Shown in pieces: positions 1 through 54,099 of a stretch of 54,099 nucleotides of DNA. Positions within the stretch are counted from its first letter, which is position 1; the number at the start of each line of letters is the position of its first letter. The stretch is from a virus: IMG/VR virus record IMGVR_UViG_3300022212_000093, positions 1 through 54,099 of that record. One strand, given 5' to 3'. The position numbers were made by a program, and so were the translations under genes. The notes beneath the pieces are model-generated. The model had not been told where the DNA came from. It saw only the letters and a program-made list of their open reading frames with translations, and did no database searches.

Positions 1-119
1 TGGACAGCCGGATTATCCTCGCAGTATCAAATTCGCATTCGCGTCTCATGCTAACATTACAGCGTTTTCAATAACGATAACGGGCATAAATTCTTTAGGG
101 GCTAAAGTTTCAGAAACTT
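1..119 (+). repeat. Terminal direct repeat, copy 1 (circularisation overlap)
   Basis: Identical to 53981-54099; lies inside an ORF that reads through the junction. Confidence 0.97.
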
Positions 120-427
120 TTACTGAAAGTGATGGATGGAGTTTTGAAACGCGTTGGGCATATTCGAGAATATTATCAATTACGATGACATCTCGAACTG
201 GAACGGGTGCATCAGACACGATTAATGTAGGCACAGGCGACCGTTTAGGATTATCGAACTTAGTGTTCCCAGGAATGACTATATACAAGGCCTTGAAAAA
301 TGGTGTGGATTATACAGGGTGGTCGATATCCGCAGTACCATATTCATATGTTTCTGTAGCGGCAGGAGGCGCAATAGTCGACGGGGATGATTTTATTTTT
401 TATTATAACTATGGGAACACGGTCTAA
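2..427 (+). CDS. C-terminal part of the beta-helix spike/adhesin protein that starts at 52383 and wraps the circular junction
   Basis: Frame starting at base 2 is open (GQPDYPRSIKFAF...YYNYGNTV*) and in frame with 52383; the track ORF 185-427 is only its tail. Confidence 0.9.
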   Translation, partial: GQPDYPRSIKFAFASHANITAFSITITGINSLGAKVSETFTESDGWSFETRWAYSRILSITMTSRTGTGASDTINVGTGDRLGLSNLVFPGMTIYKALKNGVDYTGWSISAVPYSYVSVAAGGAIVDGDDFIFYYNYGNTV

Positions 428-466
428 ACATGGTTTGCGGGTGGTGTTATTAATAAGGTGATCTAA

Positions 467-586
467 ATGGCTCAGAAAAGGGCGAACGACATGGCAGACA
501 AAAGTATTGTCCGGTCACTTGTTACCGCTTTGAATAAGACTGTAGGTATTGATTTCGAGGGCGAGGTTGAACTGATAGAAGAGTGA
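467..586 (+). CDS. Small hypothetical protein (39 aa)
   Basis: AAGGTGA RBS before ATG 467; fills the gap between the spike gene and 594. Confidence 0.6.
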   Translation: MAQKRANDMADKSIVRSLVTALNKTVGIDFEGEVELIEE

Positions 587-593
587 GGATATC

Positions 594-1568
594 ATGGTAA
601 CTTACATAGAAAACGACAGGCTGCCCTGGAAAGGTATTTCATGGGTTTGGTGTCAGGGACCACGAGTAGATCGCTCGAATGCATGGGTTGACGACAACGG
701 CGACCTCAATCTGAGGATGCAGAAGTTCGATGGCATCTACAAAGGGGTATTATTCGAAACACCGACTCCATACCTATATGGGCGTATAAGGTGGACGGCA
801 AGCTCCCCAACGCTCAACATCGAGAGAAACGCGTGCCTGGGTCTCTACACCTACTATGACGACCCCAACACCTCAATTCCCAATGAGCTTGATATCGAAA
901 TAAACCAGTGGCCTGGATACGATGAGCGTATCTGGTTTTCCTGCCATCCTGCAAGCATCGACTCGCACCCTGAAAATATCCACTATGGTTGTCTGAGCAC
1001 CAACCCATATGTTAACGATAGCGGCTGCGTCTATACAATAGAGTGGACACCCACTTATGTTTATTATTCAGTAGTTGCCTCGGACGGCACGACAATATTA
1101 GAGTGGAACTATACAGGCGACGATATTCCGCATACAAGCGCGTATATCTGCATGTTTTTTGGGGTGCTCGCGCAGGGAGCAGGCCCCACAAGTGGCAACC
1201 CCATAACCATAAAATTCTCAAATTTCGAATACGACAGCATGCGGATAGCTGCGAATTTCAACGCGCCTGTCCGTAGCGGGACAACTGATACTACATTCAG
1301 TTTTTCAGACACTTCGACAGGGTTACCAAGATCGTGGCTCTGGAATTTTGGAGATGGAACAACTTCAACAGAGCAAAATCCTACACATCGATACACTTCT
1401 CCTGGCACTTACACAGTCACACTGACAGCGACCAATGCCGTTTCAACCGATACTGAAACGAAAACGGCATACATCACGGTTTTCGAAGCGGGGTCGAATG
1501 GAACATCAGAAGCAGAAAAGGTTTATATAAAACTAAGAATCGAGGGCACGGTAACAATACAAACTTAA
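594..1568 (+). CDS. GH16-like glycoside hydrolase with C-terminal PKD domain
   Basis: ELDIE matches the GH16 E-x-D-x-E catalytic motif; WLWNFGDGTTSTEQNPTHRYTSPGTYTVTLTATN is a typical PKD signature. Confidence 0.8.
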   Translation: MVTYIENDRLPWKGISWVWCQGPRVDRSNAWVDDNGDLNLRMQKFDGIYKGVLFETPTPYLYGRIRWTASSPTLNIERNACLGLYTYYDDPNTSIPNELDIEINQWPGYDERIWFSCHPASIDSHPENIHYGCLSTNPYVNDSGCVYTIEWTPTYVYYSVVASDGTTILEWNYTGDDIPHTSAYICMFFGVLAQGAGPTSGNPITIKFSNFEYDSMRIAANFNAPVRSGTTDTTFSFSDTSTGLPRSWLWNFGDGTTSTEQNPTHRYTSPGTYTVTLTATNAVSTDTETKTAYITVFEAGSNGTSEAEKVYIKLRIEGTVTIQT

Positions 1569-1572
1569 AACC

Positions 1573-2457
1573 ATGAACCTGCTCCACTCCCCCGAGATAT
1601 ATAAACTAGAATCTCGGTATGTTTCTCTTTTTGATAGGACAATTAAGAAGGGCTTTAAGGGTGCAGCAGCTCCGGCTCTCCTTGCAAAGGTTAAGAATCA
1701 GTTTAGGAGTGCTACCTTTCGGGTACAGCTCGACAAGATACTCGACGACCTAGTCCTCCTAGCCGTCGACTACGCAGATAAACAGATAACCGGCGAAGTC
1801 TCGGCAGCTACACGGGCAAAACTCAGCCGTTCATATATGTCTGCAGCTTCCGAGGTCTTACCTCTTACTGAGGAGCTAGTCAGGCTGTCAGTAGAACTCG
1901 CCGAGCAGATAGTCGAGTCTATTGTCATATTATTGAAAGAAGAGGGAATTTATCAGGAGCACCCCAACCAGCTAGCAAAAAGAATTATGGAACTATGGGA
2001 CGGGGAAAAATACAGGGCCGTAAGATTCGCCAGGACGTTTTCGGCGGACGTCGCTAATAACTCAACCCTTCACAGATACAGACAGCATAAAATAAGGGCC
2101 TGGGAATTCCGGGCGAAGCTCGACAACAAAACATCTATTCAATGTCAAATGCTCCACGGAACTATTTTTTATACTGACTCTGAGAGCTCCGACCAATACC
2201 GGCCCCCTCTACATTTTCATTGTAGGTCTAGTATGTTTCCTATTCCGATAACCAGGGAGATAGACCAGGCTTTAGTCTACGAAAACCGGGATTTCTCAAA
2301 GCTCAGGGACCAGGACACCGAGCTCGACCCGGATGTTATTATAAAAGGCCTGGCAGATATCTCGAAGTTTAAAGAAAAACATACCATCGATAAATTTATT
2401 CTGCAGGAAGACATCGAGAAAAGGCTCCTTAAACTAAAGCTGGGAATCGAAAACTAA
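1573..2457 (+). CDS. Head morphogenesis protein (SPP1 gp7 / MuF-like)
   Basis: WEFRAKLDNKTSIQCQMLHG ... RPPLHFHCRS motif of the MuF/gp7 family. Confidence 0.85.
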   Translation: MNLLHSPEIYKLESRYVSLFDRTIKKGFKGAAAPALLAKVKNQFRSATFRVQLDKILDDLVLLAVDYADKQITGEVSAATRAKLSRSYMSAASEVLPLTEELVRLSVELAEQIVESIVILLKEEGIYQEHPNQLAKRIMELWDGEKYRAVRFARTFSADVANNSTLHRYRQHKIRAWEFRAKLDNKTSIQCQMLHGTIFYTDSESSDQYRPPLHFHCRSSMFPIPITREIDQALVYENRDFSKLRDQDTELDPDVIIKGLADISKFKEKHTIDKFILQEDIEKRLLKLKLGIEN

Positions 2458-2524
2458 AGGGTCGATTTCCCAAAAAACAGCACCAGGAGAAAACAAAGAG
2501 GAAGAAAAAAAGAAATGGTGGAAA

Positions 2525-2668
2525 TCACCGACGTTTTTTAAATCTATTCTTATCTAGGGCTTTACAGGTTCCACAGTATCCCGAGGCTTCCAGGTAGCAA
2601 TTACATGTAGGGCTATCATCGTCTCGGTGCATGCAAACGCTCCAGTAATTACACCTAAAGGGGTTCAT
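2525..2668 (-). CDS. Cys-rich microprotein (47 aa), possibly metal-binding
   Basis: ATGA overlap with the upstream stop; MNPFRCNYWSVCMHRDDDSPTCNCYLEASGYCGTCKALDKNRFKKRR, 6 Cys. Confidence 0.5.
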   Translation of the reverse strand: MNPFRCNYWSVCMHRDDDSPTCNCYLEASGYCGTCKALDKNRFKKRR

Positions 2669-2919
2669 TGATAGCACCATTTTGGAAACTCTATTTTATA
2701 CTCGTCCAGGCTGGCGGTTCTTTTCTGTTTCTTCCACTCTTCTTTTTTCTCGGGCTTAGATCCCTCGACGAGCTTATCATTTATAAAGATCCCGAGCACC
2801 TCAAAGCCCGAGAGCTGCTTTAAATATTTAACTAGATTCTCTGCCTCTTCCATTGACTCTTTAGGCATAACAACGAGCCCGGAGGATCTGGTCTTATATT
2901 TAACTTCAATTTTACTCAT
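2665..2919 (-). CDS. Hypothetical protein
   Basis: GAGGTGA RBS, ATG start, co-oriented downstream of the integrase. Confidence 0.65.
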   Translation of the reverse strand: MSKIEVKYKTRSSGLVVMPKESMEEAENLVKYLKQLSGFEVLGIFINDKLVEGSKPEKKEEWKKQKRTASLDEYKIEFPKWCYQ

Positions 2920-2984
2920 TATGTCTCACCTGTTAACGTTTTCTAATTTACGCGGGGGAAATTTCTTTTTTATCCTCCTCCGGC

Positions 2985-3569
2985 TTAACCTCCGAGTATT
3001 CCCCATTCAGTAAGCCTTTTTCTTATGTCTCTCATTTCGTAATCAGTAAACGATAAACTCTGATAATGCCTTAAACTTGTCACTGGATCATGCCCTTGTC
3101 TGGAATATATTTCTATTTCAGGGATTCCGGCTTTTAACATCCAGGATTCAATAGTCTTTCTAGGTGTCTTAGGCCCAATCTTAGGCTCTATACCGGCTTT
3201 TTGTGACCATCTCTTTAGGTTCTTATTCCAGACATCCCGATGAGGCGGTCTAGGAGCTTCTAGGAAAGCCTTGAATAAATAAGGAAAAGTAGAGGGCAAT
3301 TTGTCTATAGTCCTCTTTACAAGCTTCTGCTTGACCTTCTTCTGTGCGTCCGGTGGTAAGATAATCTGGTTTCTCTCCTTGTGATACCAGCTTGGGTTAT
3401 CATGCAGCCTTTGCAGCTCAATGTATCGAAGTCCTGTGATTACATTGAGTTCGAAGGCTGGTCTATATGTTTTGCCTTGTTTTTTTTCAGGGATGAATTG
3501 AAGAAATTTATCGTATTCTTCGACGGTTAGGACTTTTGTGCCGTCGCCGGTTACTAGACCGTTATCCAT
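2985..3569 (-). CDS. int: Tyrosine recombinase/integrase, catalytic domain only (194 aa)
   Basis: TGLR (Arg I), KTPR (H/K-x-x-R), and GH...HY (His, catalytic Tyr). Confidence 0.85.
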   Translation of the reverse strand: MDNGLVTGDGTKVLTVEEYDKFLQFIPEKKQGKTYRPAFELNVITGLRYIELQRLHDNPSWYHKERNQIILPPDAQKKVKQKLVKRTIDKLPSTFPYLFKAFLEAPRPPHRDVWNKNLKRWSQKAGIEPKIGPKTPRKTIESWMLKAGIPEIEIYSRQGHDPVTSLRHYQSLSFTDYEMRDIRKRLTEWGILGG

Positions 3570-3579
3570 ATATCACACC

Positions 3580-4557
3580 TCATAAAAACGAATCCTCTCC
3601 GTAGAACGCTTTGTTATCACGGTTTGCTTCTATGATTTTGCTCCACCATTCATCTTTTATTTTTTCGTTAACATCGCCCACCCACCATTCATACGAACAC
3701 GCTTCATCCATTATTGTACAAAATAGCTGGTCTGGAATGCCACCCGGTTTATTTACCCAAGAATACTGTTTTAGTTTTTCTTCGAGAAGTTTCTCATGGC
3801 GTTCTTCTCTAGCCATTACTCGATCCCATTCTTCGTTGAATTCTTCTGTAAAAAAATAATCATCATCGGTATCTTCTGTAGTAAAATAATCATCATCGGT
3901 ACTTTTAGTTTGTATTATAGGAGTCTCACCGTGTTCAAACCTTGCCGACTTTGCAGCTTTTAAAGCGATGTTCACACGGTTGTTTTGTTGACCTTCGAAA
4001 GCATCGACCCACATACCATCTGGCAAATTATGCGAAATAAGTCGTTTCATTTCAGTTCCGGCAGATTCCGCGCCCCACCCCGCGTCTACCAAATCTGTAT
4101 TATAACAATGTGTAAACTTTAATCCAGAATCAAAAAACGCAAGGCTTGATATATGCACTCCTTTATAATGTTGGATACACGGGAACTCTATAATCATATC
4201 CTTATTACTTGGAATCCAAATATTAGATAAAATTAAAATTCCTCTTTCAGTTTGCCAACTATCTGCAACATCAGGCAATTGCCCTCCATAATCTACAGCA
4301 TTTGCCAACATCGCCCAATAATCCACCGTTACATTTTCTAAATCACCCTTTACTTCCACCCATGTTTTTGTTTCTGGAAGGTAAAAATCTGGAAGGTAAT
4401 ACCACGTTTTACTGCTACAAAAGTCTTCGATTTCATATCCTTCTTTTTCATACTCATACTTAATCCCTAGAGTATCAAAGAATACAGCCCATCTAGCTTC
4501 TAATCGGCTTCTAAACCTATACCCATTGTATACCGTTTCAATTGGCTTAATTTCCAT
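3580..4557 (-). CDS. PD-(D/E)XK nuclease family protein with acidic C-terminal extension
   Basis: FRSRLEARWAVFFD..YEYE.EG and YLPDFYLP...WVEVKG motifs; internal 30 bp tandem duplication encoding TDDDYF twice. Confidence 0.75.
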   Translation of the reverse strand: MEIKPIETVYNGYRFRSRLEARWAVFFDTLGIKYEYEKEGYEIEDFCSSKTWYYLPDFYLPETKTWVEVKGDLENVTVDYWAMLANAVDYGGQLPDVADSWQTERGILILSNIWIPSNKDMIIEFPCIQHYKGVHISSLAFFDSGLKFTHCYNTDLVDAGWGAESAGTEMKRLISHNLPDGMWVDAFEGQQNNRVNIALKAAKSARFEHGETPIIQTKSTDDDYFTTEDTDDDYFFTEEFNEEWDRVMAREERHEKLLEEKLKQYSWVNKPGGIPDQLFCTIMDEACSYEWWVGDVNEKIKDEWWSKIIEANRDNKAFYGEDSFL

Positions 4558-4813
4558 AAGTATACCTCTTCACTAGCTAAACAACGACATAATATAAAAA
4601 GGTAGCTATTTTTAATTATAAAAATATTAATATTAATCTATAAGTAAATTTACTTATATACTCAAAAAAGTTAATAATTGAAATCACTACATTTTATCTT
4701 AAAAGGTAGTTATTTTAAAAAGAAAAGAAGAGTTAAAAACGTATCTCTCCATTCTCGGAAAACGTCATATTAATTAAGTTCCAGTAAACTTTTTTAATTC
4801 CATCATTTCGTTA

Positions 4814-5173
4814 CTATTTTGAGCTCGTATTATTTTTCTGGGTGCTGTTATTTGCCCCCTTGGGTATTCCTATCCCTGAGCTGCTGTAGTCCTTCGCCTT
4901 ATCTACTAGCTGAGTGCAGGCAGCCCGGGTGTTTATAATCTGCCCGCTTTCCCGAGGCACGCTTATATTATTAGCTTTCTCTTTCACCTGGTTCCTTATG
5001 GCCTGTTTAAGCTTCTCCTCATCCTGGACTATCTCAACAGTATCACGGACCGGATTTTTAACAGTATAATTTATCTTCTCTGCACTCTGTCCGGTTTCAG
5101 TCTTTTCACTCGCAGCACCTACCAAAAAAAGCAAGAGGAGCGCAACCAATAGCGCTTTTATGTATCTATTCAA
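4814..5173 (-). CDS. Secreted/surface hypothetical protein
   Basis: N-terminal signal peptide MNRYIKALLVALLLLFLVGAAS. Confidence 0.7.
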   Translation of the reverse strand: MNRYIKALLVALLLLFLVGAASEKTETGQSAEKINYTVKNPVRDTVEIVQDEEKLKQAIRNQVKEKANNISVPRESGQIINTRAACTQLVDKAKDYSSSGIGIPKGANNSTQKNNTSSK

Positions 5174-5211
5174 GAGATTTAAACCTCCACATTTTAATGA
5201 TATATTTAAAC

Positions 5212-5236
5212 AACACTAAAATTTAAATAACTTTCC
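5212..5236 (+). promoter_or_regulatory. Promoter with AACACTAAAA box directly upstream of a TATA box (TTTAAATA)
   Basis: Same AACACTAAAA-TTTAWATA-CTTTC layout as 7240-7263. Confidence 0.55.
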
Positions 5237-5245
5237 GACGTTTAA

Positions 5246-7138
5246 ATGTATATGAGTCTCCGGGAAACATTTATTTTATTCTTATATTTGTCGTCTTTAT
5301 TTTTTACAGGGTTTTTTACAGGGACTGCGTCGGCTGCCGGTGATTACATCGTAAGCCCGACGGGAGCTACAAACGACCAGGACGTTATCAACAAAGCGAT
5401 TGAAGAAGCAAGCGAGAACGGAGGCGGTACTGTCTATCTTAACCCTGGTGTCTATCTCGTAGATGGTCCAGTAATTATAAAATCAAATATTCATCTTACC
5501 GGAGACCCAAACGCGATTATAAGGGTATCCTCCACCTCTTCGCAATGGTTTAAAGGACAGATCGGGGTAATATGCAACCCTAGGGAGTCTGTGCATAATG
5601 TCGAAATATCAGGCTTCCAGATCGACGGGAATATTGCAAACCTACCTCGAAGTTACGCGAATTCAAGAAGCGACACGCGACACGACTGCGAAAAACTTAT
5701 TTTAATAGGCGGTTGGCAAAGCAATTTTGGAAGCAATATCAAAATACATGATATGAAGTTGTATAATGCCTTTAGCGACGGAATTTATATTAGATTTTCT
5801 AAGGGAGTCGCATGTTATAATAATTTCATATCAAACTGCCAACATGAAGGGATTTTCTTTTCATGTGTGCTCAATGGTTCAATTTATAAAAATAAGATTG
5901 CAGGTATAACAAGCGACTGTGCCAGGCTCGATAACTGTCAGAACTGCAAAATACACGATAACATTTTTTTCGCATACACAGGGGACAGTTACGGAGCGTA
6001 TAAGGGCGGGCACAACGGTCTGCAAATAGGGAACGCGGGAGTCTCCCACGGGTACGATGCAAGAAATAAACCATTCAAAACAAAAAATATTGAAGTTTTT
6101 AACAACGTTTTCTCTGATCCTGGGCTTAGGGCTATCTGGTACCATGGCGGGGAAAACGTGTATATACATGATAACAAGTTTGTCAATGCTGAAGAACTCG
6201 AAACCCTGGGTATTCCAGTCGGCGACATATCCTTCGAGAACCAGCCGAGTGTCGAAATGACGGAAAAAGTCTTTGGGGGTCTTCTTGAGATCCTTAACAT
6301 CGATTTCGTCGATAATGCAAGATATAACCAAACTGAGGATAGTATCAAAATACCAGTAGAGGAAAGGGACAAAGGGAAGATAAGAGGAGGTATTGTTGTC
6401 GCAGGCTTCGCCGACGTCGTTTATAAAAACGGCGTGCCTTACATCCCGGATAACGAAAGCGTACTCGTTAAAGCGATCGCCATGCCTTCACCAGCCAATA
6501 CTTTTAATGCTGGGGTCCACGGGATAGAAAAGCAGATCGAGAAAGGGATCGAAAACGGGGAAGCCTACGCGAAAATGACCGTAACAATGCACTATACCGT
6601 AAGCAGCAAAAACTCAAAAGGGGAGAAGGTTAAAAAGCTAAAGACTACTAAGGAAGTCTTCGAGGCGAAGCGGGTACCAGCTCCGGCGGTCCTTCCTCGA
6701 CCTGATAAAGTAAATTTCCGAATAGATCAACATATAGGAATTAAAAATTATACCACGGTCGCACCTTACCCCTCGGTTCCGGAGGGCCTGCAGAGGGTAG
6801 AGTATGAATATGATGGGAAGATCGTAAAACACGTTTTAGAAGTCGGTGAACGCATAAGAGGGGATAACGGTATAATTCACACAAATATAACAGAGGTCAA
6901 TTATTGGGACGGAGATCTCGACCATTTCGGAGACGGCTTGTATATTGAAGGAGAATTCGACCAGGATAAACTAAAGATCAGAGCATATACGATTTATGAG
7001 GAGATCCCAACAGAGTCAGAGTATTTCCTACATGAGTACAAAGCTCAGAGGCTCCTAAGCTTCGATAATATTATTGTGATCCTTAAAATCTTCCTGACTC
7101 TCTTTGCTTTATACCAACTCTTAAAAATCGTTTTTTAA
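5246..7138 (+). CDS. Membrane-anchored right-handed beta-helix (pectate lyase/disaggregatase-like) surface protein
   Basis: Signal peptide, DQDVINKAIEEA..GGGTVYLNPGVY beta-helix cap, parallel beta-helix repeats, C-terminal hydrophobic anchor. Confidence 0.8.
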   Translation: MYMSLRETFILFLYLSSLFFTGFFTGTASAAGDYIVSPTGATNDQDVINKAIEEASENGGGTVYLNPGVYLVDGPVIIKSNIHLTGDPNAIIRVSSTSSQWFKGQIGVICNPRESVHNVEISGFQIDGNIANLPRSYANSRSDTRHDCEKLILIGGWQSNFGSNIKIHDMKLYNAFSDGIYIRFSKGVACYNNFISNCQHEGIFFSCVLNGSIYKNKIAGITSDCARLDNCQNCKIHDNIFFAYTGDSYGAYKGGHNGLQIGNAGVSHGYDARNKPFKTKNIEVFNNVFSDPGLRAIWYHGGENVYIHDNKFVNAEELETLGIPVGDISFENQPSVEMTEKVFGGLLEILNIDFVDNARYNQTEDSIKIPVEERDKGKIRGGIVVAGFADVVYKNGVPYIPDNESVLVKAIAMPSPANTFNAGVHGIEKQIEKGIENGEAYAKMTVTMHYTVSSKNSKGEKVKKLKTTKEVFEAKRVPAPAVLPRPDKVNFRIDQHIGIKNYTTVAPYPSVPEGLQRVEYEYDGKIVKHVLEVGERIRGDNGIIHTNITEVNYWDGDLDHFGDGLYIEGEFDQDKLKIRAYTIYEEIPTESEYFLHEYKAQRLLSFDNIIVILKIFLTLFALYQLLKIVF

Positions 7139-7219
7139 TTTTTAAGTATGTAGTTTATCCGAATAAATTACATACTCTTTTCTTTTATTTTTTCTTCTGA
7201 TAGTGTTTAAGTGTTCTTA

Positions 7220-7263
7220 TTTTAGTGTTGTATATAAAGAACACTAAAATTTATATACTTTCG
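7220..7263 (+). promoter_or_regulatory. Promoter with inverted TTTTAGTGTT / AACACTAAAA operator pair and TATA box (TTTATATA)
   Basis: 10 bp inverted repeat at 7220-7229 and 7240-7249, followed directly by the TATA box, upstream of the 7281 operon. Confidence 0.55.
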
Positions 7264-7280
7264 AGACATATTGGATTTAT

Positions 7281-7670
7281 ATGAAAACTAAACAAGTATT
7301 TACAGCTGCTGCCTGGTTATCCCTGGCAGGTTTGGCGAGCACAGCCTCGGCTGCAGTCTCGCAGAATGGCACGTCTGTGTATATCCAACCAGACGCAGTG
7401 AACGGGTACAATAAATTAACCCAGTTTAATTTGTTTGGCTATCTCCTAGATTTCTTGGATATAGTCAACTATCTGGTTTATATCGCGGCTATTATCGTCG
7501 CTCTTTATTGTACCTTGCTCGTTATCATCAACATAGTAAACGGGAAAAGAGACCCGAAAGCAATAAGGGACGAGCTGTCCGCTCAGGAAGGGCTCGTTAA
7601 GGTCGTAAAAATTATAGTTTATATGAAAGTTGCCTTAATGATTATCGACTTTGTCTTCTACATAACATAA
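7281..7670 (+). CDS. Small membrane protein, VirB2/TrbC pilin-like candidate
   Basis: Signal peptide plus two hydrophobic helices; first gene of the operon ending in the VirB4-like ATPase. Confidence 0.5.
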   Translation: MKTKQVFTAAAWLSLAGLASTASAAVSQNGTSVYIQPDAVNGYNKLTQFNLFGYLLDFLDIVNYLVYIAAIIVALYCTLLVIINIVNGKRDPKAIRDELSAQEGLVKVVKIIVYMKVALMIIDFVFYIT

Positions 7671-7686
7671 AAGGAGAGCGGAAACG

Positions 7687-8628
7687 ATGCGACTGCTTCC
7701 CATCTTCGGTATTATTTTTTTATTTTCTTTTTCAGTCGTCCCGGTCATGGCTGCAGACGACGATAATACTGCAGCTCTCAAAGGAATAATAACCGGGGCA
7801 TTTGACGACTGGGTTACAAAACAAGCGGACGGGCTGGTCAAGGACTCAAAGCTCGTAAGTTCAAACAATACCGGCGATGAGGCGAGAGTCGGCGTTTTCG
7901 ATTTCGTTGTCTCTCCAATAACAATATTAGAGGATGGAACCTTCCAGAAAGAGACAATACAAATTTTTATTATTTTGGCGAAAATCCTGGTTATTATTGT
8001 CGCTCTGCTTGCATTAGTGCAGATTTTAGACCCGGATGCAGCCGGGGGAATAACAGAATTTTTCCACGGCAGAGCGACATATTACGAGCCGAAAGACGTG
8101 TTTAAAACGGGAATAAACCTCGCCTTATGGTTCCTTTGTGGTCCAGGGATCTTAATCGGTATGTTTTGGCTCTGTAATAACTGGGTTGGCCGGATGGATA
8201 CTTCTGTCCTCGATCAGGTGATCGTCTCTTCAGATAACCTCCCTAATTATGTAATTTTTGGGTTATCTGCTAAGGGCCTTAAAATTTACATGTCGATAAG
8301 GACGGCTATACTGCTTTTTGCGTCAAGATATTGGTATTATCTAGGTATAATGCTCGCATGGAAAAAGACACGATGGGTAGGAATTCTTATTCTCGAATAT
8401 ATCGCGGTTCAGGTTTTCGTCCAGCCTGTTTTAGTTAGTCTGTTAACTGAAACGGTCGGCTACACTTTAGACGGAGGCTTCGGGTTCCTCGTTGATATGG
8501 TAGTATACGGAGGTCTAGCAATCTTAATGTCTTTAATATGTTTCGTGGCACTCACTTGCCCGGTGTGGATAAAATTGTTTAGTCCTAACACATTAAGGTC
8601 AGTTGTAGGGATCGCAAAAATCGCATAA
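7687..8628 (+). CDS. Polytopic membrane protein, VirB6/TrbL-like candidate
   Basis: Signal peptide plus several predicted TM segments; operon context. Confidence 0.55.
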   Translation: MRLLPIFGIIFLFSFSVVPVMAADDDNTAALKGIITGAFDDWVTKQADGLVKDSKLVSSNNTGDEARVGVFDFVVSPITILEDGTFQKETIQIFIILAKILVIIVALLALVQILDPDAAGGITEFFHGRATYYEPKDVFKTGINLALWFLCGPGILIGMFWLCNNWVGRMDTSVLDQVIVSSDNLPNYVIFGLSAKGLKIYMSIRTAILLFASRYWYYLGIMLAWKKTRWVGILILEYIAVQVFVQPVLVSLLTETVGYTLDGGFGFLVDMVVYGGLAILMSLICFVALTCPVWIKLFSPNTLRSVVGIAKIA

Positions 8629-8641
8629 GGAGGCTTATTAA

Positions 8642-9532
8642 ATGACCAACGCACCCCCCGCGACGTTGAAGAAGGCTTACACGGGGCTCTCAGGGACCAG
8701 GGAAAAATCAAAAAAATTCTTGATTTCCGCTGGGACTGCTTTTTTAGACCTGGAGCTCGCGAGCCGTGCAAGAGAGATATATCGAGTTTACGGGTATGAT
8801 AATTATCTACTTCATTTTTATATCGGACTCGGATTGGTGGTTACTGCCACCGTCTGGATCTGCTTAAAAGACGACGCGGTCTTTTATAAAGTCGGTAATT
8901 TCTTAGACTTTTTATACAGATGGATAATGAGAAAAGATTTCGTTTATAAACATGATGATAAAAAAACAAGCGACAAAGACATCGACGAGCACGTAAAAGT
9001 TAAGAAAATGTCTGAGCTCGGCATAATTTGGTTTAAGATCCTGACAATATACAAAAGATACAAGTGTAACACCGGGGTTATTTTCGTAGTCAATCCCCAG
9101 AACGTACAGGACCTCGATGAATTTAACGAGAACACTGCACTGCTTCTATACAGCCTGCAGCCTGGTATCCTGCAGAAATACCACACGATTCAGAGCCAAG
9201 ATATGAGCGACATAGCCGAGCAATACGAGGAAAGGCTCAAATTACCACCCGAGGAGCTGGGACCGGCTGAGAGAGTCGGGCTTTTTTACACCAAACAATT
9301 TTTACAAAGTCTTTCAGGGAGAGTTAACTGGGCTTATTTCATTTTCCTCGGTACTGGCTATTATACAGATGAAGAAAAAGCTAACCTGGAAGTATCTAGG
9401 ATTATTAAAGCCTATCAGCTCTTTCTCGAAAATTCCGGTATTGAGTCAAGGCTCATAACCTCGCCTTACGAGTACGAATTGATAACGAAGCAAATGAGGA
9501 GCATGAAAAACATAGGGGTGGTTACTGTATGA
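8642..9532 (+). CDS. Membrane protein with soluble C-terminal domain, VirB3/PrgI/TrsD-like candidate
   Basis: One hydrophobic segment near residue 55-75; overlaps the start of the VirB4-like gene, the usual position of VirB3/PrgI. Confidence 0.45.
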   Translation: MTNAPPATLKKAYTGLSGTREKSKKFLISAGTAFLDLELASRAREIYRVYGYDNYLLHFYIGLGLVVTATVWICLKDDAVFYKVGNFLDFLYRWIMRKDFVYKHDDKKTSDKDIDEHVKVKKMSELGIIWFKILTIYKRYKCNTGVIFVVNPQNVQDLDEFNENTALLLYSLQPGILQKYHTIQSQDMSDIAEQYEERLKLPPEELGPAERVGLFYTKQFLQSLSGRVNWAYFIFLGTGYYTDEEKANLEVSRIIKAYQLFLENSGIESRLITSPYEYELITKQMRSMKNIGVVTV

Positions 9533-12168
9533 GTATTCCAATAATGCATAAGATCCTTCCAAAGCCCATAAAGAGAAGCTGGGCAGAATACAAATGTTTT
9601 TTAAACGTTAAAAACTGGTATAAACAGTTTGAGGAGATCGACAGGCGGCTCGTCCTGTCCCTTTCTCCTACTGTTTTTAAGCCAAAATGGGGAGGGCGGT
9701 ATCTATACGCTGACGGCTGCTATATGCAGATTATAAGCGTAGGAGATCCAAGTCCAATTAATCCTAATAGGCAGGGAATACCCCCTAGAAAGGATCTTAG
9801 GCTTATAGATGACCTGCTAGCCATTCCGACTGGGGAAAATGCCTGCATAGGAATTACGCAGACTGCTATACCCCTGCCTCCGCGAGACGAGATCGAAGCT
9901 CTCGAAAATGCAAGGCGCGAAAACATCCTGGCGGCTGCAATGCAGGAATCCGAAAACGAGGGCGTCTTTAAAAATATTCACGATAAAATTATAGATTACA
10001 TAGCTGAGGGAATAAACGAATACAACCGGGCAGTATTCGAGGGCCGCATGAGAATGTTTGAATTCTCGCTCTTGATAGCTGTTAAGGGGAAGACTACAAA
10101 AGACGTAGACGACCTTATGAGCCTGATTATTGCTCTCCTGGACGGTAAGAGGGTAATACATGAAATTTTAGAATATGGACAAGTCGATGCCTATTATATG
10201 ATGATGCCGACGCCGTTTGTAAAAGAAAGGTTACTCTCGACCACAACAGGCGAGATGGTAGCCAGGACCAGCCCGTTACGAAATAAAAACCCGAGGCTAG
10301 CGAAGTCGGGCCACTGGCTAGGGATCAATGAGGACACAAATAACCCAATTTTCTTAAATTTCAAAGACGGGAGCCTGGTTTCTGGTCATGCTATTGTAAT
10401 CGGGAAGTCGGGGTCCGGGAAGTCGACTGAGCTTCTTAAGGACGATAAAAGAGTTCTTGAGATGGGAGACGAGGCTTTCCATATAGTCCCGAAAGCAGAC
10501 GAAGACACAAACCACATTAATGTATGTAAAGAACTTGGTGGGCAGCTTATTAAGATCGGGCATAAGCGGGCGGGAGCACAAGATGCTGACTCTAACCCTA
10601 ACATGTTCCAGGTCTTCTTTGATCCGGAAAGAATGGATACCTCATTAGGATCCTACCAGCTTGCGTTTTCTAAACATATGTCTCTTTTGCCTGATGTCAT
10701 CGGGCTCCTAATTGGTGACAGTTTTTCAGACCCTCAGAGAAATTGGGTATATAGCTCGCTGGTAGAGTTATACCACAGGCGAGGAGTGATAGACGACAAC
10801 GGAAACGTCATCAACCTTGATAAATGGGAAGATGGCAACTTCTGGCCTAACTTCGACGACTGGCGGGCTCTCATATATGAGTGGATGCAAGACGATGAGC
10901 ACAAAGCTCCTCATGTGAATTCTGTCCTTGCTGCAATCTATAACAATACAACCATGATAACCAAGAAGGGGCCATATGGTTTCTTGGTCAATAACAATAT
11001 CCTAAAGCTTAGGAATAGATTTACAATGGTTGACCTTTCCGAGCTCATTGATACCCCTCATATCCAGGACGCGATGATCCTGCTTATAACAGGGATAATA
11101 AATACAAAAATACAATGTGTCCCGAAGGGGCAGGTTAAAAAACATATTTTCATTACATTGGACGAGGGCGCAAACCTGGTTAAAATTCCACGGATGCGGC
11201 ACGTAATCGAAAGGATGTTCAGAGAGCTTCGCAGTTTTGGAGGTCATCTTAAAATAGTATTCCAAGACCTTGCAGGCGTGCCCCCAGAGATGATAAACAT
11301 GATGAAAACAAATTCCGACTACGTGCTCCTGCTTTCTAACATGTCGGCCTATAACATAAAGCCGTTAGTTAAAGAATTTAACCTCACTAGAAACGACATA
11401 AGGAGACTTAAAGCGAAAGGAAAAGGAAAGGGCCTCCTGATCATCGGAGACACGCGTATAAACTATTTCAATTCACTTACACCAGATGATGAGAGGGTAA
11501 TCTTTGGGAAATCGTTGAAAGTTGATTCTGAGAATACAGAGCAGTCGGCTGGATTCAGCCTGGATAAAAGAGTTCAATGGGTAAAGGATAAGCACAAAGT
11601 ATTTTTAAAAGACTGGCTGGTTGGTATTAACCTTAATCAGGTTATACGGGTACCCGGTTACGAGATGGAGCAATTCGACCATCCATTCCAGGCTGGAAAG
11701 AAAACGGCTTATATTGAAGTCGGGCTCGAAAAAGAGGATGGGCACATCAAAAACCAAACAAAGGAACATTACCTCTTTGTCTGTGCTCTCGCAGGCGAAT
11801 GCTCATTAATGGGAGCAGTCGCAACTACTGACGACTACGGCACAGGGCAGGAAGTAGACGTTAAGCTAGTCTTCAACCAGGGTACAGCTAACGAAACTGT
11901 AATCGGGATTGAAGTTGAAATCGAAAGATCGCATACTGTAAAGGAGCTCCAGGAAAAACGAGACAGGTTATTGATGAGAAAACGCGATGGGAAGCCTGAA
12001 TTTGACCATATAATTTTCACAGGAACACATGATTATTATAAAACGACACTCCGCGACGCGGTCGGACCTGATTTCTCAGCACCTAGAGGGAAGAGGCTTA
12101 AAGATAAAATACTCGCCTGCGTGAAAGCAGGAAAGAGGGCGACCGATAGCGATAATTTAGAGGACTGA
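9529..12168 (+). CDS. virB4: VirB4/TraG-like ATPase with C-terminal nuclease-like extension
   Basis: Walker A GKSGSGKST, Walker B ITLDEGA, downstream RELRSFGG and FQD motifs of the VirB4/HerA-FtsK group; long N-terminal VirB4-type region; 879 aa. Confidence 0.8.
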   Translation: MSIPIMHKILPKPIKRSWAEYKCFLNVKNWYKQFEEIDRRLVLSLSPTVFKPKWGGRYLYADGCYMQIISVGDPSPINPNRQGIPPRKDLRLIDDLLAIPTGENACIGITQTAIPLPPRDEIEALENARRENILAAAMQESENEGVFKNIHDKIIDYIAEGINEYNRAVFEGRMRMFEFSLLIAVKGKTTKDVDDLMSLIIALLDGKRVIHEILEYGQVDAYYMMMPTPFVKERLLSTTTGEMVARTSPLRNKNPRLAKSGHWLGINEDTNNPIFLNFKDGSLVSGHAIVIGKSGSGKSTELLKDDKRVLEMGDEAFHIVPKADEDTNHINVCKELGGQLIKIGHKRAGAQDADSNPNMFQVFFDPERMDTSLGSYQLAFSKHMSLLPDVIGLLIGDSFSDPQRNWVYSSLVELYHRRGVIDDNGNVINLDKWEDGNFWPNFDDWRALIYEWMQDDEHKAPHVNSVLAAIYNNTTMITKKGPYGFLVNNNILKLRNRFTMVDLSELIDTPHIQDAMILLITGIINTKIQCVPKGQVKKHIFITLDEGANLVKIPRMRHVIERMFRELRSFGGHLKIVFQDLAGVPPEMINMMKTNSDYVLLLSNMSAYNIKPLVKEFNLTRNDIRRLKAKGKGKGLLIIGDTRINYFNSLTPDDERVIFGKSLKVDSENTEQSAGFSLDKRVQWVKDKHKVFLKDWLVGINLNQVIRVPGYEMEQFDHPFQAGKKTAYIEVGLEKEDGHIKNQTKEHYLFVCALAGECSLMGAVATTDDYGTGQEVDVKLVFNQGTANETVIGIEVEIERSHTVKELQEKRDRLLMRKRDGKPEFDHIIFTGTHDYYKTTLRDAVGPDFSAPRGKRLKDKILACVKAGKRATDSDNLED

Positions 12169-12249
12169 GAAAACCAGAATTCAGGAAATCCACCTGATTT
12201 TAACCTCAATTCTACCGAAAGCGACGCTCTGACGGCTTAACTCCTTGCG

Positions 12250-12358
12250 GTACTGTCCCTAACGGGACATACGGCTCGCTATAGCTCCGGGCTATAATAA
12301 GCCCGGCATACGCTCGCCTATAGTCCCTTAAGGTCCAGTCCCTCCGGGCTTAAGCCCG
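12250..12358. other. Cluster of short GC-rich hairpins/palindromes after the VirB4-like gene
   Basis: TGTCCC-TAAC-GGGACA, TATAGC/GCTATA, CCGGGCT/AGCCCGG, perfect palindrome CGGGCTTAAGCCCG. Confidence 0.7.
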
Positions 12359-12451
12359 TCGGGAACGATTAAAACCCACGCGATTATAAAAATAAAATTG
12401 TGTTACTTATTATTACAGAAGATATGAATTGTAATAACGAGGGTTTCCAAG

Positions 12452-12850
12452 ATGAATAACTTTTTAAATGTCTCCTGCGATTGTGTTTTTATGAAAGGAG
12501 AAGAAGATGAACCTAAAAAAGAAAGGGTTGGAAGTGGTATGTATCATGCAGTAGACCTTGATGAATGGGACGACCCTTTCCCTGTTCTCACGATAGGCAA
12601 CAAAGGGCGAGTACATCTCCCTCTTCGTTATCTCGACTCTGACATATGGGTATTCATTTCTGAAGCGGCAGACATAAGGGAAAAATGTAATCTTATATTA
12701 TTACCCAAAACAGGGCCGACAAAGTGGGTAGAGGTCTTTCAATCAAGAGGGAAAAACGCAGGAGACCTTTTAAATGTCTTCGGAAACGGCGATATTTGCG
12801 TAAAATATAAAAAAGGTATGAATGTTAAAGTATTCGTGAGGAGAGCATGA
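12452..12850 (+). CDS. Hypothetical protein
   Basis: 132 aa ORF, ATGA overlap with the next gene. Confidence 0.65.
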   Translation: MNNFLNVSCDCVFMKGEEDEPKKERVGSGMYHAVDLDEWDDPFPVLTIGNKGRVHLPLRYLDSDIWVFISEAADIREKCNLILLPKTGPTKWVEVFQSRGKNAGDLLNVFGNGDICVKYKKGMNVKVFVRRA

Positions 12851-13269
12851 ATTTAGAATTTACCCCCTTAAAAGTTATTTTGCTTATGATCCTAGCAGCT
12901 ACCGGCGGGATCATTGGAGGGCAGCACATAGCAGCACAGGTCCAGCAGGTCGACCAAGCGGAGAGCTTCGAGGATCAGATCAGAGCAAACGTTATACAGG
13001 TAGATAACGAGATTCAGGCGCTTAAGCTGGCATATAATAACTCAAGCGTCGGATATTTCCGGGCAGACTGCCAGAATACGCAGCAGTATATAACGGAGAA
13101 ATGGCTGGCAGCGAGCCGAGACTCAGGCATGAGCCAGGAGGACCGGAGGCTTAACGCAGAATACAGGGATTTTTTAGTCGAAGCCAGCAGCATTATAGAC
13201 GTTTACCTGGCGAGAAGTAACCCGGACTTCACAGAGTATGAAAAATACAGAGACAATTTATTAAAATGA
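12847..13269 (+). CDS. Membrane-anchored/secreted hypothetical protein
   Basis: N-terminal hydrophobic helix followed by a helical soluble domain. Confidence 0.7.
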   Translation: MNLEFTPLKVILLMILAATGGIIGGQHIAAQVQQVDQAESFEDQIRANVIQVDNEIQALKLAYNNSSVGYFRADCQNTQQYITEKWLAASRDSGMSQEDRRLNAEYRDFLVEASSIIDVYLARSNPDFTEYEKYRDNLLK

Positions 13270-13335
13270 ATATTGAGGTTCTTTTTCTTGCATGTTTATA
13301 AATTTGCGTAGGGGTTTAATAAGGATTTTGGGAAG

Positions 13336-13674
13336 TTATAACCCCCTATTATGTATCGCCCAATATCTTTCTATTTTCTCTTTATCCGAACGCCCTTCAG
13401 CAGTTAATACATTCAATTCCGCTTTTAATTTAGCCACTTGTTTTCGATAACGGTTAATGTCTTCTTGAACGTATTTACATCTGGGATTCGGAAAACACCC
13501 TTTCTCGATGTCTCTATTGATGTATTCCATATAATCTTTTATCGTGTCTTCCTTTTGCTCTATCTCGAAGTTTATAGTTATTATTTGAGAATTGATAAAT
13601 GAACGATCACACCATTCATCAGAACACACTTTAAAAGGATTGTTTGTTAGTATTTCCCATTCGTCGATAGGCAT
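13336..13674 (-). CDS. Hypothetical coiled-coil protein
   Basis: GGGGTT RBS-like sequence, ATG, heptad-like helices. Confidence 0.6.
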   Translation of the reverse strand: MPIDEWEILTNNPFKVCSDEWCDRSFINSQIITINFEIEQKEDTIKDYMEYINRDIEKGCFPNPRCKYVQEDINRYRKQVAKLKAELNVLTAEGRSDKEKIERYWAIHNRGL

Positions 13675-13715
13675 ATGTTAAACCCCTTGAAATCGTTATC
13701 AGTTCTGAGCGGTAG

Positions 13716-13805
13716 TTAATAACATTTAAGCCACGGCCTCCAGATTCTCAGCTTAACCCTAACAGTTTTAGGGAATTTTCGGCCCACTGGAACGATGTAA
13801 GCCAC
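13716..13805 (-). CDS. Basic microprotein (29 aa)
   Basis: GTG start directly after the upstream stop, GGGGTGG RBS-like sequence; MAYIVPVGRKFPKTVRVKLRIWRPWLKCY. Confidence 0.35.
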   Translation of the reverse strand: MAYIVPVGRKFPKTVRVKLRIWRPWLKCY

Positions 13806-14090
13806 TTAGACCACCCCCAAGCACTTTAATACGCCCACGAAAGCAAAATATTCGTAAGCTGAGAAAAGAAGGGCTGAGGGATAAGATTTATTTTTCAATG
13901 CTAAACCGGCTAATATTGGATTCGCCATGCAGAAAAACACCTGCGCTAGAAGGTTATTCCCGACTGATAAGTAATAAGAGCCAGACAGCCCAAGGGCGGC
14001 GGAAAGTACATCGAATCGTAAAAGACTCTTATTAACATAACTTAAATAATTTTTGCCGTAACTGTTAGACTGTTTTACTGTCATGGTCAT
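13806..14090 (-). CDS. Small membrane protein
   Basis: GGAGG RBS; about three hydrophobic segments. Confidence 0.65.
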   Translation of the reverse strand: MTMTVKQSNSYGKNYLSYVNKSLLRFDVLSAALGLSGSYYLSVGNNLLAQVFFCMANPILAGLALKNKSYPSALLFSAYEYFAFVGVLKCLGVV

Positions 14091-14118
14091 TTAATAAGCC
14101 TCCTCTATAAAACTAAAT

Positions 14119-14295
14119 TTAATAAAACATTTGTTCATAAAATTGGAGAGCGTGATCTCGCATTTTATATGGGTCGAAACATTGGATAGTAAAATCCCCG
14201 GCGGCAGCTCTTAGAAAAATAGAGCAGTTAAAACAATTTAAACGGTAACATTCTCCAGCGTCGGCAGGAAGTTCGCTTATCATTACGTCTTGCAT
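14119..14295 (-). CDS. Hypothetical protein (58 aa)
   Basis: AAGGTG RBS, ATG; below the ORF-track length cut-off; fills the operon gap. Confidence 0.55.
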   Translation of the reverse strand: MQDVMISELPADAGECYRLNCFNCSIFLRAAAGDFTIQCFDPYKMRDHALQFYEQMFY

Positions 14296-14307
14296 ATCAG
14301 CACCTTA

Positions 14308-14652
14308 TCAAAGTTGATATTTTCTTCTCGGTCCTGGATAATCTACCTCGTCTAAATGATATGATACAGTTTCCCCGTTTTTCCAGTAACTCTTATAACT
14401 ATAATTCTTACCCACTTCGGCGGTTTTGTACTGTTCTTCAGTAACCAACCACGGAAGGCGAAACTCCTCATTTTGTAACGTTACGCTGAAATATTCAGCC
14501 CCGCCATGCGTAAATGAATGTTTCTCTACACACGTTCCGTTAAATTCGTCACGGAGTTCAGGCTCAGGCGGGCGAATTGAGTCGGATATTATATGTGTGG
14601 ATACAATCAGAAGAATTATAAATATGCCAAAGCGGAGATTTGCATAGGTCAT
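14308..14652 (-). CDS. Single-pass membrane hypothetical protein
   Basis: N-terminal TM helix followed by a beta-rich domain. Confidence 0.65.
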   Translation of the reverse strand: MTYANLRFGIFIILLIVSTHIISDSIRPPEPELRDEFNGTCVEKHSFTHGGAEYFSVTLQNEEFRLPWLVTEEQYKTAEVGKNYSYKSYWKNGETVSYHLDEVDYPGPRRKYQL

Positions 14653-14675
14653 TGTGTTTCCATCCTATCTTTGTG

Positions 14676-15053
14676 TTAAGTCCGTTGTTGCCCGACTGTC
14701 TCACATTTCCACCCGTTCGCCTGCCAGATTCTCCTTACTATTTCATCCCTCGAAATCGCCCCGCCTCGATACATCCCGACAAGTTCAGGATGTTCAGCGA
14801 GGTACTTCAAGACGTTACCATGACAGGGCTTTGGATAGCACCAACATGCAAGCCATTTACCTTTAAGTTCGTGAAGATCATCTAGTAACTTACTATCTAA
14901 AATATAGTAGGCGTATCTCCTGATTACATGCATGCGTTCACTTTCCGAGCGCATTCTATAAGGATTTCCCCATTTTGATTTTCTGTCAATTCTTACGATT
15001 TGCGAAGGGACGCGTGGAGTATAATGCATGTTGAGGATTTCGATTTCAGACAT
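14676..15053 (-). CDS. DUF4326 family protein
   Basis: RIDRKSKWGNPY ... ELKGKWLACWCYPKPCHGNVL signature. Confidence 0.85.
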   Translation of the reverse strand: MSEIEILNMHYTPRVPSQIVRIDRKSKWGNPYRMRSESERMHVIRRYAYYILDSKLLDDLHELKGKWLACWCYPKPCHGNVLKYLAEHPELVGMYRGGAISRDEIVRRIWQANGWKCETVGQQRT

Positions 15054-15085
15054 TACTCAACCCCCTTAACTTCACAAGGCGCGAT

Positions 15086-15523
15086 TCACAACGTCCATTT
15101 TGCCCTGGGAGGGCGCAAGTATTTTTTGTCGTATGGAAGCCCTTCAATTTCTTGAAGTTTTGTCTTTTTGCATTCCTCAGATGTGAGATCATAATTGTAT
15201 CTAATATTAATCTCTCGGAGCGCTTGATCTACATCTGGAACTGGCTCCACTATGAAGCACGGGCTCCTGTAGTACTTCCGATTCGCGACGAAACGGAAGC
15301 AATATGCTCCACGTTCTACATATTTCAGCCCCCCCGGAAACGCGGGGATTTCGGAAGGGTCAACATATTTGAATACTTCTGAGTACATCTGTCTATCAGA
15401 TGCACCCTCTATTTCAAGTTCTCTAAGTCTTGCGTACAAGACTTTATTTACTATTTTTTTGAATGTGTTATCCAATATCTCTGGAGGAAAACTGTTCTCC
15501 AGTGCGTTGAGTCTGGAGGTCAT
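15086..15523 (-). CDS. Hypothetical protein
   Basis: GGAGG RBS, 145 aa, tightly packed in the operon. Confidence 0.7.
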   Translation of the reverse strand: MTSRLNALENSFPPEILDNTFKKIVNKVLYARLRELEIEGASDRQMYSEVFKYVDPSEIPAFPGGLKYVERGAYCFRFVANRKYYRSPCFIVEPVPDVDQALREINIRYNYDLTSEECKKTKLQEIEGLPYDKKYLRPPRAKWTL

Positions 15524-15526
15524 TTT

Positions 15527-15922
15527 TCAGACCTCCACGAATCCAATGTGCCGGAATACTACGATCTTCCTGACTGACCCATCCGGCTGTGGGATTTCCT
15601 CGCTCTCTCTTTTCGAAAAAGCATAAACCGGAGTGAACCCGCACTCTCGGAGTGCTTTCTCGAGTGCTCCCATTAAGAACGGAGCACCGCCTATCATCAC
15701 GCGGGTGATCCATATTCTATTGTCAGTCTCACCCGCGTAGAAAGATGCCTCAGATGCTGCTATTCGCGCAAGTTCTGAGGCTCTTGCTTCGATCTCCTCT
15801 TTTGAAGGGATCTCCTCAAAAGTAAGGAGTTCCCTTATCTTATCTTTGCACATTCTAGGCTCAACGACGAGTTGAGCTTTTTGTTCTTGGGTAGCTGTGT
15901 GTTGGGTCAAATTCAGTATCAT
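15527..15922 (-). CDS. Csx20-like small CARF-related protein; candidate viral ring nuclease
   Basis: GAGGTG RBS before ATG 15922; LTQHTATQEQ and PVYAFSKRESEE...V.KIVVFRHIGF resemble the Csx20 pattern as recalled from memory. Confidence 0.55.
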   Translation of the reverse strand: MILNLTQHTATQEQKAQLVVEPRMCKDKIRELLTFEEIPSKEEIEARASELARIAASEASFYAGETDNRIWITRVMIGGAPFLMGALEKALRECGFTPVYAFSKRESEEIPQPDGSVRKIVVFRHIGFVEV

Positions 15923-16005
15923 TTTAACACCTCTAGATTTTGAAAATTCTGACATACTCTTTGTATCTCATGTTAAACTGTTTAAGCCTCCACAGTGAAG
16001 GGGTC

Positions 16006-16245
16006 TTAAGCTTCAACCCCATCTGCAATCACATTAATAACATTGATAATTCCATTCAGTGTGCCTCTTCTCTTAGAATAGTATGCAAACCCTCTGTGCT
16101 GCCCGAAGTGCTTGCCTGATCTCATGTCTTCGGGTCTGTCGCTTATCCAACCATCATTCGCGACGTACAAGCGGTTACCATCGAGTGTGAAATCCATTGC
16201 AAAGCCGTAGATTTCTTTTGCTTTTTCTAGATGTGTCGTATTCAT
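16006..16245 (-). CDS. Hypothetical protein
   Basis: Downstream of a repeated promoter box; GGAG RBS. Confidence 0.65.
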   Translation of the reverse strand: MNTTHLEKAKEIYGFAMDFTLDGNRLYVANDGWISDRPEDMRSGKHFGQHRGFAYYSKRRGTLNGIINVINVIADGVEA

Positions 16246-16300
16246 CTTTTGACTCCGTGTATTTTGTAATCCCTTTGACTTAGTATATAGTAATAGGTTT

Positions 16301-16398
16301 CAAAGTATATATAACTTACTATCTTCAGTGATGAAAGTAAATATAAAAAATAATTAATCTGGAATCTTTTTAATTTCGTCTTCGTTTCTTTCCACATA
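16301..16398. repeat. About 98 bp duplicated segment (promoter plus gene 3' end), copy A
   Basis: Near-identical to 16728-16824. Confidence 0.9.
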
Positions 16399-16431
16399 CG
16401 CCATAAGGGCAGGGATTCCACTTTCTGGCAT
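16354..16431 (-). pseudogene. 25-codon mini-ORF/remnant whose C-terminus duplicates that of 16780-17019
   Basis: MPESGIPALMAYVERNEDEIKKIPD vs ...KYVERNEEEIKKIPD. Confidence 0.5.
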
Positions 16432-16656
16432 TTACAACAACTCCTTAATTATTTCAACGAGGTCGCGCATTTCTAGCGTTACCTCGTTTTTAACTTCGTT
16501 TTTAACTTCTGTTACCACCGCTCTTTTTTCATAATGCGGCTTAACGTTCCAACCGGTTATTTTTACGTCTTTAATTTCTACCGTTGCTCCATTTCGGAGC
16601 ATTTTAACGAGGTCTTCTGTTCCTATTTCCTTCTCAACTTGTGTTCTTTGCATCAT
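16432..16656 (-). CDS. Hypothetical protein
   Basis: GGAG RBS; downstream of a repeated promoter box. Confidence 0.65.
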   Translation of the reverse strand: MMQRTQVEKEIGTEDLVKMLRNGATVEIKDVKITGWNVKPHYEKRAVVTEVKNEVKNEVTLEMRDLVEIIKELL

Positions 16657-16727
16657 CTTGGTTAACTCCTTTAATTAGCTTTGTTATTATCGTTTTCTCT
16701 TAGGTTGTACAATATACTATACAACCT

Positions 16728-16824
16728 CAAAGTATTTAAAACTTACTATCTTCAGTGAACAAAGTAAATAAAAAAATAATTAATCTGGAATCTTTTTAAT
16801 TTCTTCTTCGTTTCTTTCTACATA
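16728..16824. repeat. Duplicated segment, copy B
   Basis: Near-identical to 16301-16398. Confidence 0.9.
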
Positions 16825-17019
16825 TTTACACTTTATGCAGAACAGTAAGACGTTAGATGTCTTACGCTTCTTATTTAAAGTATATTGAGTGCTTGACTTT
16901 TTAAGATAGTATTTTTTACCCTGTTTCAGGCACTCTGGGCATAGTTTTCTAGGGTTTTTGCCTTGTCCTGTACCTGGATTTGGCCATTTTTTAGGAGTGT
17001 TCTGTTTCCGCGCTGTCAT
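16780..17019 (-). CDS. Basic zinc-ribbon protein
   Basis: CPEC...CIKC, Lys-rich. Confidence 0.7.
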   Translation of the reverse strand: MTARKQNTPKKWPNPGTGQGKNPRKLCPECLKQGKKYYLKKSSTQYTLNKKRKTSNVLLFCIKCKYVERNEEEIKKIPD

Positions 17020-17654
17020 TTTTTCAAGCTCCTTATTTGTGCGGCGAGCTCATCACTGAATGGAACTCTTACGCCAATGGCGCCTGCCCCTCCAGTCTGC
17101 ACGTTGTTTCGCCCCCAGTCGTCTCCATCAAATCCATTGTTTCGAACATACCAGATCCAGCTTTCCTGGATCACCCACCATTCACCACCACCCCACGGGT
17201 TTTTGGGATTTGTGGGGTGTTGGATCACCTCGCCTTCCACTCTCATCTTATTTTCCGTTTTTGGGTATTCTGCCTCCGAGAAGGCTTTGAGAACGTCGTC
17301 AATTTTTTCCTGTAGCTCCTTAGCTCTTTTCTCTTTCTTTTCTTTCCTCTTCTTTGCCTGTTCTCTCCTATAAGCCAGGGTAAGCTCCTCTTTTACACCG
17401 AGGATTTTCTCAACTGCTTCCGGCTGTGATGTGAGCCAGCCGTAAAGCTCTCCATCTGCGTCGTCAAAGCCAAATCTCTCGAAGTGTTCTGCTATCATTC
17501 TCCACGTTTCTCTGGGAACAAATCCACTCAGTCTGTAATATGACATCCCTGTTTCTGGACACCGTCCTGCGTACTGCAGGTAGATATTTTCTAGACTCGA
17601 TTTAGCTGTTGCATTGGTTCCGAACTTTTCTCCTGTCTTTTTCATAATAATCAA
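17016..17654 (-). CDS. Hypothetical protein (Trp/Gly-rich C-terminal domain)
   Basis: GAGGTTGA RBS, 212 aa, downstream of the third promoter box. Confidence 0.75.
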   Translation of the reverse strand: MIIMKKTGEKFGTNATAKSSLENIYLQYAGRCPETGMSYYRLSGFVPRETWRMIAEHFERFGFDDADGELYGWLTSQPEAVEKILGVKEELTLAYRREQAKKRKEKKEKRAKELQEKIDDVLKAFSEAEYPKTENKMRVEGEVIQHPTNPKNPWGGGEWWVIQESWIWYVRNNGFDGDDWGRNNVQTGGAGAIGVRVPFSDELAAQIRSLKK

Positions 17655-17680
17655 CCTCTATAATATACAAGGCACACAAC

Positions 17681-17707
17681 ATATATAAAACTTACTATCT
17701 TCAGTGA
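17681..17707 (-). promoter_or_regulatory. Conserved early promoter TCACTGAAGATAGTAAGT plus TATA box (also at 16314-16331 and 16741-16758)
   Basis: 18 bp box identical in three copies, each directly followed on the minus strand by a TATA-like sequence and then a gene. Confidence 0.8.
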
Positions 17708-17833
17708 ACAAAGTGAACTTCTAAACAACTAAATAAATAAAATGAATTATTTAAATATGTAATAATTTATATAGTTAATGTTCTAATAATCACATGCTAA
17801 AAAAATACAGGAGCCTTGTAATGAAAGAACCAC

Positions 17834-18262
17834 GTGGTGGAAATGCCGAATTATGATACACATAAATTCCTCTGCCTTCTCCCCCTGCCTCTCGTCCTGG
17901 TCTTTCTAGTGATGGCATACGACGGAGGCTTCGTCGAGATCGTGCCTATAATTTTATGTCTGGTCTGGTGGCTGCTGCACACCCTCGTTATAACTCCAGA
18001 CATAGATACGCTTTCGATACCCTCTAAGCGACTGGGACCATTAGGATTGATAATAAGGAAACTGTCAACGCACAGGAAAACCTGGCACTCTCCATTTTTC
18101 TGGGCCGCATATTTTTGCCTGAGTTACAATTATCTCGGCTGGTGGACCCTGGGCGGGGTTTTCCCTGTTTACTGTCATATTTTCGTTGATATAATCGACC
18201 ACGCCTATAAAGTACAGAAACGAAAAATATTAAAGAAGCTTCGTTTAAACGGCTTATTCTGA
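17834..18262 (+). CDS. DUF2227/YdjM-like metal-binding membrane protein
   Basis: MPNYDTH, TPDID, THRKTWHS and CHIFVD motifs with TM segments. Confidence 0.7.
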   Translation: MVEMPNYDTHKFLCLLPLPLVLVFLVMAYDGGFVEIVPIILCLVWWLLHTLVITPDIDTLSIPSKRLGPLGLIIRKLSTHRKTWHSPFFWAAYFCLSYNYLGWWTLGGVFPVYCHIFVDIIDHAYKVQKRKILKKLRLNGLF

Positions 18263-18308
18263 GGCTCTCTAAGCCTCTAACTCTTTTTTGTTAAGGCTCT
18301 TATACCTT

Positions 18309-18371
18309 GAAGCCCGAGAAATAGCCAGGAACACTTCGAGATTAAACCGGCTCCTGGTAACGTTTTCCTTA
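18309..18371 (+). repeat. 63 bp direct repeat, copy 1
   Basis: Identical to 19247-19309. Confidence 0.95.
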
Positions 18372-18734
18372 ATGTAAAATAATCTCGATAAAGTCGGTGG
18401 GTTCAATTCCCTTAAAAAATTGAGTCCCCACTGCTAAACGTTTTTTATCGAGAGAACTTTGAGAAATGTCTTCATATTCATAAGTTATTCTTTTAGGTTT
18501 TTTGTGTTTGTCTCTCCTGATATCATTTTCATCGAATTCCACAGAGTCAGCGCAAATAAGAGTAGGTTCTTTTTTCACTACAAGAATATCAATTTTTAGA
18601 GAAGTGTGCGCTTTTATTCCGTTTATTGCCGCACCTGCTTTTAGTCGCCCCTCTTTCATCTCTGATGGGGCTATATCAGACATTGATAATACTGTACGTG
18701 TTTGAATGTTGGAAAAAATGAGTTTAGAGGTCAT
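18369..18734 (-). CDS. Hypothetical protein inside the repeat-flanked cassette
   Basis: ATGA-coupled to 18731-19135; its stop codon is the last 3 nt of repeat copy 1. Confidence 0.65.
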   Translation of the reverse strand: MTSKLIFSNIQTRTVLSMSDIAPSEMKEGRLKAGAAINGIKAHTSLKIDILVVKKEPTLICADSVEFDENDIRRDKHKKPKRITYEYEDISQSSLDKKRLAVGTQFFKGIEPTDFIEIILH

Positions 18735-19135
18735 TTTTCGACCTCGTAATATCCGCTTAGTTTTGCGAGTTCTTCAGTTCTGAAAACCTGTCCTGTTGCT
18801 GGCACGTATTCGGGGATTCCTTTTTGTTTTTCAGTGTAGATCAGGAAGACCTCTTCATCAAGGGCACTTTCCAGCAGGAAGCTTTCTCCGTGTTCTTCAG
18901 GGTCGTCGTCTTCCCCGAAGTTTACTTTTACAAAACTATTACCTTCATAAGTGATTTTATCGTCAATCCAGACACTGAAATTTAAATCTTCTATTGGTTT
19001 TACGGCTTCGATGAATGGCGTTTCTCTTTCTTTCTCGTCTGAAATTTCATAGTATGATAGGTCGGCGTCTTGTACATATTCATACATCGTTTCATAGAGG
19101 TTTACATTTCTTCCATCTATTGTGATCATATTCAT
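18731..19135 (-). CDS. Acidic hypothetical protein inside the repeat-flanked cassette
   Basis: GGAG RBS; very Asp/Glu-rich 134 aa. Confidence 0.7.
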   Translation of the reverse strand: MNMITIDGRNVNLYETMYEYVQDADLSYYEISDEKERETPFIEAVKPIEDLNFSVWIDDKITYEGNSFVKVNFGEDDDPEEHGESFLLESALDEEVFLIYTEKQKGIPEYVPATGQVFRTEELAKLSGYYEVEK

Positions 19136-19246
19136 TATCTCCTATAACTTTGGGCTAATGCCCTACTGCAATACTCTATATATCCCCAATGTTATTTATA
19201 CTTTTTGGGGATCGAATACAAAACATACCCAACTACTCGCATCATG

Positions 19247-19309
19247 GAAGCCCGAGAAATAGCCAGGAACACTTCGAGATTAAACCGGCTCCTGGTAACG
19301 TTTTCCTTA
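19247..19309 (+). repeat. 63 bp direct repeat, copy 2
   Basis: Identical to 18309-18371. Confidence 0.95.
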
Positions 19310-19346
19310 CCTTTCTACCTACTATTTTATATACCAGGAGCCTCGA

Positions 19347-19436
19347 AAAAAAGATATCTCTTATTAATTAATTAATTAATTATACGAATACGTATTCGTA
19401 TAAATTAATAGAGAGATAATAAGAGATATCTTTTTT
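19347..19436. repeat. AT-rich palindromic element, copy 1 (20 bp outer arms, 24 bp perfect core)
   Basis: AAAAAAGATATCTCTTATTA / TAATAAGAGATATCTTTTTT symmetric about the core TTATACGAATACGTATTCGTATAA; 79/80 identical to 47852-47931. Confidence 0.95.
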
Positions 19437-19696
19437 CAGGCTTCCCGTTATTTAAGTCTTTTCCTTTTTGTCCTAGTTTTCGCTATCGGTAAACTGGTTG
19501 GTATTCCTGGACATTTTACCGACTACTCGGTAAACAAGCAGATTTTACCTACTACTTTTAACTTATCCACCTATAAACCTATGTTTAATTTTATAGAGGC
19601 TTATCGACCTGTTAAATAAAAAAACAATGCATAACAATTTTTATCGTGGTCATTTTATAGATATATTTTTATCTGTTAACGTTGATACTGTCTTAA

Positions 19697-20755
19697 ATGA
19701 GCGTTTTTATCGAGGGTACCGCTTTCCCACTCGGGAAAATTAACGAAAACGGATGGGGCGTGCCGTTCACGGAAGTAGATAACGCTATCGCTACCCTTAA
19801 AAGCTCAGTGGTCCGGGTATGCTCTCGTATTGATCCCCACGGCTGCGACGTTATGGGCGACCCTTTTAGCGAAATCGGCCACGTAGTCGACGCATGGCGA
19901 GAAGGAGACGACATAAAAGTCAAAGCCGAGATAACCGACTCAATCGCAGCCCAAAAGATCGAGGATTCAACCTGGAAAAACAATTGGAGCGTTTTTGTAG
20001 GGTTTAACGATATCGATGCCGGGGGATGGGTCCACGGGATCGCAGTCGAAAGCATTACAATCGTAAATGATCCCGCTTGGCCGACCTCAACCTGGAAAGT
20101 AGTATCAGCGTCTGACGGCACCAAAAAGGGTATCAGAATAACGTCTGAATTTTTTATTAGAAAAGCAGCAGCAAAAACAGAAGGTGAAACCACGTCAGAA
20201 GAGACAGTCGAGGAGCTTAAAAAGAAACTCGCCGACGCTGAAAAGGAGCTCGCCGAGTTAAAAGCGAAGGCACAGGCACTCCCAGGCGAAACCGGAGACG
20301 GTGGAGAAGGTGGAGAAGGTGGAGACGTCGCAGCTCTTGAAAAAGAAGTCGAAGAGCTTAAAGCGTCTAATGCAAAGCTCGAAAAACAGATCGAGGAAGA
20401 TAAAAAACTTATCGCCTCGCTGCAAGTCGAAAAAGCGAAAATGGTACCTATTTCGGAACTTGAAAACAGGATCGCGGCAGCTCTTGAAAAACACGACAAG
20501 GAGATCGCCGCAAAGCTCGAAAGGGATAACGCTTTCGCTGCCTTCGCTGCAGCTCGCGAGAGGTTAGGACTCGAAACAAAGCCAGAAGACTTTAAGAGCC
20601 TTTCAGCAGCCGACCTTAACAAGCTCGCCGAAGACCTTGGCGGGATTAAAAAAGCCGCAGCCTCCGGCTCTGGTTTCTCCTATCCTACCAGCAACAACCC
20701 CACAGGGTTCACGGTTGGGAGATGGGACTCAAAAAAGAAGGAGTGGGTTTACTAA
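19697..20755 (+). CDS. Prohead protease fused to a coiled-coil scaffolding domain
   Basis: First gene of the capsid operon; N-terminal protease-like region (IGHVVDAWREGDDIKVKAEI ... WSV) then a long E/K/A coiled coil. Confidence 0.75.
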   Translation: MSVFIEGTAFPLGKINENGWGVPFTEVDNAIATLKSSVVRVCSRIDPHGCDVMGDPFSEIGHVVDAWREGDDIKVKAEITDSIAAQKIEDSTWKNNWSVFVGFNDIDAGGWVHGIAVESITIVNDPAWPTSTWKVVSASDGTKKGIRITSEFFIRKAAAKTEGETTSEETVEELKKKLADAEKELAELKAKAQALPGETGDGGEGGEGGDVAALEKEVEELKASNAKLEKQIEEDKKLIASLQVEKAKMVPISELENRIAAALEKHDKEIAAKLERDNAFAAFAAARERLGLETKPEDFKSLSAADLNKLAEDLGGIKKAAASGSGFSYPTSNNPTGFTVGRWDSKKKEWVY

Positions 20756-21633
20756 TGTCATACTCAGGATTTCAGCCTCCAAATAATCAGATAGTTGTAG
20801 CAGGCGACCCCACGGTCCAGGAGCTCAAAATCGAGACCGCTACAAACTGTAAACCGGGCCGTTTCGTAATGAGAGGGACCAACGACGATGATATAGTCGT
20901 ATGTAATGGGCTTAAGCCTCCTATCGGTATTCTCGGATATGAACAGTGTCACCCGTCCTTTAAACCAGATACAAGAGCCGGGCTTTATGCAGCCGGAGCT
21001 ATGGCCCCAGTTCTTAGCGGAGACTTTACGGCAATAAGTCCGGGAGGTCTCGCACCCGGGACAATAGGGAAAAAGGGCGAGATACTCCTTTCCTGGTCCG
21101 ATGGGATGGTAATACCCGGCGTAATACTCGGAGGGAAAACAGGAATTAGAATTCCCTTCGTAAAGAGTACCACCGAAAAGAGGACCGGCGTAGTTCTTCC
21201 GGCTGGGGTAGTGGTTCGAGACTGTATTATAAAAGTGGATACAGCCGTCGACAATGCTACAATAGACGTCGGTACATACTCGACAGCAGGTGGAGACGCC
21301 GACGGTTTCCTCGATGGGGAAAGCTGCTCGGTCGCAGGGCTTGTGGAGCATAACAACGTAGACGCTACAGCCTCAAATAACACTTTAGGCGCTCTGCTTG
21401 TCGAATCCGACATAAAAAGCGCAGATACAACCGCGTTATTTGCTTCAATTCCTACCGGCTACCTAGTGCCTGATGGTGGCAATGAGGTAACATACACAAC
21501 CACGAACCACGACGTCGCAGGTGAGATTTTCCTAATTATCGACAGTCCGGGAGTTATCCCAGTCGGAAAGATCGAGACAACAGCAAACGCATCAAGCGCA
21601 GCCGCTGACGTCGTATACAAGTGTCTGATTTAA
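20755..21633 (+). CDS. Capsid decoration/cement protein candidate
   Basis: Lies between scaffold and capsid genes; TAATG coupling favours the start at 20755; Gly-rich beta motifs. Confidence 0.55.
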   Translation: MSYSGFQPPNNQIVVAGDPTVQELKIETATNCKPGRFVMRGTNDDDIVVCNGLKPPIGILGYEQCHPSFKPDTRAGLYAAGAMAPVLSGDFTAISPGGLAPGTIGKKGEILLSWSDGMVIPGVILGGKTGIRIPFVKSTTEKRTGVVLPAGVVVRDCIIKVDTAVDNATIDVGTYSTAGGDADGFLDGESCSVAGLVEHNNVDATASNNTLGALLVESDIKSADTTALFASIPTGYLVPDGGNEVTYTTTNHDVAGEIFLIIDSPGVIPVGKIETTANASSAAADVVYKCLI

Positions 21634-21648
21634 GGGGGCTAAAAAAAC

Positions 21649-22533
21649 ATGACTAACGCAATAGCAGAATTTTCTAAGAAGATCGACGAAAAACTCGTAG
21701 ACCCTCTGCGCCAGGTCTTGAAAGGCAGAACTCTCGTATATGTGACCCCCCCACAGGGTTTCGAGATCTCAAACGTGGAATGGGGCAAAATTATCGAAAT
21801 GTCAGAGGGTATGGTCTCCTATTCCTTCACATCAGGAAATAAGGACCAGATCGACGCGACCCTCACAAATTCCAAAATTCCAGTTTACTGGAAGGAATAC
21901 GAGATCGACCGCAGGATCTATGAGAGCTGGAACGCTCGCGGTACTGACATTGACGCAGCTAACGCGATCGCTGCAGGCTACGCAGCCGCAAAGGTCGAAG
22001 ACGCCGCAATTATCGACGGTGTAACCAGGGACGGGACAAACTACGAGATACCCGGCCTATATCAGGGTGCCGGGGTGGACTATAACACAGCTACCAGCCT
22101 AGTAACTTTCGGAATGGCAACAAAAGCCGTTTCAGGGTGTCTAAACCTCATGGACGACGCTGGAGTCCCGGTGGACCGCATAAAGTGGAACTGGGCCGTT
22201 CCTTCGGCTGCTTATCACAAAATAAGGAGCATAAGAAACTCTAATGGAGTAAAAGAGCTGCCCGACGTCCTAGACATGCTTAACGGCGGTGAGCTAGTCT
22301 CCGTTGGTACAATCCTCGCGCCTAATCAGTCCGTGCTTGTACCCGATCCCTCAGTCGGAGAGCCTTTTGTCGATTTCTACCTTACAGCAGACTTCCAGAC
22401 AGACCCGAAAAACCCCGAATATGTAAAAACCGGAAACATTGGGGGACGTGTATTCTCTGCCGGTGTCCTGAGAATTAAGCAGGAAGCTGCACTCGGGAAG
22501 ATTTCAAACCTAACTTACACAACCGGAGAATAA
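21649..22533 (+). CDS. Major capsid protein, HK97 fold, encapsulin/Linocin-M18-like
   Basis: Position; LRQVLKGRTLV, IPVYWKEYEIDRR and AAKVEDAAIIDG resemble family 1 encapsulin motifs. Confidence 0.8.
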   Translation: MTNAIAEFSKKIDEKLVDPLRQVLKGRTLVYVTPPQGFEISNVEWGKIIEMSEGMVSYSFTSGNKDQIDATLTNSKIPVYWKEYEIDRRIYESWNARGTDIDAANAIAAGYAAAKVEDAAIIDGVTRDGTNYEIPGLYQGAGVDYNTATSLVTFGMATKAVSGCLNLMDDAGVPVDRIKWNWAVPSAAYHKIRSIRNSNGVKELPDVLDMLNGGELVSVGTILAPNQSVLVPDPSVGEPFVDFYLTADFQTDPKNPEYVKTGNIGGRVFSAGVLRIKQEAALGKISNLTYTTGE

Positions 22534-22558
22534 TACACAACCTAATAAAAAAGGTGAT

Positions 22559-22807
22559 TTGTTGAAGGTAGAAGTAAAAGTCCTTTTGTTAGAAGTCGAG
22601 ATTAACGGGGAGGTAAAAAAGTTTAAGAGAGGCGATATAATCGACCTCCCGAAAGCGAAAGTTAGACAGCTCGGGCTATCTGTCGCGAAATATGTACCCC
22701 AAGTAGTCGACTACGAAGAGGTAGAGGACGACACCCCAGCCCCAGGAGGTTCTGCGAGGATCGCCGATTCAGGAGCAGGTGCCGAGCCTCCCAAAAAACG
22801 CAGGTGA
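22559..22807 (+). CDS. Small virion-associated protein
   Basis: AGGTGA RBS, TTG start; follows the capsid gene. Confidence 0.65.
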   Translation: MLKVEVKVLLLEVEINGEVKKFKRGDIIDLPKAKVRQLGLSVAKYVPQVVDYEEVEDDTPAPGGSARIADSGAGAEPPKKRR

Positions 22808-22811
22808 TATA

Positions 22812-23186
22812 ATGGTCTTCGCTACCGTGGGAGAGGTCCGGGCTGTAGTTCACACGTCCACCCTCAAAGACGAGGACATCCTAGGAATCATAAACGAGAT
22901 CTCTAAGGAGATCCTCGTAAGGGCTGGGACTACAGACGAGAGTAACCCTCTGCTAATTTCTGCAGGAAAAAACGCGATTTACGCGGCTGTCCTTCGCAGG
23001 ATGAAACTCACTGGGGAGCTTGCAGCAAGAGTAAAACACGGCAGTGGAGAGCAACAAAACGACATTAACCAGGAAATCCAGTATTACGAAGACAATTCAA
23101 ACCGGTACCTGCGAAAATATCTCTATTCAGCTAATACAAGATTATACGGAAGGGTTGGCTTAGGAAGTGTAAACCATAAGATATAA
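22812..23186 (+). CDS. Head-tail connector/adaptor protein
   Basis: AGGTGA RBS before ATG 22812; helical, FATVGEVR N-terminus as in gp6/gp15-like adaptors; position. Confidence 0.6.
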   Translation: MVFATVGEVRAVVHTSTLKDEDILGIINEISKEILVRAGTTDESNPLLISAGKNAIYAAVLRRMKLTGELAARVKHGSGEQQNDINQEIQYYEDNSNRYLRKYLYSANTRLYGRVGLGSVNHKI

Positions 23187-23202
23187 CGGCGTTGGTCTTT
23201 GA

Positions 23203-23808
23203 ATGAACTCGTTAGATTTTGGGATGGTACACACCTGCAAAATAATACAATCTGTTCAAGACCAGAGGCTTAATTTTGTCTCTGGAAGCAATCCGTTCTA
23301 TGAAGGACACCCAGTTTCAGGCTCGATTTCTAAAGCCTACGGCACTATAAAAACGGTAGTTGTTGAGTCCGGTAGCTGGGTTTCTGGAGATGCAGCCGGA
23401 TACCTGATTTTATCTTTTGTCTCTGGTCTTTTTCTAGACGGGGAAACTCTCAAAGAAGGCGACACAGAGCATGCGAAAGTCTCAGGCAGTCAGATCCCAC
23501 ATACTAACGGCGTTGGTACTCCTATTACCTCTACAAAACAGACCCCTGCTAAATGTCTATTTTCTGAGGTTCATAGATCAGGGGAAGGAATACAAAATTT
23601 TGAAAGTGGTGATTACATCGTAAAAGGTCCACTTGTCTTCCTTCCTGGAACTACAAACATAGAAGAGGGCGATTATATTCTTGGTGATGTACCCGGATTT
23701 AATAAAACATACAAAGTGTTGAAAGTTACCGCACATTATCGGTTATTTTCCTCGATAATAGACCATATCGAAGCAGAATTGCAGGCGGTAGAAAAACGCA
23801 ATGGCTGA
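23203..23808 (+). CDS. Head closure protein candidate
   Basis: Position; beta-rich with IEEGDYI..YKVLKV C-terminus. Confidence 0.5.
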   Translation: MNSLDFGMVHTCKIIQSVQDQRLNFVSGSNPFYEGHPVSGSISKAYGTIKTVVVESGSWVSGDAAGYLILSFVSGLFLDGETLKEGDTEHAKVSGSQIPHTNGVGTPITSTKQTPAKCLFSEVHRSGEGIQNFESGDYIVKGPLVFLPGTTNIEEGDYILGDVPGFNKTYKVLKVTAHYRLFSSIIDHIEAELQAVEKRNG

Positions 23809-24232
23809 GATGTTTAAAATCAAAGTCGAGGGCGTTAAAGAGCTCCAGGCAAAATTTGACGGCATAGAAAGAGAGCTTGAAAAAGCACTAGCCGACGCTG
23901 TTTCACAGGCGGCTATCGTAGTTGAAAGAGAAGCGAAAGCAAACTCAGAACGCGGCGGTAATTCCTTCCCTCACAGGATAACCGGGAACCTGATGAACTC
24001 TATAAAAGAACTTCGTCAAATTTCCCAGCCTGGCAGAGTGGAAAGCCAAATCGGTACCGCTGTGGAATACGGGCCCAGGCTCGAATATGGGTTCATGGGT
24101 ACAGATAGACTAGGGCGAAGGTTCAACCAGCGCCCCCGGCCCTTTCTCCGTCCTGCTCTCGACGAAAACGAGGCAGAGATCCAGGCAGCTTTCGAGAAGT
24201 CGATTAATGCAATAATAAGAAAGTACCGATAA
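23801..24232 (+). CDS. HK97 gp10-like tail completion protein
   Basis: TGNLMNSI, YGPRLEYG and PRPFLRPAL motifs. Confidence 0.85.
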   Translation: MAEMFKIKVEGVKELQAKFDGIERELEKALADAVSQAAIVVEREAKANSERGGNSFPHRITGNLMNSIKELRQISQPGRVESQIGTAVEYGPRLEYGFMGTDRLGRRFNQRPRPFLRPALDENEAEIQAAFEKSINAIIRKYR

Positions 24233-24260
24233 AGTACCGATAAAAACAGGATGTTACAAA

Positions 24261-24629
24261 ATGATCGAGGCAGCAGTACGGGACATTTTGTTATCTGATC
24301 CTAATATCGTACAATATGCCGGAAATCGGATATTTCCCTTAGAATTGCCCTTAAACTGTAAACTTCCAGCGATATCTTACTTCAAAGTTTCAGACCCATA
24401 TAAACAGGTTTCAGGTTTCCCCCGCTTTCAAGTGTCATGTTGGGCAGAGGATTACGAGGAGTGTTTAAACTTAAAAAAAGCCGTAACGGATACCTTAGAG
24501 GGGTTCTCGGGTACCGTTAACAACGTAACAATAATACGAATTATTCCGATAGATGCCCCTGATTTCTACGATTCAAGCGTGGGCGTCTATCACATTCCAA
24601 ATGATTTTAAAGTGATATATAGGAAGTGA
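24261..24629 (+). CDS. Tail terminator (DUF3168-like)
   Basis: RIFP...LPAISY, FQVSCWA motifs; position before the tail tube gene. Confidence 0.75.
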   Translation: MIEAAVRDILLSDPNIVQYAGNRIFPLELPLNCKLPAISYFKVSDPYKQVSGFPRFQVSCWAEDYEECLNLKKAVTDTLEGFSGTVNNVTIIRIIPIDAPDFYDSSVGVYHIPNDFKVIYRK

Positions 24630-24635
24630 AAAAAA

Positions 24636-25436
24636 ATGGTTAACTATCAGACGACAACCCAGAAAGTAAACAGTATCAGATTTGGATCTGCAAAAATAGA
24701 AGTAGGCGAAGACGTTGCGAGTCTTGTAAATCTTGGGACAGCTCAAAATATCGAGTTTACCGAAGAGTTTACCCCTATCGTTTTGAAGCCCGATAACGCC
24801 CCAGAGATAACAGTCGGGGTCCGTGAACACTACGCAACCGCTAGATTTGATTTGTGGGAAGTAGACCTCAGTAATCTTAATTTGATAAGGGGAGGTATCG
24901 ACACTTATACACCCATCGCAGGCGATCCGGTTACAGTTACCGACGAGCCCGTAAAACTGACAGGTACCAAAATGGTAAGACTCGCAAACAAGAACGGCGA
25001 CGGGTCCGAGCCTACTTCTATAGTCGTTAAGGGGTCCGACGGCGGCGAAACGGTCAGAAATACCGATTATGTTTTAGGGGTTGACGCTGCAGGATGGCCC
25101 GTTATTGGCAGAGTCGCAACATCCTCAAATATAGCAGATGGGGATACTGTCAAAGTTACCTATACCTACACTCCTAACGCTTCCGCAAAACTCAGCACCG
25201 GAGGCAAAAATATAATTAATCCCCGCGTGGTCCGGTTGACTAATACGAACGCAGCCGGTAAAAAATTCCAGATCACAATCTATGCAGCCAAAAACCAGAA
25301 AGGGATCGAGCTTAAACTCCCTGGTGATGACTCAGAAGACCCGGTCGCGGTACCAATCGAGCTTAAAGGTATTATCGATCCAACCAGGACCGCAGGCGAC
25401 CAGCTTTTCGAGATCCTGGACGAGCAGGGGGTTTGA
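24636..25436 (+). CDS. Major tail tube protein
   Basis: Position; N- and C-terminal tube segments around a beta-sandwich-like insertion. Confidence 0.75.
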   Translation: MVNYQTTTQKVNSIRFGSAKIEVGEDVASLVNLGTAQNIEFTEEFTPIVLKPDNAPEITVGVREHYATARFDLWEVDLSNLNLIRGGIDTYTPIAGDPVTVTDEPVKLTGTKMVRLANKNGDGSEPTSIVVKGSDGGETVRNTDYVLGVDAAGWPVIGRVATSSNIADGDTVKVTYTYTPNASAKLSTGGKNIINPRVVRLTNTNAAGKKFQITIYAAKNQKGIELKLPGDDSEDPVAVPIELKGIIDPTRTAGDQLFEILDEQGV

Positions 25437-25828
25437 GTATGTCTGACGATCTACTGAAAGATTTCGATATCCTTGCTCCTCCAAAACGAATTGCCCGGAT
25501 CGGAGGGGAGGAAATTGATGTCACAATCGTTCCTGCGAGAGCTGCCCTGAAGTTCATCAGTTTCTCAAAAAAATACAGTGCTAAATCGCTTGAATCTATT
25601 GATCAGGACAGCTTTGACCCTGGTATAATTGATGATATCCTCGAAGTTGTTGAGCTTGTATGCAAGCGGTCAAGCACGAAAATTACCAGAGACTGGCTTC
25701 TTGATAATGTAGACATCAAGGTCCTTATGGATTTCGTGCAGTATGTCTTTGCAGGCATGAAAAATGTAAGCTCTGAAGAATCCTCCTCCAGAGAAGAAGG
25801 AAAAAACTCGGAATCTGGGACGTCATAA
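25433..25828 (+). CDS. Tail assembly chaperone (gpG-like)
   Basis: Lies between tail tube and tape measure genes; ends with slippery A-AAA-AAC. Confidence 0.75.
   Translation: MSMSDDLLKDFDILAPPKRIARIGGEEIDVTIVPARAALKFISFSKKYSAKSLESIDQDSFDPGIIDDILEVVELVCKRSSTKITRDWLLDNVDIKVLMDFVQYVFAGMKNVSSEESSSREEGKNSESGTS
25801..25807 (+). other. Programmed -1 frameshift site
   Basis: X-XXY-YYZ heptamer AAAAAAC; the -1 frame (KLGIWDVITQLGQ) is open into ATG 25843. Confidence 0.8.
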
Positions 25829-25842
25829 CCCAGCTTGGACAG

Positions 25843-26079
25843 ATGTACGCCTGGGCGACTCCGGAGATGCTTCTCGATGAAATGAGTCTGGAACAGTTGA
25901 TCTTGTTCTATCGGTATGGATGGGAAGCAAGGAAAACGAATGCTCAGGTATATTGGGGTGTCCTCGGTCAAGCTCTCCAGGGCACGGAAGCAGGGGAAAA
26001 GGTACAGGGCCTTGAGAAGTTCAAAGAAGCGCATCCGGACGCAAAGATAGTAAACGGTGCTTGGAAAGTGAGCAGGTGA
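25843..26079 (+). CDS. Tail assembly chaperone extension (gpT-like), probably made as a frameshift fusion
   Basis: In the -1 frame of the upstream chaperone gene. Confidence 0.75.
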   Translation: MYAWATPEMLLDEMSLEQLILFYRYGWEARKTNAQVYWGVLGQALQGTEAGEKVQGLEKFKEAHPDAKIVNGAWKVSR

Positions 26080-26083
26080 TTTT

Positions 26084-29000
26084 GTGGCAGTAGGTGAGCT
26101 TGTAGTTAGTATAATAGGAGATATGCGAGAACTTTCCAAGACTTTCGCCCAGGTCCAGACTGAAATAGATGGTATCGGAAAAAAGTTTCAGAGCATAGGA
26201 AGTGCCCTTAAAGACACTGGAAAAACGATGTCTACCTACGTCACGGCTCCTCTCGTAGGCATAGGCGCAGTTTCACTACATACTGCAGCTAATTTTGACG
26301 ACTCAATGCGGAAAGTCCAGGCTGTTTCGGGTGCAACTGGATCGGATTTTGAAAAACTTACAAAACAGGCTAGAGAGCTTGGAGCGACCACGGCATTCTC
26401 GGCATCCGATGCAGCGGACGCAATGTATTACCTTGCACTCGCAGGCTGGGACGTCAACGAGATCATGGACGCCACGCCTGGGCTTCTGTCTCTCGCGAGT
26501 GCGGCAGGTATGGATCTCGGCGAAGCGGCAGATATCGTAAGTGACACAATGTCAGGTTTCACGATGACAGCTGACCAAGCTGGGAGAGCGGCTGACGTTT
26601 TTGCAACCATCACCTCAAGCGCAAACACTGATGTACACCAGCTAGGCGAGGCTATGAAATATGCTAGCTCGACGGCAAACGCTGCAGGTATGGACCTTGA
26701 GCAGACTGCAGCAGTGCTGGGAGTTCTCGCCGATTCAGGTATCAAGGGAAGCATGGCTGGAACTACATTTAATGCTATGCTTCGTGATATGAGAAAAAAT
26801 GCTGTCGACGGCACAATTGCGATCGGGAGACACACGATAGCCCTCTACAATCAAGACGGGACTATGCGTGACCTCGGAAGCATCATGGCAGAAGTAGAAA
26901 AAGCTACCGAGGGGATGACTGACAAACAAAGAGATGCTGCTCTAAGTGCGATTTTCCAGGAAGAGTCCATTAGGGGAGTAAACATCATGCTTGCCACGGG
27001 CTCAGAGCGGTATCAAGAACTTGAAGCGAAGTTACGAAGCTCGGAAGGCGCAGCAAAAGACATGGCTGACACTATGGAAGGAGGTGTTGGCGGGGCAATT
27101 CGAGAGATGGAGTCCGCTCTTGAAGAACTCATGATAGTTCTGGGGAATATAATAGTCGTGGGAGTCACTCCACTAATAAAATATATCACTGATCTGGCAA
27201 ACTGGTTCTCGAAACTCCCTGCTCCGGTTCAACAAACCGTAGTAGCTATAGGAGCGATATTAGCGGCAATTGGACCGCTCCTCATAATAATCGGCTCGGT
27301 TGCCTCTGCAATCGGTTCTCTAGCTGCATTATTCGGCTCAGAAGGTGCTCTCGCTACAGCAATGACGTTTATTTCTAAATCAGTGATCCCCGCGCTTGGG
27401 TCCGCTTTAGGAACTTTACTTTCACCTGTCGGTTTAATTGCTATCGCAGTCGCAGCCCTGGCTCTTGCATGGAAAAACAATTGGGGAGATATTCAGGGCA
27501 AAGCAAAAGCTGTATGGGACTGGCTACAGTCCGAAATGAATAAGCTTGTAAACAGGCTTGAATACTATTATCACGCCCTTGTTATGGCGATTAGTGCAGC
27601 CGACCTTGAGGATAAATGGGATCGCATTAAAAACCGGCTCGAATACTACTATCATGCTCTTGTGATGGGTGCGAGTGGTCTGTACAACGACCTGAAAAAG
27701 TATTGGGGTGAACTGTCTACCGCACTCGAACCCGCAAAGGAAAGTCTCAGTTCAGCATGGGACAGTATAAAAACGATCTGGGAAACGTTCAAAACCTCGT
27801 TCCTTGACAGCATGAGTACCCTGTATGAGGACGTGAAGAAAGCTCTCGAACCCCTACGGGACACCCTTGATGAACTGTGTCAGCAACTCAAAGAAGACAT
27901 AATTCCTGTCGTCCTTGACTTCCTTGGCTCTTTTAGCGGCTCGGCCATGGACGACGCACAGGCCGATATCGATTCACTCACGGATATCATTAATTTCCTT
28001 AGCGAGAAACTCAGAGAGTTCTTCGATTGGGTAGCACGTCACCCCGAAATCACCGAATTTGTTGCCACAGTTGCGGCTATGGCTGTAGCTATACCGGTTG
28101 CTCTCGGTCTTTTAGCTGCCGCTATTGTCCTGTTTGTCGCAAAAGTCGTAAGCCTGTTTATTGAGCTTGTCAAAGCCGCATACGACCTGTATACTGATTG
28201 GAAGGATCATTTTGAAAATTTGAAGACTACAGTAACCCAAGCTATTGATAATATCATTGCAAAGGTTCGGGGTTGGTATACTGAAAACGTAAACAAATTC
28301 AACCAGATTAAATCTGCCGCGTTGGATTTACTGAATAACTGGCGTACGCATTGGGACAATATCAAGACCACTCTAACGCAGGCCGTTTCTGATATCGTCA
28401 CAAGATTACAGGGCTGGTATAATGACACCCAGGCCAGATTTACCCAAGTAAAAGCAGCTGCCCTTGATATTCTCAATAACTGGCGTACACACTGGGAGAA
28501 TTTCAAGACCACTCTCAATCTAGCTGTAGCTAACATTATTGCCAAGTTGCAGTCCTGGTACACGGACGTACAGAACAGGTTTAATCAGGTCAAGGCGGCG
28601 GCTCTTGATTTTTATAACAACTGGAAAGCAAGGTGGGATTCGATATGGAAGACCCTCAGCGATGCTAAGGACTACATTATCAATACCGCTCAGATGCTTT
28701 ACAACGATCTGCTAAACCAGTATAACCGGATTAAAGCGGAGCTTTCTAACCTGCTTACTGAATGGAAGGCAAGATGGAACGAAATATATACGTCCGTAAA
28801 AACGAAGGCTACCGAGATCGTTGATGAGGTTTACGGGATTGTAACCAAACTTAAAAACAAGGCAACCGAGTTTTATAACGCAGGAAAGAACCTTGTCCAG
28901 AACTTGATAGACGGGATCAACGACAAAATTTCTTCTCTCAGGAAAAAAATAGACGAACTAACCTCAATGATAGCCGACTATTTGCCTATGAATAGTCCGT

Positions 29001-29530
29001 CATTGAAAGGTGCTCTTTCAAAACTCCCAAAATGGGATGACGTTGTTTCAAGTCCAGTCGCTAAATCGCTTTCTTCTACAGTTTCAGCAGCTAAACGCGC
29101 AGGGTCCTCCATAGTAAGCTCTATCGCGAGCGGAATATCCTCAGCTGCAAAAACTGCATACAACGCTGCCTCTTCTGCCCTTAAAAAAATCAAGAGCCTG
29201 CTCCCTCACTCTCCTGCGGAAGAGGGCCCTTTCCGTGTTCTACCTAACTGGGATGCCGTTTTTTCAGATCCTATCGAGGCATCAATCAAAAAAATCAGGT
29301 CCATGTCTGAAGATCTGAGAAGCGCACTATCAGTACTCAGAAGCCCTATAGACTCCAGCCTGTTAGCCGGGTTCAACCGTATTACAAATGTTACAAACTC
29401 GACTTATATCGGTGATTCGATCACAATAGGACCAAATACCCTGAATAGCGGGTTAGATCTCGAAGCAATTTTTGAAGTGGTCAGTCGAATGACAGCCGAA
29501 AAAAGGAGAGCCAGGGGGTTGTATAGATGA
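26084..29530 (+). CDS. Tape measure protein
   Basis: 1148 aa, TP901-type core (ARELGATTAFSASDAADAM...GIKGSMAGT), Trp-periodic helical repeats (about 47 aa units). Confidence 0.95.
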   Translation: MAVGELVVSIIGDMRELSKTFAQVQTEIDGIGKKFQSIGSALKDTGKTMSTYVTAPLVGIGAVSLHTAANFDDSMRKVQAVSGATGSDFEKLTKQARELGATTAFSASDAADAMYYLALAGWDVNEIMDATPGLLSLASAAGMDLGEAADIVSDTMSGFTMTADQAGRAADVFATITSSANTDVHQLGEAMKYASSTANAAGMDLEQTAAVLGVLADSGIKGSMAGTTFNAMLRDMRKNAVDGTIAIGRHTIALYNQDGTMRDLGSIMAEVEKATEGMTDKQRDAALSAIFQEESIRGVNIMLATGSERYQELEAKLRSSEGAAKDMADTMEGGVGGAIREMESALEELMIVLGNIIVVGVTPLIKYITDLANWFSKLPAPVQQTVVAIGAILAAIGPLLIIIGSVASAIGSLAALFGSEGALATAMTFISKSVIPALGSALGTLLSPVGLIAIAVAALALAWKNNWGDIQGKAKAVWDWLQSEMNKLVNRLEYYYHALVMAISAADLEDKWDRIKNRLEYYYHALVMGASGLYNDLKKYWGELSTALEPAKESLSSAWDSIKTIWETFKTSFLDSMSTLYEDVKKALEPLRDTLDELCQQLKEDIIPVVLDFLGSFSGSAMDDAQADIDSLTDIINFLSEKLREFFDWVARHPEITEFVATVAAMAVAIPVALGLLAAAIVLFVAKVVSLFIELVKAAYDLYTDWKDHFENLKTTVTQAIDNIIAKVRGWYTENVNKFNQIKSAALDLLNNWRTHWDNIKTTLTQAVSDIVTRLQGWYNDTQARFTQVKAAALDILNNWRTHWENFKTTLNLAVANIIAKLQSWYTDVQNRFNQVKAAALDFYNNWKARWDSIWKTLSDAKDYIINTAQMLYNDLLNQYNRIKAELSNLLTEWKARWNEIYTSVKTKATEIVDEVYGIVTKLKNKATEFYNAGKNLVQNLIDGINDKISSLRKKIDELTSMIADYLPMNSPSLKGALSKLPKWDDVVSSPVAKSLSSTVSAAKRAGSSIVSSIASGISSAAKTAYNAASSALKKIKSLLPHSPAEEGPFRVLPNWDAVFSDPIEASIKKIRSMSEDLRSALSVLRSPIDSSLLAGFNRITNVTNSTYIGDSITIGPNTLNSGLDLEAIFEVVSRMTAEKRRARGLYR

Positions 29531-29874
29531 GCTTTATCTCGGTAACTTTTGCGGGCCTTCCGGTATCTGCGTATCAAGAATCAGAATTAAATTACCAGAT
29601 CACCGCGAAGGAGCTGCAGCTTTACAAAGGCGATTATTTCGCCGTTCTTAGTCCTGTTAAAAGGAATTTCCCCCGAGCTTTCGACTGCTATACCGAGGAT
29701 TACTCCGAAATCGACGACCTAGCGGACGCTATCGGCACTTTCGGCACCCTGGTAATAGAAGGCGAAAGTTTTCCAGACTGTTATATTTCGGGGTTTGGCA
29801 ACATAAAGGAGCTCTGGCGGGGCTCTGGACAGTGGACATATAATATAAAATTTTCAAAGGTGGATCAACATTGA
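29527..29874 (+). CDS. Distal tail protein candidate
   Basis: Directly after the tape measure gene, ATGA overlap. Confidence 0.5.
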   Translation: MSFISVTFAGLPVSAYQESELNYQITAKELQLYKGDYFAVLSPVKRNFPRAFDCYTEDYSEIDDLADAIGTFGTLVIEGESFPDCYISGFGNIKELWRGSGQWTYNIKFSKVDQH

Positions 29875-30011
29875 GCGAAGCAGCAGCCGCAGCTTTTGCG
29901 GTTCCTCTTATCGTTATTGATATGGTTTCGAGGGACCGGGAAGGCAACATCACAGAACATATAAGAATTCACCCAGACGGGCGCGAGGAGGTGTTAATAT
30001 CGCGACGCTAA
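29871..30011 (+). CDS. Small hypothetical protein (46 aa)
   Basis: TTG start overlapping the upstream TGA, AAGGTGG RBS. Confidence 0.5.
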   Translation: MSEAAAAAFAVPLIVIDMVSRDREGNITEHIRIHPDGREEVLISRR

Positions 30012-30385
30012 CCGATAAGGCACTCGAAGGAACTGCCAGGATGATTATAGGGGTCTCTCCCCCAAATCCCTTTATCTACATGGCAACAGGGACGGGGGCA
30101 AGGGCAGAAAGTACCGCCGACACTGCATTAGAAAACGAAAACACGCAATACGGAGCACAGAGGGCGCAGGCGACCGTATCTTATGTCAGTCTTGGGATTT
30201 CACAGTGGTCTATTCTGTATGCCTTTACTGGACCAGTGACGATTAGGGAACTGGGGATATTCAACGCTCCCGTAGGCGGCGATATGTTCCTCCGGCACGT
30301 CCTCAGCGAAAATAAAACGTATGCGGACGGGGAGAGCGTCGAAATAACCATAACTAACACTATGGTAAGGGTAGACGCAGCGTAA
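29999..30385 (+). CDS. Tail-associated virion protein (possible ATC start at 29999; first ATG 30041)
   Basis: MATGTG..E..T.LENE and TIRELGIFNA motifs common in tail/baseplate proteins; GGAGGTG RBS sits before ATC 29999. Confidence 0.6.
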   Translation: MATLTDKALEGTARMIIGVSPPNPFIYMATGTGARAESTADTALENENTQYGAQRAQATVSYVSLGISQWSILYAFTGPVTIRELGIFNAPVGGDMFLRHVLSENKTYADGESVEITITNTMVRVDAA

Positions 30386-30489
30386 ACAATTAAACTTTAG
30401 TTCTCAGCAGCTCCAGGAAACACCATGGAGAAAGCCAACAGATAACGATTATCAAAAACACGCAAAAATTTTACTAAGGAGGTTGAAAA

Positions 30490-30873
30490 ATGGCACTTTC
30501 AAAAACGCCGTTTCTTATACTCGATAACGTAACGATAGCAGCAAACAGCGCAAGCGCAGCCAGCACAGGGGTAGACCTTAACGACGCGGTCGACTTCGGT
30601 ATTGGCTACCAGATGACGTTTCACGCAAGCGCAACAAAGGGGGCTCGTATTGACCTGTATGCCGATCCTGCAGGAGCTTCACAAAATTTCACAATCGGGA
30701 CTTATGCCGATCCCTGCGACTCAGGGGACGTCCAGGTCGACGCAGGGCACCAGGTACAGGGATTTATACAGATGCAGAGAGCCGCCCGTTATGTGAGGGC
30801 CAGAGTGGTAAACCTTGACACTGGGCAAGCAATAACCGGGTGCTCTCTCTGGGCAATTGTGCAGAAACCTTAA
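30490..30873 (+). CDS. Virion structural protein (beta-sandwich)
   Basis: GGAGG RBS; tail operon; beta-rich. Confidence 0.65.
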   Translation: MALSKTPFLILDNVTIAANSASAASTGVDLNDAVDFGIGYQMTFHASATKGARIDLYADPAGASQNFTIGTYADPCDSGDVQVDAGHQVQGFIQMQRAARYVRARVVNLDTGQAITGCSLWAIVQKP

Positions 30874-30894
30874 TACCTTCTCCAGGGTGGAAGC

Positions 30895-33800
30895 GTGAGT
30901 ATAAACCCTTATCTCGCTTGGAAGTATAAGCTAGAAGTCCATGTCACAGGATTTTCGACGACTAAGGATTTCCTGGCTAATATGATCCTGCTTTATCGTC
31001 CAGGGATGCGGGCAGATTTCAGGGATATAAGAGCCTCTACCAAAACAGGGGCGAAAATCCCTCTGTTTATCGAGTCGATAGTGGAGTTCAACCAGGCGTT
31101 CATATGGTTTAAACTTCCTAAAAATTGCGATTTCTTTTATCTGCACTACGGAAACGGCGGGGCAACTTCCGAAAGCGATGGTAAGAAGGTTTTCACATTC
31201 TTTGACCATTTTGAGAAATTGGATACTACAGTCTGGCGTCTAATAGCCGGCTCAGCGACTGTTTCAAAGTCGATACTCACGCTTCAAAACACGTCACAGA
31301 GTAGCGTTTTAGAAAGTTATTCCACTTTCGCTCCTAATACCGTCGTAGAGTGCCGGGTCCAATATCTAGCAGGAAACAGGACAATATACGGATATAGAAA
31401 TTATAGCACTCAGAAGGCGGCAGCCTGGCAGAGCTCGGCAGTAGGAGACGCGAATAATCAGAGGTTCGCTCACAACGGCACGACCGGCAACTGGGACAGC
31501 GACGGAGTAAACAGAGCAGGCAGCACATATAATATATTTGGAGTCGCTCACCTGGTATCCGGGCCGCTATATTATGCTAATTATGCTTACCGTGGAACGA
31601 TTACGGATTATATACCGGGTAACGTTTCACTTCCAATACAATTTTATTGTTATTCGAATACAGGAGCCTTTAAGGTCGACTGGGTCCGGGTCCGTCCTTA
31701 CGTCGAAACTATGCCGACCCTAACAATAGGGCGGAAGTTCACAACCCAGCCTAAAGGATTTCCCTGGGATAATGCAATTACAGAGGCAAATACCAGGATG
31801 GGAATGTATCCATCCGTAAATATAAAGTCATTTTTAAAAAATATTAATACTAAATTAGGGATGAAAGCCAGCGTCATGTTCAGACGGCCGCTTTTCTATA
31901 GCCCCCAGCCCAGAAGTCCTTATCCTCGCTGGAAATACAAAGGAGAAATAGAACTTGGAGAACAGGAGAGCCCTGCACGGGTCCGGCTCCCTATCCTCCC
32001 AGGCATGGCCCTCGACGGGCGAGATCTGAGATTCACGGACAGAGCAGGGAACGACCTTAATTTTAATATTTTTGATATCGGGTCTGACTATCTCGACTGC
32101 TGGGTCGAGATCCCTGCAGGAACTCGTATAATAGATTTTTATTACGGTAACGGAATCGCTAAAACAAAGAGCGACCCCTCTATAGTCGGAGTCCCACAGA
32201 CAGAGACGGTCGTAACCGTAACCCCCCATATAGGCGGAGGGGGCGACGTCTGGCAGTTCCCAGGCTGGAAATATCAGCAGGAAATAAACCTCTCGGCTTC
32301 GGCTACCGGAGGCGAGCAGATCCTCCTCTCTATTCCATACCGTCCAGGCATGACAGCAGACGGCAGAGATTTAAGATTTTATGACCTGGCAGGGAATAAG
32401 TTATCTTACTATCTTGAGACCACAACATCGACCGAATTTTCGGTATGGGTTAAGCTCCCTGCAGATCATGATAAAATTATAATGGTTTTCGGCAACGGTC
32501 TTGCTACCTCTGAAAGTTCTGCATCGGATGTTTTCGACCTGTGGGATGATTTCGAAGGGTCTACTCTTGGGTCTGAGTGGACTCTAGAAGGAGGGACGGC
32601 CTCAGTTGCAAACTCGACTCTGATATTAGGAAGTACGGAACGTAATAGTATAATCCGGGGATCCTCTACTTTCGGACCTGGTCATATATTAGAAATGAGG
32701 ATGTACCACCCGAACCAAAACCAGACCATTTGCGGGTTCTGGTCTGTATCTAATCAGCGGGCCTGCTGGTTAGGGGCTTCGGGGACAAATTACAATGATC
32801 ATACACATACTCATAACGGTTCTAACTCTACAATTAGAGACGATGGAATAAATAGAAGCGGTACAACATTCTACAAATATGGAATATCTTACGAGGCTGG
32901 TAGTGTTGGTTTTTTCGTGGATGACAATCACCGTAGAACCATGACCGAAACAACCCCTTCTGGATCTATCCCGATTTCGTTTTACAGTACCGTAAATAAA
33001 GGTGATCTTGTCGTCGATTGGGTAAGGGTCCGCAAAATTACCAGCATAACAGGGACTCTCGGGAAGCTGAAAAGGCAAACTGGAGCAGTGTATTACGAGA
33101 CCACGACCGAAACAAGTATCGAAATTATTCCTCCTCTCCAGATCACCCATCGCCCACAGTGGAAGACTCCACAAATTTATTATGAATACGTAAAGTTACC
33201 CTCGTCTTTTATGGGAATGGTCCCAGGAGAGCCGACATTTAAGGAGCGTCGAGAGCTTGGCGATTATGCTATTGTATCCTGTGAAGTCAATCGATCCATT
33301 AATGACGCCTACATTCAACTCTCTACAGAGTTCCAAAACCTCACAGTACCGCCCGAAGGCTCGACAATAAAACATATAGCATATGACTCGCATGGCAACC
33401 CACATTTGATATTTCACGGCAAAGTTTTAACCAACAGCCCGACACATGGACATTATTCCCAAACCGTGAAAATGCACGCGGCGGATGACAGTATAAACCT
33501 AGTAACTCAGCCGATCCCGTGGAACTATCAAGTTATAGACACCGAAGTAGATTCTATTCAGACCTGGATAATCAGGTTATTAGAACCAGAAAAAACAGGG
33601 GTTTATCCGAACACTATTATTAATGTTCATGTGGAACCAAGGCAATTTATTTTTGATCCAAAAAGTAATCGATTAGAGGCTATTCGGAAACTCGCTGAGT
33701 ATGCGAGATGTATGTATCAGACGAAACTCATAACAAGAGAAATCGATGGGCATATAATCACAAGACCCGAGTTTTATTTTGTGCCTCCAGAACGGATTGA

Positions 33801-34605
33801 CGAGCCCGTTAACGGCTTTGACCTTCCTGCCCCCTTAATCCTTGATGCTGATACTAGTAAGCTTATTAGCGATCCCCAGGTCACAAACGAAAGCGAAGAG
33901 AAGTATAATTCTGTCATAGTTTATGGAGTACTTAGCGAGAACGGGGAAACCGTAGTCGCTCAGGCGTTTTCTTATGAAGTTTATACAGGAGAACAAAAAC
34001 CGAAAGTATATATTATTGAAGATAACGCGATCACGGAAAAAGGCAGCACAGCAGAGCGCGAGGCTATAAAATGGCTCTTGTATTTCCTTTCTAAGCGGGT
34101 CAAGGTCAGCATGTCTTTTGTGGACCGATTCGACCTGGAGCTGTATCAGAGAATCCGGTTTGGACCGGGATTTTCAAACAAGCTGCAAGAGCTTACCAGC
34201 TCAACACAGGTTCAGCAAGTCGCAGCCTGCGATCCTAGAGACATTGAGAACTCTACTCACCTTATAGATGTCTCGGGGGTCCCCCGCCCGGCATGGCTGC
34301 GGATTTCTGACATAAAATATCATAGTGAGCATAAACTAGAAACGGTAACTGTCACTGCAATCACAGATAATATATATTCTGTAGTTGACCCAATAGTCCC
34401 TGAGCCGTATAACGAGTACCTGAGCCCTGGATACTATAAACCTGTAATAAATGACCTTGTGGATACAACACAGTCGATAGTAGAGGATAAGTTAGAAAAA
34501 CAGTTAACCCCTGAGAGCTGCACGGTCCTGAGCATAAACGAGGAAAATAATACCGCAGTAGTGCAAACAGCAAGCGGAAAAATAGTAACGGTGTCACTGG
34601 CATGA
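30895..34605 (+). CDS. Large tail/adhesin protein with three DUF2341-like repeats, lectin-like domains and a C-terminal hub-like region
   Basis: Three repeats of WKY...PGM..D.RD.R...W...P.......YGNG; two following F.D.FE.....W ConA-like blocks. Confidence 0.75.
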   Translation: MSINPYLAWKYKLEVHVTGFSTTKDFLANMILLYRPGMRADFRDIRASTKTGAKIPLFIESIVEFNQAFIWFKLPKNCDFFYLHYGNGGATSESDGKKVFTFFDHFEKLDTTVWRLIAGSATVSKSILTLQNTSQSSVLESYSTFAPNTVVECRVQYLAGNRTIYGYRNYSTQKAAAWQSSAVGDANNQRFAHNGTTGNWDSDGVNRAGSTYNIFGVAHLVSGPLYYANYAYRGTITDYIPGNVSLPIQFYCYSNTGAFKVDWVRVRPYVETMPTLTIGRKFTTQPKGFPWDNAITEANTRMGMYPSVNIKSFLKNINTKLGMKASVMFRRPLFYSPQPRSPYPRWKYKGEIELGEQESPARVRLPILPGMALDGRDLRFTDRAGNDLNFNIFDIGSDYLDCWVEIPAGTRIIDFYYGNGIAKTKSDPSIVGVPQTETVVTVTPHIGGGGDVWQFPGWKYQQEINLSASATGGEQILLSIPYRPGMTADGRDLRFYDLAGNKLSYYLETTTSTEFSVWVKLPADHDKIIMVFGNGLATSESSASDVFDLWDDFEGSTLGSEWTLEGGTASVANSTLILGSTERNSIIRGSSTFGPGHILEMRMYHPNQNQTICGFWSVSNQRACWLGASGTNYNDHTHTHNGSNSTIRDDGINRSGTTFYKYGISYEAGSVGFFVDDNHRRTMTETTPSGSIPISFYSTVNKGDLVVDWVRVRKITSITGTLGKLKRQTGAVYYETTTETSIEIIPPLQITHRPQWKTPQIYYEYVKLPSSFMGMVPGEPTFKERRELGDYAIVSCEVNRSINDAYIQLSTEFQNLTVPPEGSTIKHIAYDSHGNPHLIFHGKVLTNSPTHGHYSQTVKMHAADDSINLVTQPIPWNYQVIDTEVDSIQTWIIRLLEPEKTGVYPNTIINVHVEPRQFIFDPKSNRLEAIRKLAEYARCMYQTKLITREIDGHIITRPEFYFVPPERIDEPVNGFDLPAPLILDADTSKLISDPQVTNESEEKYNSVIVYGVLSENGETVVAQAFSYEVYTGEQKPKVYIIEDNAITEKGSTAEREAIKWLLYFLSKRVKVSMSFVDRFDLELYQRIRFGPGFSNKLQELTSSTQVQQVAACDPRDIENSTHLIDVSGVPRPAWLRISDIKYHSEHKLETVTVTAITDNIYSVVDPIVPEPYNEYLSPGYYKPVINDLVDTTQSIVEDKLEKQLTPESCTVLSINEENNTAVVQTASGKIVTVSLA

Positions 34606-36089
34606 CTACGGTTTACGTTTCGAGTCTTGGAACTGATGAATACACCGTAGACGGAACAGCCGACGACGTCCAGATTAACCAGGCTCTCGAATTTGCGGCA
34701 AATAACGGGACAGATACCAGCCCGGTGACGGTTTATCTTCGAGGACCTTTTACTTATGAGCTTTCTTCATGGCTGCTAATTGGGAATAATACAATCCTTA
34801 CAGGCGACCCAACCGCAAAACTCAGGCTAAAGAATAATGCAGGCTGGGCGAACATCTACACAACGGAAGACCCTGGCACAGAGCCGCTTATAAAACAGAG
34901 AGTTAACCCTATCCGAAACGTCGAGGTCCATAACTTCGAAATTGACGCAAACAAGGACAACCAACCCGGATACGTCCACGGAAAACTAAATTACATTATA
35001 ATGTTTTTCACGAATGCGACTAACATTTCCATGCACGACATGTATCTACACGACGGGCAAAGCGACGGCATGAGGATGTCAAATAGCAACAATCTATACT
35101 TTTTTAATAACAGAGTCGAGCGTATGGGTCACGATGGCTGTTTCTTTCTAAGGTCCTCAAACTTTATGATTTTCGGGAATGTAACAAAAATAAGAACCAA
35201 CAGCGCACACCGAATTTATAATACTGGGCATGGCAAGATTTTTAATAATTACATGGAGCCTTACGCTTTAAATTCCCTGGCTGGGAATCCTGCCATACAA
35301 ATCGAGCACAGCGATGATACGTATGATATGTCAGGAATAGAAGTGTATGGAAACGAGATAGTTAACGCCTGGGGGGAAGGGATGTGGATAATCGAGTATG
35401 GTACAGGCTCAAATCAATCAAATAAGGGTTTATACGTCCACGATAACATTATAAGAGGCTGCGGAAGGATTACTACAATTAATTATAATGCAGGTATTGC
35501 CGTCGGTGGATGGAATGGTGCAACCTTCGAGAGAAACACTATAGAAAATTGCTATAACGCCGGATTTCTCGTATATACTTCTGCGGGGGCTCCAACTACC
35601 CTATATGTAAAGGATAACGTAATCACAGGCACAAAAATTACCCTTAATAGCTCGAAACCTGCCTGGACGGGTTACGGGATGGTATGCCCTGCAGGTTATA
35701 ATACTTCAATAATAGCGACTGGAAACGGTCTCGATGGCAATGCTAGCGGGGATTACTATGGGAATATCGTATATACTGATGCTATCCGGGTATCCTGCCG
35801 TATGGGAATGTATGGTGCAGCTCCTACCCTGATAGATCAGCTGGAACCAACCGAGCCGGAAGGGGTGCAGCCTGGAGACTGGGGCCTGGTCCTGCCTTCT
35901 GAGGGAGGGAAGTACAAATATATTTTATATCCTTTCAAAAAGCCCGAGGTCGGCGAGCGGTGCTTAATTTATCCTGCGCACTCAAGAAAGTATTACCTGC
36001 TTAAGCTTGCACAGAACGCTAAACCCGGCGATCATATTATCGCGGTCCACGACAAAAAGGGCCAATACTGGGGAGTAGTAGGGAAATAA
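34602..36089 (+). CDS. Right-handed beta-helix (disaggregatase/lyase-like) tail protein
   Basis: DGTADDVQINQAL cap, parallel beta-helix repeats, GHDG..F...RTNSA motif shared with 37061-38320. Confidence 0.8.
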   Translation: MTTVYVSSLGTDEYTVDGTADDVQINQALEFAANNGTDTSPVTVYLRGPFTYELSSWLLIGNNTILTGDPTAKLRLKNNAGWANIYTTEDPGTEPLIKQRVNPIRNVEVHNFEIDANKDNQPGYVHGKLNYIIMFFTNATNISMHDMYLHDGQSDGMRMSNSNNLYFFNNRVERMGHDGCFFLRSSNFMIFGNVTKIRTNSAHRIYNTGHGKIFNNYMEPYALNSLAGNPAIQIEHSDDTYDMSGIEVYGNEIVNAWGEGMWIIEYGTGSNQSNKGLYVHDNIIRGCGRITTINYNAGIAVGGWNGATFERNTIENCYNAGFLVYTSAGAPTTLYVKDNVITGTKITLNSSKPAWTGYGMVCPAGYNTSIIATGNGLDGNASGDYYGNIVYTDAIRVSCRMGMYGAAPTLIDQLEPTEPEGVQPGDWGLVLPSEGGKYKYILYPFKKPEVGERCLIYPAHSRKYYLLKLAQNAKPGDHIIAVHDKKGQYWGVVGK

Positions 36090-36483
36090 AAGACCCTTTT
36101 CTGGTAGGATTAGAGGCACTTTTCGCCGTGCTCATCAAACGATCTCAGGCTGATGGGTATAAACGCCTTAGACTTGTCGAGAAATGCGCTCAAAAAGCCT
36201 TAGAATAAGCCGAGTTTACCGGTAACGTTTTTTTTTTTAAAAAATGAAAAAATGAAAAGAATAAGATTACTGAGGAGGAAGCCCGTAATCTTTCTTAATT
36301 ATGTCTACAAAGTGCCCGAGAGACTCACCGCTTTCAAATATGACACCCAACGAAACCCAACAAATTAAATTAAGAAGTCACCTATTATTGAAAATATTTT
36401 TATAGTTAAAAAGATAATAATCACATAATAAAAAATTGAGTTTTCCCCCGATTGAAAAAAGACTTGTAGAGATGAGATACTAA

Positions 36484-36888
36484 ATGCAAATACGAGTAAT
36501 AAGCACGAAAGAAGAGATAGGCGAACTCAGCGCAGACGAGCGTATTGTCCATTGTGCCTTTAGACCAAATTATAAAGATGTACATCATATCCTTGATATG
36601 TGCCCTAAGCTTGAAGCGATCCAGATACCGAAAAGCTATTATGACACGATAGCCGAGACGGTTACTCTGCTCCTGAAAGACAAAAAGGTCGAGCTCATAG
36701 AAGGAGATGTCCAGGGGCACAGAAAGGACGTAAGCGCTTATTATACAGTCCCTTCAAAAGTGATTGAAAAAATCAAGGATATGAAGGCATTAGGCGCGAA
36801 GGAGTACGAGATCGTCGAAGCAGTAAATAAAATGTATGTACTTCGACCGAACACAGTTTCTTTCCTGGTCCGAACAGTCAAAGCTTAA
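36484..36888 (+). CDS. DUF1699 family protein (Methanosarcinales-type)
   Basis: MQIRVISTKEEI..L...ERIVHCAFRP ... IELIEGDVQGHRKD pattern. Confidence 0.75.
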   Translation: MQIRVISTKEEIGELSADERIVHCAFRPNYKDVHHILDMCPKLEAIQIPKSYYDTIAETVTLLLKDKKVELIEGDVQGHRKDVSAYYTVPSKVIEKIKDMKALGAKEYEIVEAVNKMYVLRPNTVSFLVRTVKA

Positions 36889-37060
36889 CTTTTTCAAGTT
36901 AAGCTTATTTTCTTTTTTTATTCATAGACGAGTAATATTATTTCTTCTTTTTATAAATTATAGATGAATAATAAGCCTATTATACTATTGGATCTATAAT
37001 AACTCTTTGTTTAATGGGTTGTTTTTTTTTCTTCCTTCCTTAGAATCCGAGGCGCGAAAA

Positions 37061-38320
37061 ATGGAGACACTAATTTTAAGTGAAGGGACGCTTAGACAGA
37101 GTACATTCGATAAAATCGGGAGCGGTCAACGATATAACAGGGTTTTGTTTACTGAGGGCAAGTATACGGTGGATACTCCTATAAAATTGAATGATGGGAC
37201 TATAATCACAGCCGAAAAAAACGTCCTAATTACTCTAAAGGATAATGTAAACCCTAACGTGTTTAGGAAAATGGTCCCCATATTCGGACAGAAAAACAGC
37301 ACCATAAGAGACATTACTATCGAAAATATCGGGTTTTTTGGTAATGACCAGAACCAAGATGCGACCCCAACCTGGCGAGGACATAGCGGGACGGCTTCCC
37401 CTACTAGGACCGGACAGGGTTATCATAATTTTATAGGGTTAAAAAACGGTGCAAATATAACTATTCGCGGGATTTCTGTAAAAAAGACACTCGGAGACGC
37501 TGCCAGGCTCACAAATTGTAAAGGGGTGAGATATTATAATAATACGGTTATCGAGTGTGGGCACGATGGGCTTTACGTAGATGGAGGCTCTGACGTCGAA
37601 GCCTGGGGTAATTATACCGAGCTCAGGACAAACAGCGCGATAAGACTAAGGCATGTTCATAACGGGCACGTCCACGGCAACCAGACATATAACAAAGTCG
37701 GCGACCTGGCCTCCTCTCCTGGCTTCCAGTTTGAGGTTTCGCATACCTCGTTAACGTCGTCTAACATCCTGGTCGAAAATAACTATTTCGAGGGGACCTT
37801 CGGGCCTGCAATATGGATAATAAGCAGGCTTAACCCGTCGGTAAATGCAGCTTCTAAAATCACAATCCGAAAAAATACGTTTTACAATTGTGGAAATATG
37901 AAACATATTTCGGGCGTCGGCGGTCTTACGATAGACGGCTGGAACGACATACAGATCCTCGATAATACATTCCATTCCTGCAAAGGTTACGGCGTTGTTT
38001 TCGGTCCTTATGTTTCTGGTGCTGTCTCAGCCGGGAAAGGCTACAAAGCAGAGCTAAGAAACAACCTGTTTAAAGATACTCAGAAAAGCGTAACAGTAGG
38101 CCCGGGGTCCGGTGCTGCTATCGCGAATTTGATACCGGATAAGTATACGGTCAAGTCGATTGACAACATATTCGACGGGAATTTCAGAAATTATTATAAT
38201 GTGACTGGAGAGGGAGACCGATTCGGTAAGCCCTGCCAGGTATTTATTACATGCAAAGAGGACAAGCTCACAACAATAAAAAAGGCTGCTGGAGAGTTCC
38301 AAATTTTCAGGAGGAAATAA
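37061..38320 (+). CDS. Right-handed beta-helix (disaggregatase/lyase-like) protein, no signal peptide
   Basis: GAGG RBS before ATG 37061; parallel beta-helix repeats; paralogous to 34602-36089 and 5246-7138. Confidence 0.8.
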   Translation: METLILSEGTLRQSTFDKIGSGQRYNRVLFTEGKYTVDTPIKLNDGTIITAEKNVLITLKDNVNPNVFRKMVPIFGQKNSTIRDITIENIGFFGNDQNQDATPTWRGHSGTASPTRTGQGYHNFIGLKNGANITIRGISVKKTLGDAARLTNCKGVRYYNNTVIECGHDGLYVDGGSDVEAWGNYTELRTNSAIRLRHVHNGHVHGNQTYNKVGDLASSPGFQFEVSHTSLTSSNILVENNYFEGTFGPAIWIISRLNPSVNAASKITIRKNTFYNCGNMKHISGVGGLTIDGWNDIQILDNTFHSCKGYGVVFGPYVSGAVSAGKGYKAELRNNLFKDTQKSVTVGPGSGAAIANLIPDKYTVKSIDNIFDGNFRNYYNVTGEGDRFGKPCQVFITCKEDKLTTIKKAAGEFQIFRRK

Positions 38321-38323
38321 AGC

Positions 38324-38878
38324 ATGCCCACAATAACGGACACTAACCGCGTTTACTCAACTATATATGTAAAATGCGACAAAGTGAAAAGAAACTGCTT
38401 ACAAAAAACCGAAACAATCAAAGGCGAGACCGGGAAGAAGATAAAATTAGAGGAGCTCTCACTTTTTATTGCAGTAGACGGAGCCGGGGCAATTTGTACG
38501 GCTACGGTAACGGCCCAGGCTGGAGAAGGAGAGGAAACGACTATCGCAGTTTTCGAAGGTACTAAGCTCCAATATGAGGAGCAAAAAAAGGCGGTAGACT
38601 TCGAGGCGGAAGCTGGGGAGAGTATCGTTTTAAGGTGGTACCTTACGACCTCGGACACTAAGATAAGAACTAGGATTCGTTACGTTTCTTATACTTACTC
38701 TATGGAAACAGTCGAAGACCCGGAGGAGCCAGAAGACCCAGGAGACCCGGAAATTATAGCTTATCTCGTTATCCCCTGCGCTTCGGAGACAGACGCGGAG
38801 AACATAAAAAATAAAATTAAAAATACAGTTCAAGAAATCGAAATTTACGTTAAGAAAGATCGTCAGGTTATGGGCTAA
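38324..38878 (+). CDS. Hypothetical protein
   Basis: 184 aa, acidic linker EDPEEPEDPGDPE. Confidence 0.7.
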   Translation: MPTITDTNRVYSTIYVKCDKVKRNCLQKTETIKGETGKKIKLEELSLFIAVDGAGAICTATVTAQAGEGEETTIAVFEGTKLQYEEQKKAVDFEAEAGESIVLRWYLTTSDTKIRTRIRYVSYTYSMETVEDPEEPEDPGDPEIIAYLVIPCASETDAENIKNKIKNTVQEIEIYVKKDRQVMG

Positions 38879-38922
38879 ACCCCTGGGATTTATTTTTAAA
38901 AACGATATAGTGAGGCTACATT

Positions 38923-39141
38923 ATGAGGCTAGGTTTAACATTACCAGAATTATCAGAAGACGCGGTCCAGATCGTCGAAAAGATCGTCAGGTTAGGGGCT
39001 ATCTATGCCATTGCTTCGATGGAGTATCAGCTCATAGTAACCGGGCAGGATGGTACTTTACTCCTTCCGGTTGCTTTTATAATCGGATTGATAGCGGGCT
39101 TAAAGGTATCGGATATAAAAGAATGTTTAACCAGGAAGTGA
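38923..39141 (+). CDS. Holin-like two-TM protein
   Basis: Two hydrophobic helices, basic C-terminus, end of the late operon. Confidence 0.5.
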   Translation: MRLGLTLPELSEDAVQIVEKIVRLGAIYAIASMEYQLIVTGQDGTLLLPVAFIIGLIAGLKVSDIKECLTRK

Positions 39142-39147
39142 TTAAAA

Positions 39148-39468
39148 ATGGAAATATCTTTCCTAGATGGGTTGCTCGGTGGCGGTTTTACCGTCATCCT
39201 GGCGTTGTATGGATTCTTAAAAACAAAGGGCTTTAAAGTCCTGCCTGCAGATCTGGAGGACAAGCTCAAAAAGCTTGAATGCGAAAACGCTAAACTCGTA
39301 AGTGATTATAAGAGCCTGGAAGCTGAGGTATATAAGTCTCTTGGTAACGTTTCAATATATGAGGCTGGGAAGATCCTTAAGAGAGGCGCAGAGCTCAAAG
39401 CAGGAGGTTATACAGAGGCAGAGCTCCATGAGCTCGGCAAAATGGTCCTGGACGCAGTAAAAGATTAA
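39148..39468 (+). CDS. Single-TM coiled-coil protein (lysis accessory candidate)
   Basis: N-terminal TM then coiled coil; follows the holin-like gene. Confidence 0.5.
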   Translation: MEISFLDGLLGGGFTVILALYGFLKTKGFKVLPADLEDKLKKLECENAKLVSDYKSLEAEVYKSLGNVSIYEAGKILKRGAELKAGGYTEAELHELGKMVLDAVKD

Positions 39469-39489
39469 CGACAACAAGAAATATAATAT

Positions 39490-39729
39490 TTATTTTCCTT
39501 TTACTGATTTCTGCAGAGAGTCGAGGCGAGCTTTTAATTCTTCTATCTCGTCTCTCATTTTCTGTATTTCCTTGTAACTTTCATATCCTCTTTTAAATTC
39601 TGCGATCGCCAACTCGGTTATTTCCGAAGTCGAAACGAAGTCTTTATTATTGACCCTGTCAAGCATCCAGGTTTTTAAATAAGGGCTTATGGTCGCGCTT
39701 AACTTTGCCTTCTTTAAACTTTCCTCCAT
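39490..39729 (-). CDS. Ribbon-helix-helix-like regulator with coiled-coil tail
   Basis: KAKLSATIS strand, then helices, then coiled coil; divergent from 39987. Confidence 0.6.
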   Translation of the reverse strand: MEESLKKAKLSATISPYLKTWMLDRVNNKDFVSTSEITELAIAEFKRGYESYKEIQKMRDEIEELKARLDSLQKSVKGK

Positions 39730-39772
39730 ACACTTTCCTCCATACTCTTTCCTCCATACACTTTCCTCTATA
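39719..39772. repeat. Four tandem 14 bp repeats CTTTCCTCCATAC(A/T)
   Basis: Period-14 units starting at 39719, 39733, 39747 and 39761 (last partial/degenerate). Confidence 0.95.
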
Positions 39773-39860
39773 ACGAAAAATAAAACTGGTTTATAATAAG
39801 AACCTATCCGTTTTTAATGAGATCTGTTCTAACAAACTAAAATAATGTTAATCTTATTAA

Positions 39861-39884
39861 CTTCTACTAAGACTTCTACTAAGA
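39861..39884. repeat. Two tandem 12 bp repeats CTTCTACTAAGA
   Basis: Exact duplication. Confidence 0.9.
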
Positions 39885-39986
39885 TATGTATAAGATTATA
39901 GGCACATTTAATAAGATTTATATAGGATATCAGCGTATAGAGTAAATACACCTCTGAGAGGTACACACAGAACAGGAGGCTTTATT

Positions 39987-40136
39987 ATACCAATAACAAG
40001 CGTGTATTTAGTACAGGAAGCAGTGGACGATGTAGAGCGATTTAAAAAGCACTTCGGCCACAAAAACCAGAGCGAGACAATCAGATATATTATATACAAA
40101 GGTCGCCAGGCGATCAGAAAAGAAGAGGGTCTCTAA
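39987..40136 (+). CDS. Small RHH-like regulator (49 aa), non-AUG start
   Basis: GGAGG RBS then ATA; (M)PITSVYLVQEAVDDVERFKKHFGHKNQSETIRYII has the RHH strand-helix-SE.IR pattern. Confidence 0.55.
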   Translation: MPITSVYLVQEAVDDVERFKKHFGHKNQSETIRYIIYKGRQAIRKEEGL

Positions 40137-40249
40137 ATAACAATGATACCCCGGAGTTTTAAAAAAGCGTTTCCCCCGCGATTTTAGACTCCGGGTGTGT
40201 CAGATGAGACACCAATCATATCATATTAATTGAATATGTATTTAAAGGT

Positions 40250-40267
40250 ATCGACAATGTTGTCGAT
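40250..40267. promoter_or_regulatory. Palindromic operator ATCGACAA-TG-TTGTCGAT just downstream of a TATA-like box
   Basis: 8 bp perfect inverted repeat after TATTTAAA. Confidence 0.45.
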
Positions 40268-40361
40268 TAACCGAAACATTGTAGAAAATAACGATAAATG
40301 CTTCCTAAATTTGCATAAGTCCAAAACACCAGGATAAGGAGCCCCTCGGGGCTCCCACCAT

Positions 40362-40423
40362 GTAGCCGTTAATAAAAACGATAGGCACCCTAAAAGGGCC
40401 CGGTTCGAATCCAGGCGGCTGCA
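40362..40423 (+). ncRNA. Degenerate tRNA-like element (acceptor stem plus T-arm, no D-arm)
   Basis: GTAGCCG/CGGCTGC stem, GG-TTCGAAT-CC T-loop; only 30 nt between them. Confidence 0.45.
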
Positions 40424-40561
40424 CAAAATAATAAAAGTACAGGAGGGATCGCAAAAAACCAGCAACCGAAACCACCAGTACAAAATCACATTAAAAAAAT
40501 AAGTCAGCAATATCTCTTTATTTTAAGGTAAAAACTCGCCCCCGATCCTGGGGGCCTTCTT

Positions 40562-40634
40562 ACTCCCGTGGGTAACGGTCAAGCCAGGGGGGCTTTGGAC
40601 CCCTCGACCCTCGGTTCGAATCCGGGCGGGAGTA
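40562..40634 (+). tRNA. tRNA-Gln (anticodon TTG)
   Basis: ACTCCCG/CGGGAGT acceptor, GGGGG-CTTTGGA-CCCCT anticodon arm, CTCGG-TTCGAAT-CCGGG T-arm, discriminator A. Confidence 0.85.
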
Positions 40635-40692
40635 TCCAGCAACCTTTCTAGCACTTCCCCCGCGTGCTTAAAAAATTACGAGATGATGTCAG

Positions 40693-41043
40693 ATGAAGCC
40701 ACCCGTCAGCGATATACTACAGACCAGACCAAAAGTTAAAAAAATTAAATTTGATCTGCTCCAGGATCTCCCGGACTCCGTGGGGTCCAGGTTCGAAGAT
40801 GATAAAAAAGTTTATTTTAGAGAAACCGATTTGACCGGCATACTGGACGCTATCGGGCAGGTACTACGGACCGAAAGCGAGCCAGAAGAAAACGTCGTTT
40901 ATGATCTTCACATTATGGGGATCATGCCGACTGAGTTAGGGGCCCGCGTAGCTGCAAATATGCGGCTATGGGATGATATAAAATCCCTAAGTTTCGCAAC
41001 TCCTCGCCGGTCAGAGTCATTGATTTTTGACACTATTTTGTAA
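40693..41043 (+). CDS. Hypothetical protein
   Basis: 116 aa, start of the operon leading towards the replication module. Confidence 0.65.
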   Translation: MKPPVSDILQTRPKVKKIKFDLLQDLPDSVGSRFEDDKKVYFRETDLTGILDAIGQVLRTESEPEENVVYDLHIMGIMPTELGARVAANMRLWDDIKSLSFATPRRSESLIFDTIL

Positions 41044-41063
41044 AACCTCAGAGAGTGGAGACT

Positions 41064-41180
41064 ATGGAAGCAGAGAACAGAAACGGAAGAGAACAGCTAA
41101 ATAACAGCTTTGAACAGGCTTTGAAAATACGCGACCTCTGCCTGGCAGATTATACCGAGGAGGGGTCCGAGAATGTTTGA
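41064..41180 (+). CDS. Small hypothetical protein (38 aa)
   Basis: GTGGAG RBS, ATG, overlaps the next start. Confidence 0.45.
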   Translation: MEAENRNGREQLNNSFEQALKIRDLCLADYTEEGSENV

Positions 41181-41448
41181 GGAAGAAAAGGCACTCAAAG
41201 AGCTTAAGGGCCTGCACCCTGAAATTAATATAAGTCCTTCAAAAGCCACGGCAAAAATGAAACTGGCAGAAAATACTGAGGTCCATATAGACCCGTCGGT
41301 TCCCTGTCAGGACTGGCTAGTTATTGACCTAAAAAGCGGGAATTTCAGCCGAGCTAAAGATGCTAACATATCAATCGAAGAAAGGCTCCAGCTCTTAGAG
41401 CTGTCCGAGGACCTGGAAAGGGTTTATACTCAGGGGGTCGCAAAATGA
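41173..41448 (+). CDS. Hypothetical protein
   Basis: GGAGG RBS; coupled to both neighbours. Confidence 0.65.
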   Translation: MFEEEKALKELKGLHPEINISPSKATAKMKLAENTEVHIDPSVPCQDWLVIDLKSGNFSRAKDANISIEERLQLLELSEDLERVYTQGVAK

Positions 41449-41861
41449 CCCCAACCCCTGAAAGTGCGTCGATCGCATACCATAACGGGATTTTATGCGA
41501 AAACATGCTAAAAGAAAAACTGCCAGAGTTCGAATATTTAGGCGAAGAAATCGACGGTATACTCACTTTTAACGGGAAACCGGCCGAGGTAAAGAGCTGC
41601 CAGAGGACAATAAATAGTTACACGGGCGAGAGATCCGGGCGTTTTTGGTTCAAAGGCTCTCAACACGATGAGCTAATCGAAAACGACGGGGTTTATATTC
41701 TCCTGGTCCACGAAGGCGAGAAAGTTGTCTCGACTCGGATTATAAAAGCTTCTTTATTATTTCCTCAATTCCAGGGGGCGAAGACTGTTTCCTGGCCTGC
41801 TTTATTTGATAGGATCTCAATTTCCACGGAGACAGCTCCCAGGGTAGCGAGGACCGCATAA
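41445..41861 (+). CDS. PD-(D/E)XK nuclease-like protein
   Basis: E..L ... IDGIL ... AEVKS arrangement. Confidence 0.55.
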   Translation: MTPTPESASIAYHNGILCENMLKEKLPEFEYLGEEIDGILTFNGKPAEVKSCQRTINSYTGERSGRFWFKGSQHDELIENDGVYILLVHEGEKVVSTRIIKASLLFPQFQGAKTVSWPALFDRISISTETAPRVARTA

Positions 41862-41987
41862 GGGGGAAGGGGGCCTGCGCCCGCGGTATGCCGAGAAAAA
41901 AGCACTATAAGCGGGCTATTTCAAATAATAATCATTATAATAGCACTATCTGAAAAACGTATAAATATGTGTAAGATGGTTCTATAT

Positions 41988-42146
41988 TTGAGGCTTAGGG
42001 CCTCAATAATCCCCCGATGGATAGGAGACACTGGAAAATTTAGAGAGCGTACACTCTCGGGTTTAAGACCTTAAAAAATAGGCAGTTTAGCGGGCTTTAT
42101 GGTGCCAGACCTGGAGCCACCCTTCGCAACCACCATAAACCCCGCT
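41988..42146 (+). ncRNA. Candidate structured non-coding RNA
   Basis: TATA box at 41959 then three hairpins (41988-42006, 42043-42058, 42089-42146); no ORF. Confidence 0.4.
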
Positions 42147-42372
42147 CTTAATATCAAAATAACCTTTTTTATTATTTAAAACTTCCGTGAATGACGTTTT
42201 TATTTATAGAAGTTTTTCTAAAAATAAAAGGTTAAAAATAACGGAAACAGATAACGATTTTTGAATAATATAATTCCTCTATATTATATAATAGGTCTTT
42301 ATTATATTGAATAGGTGTTTCGATTTATTGGAATGTTTCACTTTCAGACATAAATAGAAAGTTTTATATATG

Positions 42373-42392
42373 ATACGTACATATGTACGTAT
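42373..42392. promoter_or_regulatory. 20 bp perfect palindrome operator ATACGTACATATGTACGTAT
   Basis: Directly downstream of TTTTATATA box, upstream of the RHH-like gene 42419. Confidence 0.6.
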
Positions 42393-42418
42393 TGTAATAA
42401 TATAAGAAGGTGGTACTA

Positions 42419-42577
42419 ATGTCTAGGAAAGGAACCAAAACAATAACAGTAGACGAGGAGTTTTATGCATCTCTGCGGCAGATCGCAGATAGAAACAATT
42501 TGCATATTAACAAGCTCGTAGAGAAGTTCTTTAAGCAGAATTTTCCCAGAGACTTCCCAGAGAAGGAAATAGTATAA
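42419..42577 (+). CDS. CopG/RHH-like DNA-binding protein (52 aa)
   Basis: AAGGTGG RBS; MSRKGTKTITVDEEFYASLRQIADRNNLHINKLVEKFF. Confidence 0.7.
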   Translation: MSRKGTKTITVDEEFYASLRQIADRNNLHINKLVEKFFKQNFPRDFPEKEIV

Positions 42578-42582
42578 CCGAT

Positions 42583-42673
42583 TATACTAGGCAGTATAGA
42601 TTATGATTATACTGTCTCGTATAATTGTAGTTTATACGAAGTCGTATAATTAACGTTTATATGACTTCGTATA
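42583..42673. promoter_or_regulatory. Four 16 bp palindromic boxes TATAC-N6-GTATA at exact 25 bp spacing (operator/iteron array)
   Basis: Boxes start at 42583, 42608, 42633 and 42658 (last has one mismatch). Confidence 0.8.
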
Positions 42674-42712
42674 CCGACTAGCAACTAAAAACCAGACATG
42701 GAGCCAATTTAA

Positions 42713-43276
42713 ATGAAAGAAAAGAAAGGTATAAACTTAAATGAAATTATAACTAATCAGGACGCCTCGCCGGGTTTTACCCTGGAGGGGGAGGTCGACG
42801 CAATACTACCAGAGAACCGGGTAAAAATTCAAAGGTCTTTCCAAATCGAAAAATGGATATGGGACGCCGCCGAGCACTTACCAGAAAGCAGGTCCTCTAT
42901 TATACGGAATGCTCTTTTAGACAAAATTACGGCTTATAAGTCCGAAATTCCCCAGCTTCAAGACGATATAAGGAAGATAGACGAGCAGTTAGAAATGCTT
43001 CATGCACAAAGGGCCGCGAAGCTTCACAGAATTAAGGAGCTCGAAGCCCAGGCAAGTAAGCAGCAGGAAGAAGCACAGCTCGCAAAAATCAACAGGGAAC
43101 AGGCAGTCGTCGAAACTATGAATATACTGGAACTCCACCGACGCAATATGGGAGCTCATCACTTTAAGAGGCTGGAGCAGCTTACCGGCATACCTGCAAA
43201 AGATATTAAGGCGTTTATCACTGAACATAAGTACAGACCTTCGGAAGAGGAGGTCAGATTCTTTTATAATCTGTAA
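42713..43276 (+). CDS. Coiled-coil protein with an RHH-like segment upstream of MCM (regulator or helicase partner candidate)
   Basis: KIQRSFQIEKWIW...SRSSIIRNAL followed by a coiled coil. Confidence 0.6.
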   Translation: MKEKKGINLNEIITNQDASPGFTLEGEVDAILPENRVKIQRSFQIEKWIWDAAEHLPESRSSIIRNALLDKITAYKSEIPQLQDDIRKIDEQLEMLHAQRAAKLHRIKELEAQASKQQEEAQLAKINREQAVVETMNILELHRRNMGAHHFKRLEQLTGIPAKDIKAFITEHKYRPSEEEVRFFYNL

Positions 43277-43304
43277 AATCTGTAAAAATCCTGGAGCTGG
43301 TGCA

Positions 43305-45407
43305 ATGGAATATAATTTTAAAACCCTAGCGGAGGTTACCTTCCCTAAATTTTTTAGTAAAGATCAGGTTTTCAACTTCGCGAAACCTGGTGAGAAAAGA
43401 GTCCCCGGTAACTACTGGGAAGAACTTTTGAAATTATGCTATGAGTACCCAGAGAGTAAAAGCTTATACGTAGAGTATAGACATGTCGAAAATTACGACT
43501 TAGACCTTGCGAAGTATCTAATAAATAACCCGAACACGTTTTTTAGCGCAGCTAAAGAGGCAATCGCTAGTATGTCTTTTCCGACTACAGACCTGCCAGA
43601 TATTGAAGTCCGTATAACTTCCATGCCTGACGCATGGCAGATACCTATAAGCAGGCTCAGGAAAGAACACCTTAATAAGCTGATATCGGTCCTCGGCGTG
43701 GTCTCTAAAGCCACGGAGATAAGACCAGTCAGGACTAAAACGGCTTTTCAGTGTCTACGCTGCGGACATGTTACAATAGTAGAGCAGAGCGAAGAGACAG
43801 ACGCCCTGCAGGAACCTTTCGCGGGCTGCGAAAACGACACCTGCGGAAAGAAAGGGCCTTTCAAGATCAAAGAGGATGAAAGCGAATATATCGACTATCA
43901 GATACTAAAGATCCAGGAACCACTAGACACGCTCAGAGGCAGACAACCCGAGTTTCTATACGTTGCCTGCAGCGAGGAACTTGCAGGAGCCTGCAAGCCT
44001 GGCGATAAAGTCGTAATCGTCGGAGTCCTGCAGGGACGCCCGAGGGTAAAGAAAGACGGAAAAAGAACAAGGTTTCTAGATTTTATCCTGGTGGCTAACT
44101 CGATAATGAAAAGTACCAGGGATTTCGAGAACATCCCGATAAGCCAGGAGGAGGAAAAGCAGATCCTCGAGCTTTCGAAGAAGCCGAACATCGACAAAAT
44201 AATTTATAACTCGATCGCGCCTTCGATCTTCGGGATGGAAAACGTTAAGCAGGGCGTCGCTTTACAGCTATTTTCAGGGACCGGGCGGCGGCTTAACGAC
44301 GGAACGTGGCAGCGCGGGGACATTCATATTCTATTAGTAGGCGACCCAGGTATCGCAAAAAGCCAGATTCTAAAATTTGTTGCCGATTTCGCACCACGGG
44401 CGATAATGGTTTCCGGGCAGTCTGCGAGCGGTGCCGGGCTTACTGGCGCGGCGGTACATGACGATTTCGATGGTAGATGGGCGATAGAAGCCGGGGCCCT
44501 CACTATGGTAAGCGGGTCCGAGGACTTCGAGGGCGGTATATGCTGCGTTGACGAAGTCGATAAAATGAAAGAAAATGATAGGTCTATGATCCACGGAGCA
44601 TTAGAACAGCAATGCGTCGACATCGCTAAAGCTGGAGTCTTTGCACACTTGCCGACTCAATGCGCTTTCCTTGGAGCTGCAAATCCCAAGTATGGGCGGT
44701 ATGATCAATACGAAAGTATAGCAACTCAATTTAATCTGGGGGACGCTCTCCTCTCCAGAATGGATTTACTTTATGTTATCCGTGACGTGCCAGACCAGGC
44801 TTTCGACGAGAAGCTGGCCTTATACGTCCTGGACGAGAGGACCGACGGAAACGGGCCGGGTTTAATAGATCTTGAATTGCTCAGGAAATACATAGCTTAT
44901 GCGAAAACACACTGCTTCCCGGTAATGACGCCAGAGGCTAGGGACTACATAGCAAAATTCTACGTGTCAACCAGGAACGCAGGCAGCAAGGTAAAGGACT
45001 CCGTACCCGTGACGGTTAGAGCTCTACATGCAGCCCGAAGGCTCGCAACAGCTCACGCAAGAATGAGGTTATCCTCTACCGTGGACCTAAAAGATGCTGT
45101 CGCAGCCTGCAAGCTCCTAATTGACAATTTAAGCCAGGTAGGAATCGACCCGGATACCGGGGCCTTAGACGCTACTGTCCTGGAGGCAGGGACGTCAGGG
45201 AGTCAGAGGTCAAACATAAAGAAGATCAAGGAAATCATAGAGAGACTCTCTAAAGCCGATATAGTACACCAGGAAGCAAAGCTCGACAGAGTCATCGAAA
45301 TGAGCCTGGAGGCTGGCATAAAAGACCCTGAGGGTTTAATTAAGAAGATGAAGCAGAAGGGCGATATAATAAGCCCGACGCAGAGCACCTTAAAATTAGT
45401 AAAATAA
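43305..45407 (+). CDS. mcm: MCM replicative helicase
   Basis: Zn finger CLRC...CENDTC, Walker A GDPGIAKSQ, Walker B VDEVDKM, AANPKYGRYD, Arg finger SRMD. Confidence 0.97.
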   Translation: MEYNFKTLAEVTFPKFFSKDQVFNFAKPGEKRVPGNYWEELLKLCYEYPESKSLYVEYRHVENYDLDLAKYLINNPNTFFSAAKEAIASMSFPTTDLPDIEVRITSMPDAWQIPISRLRKEHLNKLISVLGVVSKATEIRPVRTKTAFQCLRCGHVTIVEQSEETDALQEPFAGCENDTCGKKGPFKIKEDESEYIDYQILKIQEPLDTLRGRQPEFLYVACSEELAGACKPGDKVVIVGVLQGRPRVKKDGKRTRFLDFILVANSIMKSTRDFENIPISQEEEKQILELSKKPNIDKIIYNSIAPSIFGMENVKQGVALQLFSGTGRRLNDGTWQRGDIHILLVGDPGIAKSQILKFVADFAPRAIMVSGQSASGAGLTGAAVHDDFDGRWAIEAGALTMVSGSEDFEGGICCVDEVDKMKENDRSMIHGALEQQCVDIAKAGVFAHLPTQCAFLGAANPKYGRYDQYESIATQFNLGDALLSRMDLLYVIRDVPDQAFDEKLALYVLDERTDGNGPGLIDLELLRKYIAYAKTHCFPVMTPEARDYIAKFYVSTRNAGSKVKDSVPVTVRALHAARRLATAHARMRLSSTVDLKDAVAACKLLIDNLSQVGIDPDTGALDATVLEAGTSGSQRSNIKKIKEIIERLSKADIVHQEAKLDRVIEMSLEAGIKDPEGLIKKMKQKGDIISPTQSTLKLVK

Positions 45408-45726
45408 ACTCTTTTTTGTGAGCCAGAAGGCTCACCTCGTCCTTTTCCTGGGGATTTTAGGGCCTTCCAGGTATAACCCTTTAACCATCTTGAAAAAAGC
45501 TCTTAAATCGCCTGAGAATAAACAGACCTGGAGAGAGGGAGGCGCGACCCTTCCCCCTGGACCAGGAGGCATATTTTAAATGACCAACTTAAAAGAGGGC
45601 GTCTATTTATTATAAAATTTTCTCATGGAGGGCCTGCAGCTATCGAATTTAATTTACAAGTATGTATAAATATTTAGGAATATAATATCCTGTCAGTTAA
45701 AAGCCAAAACTATTTAAAGAGATATT

Positions 45727-46005
45727 ATGAAAAACGATAACAGCAGAACAGAAGATTACGCGGATTTTTCGACGCGGGATAGATTGTTAAGGGCCAACTC
45801 CGAATTAATATACAACCTGCAGAAAAGAATCAATGTAAAACGCTTTAGGGTCCAGGAAGGAGATAATACAAAACTCGGATATGTTCGCGCTTTCATCCAG
45901 GCTTTACAGGTCCAGAACGCTATATTAAAGGATGCAGAACTCGACAAGCTGCGGGCCGAGATCCAGGAACTCAAGGAGGCTATTAAATCACAATCGCAGC
46001 ACTAA
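45727..46005 (+). CDS. Hypothetical helical protein (terminase small subunit candidate)
   Basis: Upstream of TerL; helical with a C-terminal coiled coil. Confidence 0.4.
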   Translation: MKNDNSRTEDYADFSTRDRLLRANSELIYNLQKRINVKRFRVQEGDNTKLGYVRAFIQALQVQNAILKDAELDKLRAEIQELKEAIKSQSQH

Positions 46006-46055
46006 GGAAAGAAATAGCCGACATTAGAAAAGCGGTCATAAGGACAGAGGACCGA

Positions 46056-46301
46056 GTGATCCACCTACCGGTGACCCCCGAGACGATCAGGGCATCGAAG
46101 GAATGGGAGCACGCGAGGGCCAGAGCAGAGAAGAGGATCAAAAAGAGCGGGATCTCAGAGTCCGAGCTCAGAGCTGCAGAAACCCTTAACTATGTTGTAG
46201 ACCAGGAAGTCCTGGCGACCGTTCACAACATTTTAAAGGCGGCCTGGAACGCTACACACCCAGAGGACGACCCTATTAATATAAAATTTTGTTTTAAGTA
46301 A
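46056..46301 (+). CDS. Hypothetical protein
   Basis: GAGG RBS, GTG start, directly upstream of TerL. Confidence 0.55.
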   Translation: MIHLPVTPETIRASKEWEHARARAEKRIKKSGISESELRAAETLNYVVDQEVLATVHNILKAAWNATHPEDDPINIKFCFK

Positions 46302-46363
46302 AATAGGCACCTCTTAACATCTATACACGAATATTTATTTTGTTAACGGTGTTACTATAAGTA

Positions 46364-47785
46364 ATGATGATGAGCTGCTTGCCAGCACCCCCCGTGAATG
46401 TTTCCCCCGCGAGCCTGGCTTATTCGTTATCTTGTGGTAGGTGGTACCCTGCCGATCACTTGCTTTTATTAGACTCTTATCTGGTCCAGGTAGCCGCAGG
46501 CGTCATTAAAAACCTAATGATTTTCATGCCCCCGCGACACGGAAAGAGCGAACTAACCTCGAAATTCTTTCCTGCCTGGTACCTCTCGAAGTATCCAGAC
46601 AGAAGGGTTATCCTGACAAGTTATGAAGCGGATTTTGCAGCCTCTTGGGGCTATAAGGTCCGCTCCTTGATCCAGGAACACGGACCGACTAAACTAGGCA
46701 TAGAAATCGCTTCTAATTCATCTGCTAGGGATCGTTGGGACATACAAGGACATGCTGGCGGGATGATGACCGCAGGAGTAGGGGGAGCAATCACCGGAAA
46801 GGGTGCAGACCTGCTTATAATCGACGATCCGATTAAAAACGCAGAGCAGGCACTGAGCAAGAGATACAGAGACAAGACCATGGACTGGTTTAAAAGCACG
46901 GCATTTACGAGACTGGAGCCTGGCGGGTCCGTGGTCATTATTCAAACTCGATGGCATGATGCCGATTTGTCCGGGCAGCTCCTCAAAGATGAGGCGCATA
47001 AGTGGACCGTTATTAACCTGCCAGCTCTAGCAGGGTCAAACGATCCGCTAGGCAGGAAACCCGGCGAGGCACTCTTTAGGCAGAGATTCGATGAGGCAGC
47101 ACTCAAAAATATTAAAGAAACCCTCGGGCCTTATTGGTGGGCTGCACTCTACCAGCAGGCACCCCAGGACGAAGAGGGCGCAATTTTCAAAACTCAGTAT
47201 TTCCGGTATGCTACCCTAGAGGGCGGAGTGGTGGACCTAGGGGAAAGGAAATTCTTGTATGATGACTGCGAGATTTTCCAGACCTGCGACCCTGCAGCGA
47301 CAGCCAGCTCAAAGGCTGATTATTTTGTCCTTGCGACATGGGCGATGACTCCAGACAATGACCTGGTATTACTTGACTTATTAAGGCTCAGGCTCGAAAG
47401 CCCGGACCAGGTAAACCTATTCTGGCAGCAGTATCGTAAATGGAGACCCTCTTCGCAATGGGTCGAAAGCGTGGGAGCTGGTAAAGTTCTCTATCAGTTT
47501 CTTGATAAAGAGGGCCTGCCAGTTAAGGAGCTTAAGCCAGGGACTAGGGACAAAGTAACGAGGGCTATACCTGCAGCCGCTCGAATGGCTGCCGGGCGTA
47601 TATTCTTTCGAGCTGAGGCTCCCTGGGTCCAGGATCTCGAAGACGAGCTCGTCGCTTTCCCTTACGGAGAACACGACGACCAGGTCGATAACATAAGCTA
47701 CGCTTTCCAGGTAGTGATAGAAAGCAAAAAGAAAGTAAAGAAATTTAATTACTCATCTATGAGTAAATCCAGGAAAAAGAGATAA
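46364..47785 (+). CDS. terL: Terminase large subunit
   Basis: Walker A MPPRHGKS, Walker B LLIIDDP, coupling motif IQTRWH, nuclease TCDPA ... HDDQVD. Confidence 0.95.
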   Translation: MMMSCLPAPPVNVSPASLAYSLSCGRWYPADHLLLLDSYLVQVAAGVIKNLMIFMPPRHGKSELTSKFFPAWYLSKYPDRRVILTSYEADFAASWGYKVRSLIQEHGPTKLGIEIASNSSARDRWDIQGHAGGMMTAGVGGAITGKGADLLIIDDPIKNAEQALSKRYRDKTMDWFKSTAFTRLEPGGSVVIIQTRWHDADLSGQLLKDEAHKWTVINLPALAGSNDPLGRKPGEALFRQRFDEAALKNIKETLGPYWWAALYQQAPQDEEGAIFKTQYFRYATLEGGVVDLGERKFLYDDCEIFQTCDPAATASSKADYFVLATWAMTPDNDLVLLDLLRLRLESPDQVNLFWQQYRKWRPSSQWVESVGAGKVLYQFLDKEGLPVKELKPGTRDKVTRAIPAAARMAAGRIFFRAEAPWVQDLEDELVAFPYGEHDDQVDNISYAFQVVIESKKKVKKFNYSSMSKSRKKR

Positions 47786-47851
47786 GGCACTCGATAACGA
47801 AACGAAACAAATTGATAGAAACGTTTAAATAAAAGATACCAAAAAAAGAGG

Positions 47852-47931
47852 TCTCTTATTAATTAATTAATTAATTATACGAATACGTATTCGTATAAAG
47901 TAATAGAGAGATAATAAGAGATATCTTTTTT
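47852..47931. repeat. AT-rich palindromic element, copy 2
   Basis: 79/80 identical to 19357-19436, same orientation. Confidence 0.95.
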
Positions 47932-48010
47932 TAAAGGAATCAAGTATAAAAGGTTTTTGTCTAGGTGTTCCGTCATTGTGGATTTGTGGAGGTCTGAAAA
48001 CGACCTCCCC

Positions 48011-48060
48011 AAACTCTTCGAAATTACCACAAAACCTACTTGTTAACAAACCGAAGAGTT
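48011..48060 (+). repeat. About 50 bp imperfect repeat unit, copy 1 (copy 2 at 48281-48330)
   Basis: Terminal inverted arms and internal palindrome TTGTTAACAA in both copies. Confidence 0.8.
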
Positions 48061-48127
48061 AGAAACTATAAGTGTAAAGACTGCGCGAGACACTTTACTG
48101 TGAGATCGTAGAGGAGGACGAATAATT

Positions 48128-48259
48128 ATGAAGAGTAGAGAACAATACATCAGACCCTACCTTGACGAAGCCAACAGAAGATACGATGAAATGATTGATG
48201 AGCTGGTTAGTAAGTATAAGACAGACGTGGAAGAGGAGGAAGATTTAGACGAAGACTAG
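48128..48259 (+). CDS. Small acidic protein (43 aa)
   Basis: GAGGAGG RBS; MKSREQYIRPYLDEANRRYDEMIDELVSKYKTDVEEEEDLDED. Confidence 0.5.
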   Translation: MKSREQYIRPYLDEANRRYDEMIDELVSKYKTDVEEEEDLDED

Positions 48260-48679
48260 GGAAGAATACATTAGGGCTCTAAATTCTTCAGAAATTACTG
48301 CAAAACCAACTTGTTAACAAACCGAAGAATAAAAACGCTATCGGTAGATATTTACACCCTTAAAAAAACCATTGTCGGGAGAACTTGCTATATTTATATA
48401 AATGTTTTTGGTGCTTAGATAAACTCAAAACATGAAAAAGCATAATATAAAAATAGGTTAGATAAAACAATAATACATTTTCGATGTTAGGGCAATTTTT
48501 ATTACTCTTTTCTTATTTTAGGAAGCAATTAAGGGCTAATCCCCGCCATTTCAATGGTGGGATACAGCCCTTCAACTTCCTAACATAATAGCGTTAAATT
48601 AATATACACATGGTTAAAAAAGCAGATTATGGAATGGTCATCTCTGGAATCCGTCTATGATACAAAAAGATATAAATAA

Positions 48680-48701
48680 TAGGTTAGCCTAATTATCAGT
48701 T
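48680..48701 (+). repeat. 22 bp direct repeat TAGGTTAGCCTAATTATCAGTT (copy 2 at 49197-49218)
   Basis: Identical copies, each just after ATAAATA. Confidence 0.9.
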
Positions 48702-48757
48702 GGTATTTGGTTTCGAAGCTATCCGAAATGTCAAAATCAAAAAAGCTTGTTTGTTTT

Positions 48758-48803
48758 ATGGTTTTCTGTCCTCCTTGGGTTATTTCGGAGGACAGAAAAC
48801 CAT
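48758..48803. other. 17 bp perfect inverted repeat with a 12 nt loop
   Basis: ATGGTTTTCTGTCCTCC / GGAGGACAGAAAACCAT. Confidence 0.9.
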
Positions 48804-49524
48804 TGAAGCGTTAGAATCGTAACCCTTTTGTATAATCAGATATAATAATAACATATTATTATATTGACCACCCAATTTAAGCGTACTTATCCGAAAAATA
48901 TAAATTAATGTAGAGACAAATACATCCTTTGACGAGGGATGTATCCGTCGGTGGATTCACGATATCTAATGCCTCGGGACTGATTGGAGCCAGCCCCAGG
49001 CTTTCTGTTCTCCTTTTTCCATTTTGGTTTTTTAATTCTCTATGATCTTTATGCTTTTGTTGTACCACTGGAGACACACAAATATTTTTTGTGCCACTCG
49101 AAATCTATTTATACCTTTCAAATTGTATATACAATTATCAGTTTTGTTGAGAAACTGATAATGTTAGAAATGTCTGAGTGAAAAAGGCATAAATATTAGG
49201 TTAGCCTAATTATCAGTTAGGCTGTGCAGTTTTTCGGCTCTTTGGAGATTGGCGCCTCCAAAGGGTCTACTTACCTTATTCTGTATTGCTTCTCCTGTTC
49301 GCTTTTTTGTTTTCTCATGTTTTCTTTTCTTTTATGTTTACTTTTTTGTGTTTCTCAGGCTCACTGTTAAACGCTCTGGTTAATCTTGATATATCCGTTT
49401 TCCTGATCTTAATCTCATTTTCTAGTTTTTATCTAGCTTAACATTTTTATACGATTTTTTTTATACAAGCAAACGCATAATATGTTTAATAGCGTGAACA
49501 GATGAAAAACGAGGTTTCCCCCGC

Positions 49525-50763
49525 ATGGCTTCTAAAACGACAACCGCAGCAAAGACCGCAGGCTCTAAAATCCGGCTGGGTGCCTCCCTTAATGTAACAA
49601 AGCGGGACGACAAAACCAGCACTATAGGCGGTATTTCAAATTTCGACACTAATAACCGTTTCAGATATTATCAGCAGCTCAGCACGGCTTCCCCTTACGT
49701 CTCTGTCCCTCTTAACAAACTGGGCCTTATGCTGTCTAAGGGGATGAGCGCAGACAGCAAGAAAAAAACCCTAATTAAAGAGTTTGAGACCTGGAGGAAG
49801 AAAGCAAACCTTAACGAGCAGGTCGCCACGATCGGGCGGTTACTATGTCGAGACGGTATAATCATCGGAAAGCCTGCCGGGGATGAAACCCATTTCACGC
49901 TATACCCTTTATTAATGCCTTATACCACCGTACTACCGGAAGGAGTAAAACCAAATGACAGACCTACCGATGTGATGCAGGCACCTATCGCCACTGTAGT
50001 GATAAACGAGGGCTCTACATCTCAGAAGACCATCGACCCTTCCGAGCTAATCATCGGGAACTTAAACCCCTGGGACTACGTGCAGGAAGACATTAAGCAG
50101 CGTGAAACAATCGGGCTCTATGGGTCCAGCTTACTCGATCCACTAGAGCTCAGTATAAGAAACCTGCTGAATATCAATAAGGGGTATGTCTCTTTTGTGA
50201 AACGCTATGGGATGGGGCGTTATCATTACGATCATGTTATGCTCGAAAAGCTCGTCGAAGCTGAGATCATAACCCCTGAGGACGCCGGGAAGCTTCACGA
50301 CGAATGGCTCGAAGATAATAAAAACCTCTCAGAAAACGAGGACATCTCTGCAATCGGTTTAAAGGTTATTCCGATCGACGCAAAAGGCAGCCTAGACGTC
50401 ATGGGCTTTAAGGAGTCGCTAGAAACCGAAATCCAGCTCGGGTTATTCCAGACCCCCTTAACTATGGGAAAGGCTAGCGGGACAACCTACGCGAGCGGCT
50501 ACCTTGTAGAAGAAGACCGGCTCGTCGTCCTGGAGGGCCTGCAGAAGATCACCGAGAATATTACCCAGGATTTCGTTAACCGTTGGCTCGTATCTAAAGG
50601 GAAGCCCGAGGACTCGATCGAAATAAAATTCGAGGAGCTCTCAAAGGTCAAGCTCACAGCCTCAGAGGTCCAGGAAATGTATAACACTGGAGTTATAGAG
50701 CGCGACGAGTTCCGAAAATGGAGCGGTTTCTATCTAGTGAACGGGGAAGAAGCTGAAGAATAA
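49525..50763 (+). CDS. Portal protein
   Basis: 412 aa after TerL; portal-like pattern (LCRDG, YGSSLLDPLE, GLFQTPL..G..SGTTYAS, IEIKFEE, terminal ERDEFR). Confidence 0.8.
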   Translation: MASKTTTAAKTAGSKIRLGASLNVTKRDDKTSTIGGISNFDTNNRFRYYQQLSTASPYVSVPLNKLGLMLSKGMSADSKKKTLIKEFETWRKKANLNEQVATIGRLLCRDGIIIGKPAGDETHFTLYPLLMPYTTVLPEGVKPNDRPTDVMQAPIATVVINEGSTSQKTIDPSELIIGNLNPWDYVQEDIKQRETIGLYGSSLLDPLELSIRNLLNINKGYVSFVKRYGMGRYHYDHVMLEKLVEAEIITPEDAGKLHDEWLEDNKNLSENEDISAIGLKVIPIDAKGSLDVMGFKESLETEIQLGLFQTPLTMGKASGTTYASGYLVEEDRLVVLEGLQKITENITQDFVNRWLVSKGKPEDSIEIKFEELSKVKLTASEVQEMYNTGVIERDEFRKWSGFYLVNGEEAEE

Positions 50764-50796
50764 CGATTATATAAAGAGGTTAAAAGAGGTTAAAAA

Positions 50797-51393
50797 ATGG
50801 TAACTATTAATATAGTACCTGCAAACACTCCAGCCTATACTGTGGACGACGAGGGAGCTATCCATATTGTCTTAAAGGATACAGCGAACACCTACACAGA
50901 CGGCAGCAACCCGCAAAAAGATTTTATTGTCATTCCGAAAGAGCAAACGATGCAGGGTCTAAACAAGGCTCTGACTCTGGCAAAAGAGGAAGCTATCGAT
51001 TATTTCAGGAAGGAAGCTGAAAAAATTGCTTACCGTGAGTTGGTTCTTTACGGCATGAGCCACGTAACTATCCCGGAGGTAATCTTCTCAGGCGATCCGT
51101 CGAAGTACGAGAAGATCGAGAAAGTCGGAGTTAACAAGGACGAAATTATTATCGCCGATTCTATCGAGGTGCAGGCCATAACCCCTGAGATCTTCGAGGT
51201 TACTGCCTCCGTGATAGGGAAGGATCAGGACAGATCCCAGGCTAAAAGGGTTAAGGTCAAGTGGAATAAAAACTCAGGGCTCGACGAGTGCAGGGACCGG
51301 CTTATCTCAGCCTTCAATAACACAAAGGCAACACTAGAAGACGCAGTCCGGGCCCAGCTTATGCAGGGCATAGGGACAGTTATACCAGAATAA
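50797..51393 (+). CDS. Hypothetical (virion-associated?) protein
   Basis: GAGGT RBS; late operon. Confidence 0.7.
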   Translation: MVTINIVPANTPAYTVDDEGAIHIVLKDTANTYTDGSNPQKDFIVIPKEQTMQGLNKALTLAKEEAIDYFRKEAEKIAYRELVLYGMSHVTIPEVIFSGDPSKYEKIEKVGVNKDEIIIADSIEVQAITPEIFEVTASVIGKDQDRSQAKRVKVKWNKNSGLDECRDRLISAFNNTKATLEDAVRAQLMQGIGTVIPE

Positions 51394-51407
51394 AAACAGT
51401 GGTTTAA

Positions 51408-51737
51408 ATGAGCTTTAACAGTGTGAAAGTAATAAGCAGCGCAGCAGTAAGCGCAGGGGCTACAAATGACCCGGTAGTCGTGAAACTGGAAGACACCTTA
51501 AACCAGATAATTATCTATGTGGTAAACGAGGGAGACAGCACAAATTTAACGGTAAATGTAGGCTCATCCCCTGACGGGGTTAATAACGCTCCCCTGCAGC
51601 AAGTTACTTTAAGCACAGCTTTAAGGGTCGCTCAGATCCCCGTCGATGTAGTACCTGCTTACCTTATCTTTACGGCTACTAACCATGACGCCACAAACGC
51701 GACAAAATACAGCGTTATAATATCACAGAGGGCTTAA
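51408..51737 (+). CDS. Small beta-sandwich structural protein candidate
   Basis: Beta-rich 109 aa; late operon. Confidence 0.6.
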   Translation: MSFNSVKVISSAAVSAGATNDPVVVKLEDTLNQIIIYVVNEGDSTNLTVNVGSSPDGVNNAPLQQVTLSTALRVAQIPVDVVPAYLIFTATNHDATNATKYSVIISQRA

Positions 51738-51738
51738 A

Positions 51739-52383
51739 GTGATACTACGTACCCCTTCGGCCCCCTTCGAGCGAATAGATCCCCAGGGGGAGTCTATCAC
51801 AATCGAGACAGAAGGAAAAACCTTAGTAATTCCAACAGGAAATCATGATATTCTCTCAAACTTAAATGAGTATACACTTTCCAGAAGTGGAGAGGTTCTT
51901 GAAATTGGTACATATACGCTAACTGATGCAGAATTACAATATATGATAAAACCTTGGATTGCTCTATATGATCCTGCTAAAACAGTATTAAACTTTTTTT
52001 TATTTACACACAAACCTAAAAAACTACAATATAAAATTTCCAATGTAGTAATAAACTCAGCGCAATTCCAAACGGCTGACGGTGTGAACTTTGTCACAGC
52101 AGACGAAACAAACTTTCTTGTAAATGTTACTGACAAATATATTACGCAATTAATTTTATTCCCCGGTAATGGACTTATCTACTACGGGCAAATCACTCAC
52201 TGCGATTTAACGCGGGACACAGATTCAGACTTAATTCCTGATATATTGGGGAGACATCCTTATCATTTTGTAACAGCAGACGGGGCAGCATATACAACTG
52301 CCGACGGCGCGTATTTTGATTTTTCACTTCTTTTTGATGGATCGGTAACAAAATTTTTAGAAGCTTACGGAATGGTGATATAA
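51739..52383 (+). CDS. Hypothetical virion protein with TADG repeats
   Basis: FQTADGVNFVTADE and FVTADGAAYTTADG motifs; TAATG coupling to the spike gene. Confidence 0.65.
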   Translation: MILRTPSAPFERIDPQGESITIETEGKTLVIPTGNHDILSNLNEYTLSRSGEVLEIGTYTLTDAELQYMIKPWIALYDPAKTVLNFFLFTHKPKKLQYKISNVVINSAQFQTADGVNFVTADETNFLVNVTDKYITQLILFPGNGLIYYGQITHCDLTRDTDSDLIPDILGRHPYHFVTADGAAYTTADGAYFDFSLLFDGSVTKFLEAYGMVI

Positions 52384-54099
52384 TGGCAAACTACATAAGC
52401 ATAATTCCAGATGGGGAGACAGTTGATGCCCTTCTTACGACCGTGCAAAATTCTAATCTTTCCGCGACACACAAAATAACACGTTCTGCAACTATTGTTG
52501 TGGCTGCTTCGGATAGTTCGGAGAAGAGTAAGGCACAAGCGGATTATATTTGTGATGGGACGAATGACGAGGTTGAAATCCAGGCAGCTATCAGCGCACT
52601 TTCGGCAACCGGAGGACGAATATTATTATTAGAGGGAACATATAATGTTACAAACATTTCGTGTGACGTTGATGATATTACACTAGAGGGCGAAGGGAGA
52701 TCAACTGTACTCAAACTGAATAATGCTGCAAATTCTTCAATAATTTCGATTGGAAAAGCAGGAGAATCGCACTCAAACATAACAATAAAAAATGTAACAC
52801 TTGACGGGAATAGTAACGAACAGTCTTCAGCAGCAAATAAGAGCGCACTACTATCAATCCCGTACACGGTATCAAATATTACACTTGAATCAATTTACTT
52901 TACAAATTCATACGCATGTGCGATTAAAACGGGTTCTTCAGTTGCGTCAAATGTATCTATAATACAGTGTGATTTTTACGATACTGATAAATCCGCACTT
53001 GGTAATCATGTAGTTGACCTGAACGGCATAACTCAACTCGTAATTGACAATTGTTATATTAATCTTTCAGGGAGCGGAACAACTATCTCTGATGGTTTTG
53101 GGATACGTGGCTGTACAGATGTGAATATTAGCAACGTGTCAATATCCAATATCAGTGGACACTGTATAATGATCGCAAACGGATCAAAATTTGTTAACAT
53201 TGATAACGTGAATACGTGGGGCAGTAGGCTCGAAGGAGTGTGTGTGGAATGGCAGGCGGATGGTACACATGGTTTAGATGGTATCTATAATCAAGACATA
53301 AATATTAATAATGTTACCGTAAACCAAACCTCTATGTACGGGATATATGTAGAGGATGCAATAGGGGTCAATGTGTCAAATTGCATTGTAAATGGACCGG
53401 TTTTACTTAACCACTATTATGCAAACAATTGTATGGATGTAAACTATGTTAATTGCATTGCGCGTGTGGGCGTAAATGCAAAATATATGTTTTATTCGCT
53501 TGAGAATGCAACTAATGTTAGTTATGAAAATTGTATGGCACACCCCAGTACAGCTGGTGCACGTGGTTTCTCGTGTCTAGCCGGTGCAAAAAACATAATT
53601 TTTAACAATTGTTATGTTTATGACTGTGACGGTTATGCATTTATGATTGCAGCAGACGGAACAATTGTGAAAAACTGTACTCTCTCAGAAATCAAAACAA
53701 CTACAAATCCAGTTGGTATAACTGGAGCTAACTGTCAATTTATTGGCAATACTATCAAATACGCAACCGGTGTAACTCCTACACAAGATATCGTCATTAC
53801 AGGGGCAAACGCTACAGTTATTGATAATAAATTAGTAAAAGGGAACATAACAGATTCTACAGGTACAGCAGTTTTCAGGCGTTTTGTTCAAACTTTTACA
53901 GACGTCAAGGCGAGTGTCACAAATGGCATCTGTTCAAGCGTCGATTTAAGTACAGCCGTTCCAATTTCCTTCACTCTGGCTGGACAGCCGGATTATCCTC
54001 GCAGTATCAAATTCGCATTCGCGTCTCATGCTAACATTACAGCGTTTTCAATAACGATAACGGGCATAAATTCTTTAGGGGCTAAAGTTTCAGAAACTT
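52383..54099 (+). CDS. Beta-helix spike/adhesin protein (about 674 aa; continues at 2-427); missed by the ORF track
   Basis: AQADYICDGTNDEVEIQAAI..GGRILLLEGTYNV pectate-lyase-like cap, parallel beta-helix repeats; in frame with the open segment at 2-427. Confidence 0.85.
   Translation, partial: MANYISIIPDGETVDALLTTVQNSNLSATHKITRSATIVVAASDSSEKSKAQADYICDGTNDEVEIQAAISALSATGGRILLLEGTYNVTNISCDVDDITLEGEGRSTVLKLNNAANSSIISIGKAGESHSNITIKNVTLDGNSNEQSSAANKSALLSIPYTVSNITLESIYFTNSYACAIKTGSSVASNVSIIQCDFYDTDKSALGNHVVDLNGITQLVIDNCYINLSGSGTTISDGFGIRGCTDVNISNVSISNISGHCIMIANGSKFVNIDNVNTWGSRLEGVCVEWQADGTHGLDGIYNQDININNVTVNQTSMYGIYVEDAIGVNVSNCIVNGPVLLNHYYANNCMDVNYVNCIARVGVNAKYMFYSLENATNVSYENCMAHPSTAGARGFSCLAGAKNIIFNNCYVYDCDGYAFMIAADGTIVKNCTLSEIKTTTNPVGITGANCQFIGNTIKYATGVTPTQDIVITGANATVIDNKLVKGNITDSTGTAVFRRFVQTFTDVKASVTNGICSSVDLSTAVPISFTLAGQPDYPRSIKFAFASHANITAFSITITGINSLGAKVSET
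53981..54099 (+). repeat. Terminal direct repeat, copy 2
   Basis: Identical to 1-119. Confidence 0.97.

Follow-up and report, generated by a model that had tools for sequence, protein, structure and literature searches.

Why does a head-tailed virus of an archaeon carry a run of genes resembling a minimal type IV secretion system (T4SS), and could this run move DNA from one cell to another? We examined this question in a stretch of 54,099 nt, the whole of IMG/VR record IMGVR_UViG_3300022212_000093, referred to here as the window. The explanation that we favour, with slightly more confidence than doubt, is that the virus carries, at positions 5246-13269, a minimal cassette resembling the type IV secretion systems of monoderms and archaea, and that this cassette moves DNA between cells. 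No paper describing such a cassette in these viruses was found.

The cassette in its virus genome

An exact 119 nt terminal repeat closes the 54 kb record, which IMG/VR classes under direct terminal repeats, and a tail-spike ORF spans the repeat junction. As the preliminary description had claimed, terminase, portal, capsid (of HK97 type) and tail genes are carried on the same circle, together with MCM:

1573-2457: Mu-F-like protein
21649-22533: HK97/Linocin-like capsid protein
26084-29530: tape measure protein
43305-45407: MCM
46364-47785: TerL
49525-50763: portal protein

Two disaggregatase-related fibres are also encoded. The carrier, a complete virus of the head-tailed type, has the methanogenic archaeon Methanosarcina as its host.

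The five co-oriented genes described at 5246-12168 were found exactly there in an ORF check. Two conserved downstream genes extend the cassette to seven genes, 5246-13269:

5246..7138, + strand: gene 1, membrane-anchored pectate-lyase-like beta-helix glycanase-like protein, 630 aa
7281..7670, + strand: gene 2, small protein with a signal peptide and two hydrophobic helices (hairpin), 129 aa
7687..8628, + strand: gene 3, polytopic membrane protein with a signal peptide, an extracellular stretch and at least 4 transmembrane segments, 313 aa
8642..9532, + strand: gene 4, VirB4 N-terminal half, 296 aa
9529..11565, + strand: gene 5, VirB4 C-terminal half (rest of the N-terminal domain and RecA-like P-loop motor)
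11566..12168, + strand: gene 5, PD-(D/E)xK-like (restriction-endonuclease-fold) domain fused to VirB4
12169..12451, no strand: non-coding spacer after virB4
12452..12850, + strand: soluble protein, no family assigned, 132 aa
12847..13269, + strand: protein with one N-terminal transmembrane segment, no family assigned, 140 aa

Genes 2-5 follow one another closely (spacings of 16, 13 and -4 nt, the last an overlap between genes 4 and 5) and have Shine-Dalgarno-like motifs. The 132 aa protein has no match in Pfam or PDB, and its homologues lie 3' of virB4 in relatives L003, L006, L011, L014 and L015. The last gene overlaps it by 4 nt; its product is hydrophobic at residues 5-23 and has homologues in L002, L003, L004 and L011. 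The cassette, unremarkable in G+C content, shares its strand with the structural genes and is situated between those for head assembly and those for the capsid, and integrase and endonuclease genes are located just 5' of it on the opposite strand. In an inverted-repeat listing, the spacer holds several GC-rich hairpins or palindromes and may be a terminator, a regulatory site or a transfer origin. Its sequence is not kept in relatives with 45-71% ATPase identity, and thus no transfer origin is recognisable.

The block was found in every sufficiently long relative of the virus among those examined. It adjoins head genes in L002, L004 (which has terminal repeats of its own), L006 and L028, the same join occurs in G178-G180, and the Mu-F-like protein led to four additional virus records, all four of which carry the cassette. 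Identity to the window in L004, L006 and L028 is 70%, 41% and 23%, respectively, for the ATPase and 72%, 52% and 21% for the capsid protein; judged by these values, the divergence of the cassette roughly follows that of the capsid. In a tree, viral copies form one clade (100/99 support) apart from chromosomal and plasmid-like copies. These results show that the cassette genuinely belongs to a complete tailed virus and is kept across a lineage of head-tailed viruses of Methanosarcina.

A VirB4 motor split into two genes

Gene 5 is an ORF of 879 aa (9529-12168) with Walker A (S294-K298) and Walker B (D545-E546) motifs that are invariant across 18 homologues. Its best NCBIfam matches are all VirB4 families (E 1.3e-28 to 2e-11), led by NF045975 (E 1.3e-28, residues 122-659 on profile positions 349-893) and followed by NF045971 (E 1.7e-25), TIGR00929 (E 6.2e-16) and TIGR02746 (E 2e-11), with scores far under the equivalog cut-offs (99 bits vs 590). 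A PDB profile search retrieved VirB4 (4AG5, E 7.6e-10), the next match being DotL at 0.11. Judged by these profiles, the ATPase is, as first proposed, a VirB4-family protein and not HerA/FtsK. Remote relatives (P0033 and P0034) belong to conjugative elements of Firmicutes that also encode MobL, TrbL_4, a coupling protein and a cell-wall hydrolase.

The product of gene 4 had been described as a single-TM VirB3/PrgI protein. A VirB3/PrgI-like anchor is indeed present (at about 21-76): there is one strong hydrophobic segment (56-74), the model gives a two-helix hairpin (21-50 and 55-76), and the L030 orthologue matches PrgI (E 0.0021). But the protein is not merely a VirB3/PrgI, since it also carries, at about 110-296, the beginning of the N-terminal domain of VirB4. 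The gene-4 profile matches 128 cluster representatives, several of which are fusions of 1054-1178 aa matched at their N-terminus. One fused homologue, P0069, covers the NCBIfam VirB4_plasma profile end to end (positions 14-894 of 894, E 2.4e-44) and aligns with the window ATPase, C-terminal domain included (E 9e-37). The gene-4 model superposes on residues 15-278 of TrwK/VirB4 (Z 8.2, rmsd 3.2 A, 138 aligned). Complex prediction with the ATPase scored 0.77 against 0.01 for the best control, a value that may reflect likeness to the family's solved structures; of 80 solved complexes, 58 attained this mark, as did 2 of 110 mismatched pairs. Contact agreement between runs was at least 77%, partner pLDDT was at least 77, and ATPase strand 108-114 is predicted to pair with gene-4 residues 178-184. 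Since fused homologues span 1050-1180 aa, the fold matches TrwK and the complex is supported by prediction, VirB4 is shown to be split into two genes, gene 4 supplying the membrane anchor and VirB4 N-terminal domain.

The conserved C-terminal domain of the motor was modelled with a pLDDT of 85.6. The leading Foldseek rows are nearly all PD-(D/E)xK nucleases (E 0.008-0.1), and VIA fold matches include Bax1 (Z 7.0), Can2 (6.8), AF1548 (6.8) and Hjc (5.8); these matches are weak (Z <= 7) and intermixed with receiver domains. Among its Atlas neighbours are Mrr_cat, HerA-fused proteins and a cluster with Replic_Relax in 16% of members. Across distant relatives D777 and E795 are invariant, E797 and K810 nearly so, and in two related viruses the domain is a separate ORF. 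The model and these weak matches suggest a PD-(D/E)xK-like domain, whose nuclease activity is uncertain since the third motif position is E, not K.

Surface, pilin and channel candidates

The 630 aa beta-helix protein matches PF12708 (E 7.5e-15), PF13229 (E 6.4e-8) and a PHROG tail spike (E 2.5e-20), and is related to the virus's own tail fibres. It has an N-terminal signal-like segment (8-26) and a C-terminal hydrophobic anchor (608-626). Homologues (33-46% identical) come first in the cassette of all relatives, some bearing the disaggregatase-associated domain PF08480. With these features, it is the cassette's candidate for an adhesin or for an enzyme that opens the envelope.

Genes 2 and 3 had been taken for a pilin (VirB2) and a VirB6-like protein. 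Their topology agrees with this; homology gave leads, all below curated thresholds, PDB profile searches were empty for both, and hhalign comparisons with one TrbL_4 protein or one PrgI-position protein came out negative. Among gene-2 orthologues or positional equivalents, 2 of 11 matched TrbC (PF04956, best E 9.3e-4) and 1 of 11 T4SS_pilin (PF18895, E 0.0018), below the Pfam cut-offs, and Atlas feature scores of 0.85-0.86 against T4SS_pilin/TrbC clusters provide a lead only. The 129 aa protein could thus be a VirB2/TrbC-type pilin. The 313 aa protein has an Atlas feature score of 0.92 (204/256 shared) with a TrbL_4 cluster, and its ten best named Atlas matches are all in the TrbL clan. Its family, which includes a member in the coupling-protein element L032 (E 3.9e-19), lies directly 5' of VirB4 in every relative. 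No Pfam TrbL match was obtained for the family at E <= 0.1. We consider it a possible VirB6/TrbL-like channel.

Proposed DNA transfer and its alternatives

The order small pilin-like protein, polytopic protein, membrane-anchored protein and ATPase mirrors minimal T4SS and Ced/Ted, as the preliminary description pointed out. Archaeal conjugative plasmids and Ced/Ted have no relaxases (PMC9905601). Like the cassette, Ced (Sulfolobales, Aeropyrum) and Ted (Thermoproteales) are minimal, made of a VirB2-like pilin, a VirB6-like channel and a VirB4-like ATPase, with neither relaxase nor VirD4; Ced has an additional small two-TM protein, and the TedC pilin likewise has a cleaved signal peptide (PMC9905601). 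They are, however, chromosomal host systems for which DNA import is shown (Ced) or proposed (Ted), whereas the cassette is borne by head-tailed viruses and has a split VirB4, a nuclease-like domain and a beta-helix glycanase in front. Sequence similarity is marginal (ATPase vs CedB model, E 4.3e-4, 19 bits vs a cut-off of 700; fused relative P0069, E 2e-15).

The motor's best matches, NF045975 and NF045971, belong to MPF-FATA, the monoderm/archaeal conjugative T4SS (CD1110-family and Mycoplasma-ICE VirB4, PrgI/PrgH/PrgJ-type sets). MPF-FATA shares the order of small membrane proteins, polytopic protein, VirB3-like anchor and VirB4; an envelope hydrolase lies alongside in both (NlpC/P60 in L008, the beta-helix glycanase in the cassette), and some MPF-FATA VirB4s have an N-terminal membrane anchor, as do the cassette's fused relatives. 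In contrast, the cassette has no recognised coupling protein, relaxase or VirB8-like protein, its scores are far below equivalog cut-offs, its VirB4 is split and carries the extra PD-(D/E)xK-like domain, and its carrier, a virus, has a complete set of virion genes.

R388, a diderm system, includes an outer-membrane core complex that archaea do not have. In R388, VirB3 precedes VirB4 (TrwM and TrwK; PDB 7O43, 8RTB, 8RTD) as the two-helix anchor precedes the soluble part of gene 4, which superposes on TrwK 15-278 (Z 8.0-8.2) at only 7% identity. Phage-plasmids (P1, N15 and others) also join virus and plasmid-type genes in one element, and the present virus additionally encodes an integrase and an MCM replication module; phage-plasmids are described as travelling from cell to cell as virions, the plasmid state serving maintenance only (PMC12282955). 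No description of phage-plasmids with their own mating-pair machinery, or from archaea, was found in the literature.

The preliminary description recognised no relaxase or VirD4, and dedicated searches with PF02534, PF12696, PF03432 and PF08751, as well as Pfam scans of 30 ORFs, likewise found none. The cassette very probably encodes a working envelope machine built around VirB4; the chance that this machine carries DNA from cell to cell is about even or slightly better, and specific export of the virus genome is a tentative proposal, less likely than not. Counted against export is that Ced, the only functionally characterised archaeal relatives, import DNA. In the reading that we favour, a cell that is infected or carries the virus as a lysogen would have the two VirB4 halves assembled at its membrane beneath the VirB6-like channel, and a short pilus might be added. 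With the methanochondroitin/S-layer envelope opened locally by the glycanase, the complex would transfer DNA into an adjoining cell in the same aggregate. The likeliest cargo would be the viral genome, moved as a single strand after cutting by the nuclease-like domain fused to the motor.

An improbable alternative is a Ced/Ted-like importer carried as lysogenic-conversion cargo, through which virus-bearing cells would take their neighbours' DNA for repair, recombination or nucleotides, the nuclease-like domain processing what comes in. Its composition equals that of the DNA-importing Ced/Ted, CedB is matched weakly by the window ATPase and better by P0069, and distant four- or five-gene copies lie among ordinary host genes (phosphate-binding protein, alkaline phosphatase, PspA, DinB-like polymerase) in Methanosarcinaceae chromosomes, the genomes concerned having no terminase match. 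However, similarity to CedB is far weaker than to conjugative VirB4 families, sequence cannot tell the direction of transport, and with matches in 13 of 177 family genomes the distribution is mobile-element-like, not host-core. The viral clade is also long-lived and diverges in parallel with the capsid, so that any benefit appears tied to the virus.

Bacterial T4SS export proteins too, a precedent for a machine moving no DNA but acting in protein secretion or display, as an adhesive pilus holding cells, or in envelope remodelling for virus release or superinfection block. The tail-fibre-related envelope glycanase in first place, the position among structural genes and the failure to find a coupling protein, a relaxase or a conserved transfer origin would all fit. 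We regard this as no likelier than import: the conserved nuclease-fold domain on the motor points to nucleic acid, effector candidates are not evident, and a signal peptide is present on each of the beta-helix, pilin-like and polytopic proteins, which thus need no dedicated secretion motor. Furthermore, in the plasmid-like L032 a DNA-transfer coupling protein adjoins a fused VirB4 relative that shares the C-terminal domain.

A chimeric assembly of virus with plasmid or ICE, or a recent insertion of an unrelated small mobile element, is very improbable. The record is a metagenome assembly, integrase and endonuclease genes lie nearby and related cassettes exist outside viruses, but the cassette keeps the same position with respect to the genes for the Mu-F-like protein and the capsid in independent NCBI, IMG/VR, ENA and Logan assemblies, including a second record with terminal repeats, and its monophyly in viruses, its capsid-like divergence and its G+C content argue against both. 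Weak matches (FtsK_SpoIIIE, E 0.049; a PHROG terminase family, E 1.2e-6; PADLOC MADS component mad8, E 2e-6) raised the idea that the ATPase is a P-loop protein of HerA/FtsK or defence type with no relation to secretion, such as an anti-virus system or a packaging DNA pump. This is scarcely credible: the matches are confined to the common P-loop core and fall 20 orders of magnitude short of those to VirB4, gene 4 supplies the VirB4-specific N-terminal domain, the virus already has its own TerL and other PADLOC components are unmatched.

Taken together, the gene content of the cassette, which derives from the type IV secretion machinery of bacterial conjugation, suggests that these viruses may also be able to hand DNA straight from one cell to another on contact. 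If so, they would possess a contact-dependent route of spread alongside their virions.

The virus, its host and the cassette genes

Terminase, portal, HK97-fold capsid and tail genes all lie on one replicon with a terminal repeat, which bears out the complete tailed virus of the preliminary description. The repeat is exact and 119 nt long, and IMG/VR classes the entry as a virus record with direct terminal repeats. In Pfam, the large terminase, of T4 type, matches PF03237 and PF17289, the HK97/Linocin-like capsid PF04454 (E 1.7e-13), the tape measure PF10145 (E 1.4e-51) and the portal PF04860 (E 4.4e-5, below the cut-off). A Mu-F-like head protein, two disaggregatase-related fibres and an MCM helicase are also encoded. 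As judged by its genes, the virus is a member of the head-tailed viruses with HK97-fold capsid (Caudoviricetes). A beta-helix tail-spike gene crosses the record ends (52383-54099 joined to 120-427) and is cut in the linear record; counting it, the genome encodes four beta-helix proteins. On the minus strand at 2985-4557, a short tyrosine-integrase-like gene (194 aa; PF00589, E 1.7e-11) adjoins the gene of a 325 aa protein with an N-terminus similar to phage T7 endonuclease I and Holliday-junction resolvases (PF05367, E 3.9e-4; phrog_21138, E 1.1e-38). Transcription of both is directed away from the cassette. The gene at 14676-15053, one of several small minus-strand genes that separate the cassette from the capsid block, encodes a DUF4326 protein (E 4.3e-22).

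Two homologous contigs were assigned by binning to Methanosarcina genomes, 13 of 177 genomes of the family Methanosarcinaceae have related cassettes, and several virus proteins carry a disaggregatase-associated domain, all of which makes Methanosarcina the very probable host. Four short contigs with the cassette (L012-L015) are binned in metagenome-assembled genomes labelled Desulfosporosinus, Cloacimonas, Acholeplasmataceae and Proteiniphilum; these labels are almost certainly binning errors and not cross-domain spread.

An ORF check recovered the five co-oriented genes placed at 5246-12168 by the preliminary description. Genes 2-5, encoding proteins of 129, 313 and 296 aa and an 879 aa ATPase, are spaced by 16, 13 and -4 nt and preceded by Shine-Dalgarno-like motifs, and therefore form one operon. 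The first gene (5246-7138) encodes a right-handed beta-helix protein of pectate-lyase/rhamnogalacturonase type, which matches PF12708 (E 7.5e-15) and the PHROG tail spike (E 2.5e-20); its N-terminus is hydrophobic and an anchor lies at its C-terminus. The 129 aa protein had been proposed as a VirB2-like pilin. Its layout, a signal peptide and two hydrophobic helices, agrees with this, but the protein itself matched no pilin model; three of 11 orthologues or positional equivalents weakly matched PF04956 or PF18895 (E 9e-4 to 2e-3, below cut-offs).

The 313 aa protein has a signal peptide and at least four membrane segments, and its polytopic homologues lie directly upstream of VirB4 across the wider family. 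Topology and position thus agree with the proposed VirB6-like role, whereas the Pfam TrbL profile gave no match at E <= 0.1 in 10 family members, nor in ten further polytopic or small homologues save in the unrelated remote locus L005. Alignment (hhalign) of the family with one TrbL_4 protein of a Firmicutes element was negative, a word-indexed profile search matched only close relatives, and none of the profile methods run confirmed a VirB6 identity. Among language-model neighbours, all ten best named hits belong to the TrbL clan, with TrbL_4 at an Atlas feature score of 0.92.

Two genes downstream of virB4 are conserved with the cassette and matched no known family in our searches. No support was found for the first of them (gene 6) as an AbrB-like DNA binder, and PDB profile searches with gene 6, the polytopic protein and the 129 aa protein returned nothing usable. 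The hairpin spacer after virB4 was rejected as a conserved transfer origin, its sequence not being kept among relatives.

The ATPase and the 296 aa protein

Assignment of the ATPase to the VirB4 group was upheld: every strong NCBIfam match is a VirB4 family, and a VirB4 structure was matched. The best model, NF045975 (Mycoplasma-ICE VirB4), covers residues 122-659 at E 1.3e-28, followed by the CD1110 family (NF045971, E 1.7e-25), VirB4_CagE (E 6.2e-16) and TraC (E 2e-11). A profile of 18 homologues matched 4AG5, the Thermoanaerobacter VirB4 structure, at E 7.6e-10 over residues 275-635, with no other PDB entry below 0.1; the single sequence gave no PDB match. Walker A and Walker B are invariant across the 18 homologues, and the C-terminal RecA-like P-loop domain is present. 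Curated cut-offs were not reached (NF045975, 99 vs 590 bits; NF045971, 89 vs 325; PF19044, 21.7 vs 25.8). With scores so far under the equivalog cut-offs, the protein represents a divergent VirB4 branch and not a member of any named subfamily. Matches to FtsK, terminase and defence models were marginal and confined to the P-loop, and these identities are very unlikely.

The most remote sequence relatives found, P0033 and P0034, both belong to ordinary Firmicutes conjugative elements, which also carry a MobL relaxase, a coupling protein, TrbL_4 and a cell-wall hydrolase. Against phage records, the single ATPase sequence retrieved only two unannotated gut contigs at 23% identity. The 'viral' contig L005 (IMGVR_UViG_2651870362_000004) encodes a VirB4 of 791 aa (22% identical) and a 279 aa protein with weak likeness to TrbL, next to large genes; besides virB4, no ORF of this 21 kb locus matched any window ORF, and the contig may be a conjugative element classed as a virus.

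VirB4 models begin to align only at ATPase residues 110-160 (profile positions 240-350), so the normal VirB4 front is missing. Sequence and structure models indicate that it is supplied by the 296 aa gene (4 nt overlap with virB4), and that VirB4 is split. The preliminary description had taken the 296 aa product for a single-TM protein in the VirB3/PrgI position; it is indeed a membrane protein, but rather the front half of a split VirB4, with a hairpin of two helices in the predicted structure. A profile of 12 orthologues retrieved 128 proteins from 1.84 billion representatives. Most are of 270-300 aa, and five, of 1054-1178 aa, are matched at their N-terminus. One fused form, P0069, aligns over its full length with VirB4_plasma (model positions 14-894 of 894, E 2.4e-44); the window ATPase, C-terminal domain included, is matched by P0069 residues 328-1052 (E 9e-37).

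Structure comparison points the same way. The best Foldseek and VIA-align matches of the 296 aa model, which is of moderate confidence only (pLDDT 66), are to TrwK/VirB4 of plasmid R388; residues 110-296 superpose on TrwK 15-278 (rmsd 3.2 A over 138 residues) with Z 8.0-8.2, Z 8 being borderline on the scale of the tool. Complex prediction of ATPase residues 1-660 with residues 96-296 of gene 4 scored 0.77 against 0.01 for the best control, passing a mark reached by 58 of 80 solved complexes and two of 110 mismatched pairs; resemblance to the VirB4 structures already solved may account for this pass. Runs agreed in at least 77% of contacts, the partner pLDDT was at least 77, and a strand of one chain extends the sheet of the other. 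The VirB4-specific N-terminal domain, absent from VirD4, FtsK and HerA, is thus present, partly via the separate gene. As VirB4 is split in all viral and chromosomal relatives, a sequencing frameshift does not account for it. The first 76 residues of the 296 aa protein form the predicted two-helix hairpin. In one distant orthologue this region matches PrgI (VirB3-like) at E 0.0021; hhalign of the family against the single PrgI-position protein of a Firmicutes element was negative.

The C-terminal domain of the ATPase (residues 660-879) was modelled with confidence (pLDDT 85.6). Its leading Foldseek rows, weak at E 0.008-0.1, are nearly all PD-(D/E)xK nucleases (Cdn1, MspJI, EndoMS, HindIII, Can2, FokI). 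All-against-all alignment (VIA) placed Bax1, Can2, AF1548, Card1, restriction enzymes and Hjc first, again weakly (Z 5.8-7.0), with receiver domains interspersed at similar Z. ESM Atlas neighbours comprise Mrr-type nucleases, HerA-type ATPases with a similar domain and a cluster with Replic_Relax in 16% of its members. In the model, the order of secondary structures fits the alpha-beta-beta-beta-alpha-beta core of PD-(D/E)xK, with D777 at a strand start; the strand after it bears E795-x-E797, and K810 is in the helix that comes next. These residues occupy the catalytic positions of the fold. Their conservation extends to relatives of 22-25% identity, where D777 and E795 are still invariant and E797 and K810 almost so. 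Pfam gave only noise for 10 members of the family, and the PDB profile search nothing usable. The modelled domain is likely of the PD-(D/E)xK fold class and a putative nuclease.

The domain occurs unfused, as a separate small ORF, in two related viruses:

Free nuclease-like ORFs in related virus records
G178:C1:19837-20079, free nuclease-like ORF of 104 aa, in the virus record behind locus L037
G179:C1:15432-15668, free nuclease-like ORF of 134 aa, in the virus record behind locus L038

Methanosarcinaceae genomes, too, have stand-alone copies (G004:C167, G128:C139, G014:C23), and stop codons occur in some.

The cassette in viruses, chromosomes and plasmid-like elements

The same genes, in the same order and beside head genes, were found in separate assemblies: contigs of 58 kb (NCBI), 54 kb (ENA) and 60 kb (Methanosarcinaceae, encoding a terminase), and an IMG/VR record of 53 kb that has terminal repeats of its own. 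Searching a viral collection with the Mu-F-like head protein added four virus contigs. Three of these are of sufficient length for a judgement, and a VirB4 homologue is present in each of the three and in the 53 kb record. In three relatives, identity to the window is 70%, 41% and 23% for the ATPase and 72%, 52% and 21% for the capsid. Maximum-likelihood analysis unites the viral copies in one clade (100/99 support) and groups the chromosomal copies with the fused plasmid-like forms; L028 and P0108 sit on long branches and their placement is unsafe. Given this recurrence beside head genes, a divergence roughly parallel to that of the capsid and the viral clade, a chimeric assembly or a recent insertion is very unlikely.

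Three Methanosarcinaceae genomes contain copies of 22-24% identity flanked by ordinary cellular genes, and no terminase match was found in these genomes. Neighbours of the fused P0069 are a VirD4-type coupling protein, toxin-antitoxin pairs and an ArdC-like gene, so that its setting resembles a plasmid or ICE; the element around another fused form has a primase-polymerase. With copies in plasmid-like, chromosomal and virus settings, the module is common to archaeal-type mobile elements, one branch having settled in tailed viruses.

At L029 (G155:C19), L030 (G151:C14) and L031 (G124:C6), four- or five-gene cassettes with beta-helix, polytopic and split VirB4 genes, the latter with nuclease-like tail, stand among chromosomal host genes. 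These cassettes are perhaps domesticated and could represent a methanogen counterpart of Ced/Ted. In Methanosarcina siciliae HI350 (CP009507, near MSSIH_2000; L035), an orphan polytopic cassette gene (46% identical) is found in an integrated element that encodes an integrase and a DnaG/DUF5906 primase but has no virB4; this gene looks like a decayed remnant, which makes the strain unsuitable as a model.

Possible roles of the cassette

Consistent with the preliminary description, profile searches of the record recognised neither a separate relaxase nor a VirD4 coupling protein. PF02534 (coupling protein, of which divergent forms are possible) had no match anywhere, the sole PF12696 match (14.8 bits) lies inside virB4 itself, PF03432 and PF08751, which cover some of the relaxase families, had none, and Pfam scans of 30 ORFs revealed no relaxase family. 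The coupling protein and the relaxase/transfer origin of a self-transmissible conjugative system thus appear to be missing, as far as sequence searches can tell. The archaeal Ced and Ted systems consist of VirB2-, VirB6- and VirB4-like proteins with neither coupling protein nor relaxase and are thought to move naked single-stranded DNA; archaeal conjugative plasmids also have no relaxase (PMC9905601). The cassette resembles the plasmids in showing no recognisable relaxase, and Ced/Ted in showing neither protein. Its composition is analogous to that of Ced; by sequence it is no member, the CedB model giving E 4.3e-4 and 19 bits against a cut-off of 700.

A likely nuclease-fold domain on a cytoplasmic motor, together with an envelope glycanase, a channel-like and a pilin-like protein, is best fitted by a contact-dependent DNA conduit. 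Export of the viral genome to neighbouring cells would be the most likely single reading of these sequences, although we hold it tentatively. DNA import in the manner of Ced, to which the analogous composition would also lend itself, seems improbable, and the same small chance is left to roles not involving DNA, which the nuclease-fold domain does not favour. A defence system was rejected, its sole support being a generic P-loop match to mad8.

Genome export can be extended to a scheme that sequences and models make possible, if rather doubtful: a lineage of Methanosarcina head-tailed viruses would use two routes, virions and a conjugation-like channel free of relaxase and coupling protein, with a split VirB4 whose PD-(D/E)xK nuclease would cut viral DNA for transfer to adjacent cells inside methanochondroitin-encased aggregates, within which virions would diffuse poorly. 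If this is true, the fused nuclease becomes a candidate answer to how archaeal conjugation proceeds without relaxases.

In literature of incomplete coverage, we found no account of a T4SS-like module in an archaeal tailed virus, and phage-plasmids, in a current review on the mobility of plasmids, are described as travelling solely in virion form (PMC12282955). The split VirB4, the chromosomal and coupling-protein-linked cousins and the presence of the cassette in every examined relative of this virus are new here. The cassette offers a compact, sequence-defined model for archaeal T4SS-like machines, in which the split VirB4 reveals which parts of the motor are separable. The nuclease-like domain, fused or free, is a candidate for the DNA-processing enzyme missing in archaeal conjugative plasmids and Ced/Ted, and the beta-helix glycanase a candidate counterpart of bacterial T4SS peptidoglycan hydrolases, adapted to the archaeal envelope. 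These readings could be tested in Methanosarcina species amenable to genetics. The cells of this genus grow in matrix-encased packets, where spread from cell to cell could benefit a virus. Viruses and conjugative elements are regarded as two alternative routes of mobile DNA between cells; that division would become less sharp with an element that has retained, across long evolutionary distances, a complete set of virion genes together with a conserved mating-type machine.

Follow-up and report, generated by a model that had tools for sequence, protein, structure and literature searches.

The window analysed here, the whole stretch of 54,099 nucleotides, encodes a protein of 131 amino acids that is, judged by profile comparison, a distant homolog of the CRISPR-associated ring nuclease Csx20 and a member of the PF27247 superfamily. 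The csx20-like gene most likely serves the virus in counter-defence, and, on balance, we favour the view that its product degrades cyclic tetra-adenylate (cA4) and in this way blocks the activation of CARF effectors in type III CRISPR immunity. For Csx20 itself, a ring-nuclease activity specific for cA4 has been confirmed by experiment, with action on cA3 too when the enzyme concentration is high (PMC12409355). The ring-nuclease reading put forward in the first-pass annotation is supported at the level of homology, although the score of the protein falls short of the curated Csx20 cutoff and its place is in a separate clade associated with mobile elements.

The gene and its product

The open reading frame occupies exactly the position given in the first-pass annotation, which left its orientation (minus strand; Table 1) unstated, and the termini quoted there match the translation, with MILNLTQHTATQEQ at the N-terminus and VRKIVVFRHIGFVEV at the C-terminus, where the last residues are VFRHIGFVEV. 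An alternative in-frame ATG at 15955 would yield a protein of 142 amino acids, longer by 11 residues; we prefer the 131-residue form because a Shine-Dalgarno-like GAGGTG is located 5 nt upstream of its start codon and because nearly all of the 120 homologs listed are 131 amino acids long. Pairwise dN/dS among eight diverged copies, drawn from the window, four IMG/VR relatives (one of them with two copies) and two NCBI contigs, is 0.03-0.15, and, given these low values, the gene is real and its product functional and under constraint.

A distant homolog of Csx20

From position 2 to position 122 of its 124, the NCBIfam model CAS_Csx20 (NF040559) matches the viral protein with an E value of 1.9e-9; the score of 38 bits is below the curated cutoff of 70 bits. 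The PADLOC Csx20 model likewise matches (E 1.2e-9), as does the Csx20 end of the PADLOC CARF-HEPN-Csx20 fusion model. When a profile of the window-protein family was aligned by hhalign with 14 bona fide Csx20 sequences, the two matched over 106 columns with a probability of 96.8% (E 2.1e-10). The likeness to Csx20 that the first-pass annotation noted is therefore borne out by NCBIfam and PADLOC; the motif given there agrees with the bona fide Csx20 sequences that were fetched for comparison, and the HMM matches are both significant and full-length. The first-pass annotation had staked its reading on profile or structural similarity to CARF or Csx20 proteins, and the profile similarity is significant.

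Membership of the window protein in PF27247 is assigned through the matches of its homologs and through the Csx20 profiles, rather than by its own score on the PF27247 model: all close homologs carry a precomputed match to this family, named 'MJ1673', and the nearest clusters in the ESM Atlas are 100% PF27247. MJ1673 is a protein of M. jannaschii; the control genome of M. jannaschii contains a Csx20-model match above the cutoff. The Csx20/MJ1673 family is large, with 1,775 clusters (at 50% identity) recovered at E 0.001 or better, and 51 of its 53 single-domain representatives match the Csx20 model, every one of them below the cutoff. Many other members of the family are tandem proteins of two or three domains and 260-670 amino acids (representatives P0122-P0137 and P0157), one protein of the tandem type is fused to DUF4116 repeats, and in a Bacillota cluster of the ESM Atlas (740 amino acids) MJ1673 and 'MJ1674_2nd' domains are combined.

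A Pfam scan of the csx20-like protein at E values up to 10 produced only a chance match to a nitrogenase family. Among the matches there was none to DUF1874, in agreement with the earlier claim that the protein is unrelated to AcrIII-1. No other NCBIfam or Pfam family was significant for this protein, a search of PHROGs gave no meaningful match, a profile search of PDB sequences gave no match, and a single-protein scan of the genome contigs detected no close relative. In fold searches, the CARF match was not decisive, with racemase or kinase-type Rossmann-like domains scoring alike.

Bona fide Csx20 and the mobile-element clade

Bona fide Csx20 for comparison was sought in genomes that carry members of the family. 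A Thermoanaerobacter genome (G206) and a Campylobacteraceae MAG (G209) each encode one, at 157 and 138 bits, respectively, adjoining Csx1-type HEPN genes, and each also encodes a separate, low-scoring second copy (36 and 34 bits). In both genomes, the second copy, of the mobile-element clade, lies on another contig (L079 and L084 for G206; L080 and L085 for G209). Across the class to which the Thermoanaerobacter genome belongs, 26 of 40 genomes contain bona fide Csx20, all at 142-171 bits; none was found in 201 cyanobacterial genomes. In a maximum-likelihood tree, the bona fide and mobile-element groups are split with 100/100 support by a very long branch, the CRISPR-linked group being represented by two lineages only, which limits generalisation. 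The mobile-element group takes in the window protein as well as the second copies from G206 and G209.

In each of the two clades, conservation reaches at least 80% at the same ten alignment columns, namely, H8, T11, Q14, G79, Y100, S/T103, R105, F123, H125 and F128, and the viral protein contains the corresponding N-terminal H-x-x-T-x-x-Q, central Y-x-x-(S/T)-x-R and C-terminal F-x-H-x-x-F motifs. It further resembles Csx20 in being a single domain of about 125-130 amino acids with profile homology over the full length and with the same predicted order of strands and helices. The two differ in score (38 bits versus 138-171 bits for bona fide Csx20) and in features specific to the mobile-element clade (N4, T6, K119 and the GGAP loop), so that where the viral protein has NLTQH, GGAP and the invariant K119, Csx20 has LIFSH and QGDFGAT instead. 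They also differ in context: bona fide Csx20 adjoins Csx1-type HEPN genes, whereas the viral gene has no cas neighbours, profile searches of the window for Cas10 and Csx1 having found no match and no cas genes being present among the annotated open reading frames. A Cmr2-type Cas10 match was obtained in 8 of the 55 genomes with clade members (6 of these over the cutoff) and in none of the approximately 25 CPR-sized genomes among them, counts that derive partly from MAGs, which are incomplete, and from a model that undercounts Cas10, given that it missed G206 despite the Csx20-Csx1 locus in that genome.

The virus and its host

The window corresponds to an entire IMG/VR virus record, 54 kb long and closed by a 119-bp direct terminal repeat, that encodes an HK97/linocin-type capsid protein, a tape measure protein, a Mu F-like protein, a portal and a large terminase. 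It also encodes a full-length, four-domain MCM helicase (43305-45407, plus strand), for which the nearest named cellular relatives are the MCMs of Methanosarcina, at 46-55% identity, followed by those of other Methanosarcinaceae, at about 43%. For the 55% match, in Methanosarcina sp. 2.H.T.1A.6, a proviral origin is possible. Two proteins of the tail region contain a disaggregatase-related domain, one close homolog of the csx20-like protein is labelled M. thermophila, and one member of the terminase cluster is labelled Methanotrichaceae. The genome is that of a complete, tailed archaeal virus, and the MCM relatives, the disaggregatase-related domains and the homolog and terminase labels jointly point to Methanosarcina, or at least Methanosarcinales, as the probable host.

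That Methanosarcina carries type III systems, as the first-pass annotation stated, holds: both Cas10 models match the M. acetivorans control genome, type III-A and type III-C systems are reported in M. acetivorans and M. mazei, respectively (PMC7694759), and cA4 turnover in the genus is documented by Crn3 of M. mazei, a cA4-specific ring nuclease (PMC7371418). The type III content of the host is thus taken from this control genome and from the literature. Csx1_HEPN (PF09455) had no match in M. acetivorans and the Csx3 model had none in any genome scanned, so that these two models yielded no candidate for the cA4 effector of the host. The Csx20 model had no match in the M. acetivorans control genome, so that the viral gene apparently was not copied from a host gene.

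An accessory gene block under a repeated promoter-like cassette

The csx20-like gene belongs to a minus-strand block of about 13 small open reading frames (13336-19135) that is flanked by a module with a TraG/VirB4-like ATPase and by structural genes. A 25-nt cassette resembling a BRE/TATA element occurs in exactly three exact copies in the window, with 0 expected by chance, and all three are within this block (Table 1). The cassette, which ends in a TATA-like box, is embedded in about 45 nt of conserved sequence, and it is retained in three related viruses (L002, L004 and L005). It presumably acts as a promoter, and the three cassette-led units look like one regulon of accessory genes.

Table 1. 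Coordinates of the csx20-like gene and of associated features in the window
Feature	Position	Strand	Remarks
csx20-like gene (P0001, 131 aa)	15527..15922	minus	Open reading frame, Csx20 profile matches, tree, conserved residues
Shine-Dalgarno-like GAGGTG	15928..15933	minus	Read from sequence; 5 nt before the ATG at 15922
79-aa open reading frame	16006..16245	minus	Leads the unit; 83 nt separate it from the csx20-like gene
145-aa open reading frame	15086..15523	minus	Begins 4 nt past the stop codon of the csx20-like gene
DUF4326 protein	14676..15053	minus	PF14216, E 4e-22; in the cassette 3 unit
Cassette copy 1 (putative promoter)	17682..17706	minus	Ahead of genes 17016-17654 and 16780-17019
Cassette copy 2 (putative promoter)	16733..16757	minus	Ahead of gene 16432-16656
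Cassette copy 3 (putative promoter)	16306..16330	minus	Precedes the unit from 16245 to about 13806, in which the csx20-like gene is the second open reading frame

The tightly packed unit behind the third cassette consists of the 79-aa frame, the csx20-like gene, the 145-aa frame, the gene for the DUF4326 protein and three more small frames. DUF4326 is a clade of rhodanese-phosphatase proteins predicted to process nucleotides derived from ADP-ribose in virus-host conflicts (PMC9503650), and its representative here is possibly a second counter-defence or counter-signalling enzyme encoded in the same unit. In L003 (twice), L005 and L069, the csx20-like and 145-aa genes occur together, whereas L004 lacks the pair. 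The product of the 145-aa gene belongs to a narrow family of 38 members and gives a sub-threshold match to the HxlR helix-turn-helix domain (E 0.0048; 17 bits against a cutoff of 20.8 bits). A role for this neighbour as an Aca regulator, which we considered, is unsupported, the helix-turn-helix signal being weak and the family narrow.

The csx20-like gene is accessory, its presence varying among close relatives. One of these, L003 (IMGVR_UViG_3300049639_000129), contains two diverged cassettes of a csx20-like gene and a 145-aa gene, at 10001-10831 and 12098-13127, and its two csx20-like copies differ by dN 0.115 and dS 1.16.

Proposed function and its alternatives

If the protein is a ring nuclease, the course of events could be envisaged as follows. 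In infection, viral RNA would be sensed by the type III complex of a Methanosarcina host, with Cas10 of that complex producing cA4. The product of the csx20-like gene, a small alpha/beta protein that is CARF-like and most likely forms a homodimer, would bind the cA4 and cut it into linear products, removing the signal before the CARF-domain effectors switch on, and would thus be an anti-CRISPR protein analogous to AcrIII-1 but unrelated to it. In this scheme, we infer the formation of the dimer, the cA4 substrate, catalysis, when the gene is expressed and what it does to the immunity of the host. The sub-cutoff score, the long branch between the clades, the clade-specific residues, the weak fold evidence and the scarcity of Cas10 all counsel caution with regard to cA4.

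The likeliest alternative is a different or broader nucleotide target, under which the protein would be a nuclease or binder for another nucleotide messenger, for example cA3, a CBASS-type molecule or one still unknown, with type III systems not being the main target. Most genomes with clade members, including all those of CPR size, have no detectable Cmr2-type Cas10, and members of the clade turn up on plasmids and in phages whose hosts are very diverse; for Csx20 itself, cA3 is a substrate at high enzyme concentration, the clade-invariant N4, T6 and K119 together with the very long branch allow for a change of specificity, and the transcription unit of the csx20-like gene includes DUF4326, which is predicted to act on signals derived from ADP-ribose. 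Nevertheless, the residues that are most conserved in cA4-specific Csx20 are kept, the Cas10 counts are depressed by the model that missed G206 and by incomplete MAGs, mobile elements can bring counter-defence genes into hosts without the target, and Methanosarcina has both Cas10 and cA4 turnover, all of which makes another messenger an unlikely substrate for the protein of this virus. For the mobile-element clade at large, there is a small but appreciable chance that it represents a widespread enzyme against another, perhaps undescribed, nucleotide alarm signal and is not mainly directed against type III immunity.

That the protein is a sponge, sequestering cyclic oligoadenylates with little or no turnover, seems improbable. 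There are precedents, in that the related Csx15 turns over cA4 very slowly and has been discussed as a possible sponge, and phage sponges for cyclic nucleotides are known, but both histidines, the arginine and the Ser/Thr of active Csx20 show little or no variation within the clade, a pattern that one would sooner expect of an active site than of a surface that only binds. A role outside defence, such as one in regulation or in the nucleotide or RNA metabolism of the virus, with only the ancestral fold common with Csx20, would fit the indecisive CARF fold match (with racemase and kinase-type Rossmann-like domains similar in score), the lack of cas genes in the window and the huge size of a family that often occurs without Cas10, but is doubtful in view of the specificity of the Csx20 profile homology, with no other NCBIfam or Pfam family significant, the variable presence of the gene in close relatives, unlike a core replication function, and the location of published phage homologs in acr-aca operons.

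Relation to known ring nucleases and phage homologs

Degradation of cA4 by the viral protein, the reading that we prefer, has counterparts of several kinds. Csx20 has been identified in four phage genomes (Hoikkala et al. 2025, PMC12409355), and, in Pasteurella, csx20 homologs, whose co-option in counter-defence has been proposed, reside in phage anti-defence operons along with the RHH regulator Aca14 (2026 NAR, PMC13551039). The counter-defence idea is accordingly less new than the first-pass annotation implied. The published phage homologs, including csx20-aca14 of Pasteurella multocida (PMC13551039; PMC12409355), share with the window protein both the proposed counter-defence role and the clade, the latter because Pasteurella phage Pm86 and Rhodothermus phage RM378 match it. 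They come from bacteriophages, whereas the window gene comes from a tailed virus of archaea (most likely Methanosarcina), and whereas the csx20-aca14 operon includes the RHH protein Aca14, the window gene has no adjacent regulator of the Aca14 type, its partner being the 145-aa protein of a narrow family.

With AcrIII-1/Crn2 (DUF1874), the csx20-like protein shares the proposed mode of action, that of a small, dimeric viral enzyme that destroys cA4 to counter type III immunity; however, there is no sequence relationship between them, and the family and the fold class are different. Crn3/Csx3 of M. mazei (PMC7371418) degrades cA4, the proposed signal for the viral protein, in the host genus itself, but belongs to an unrelated family and is cellular and CRISPR-linked.

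In the literature that we searched, neither an experimental test of a viral Csx20 nor a description of one from a virus of methanogens came to light. To our knowledge, very few counter-defence genes of such viruses are known, and among viral ring nucleases AcrIII-1 alone is well established. If the proposed activity is real, a second, unrelated family of ring nucleases in an archaeal virus would confirm the proposal made for phage Csx20 and extend it across domains, and the protein could be used to shut down cA4 signalling in Methanosarcina, a methanogen amenable to genetic work. The large size of the clade and the frequent absence of Cas10 also raise the question whether all its members target type III CRISPR.

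Evidence of transcription

Contigs of four RNA libraries, made from anaerobic digesters in different studies, include the csx20-like gene at 95-99% identity, which is consistent with its transcription, DNA carry-over being a possible alternative source. In three runs, the 8-12 kb module is almost without contig cover, and the contigs of one library (X16) cover the small-gene cluster and none of the structural genes at 20-25 kb, although gaps of this kind carry no evidential weight. That the gene is expressed 'early' is a prediction from the gene order and the putative shared promoter. Some of the RNA-library contigs are joined forms: one type (X16, side 44) skips 15523-16613 and lacks the csx20-like gene, and another (X15 and X18) skips 13678-15056 and lacks the DUF4326 block, which suggests population variants that differ in the csx20-like and DUF4326 accessory genes.

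Distribution among mobile elements

Relatives of the csx20-like protein are encoded by at least 203 IMG/VR contigs, and tblastn with the window protein detects homologs in Pasteurella phage Pm86 (49% identity, partial) and Rhodothermus phage RM378 (46%). The mobile-element clade may have been exchanged between bacterial and archaeal mobile elements, and it is common in viruses, plasmids and CPR bacteria without detectable Cas10. An 893-kb NCBI contig (L069; GCA_900198705.1, FZPS01000083.1), with flanks of GC 0.61 and a full sigma-70 gene, includes at 7000-15000 a low-GC island in which the csx20-like gene and the 145-aa gene are, respectively, 81% and 88% identical to those of the window at the nucleotide level and adjoin YopX, HNH and DnaB genes; this island reflects either a chimeric assembly or recent transfer between mobile elements of bacteria and of archaea. 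Members of the family with 37-55% identity are also encoded on large plasmids of Azotobacter (NZ_CP010421.1), Aromatoleum (NC_006823.1) and Caminibacter (NZ_CP040940.1); on the Azotobacter plasmid, the gene, annotated as hypothetical, stands alone between toxin-antitoxin pairs. About 100 plasmids of Enterobacterales contain weak, partial matches to the family, at 27-30% identity.
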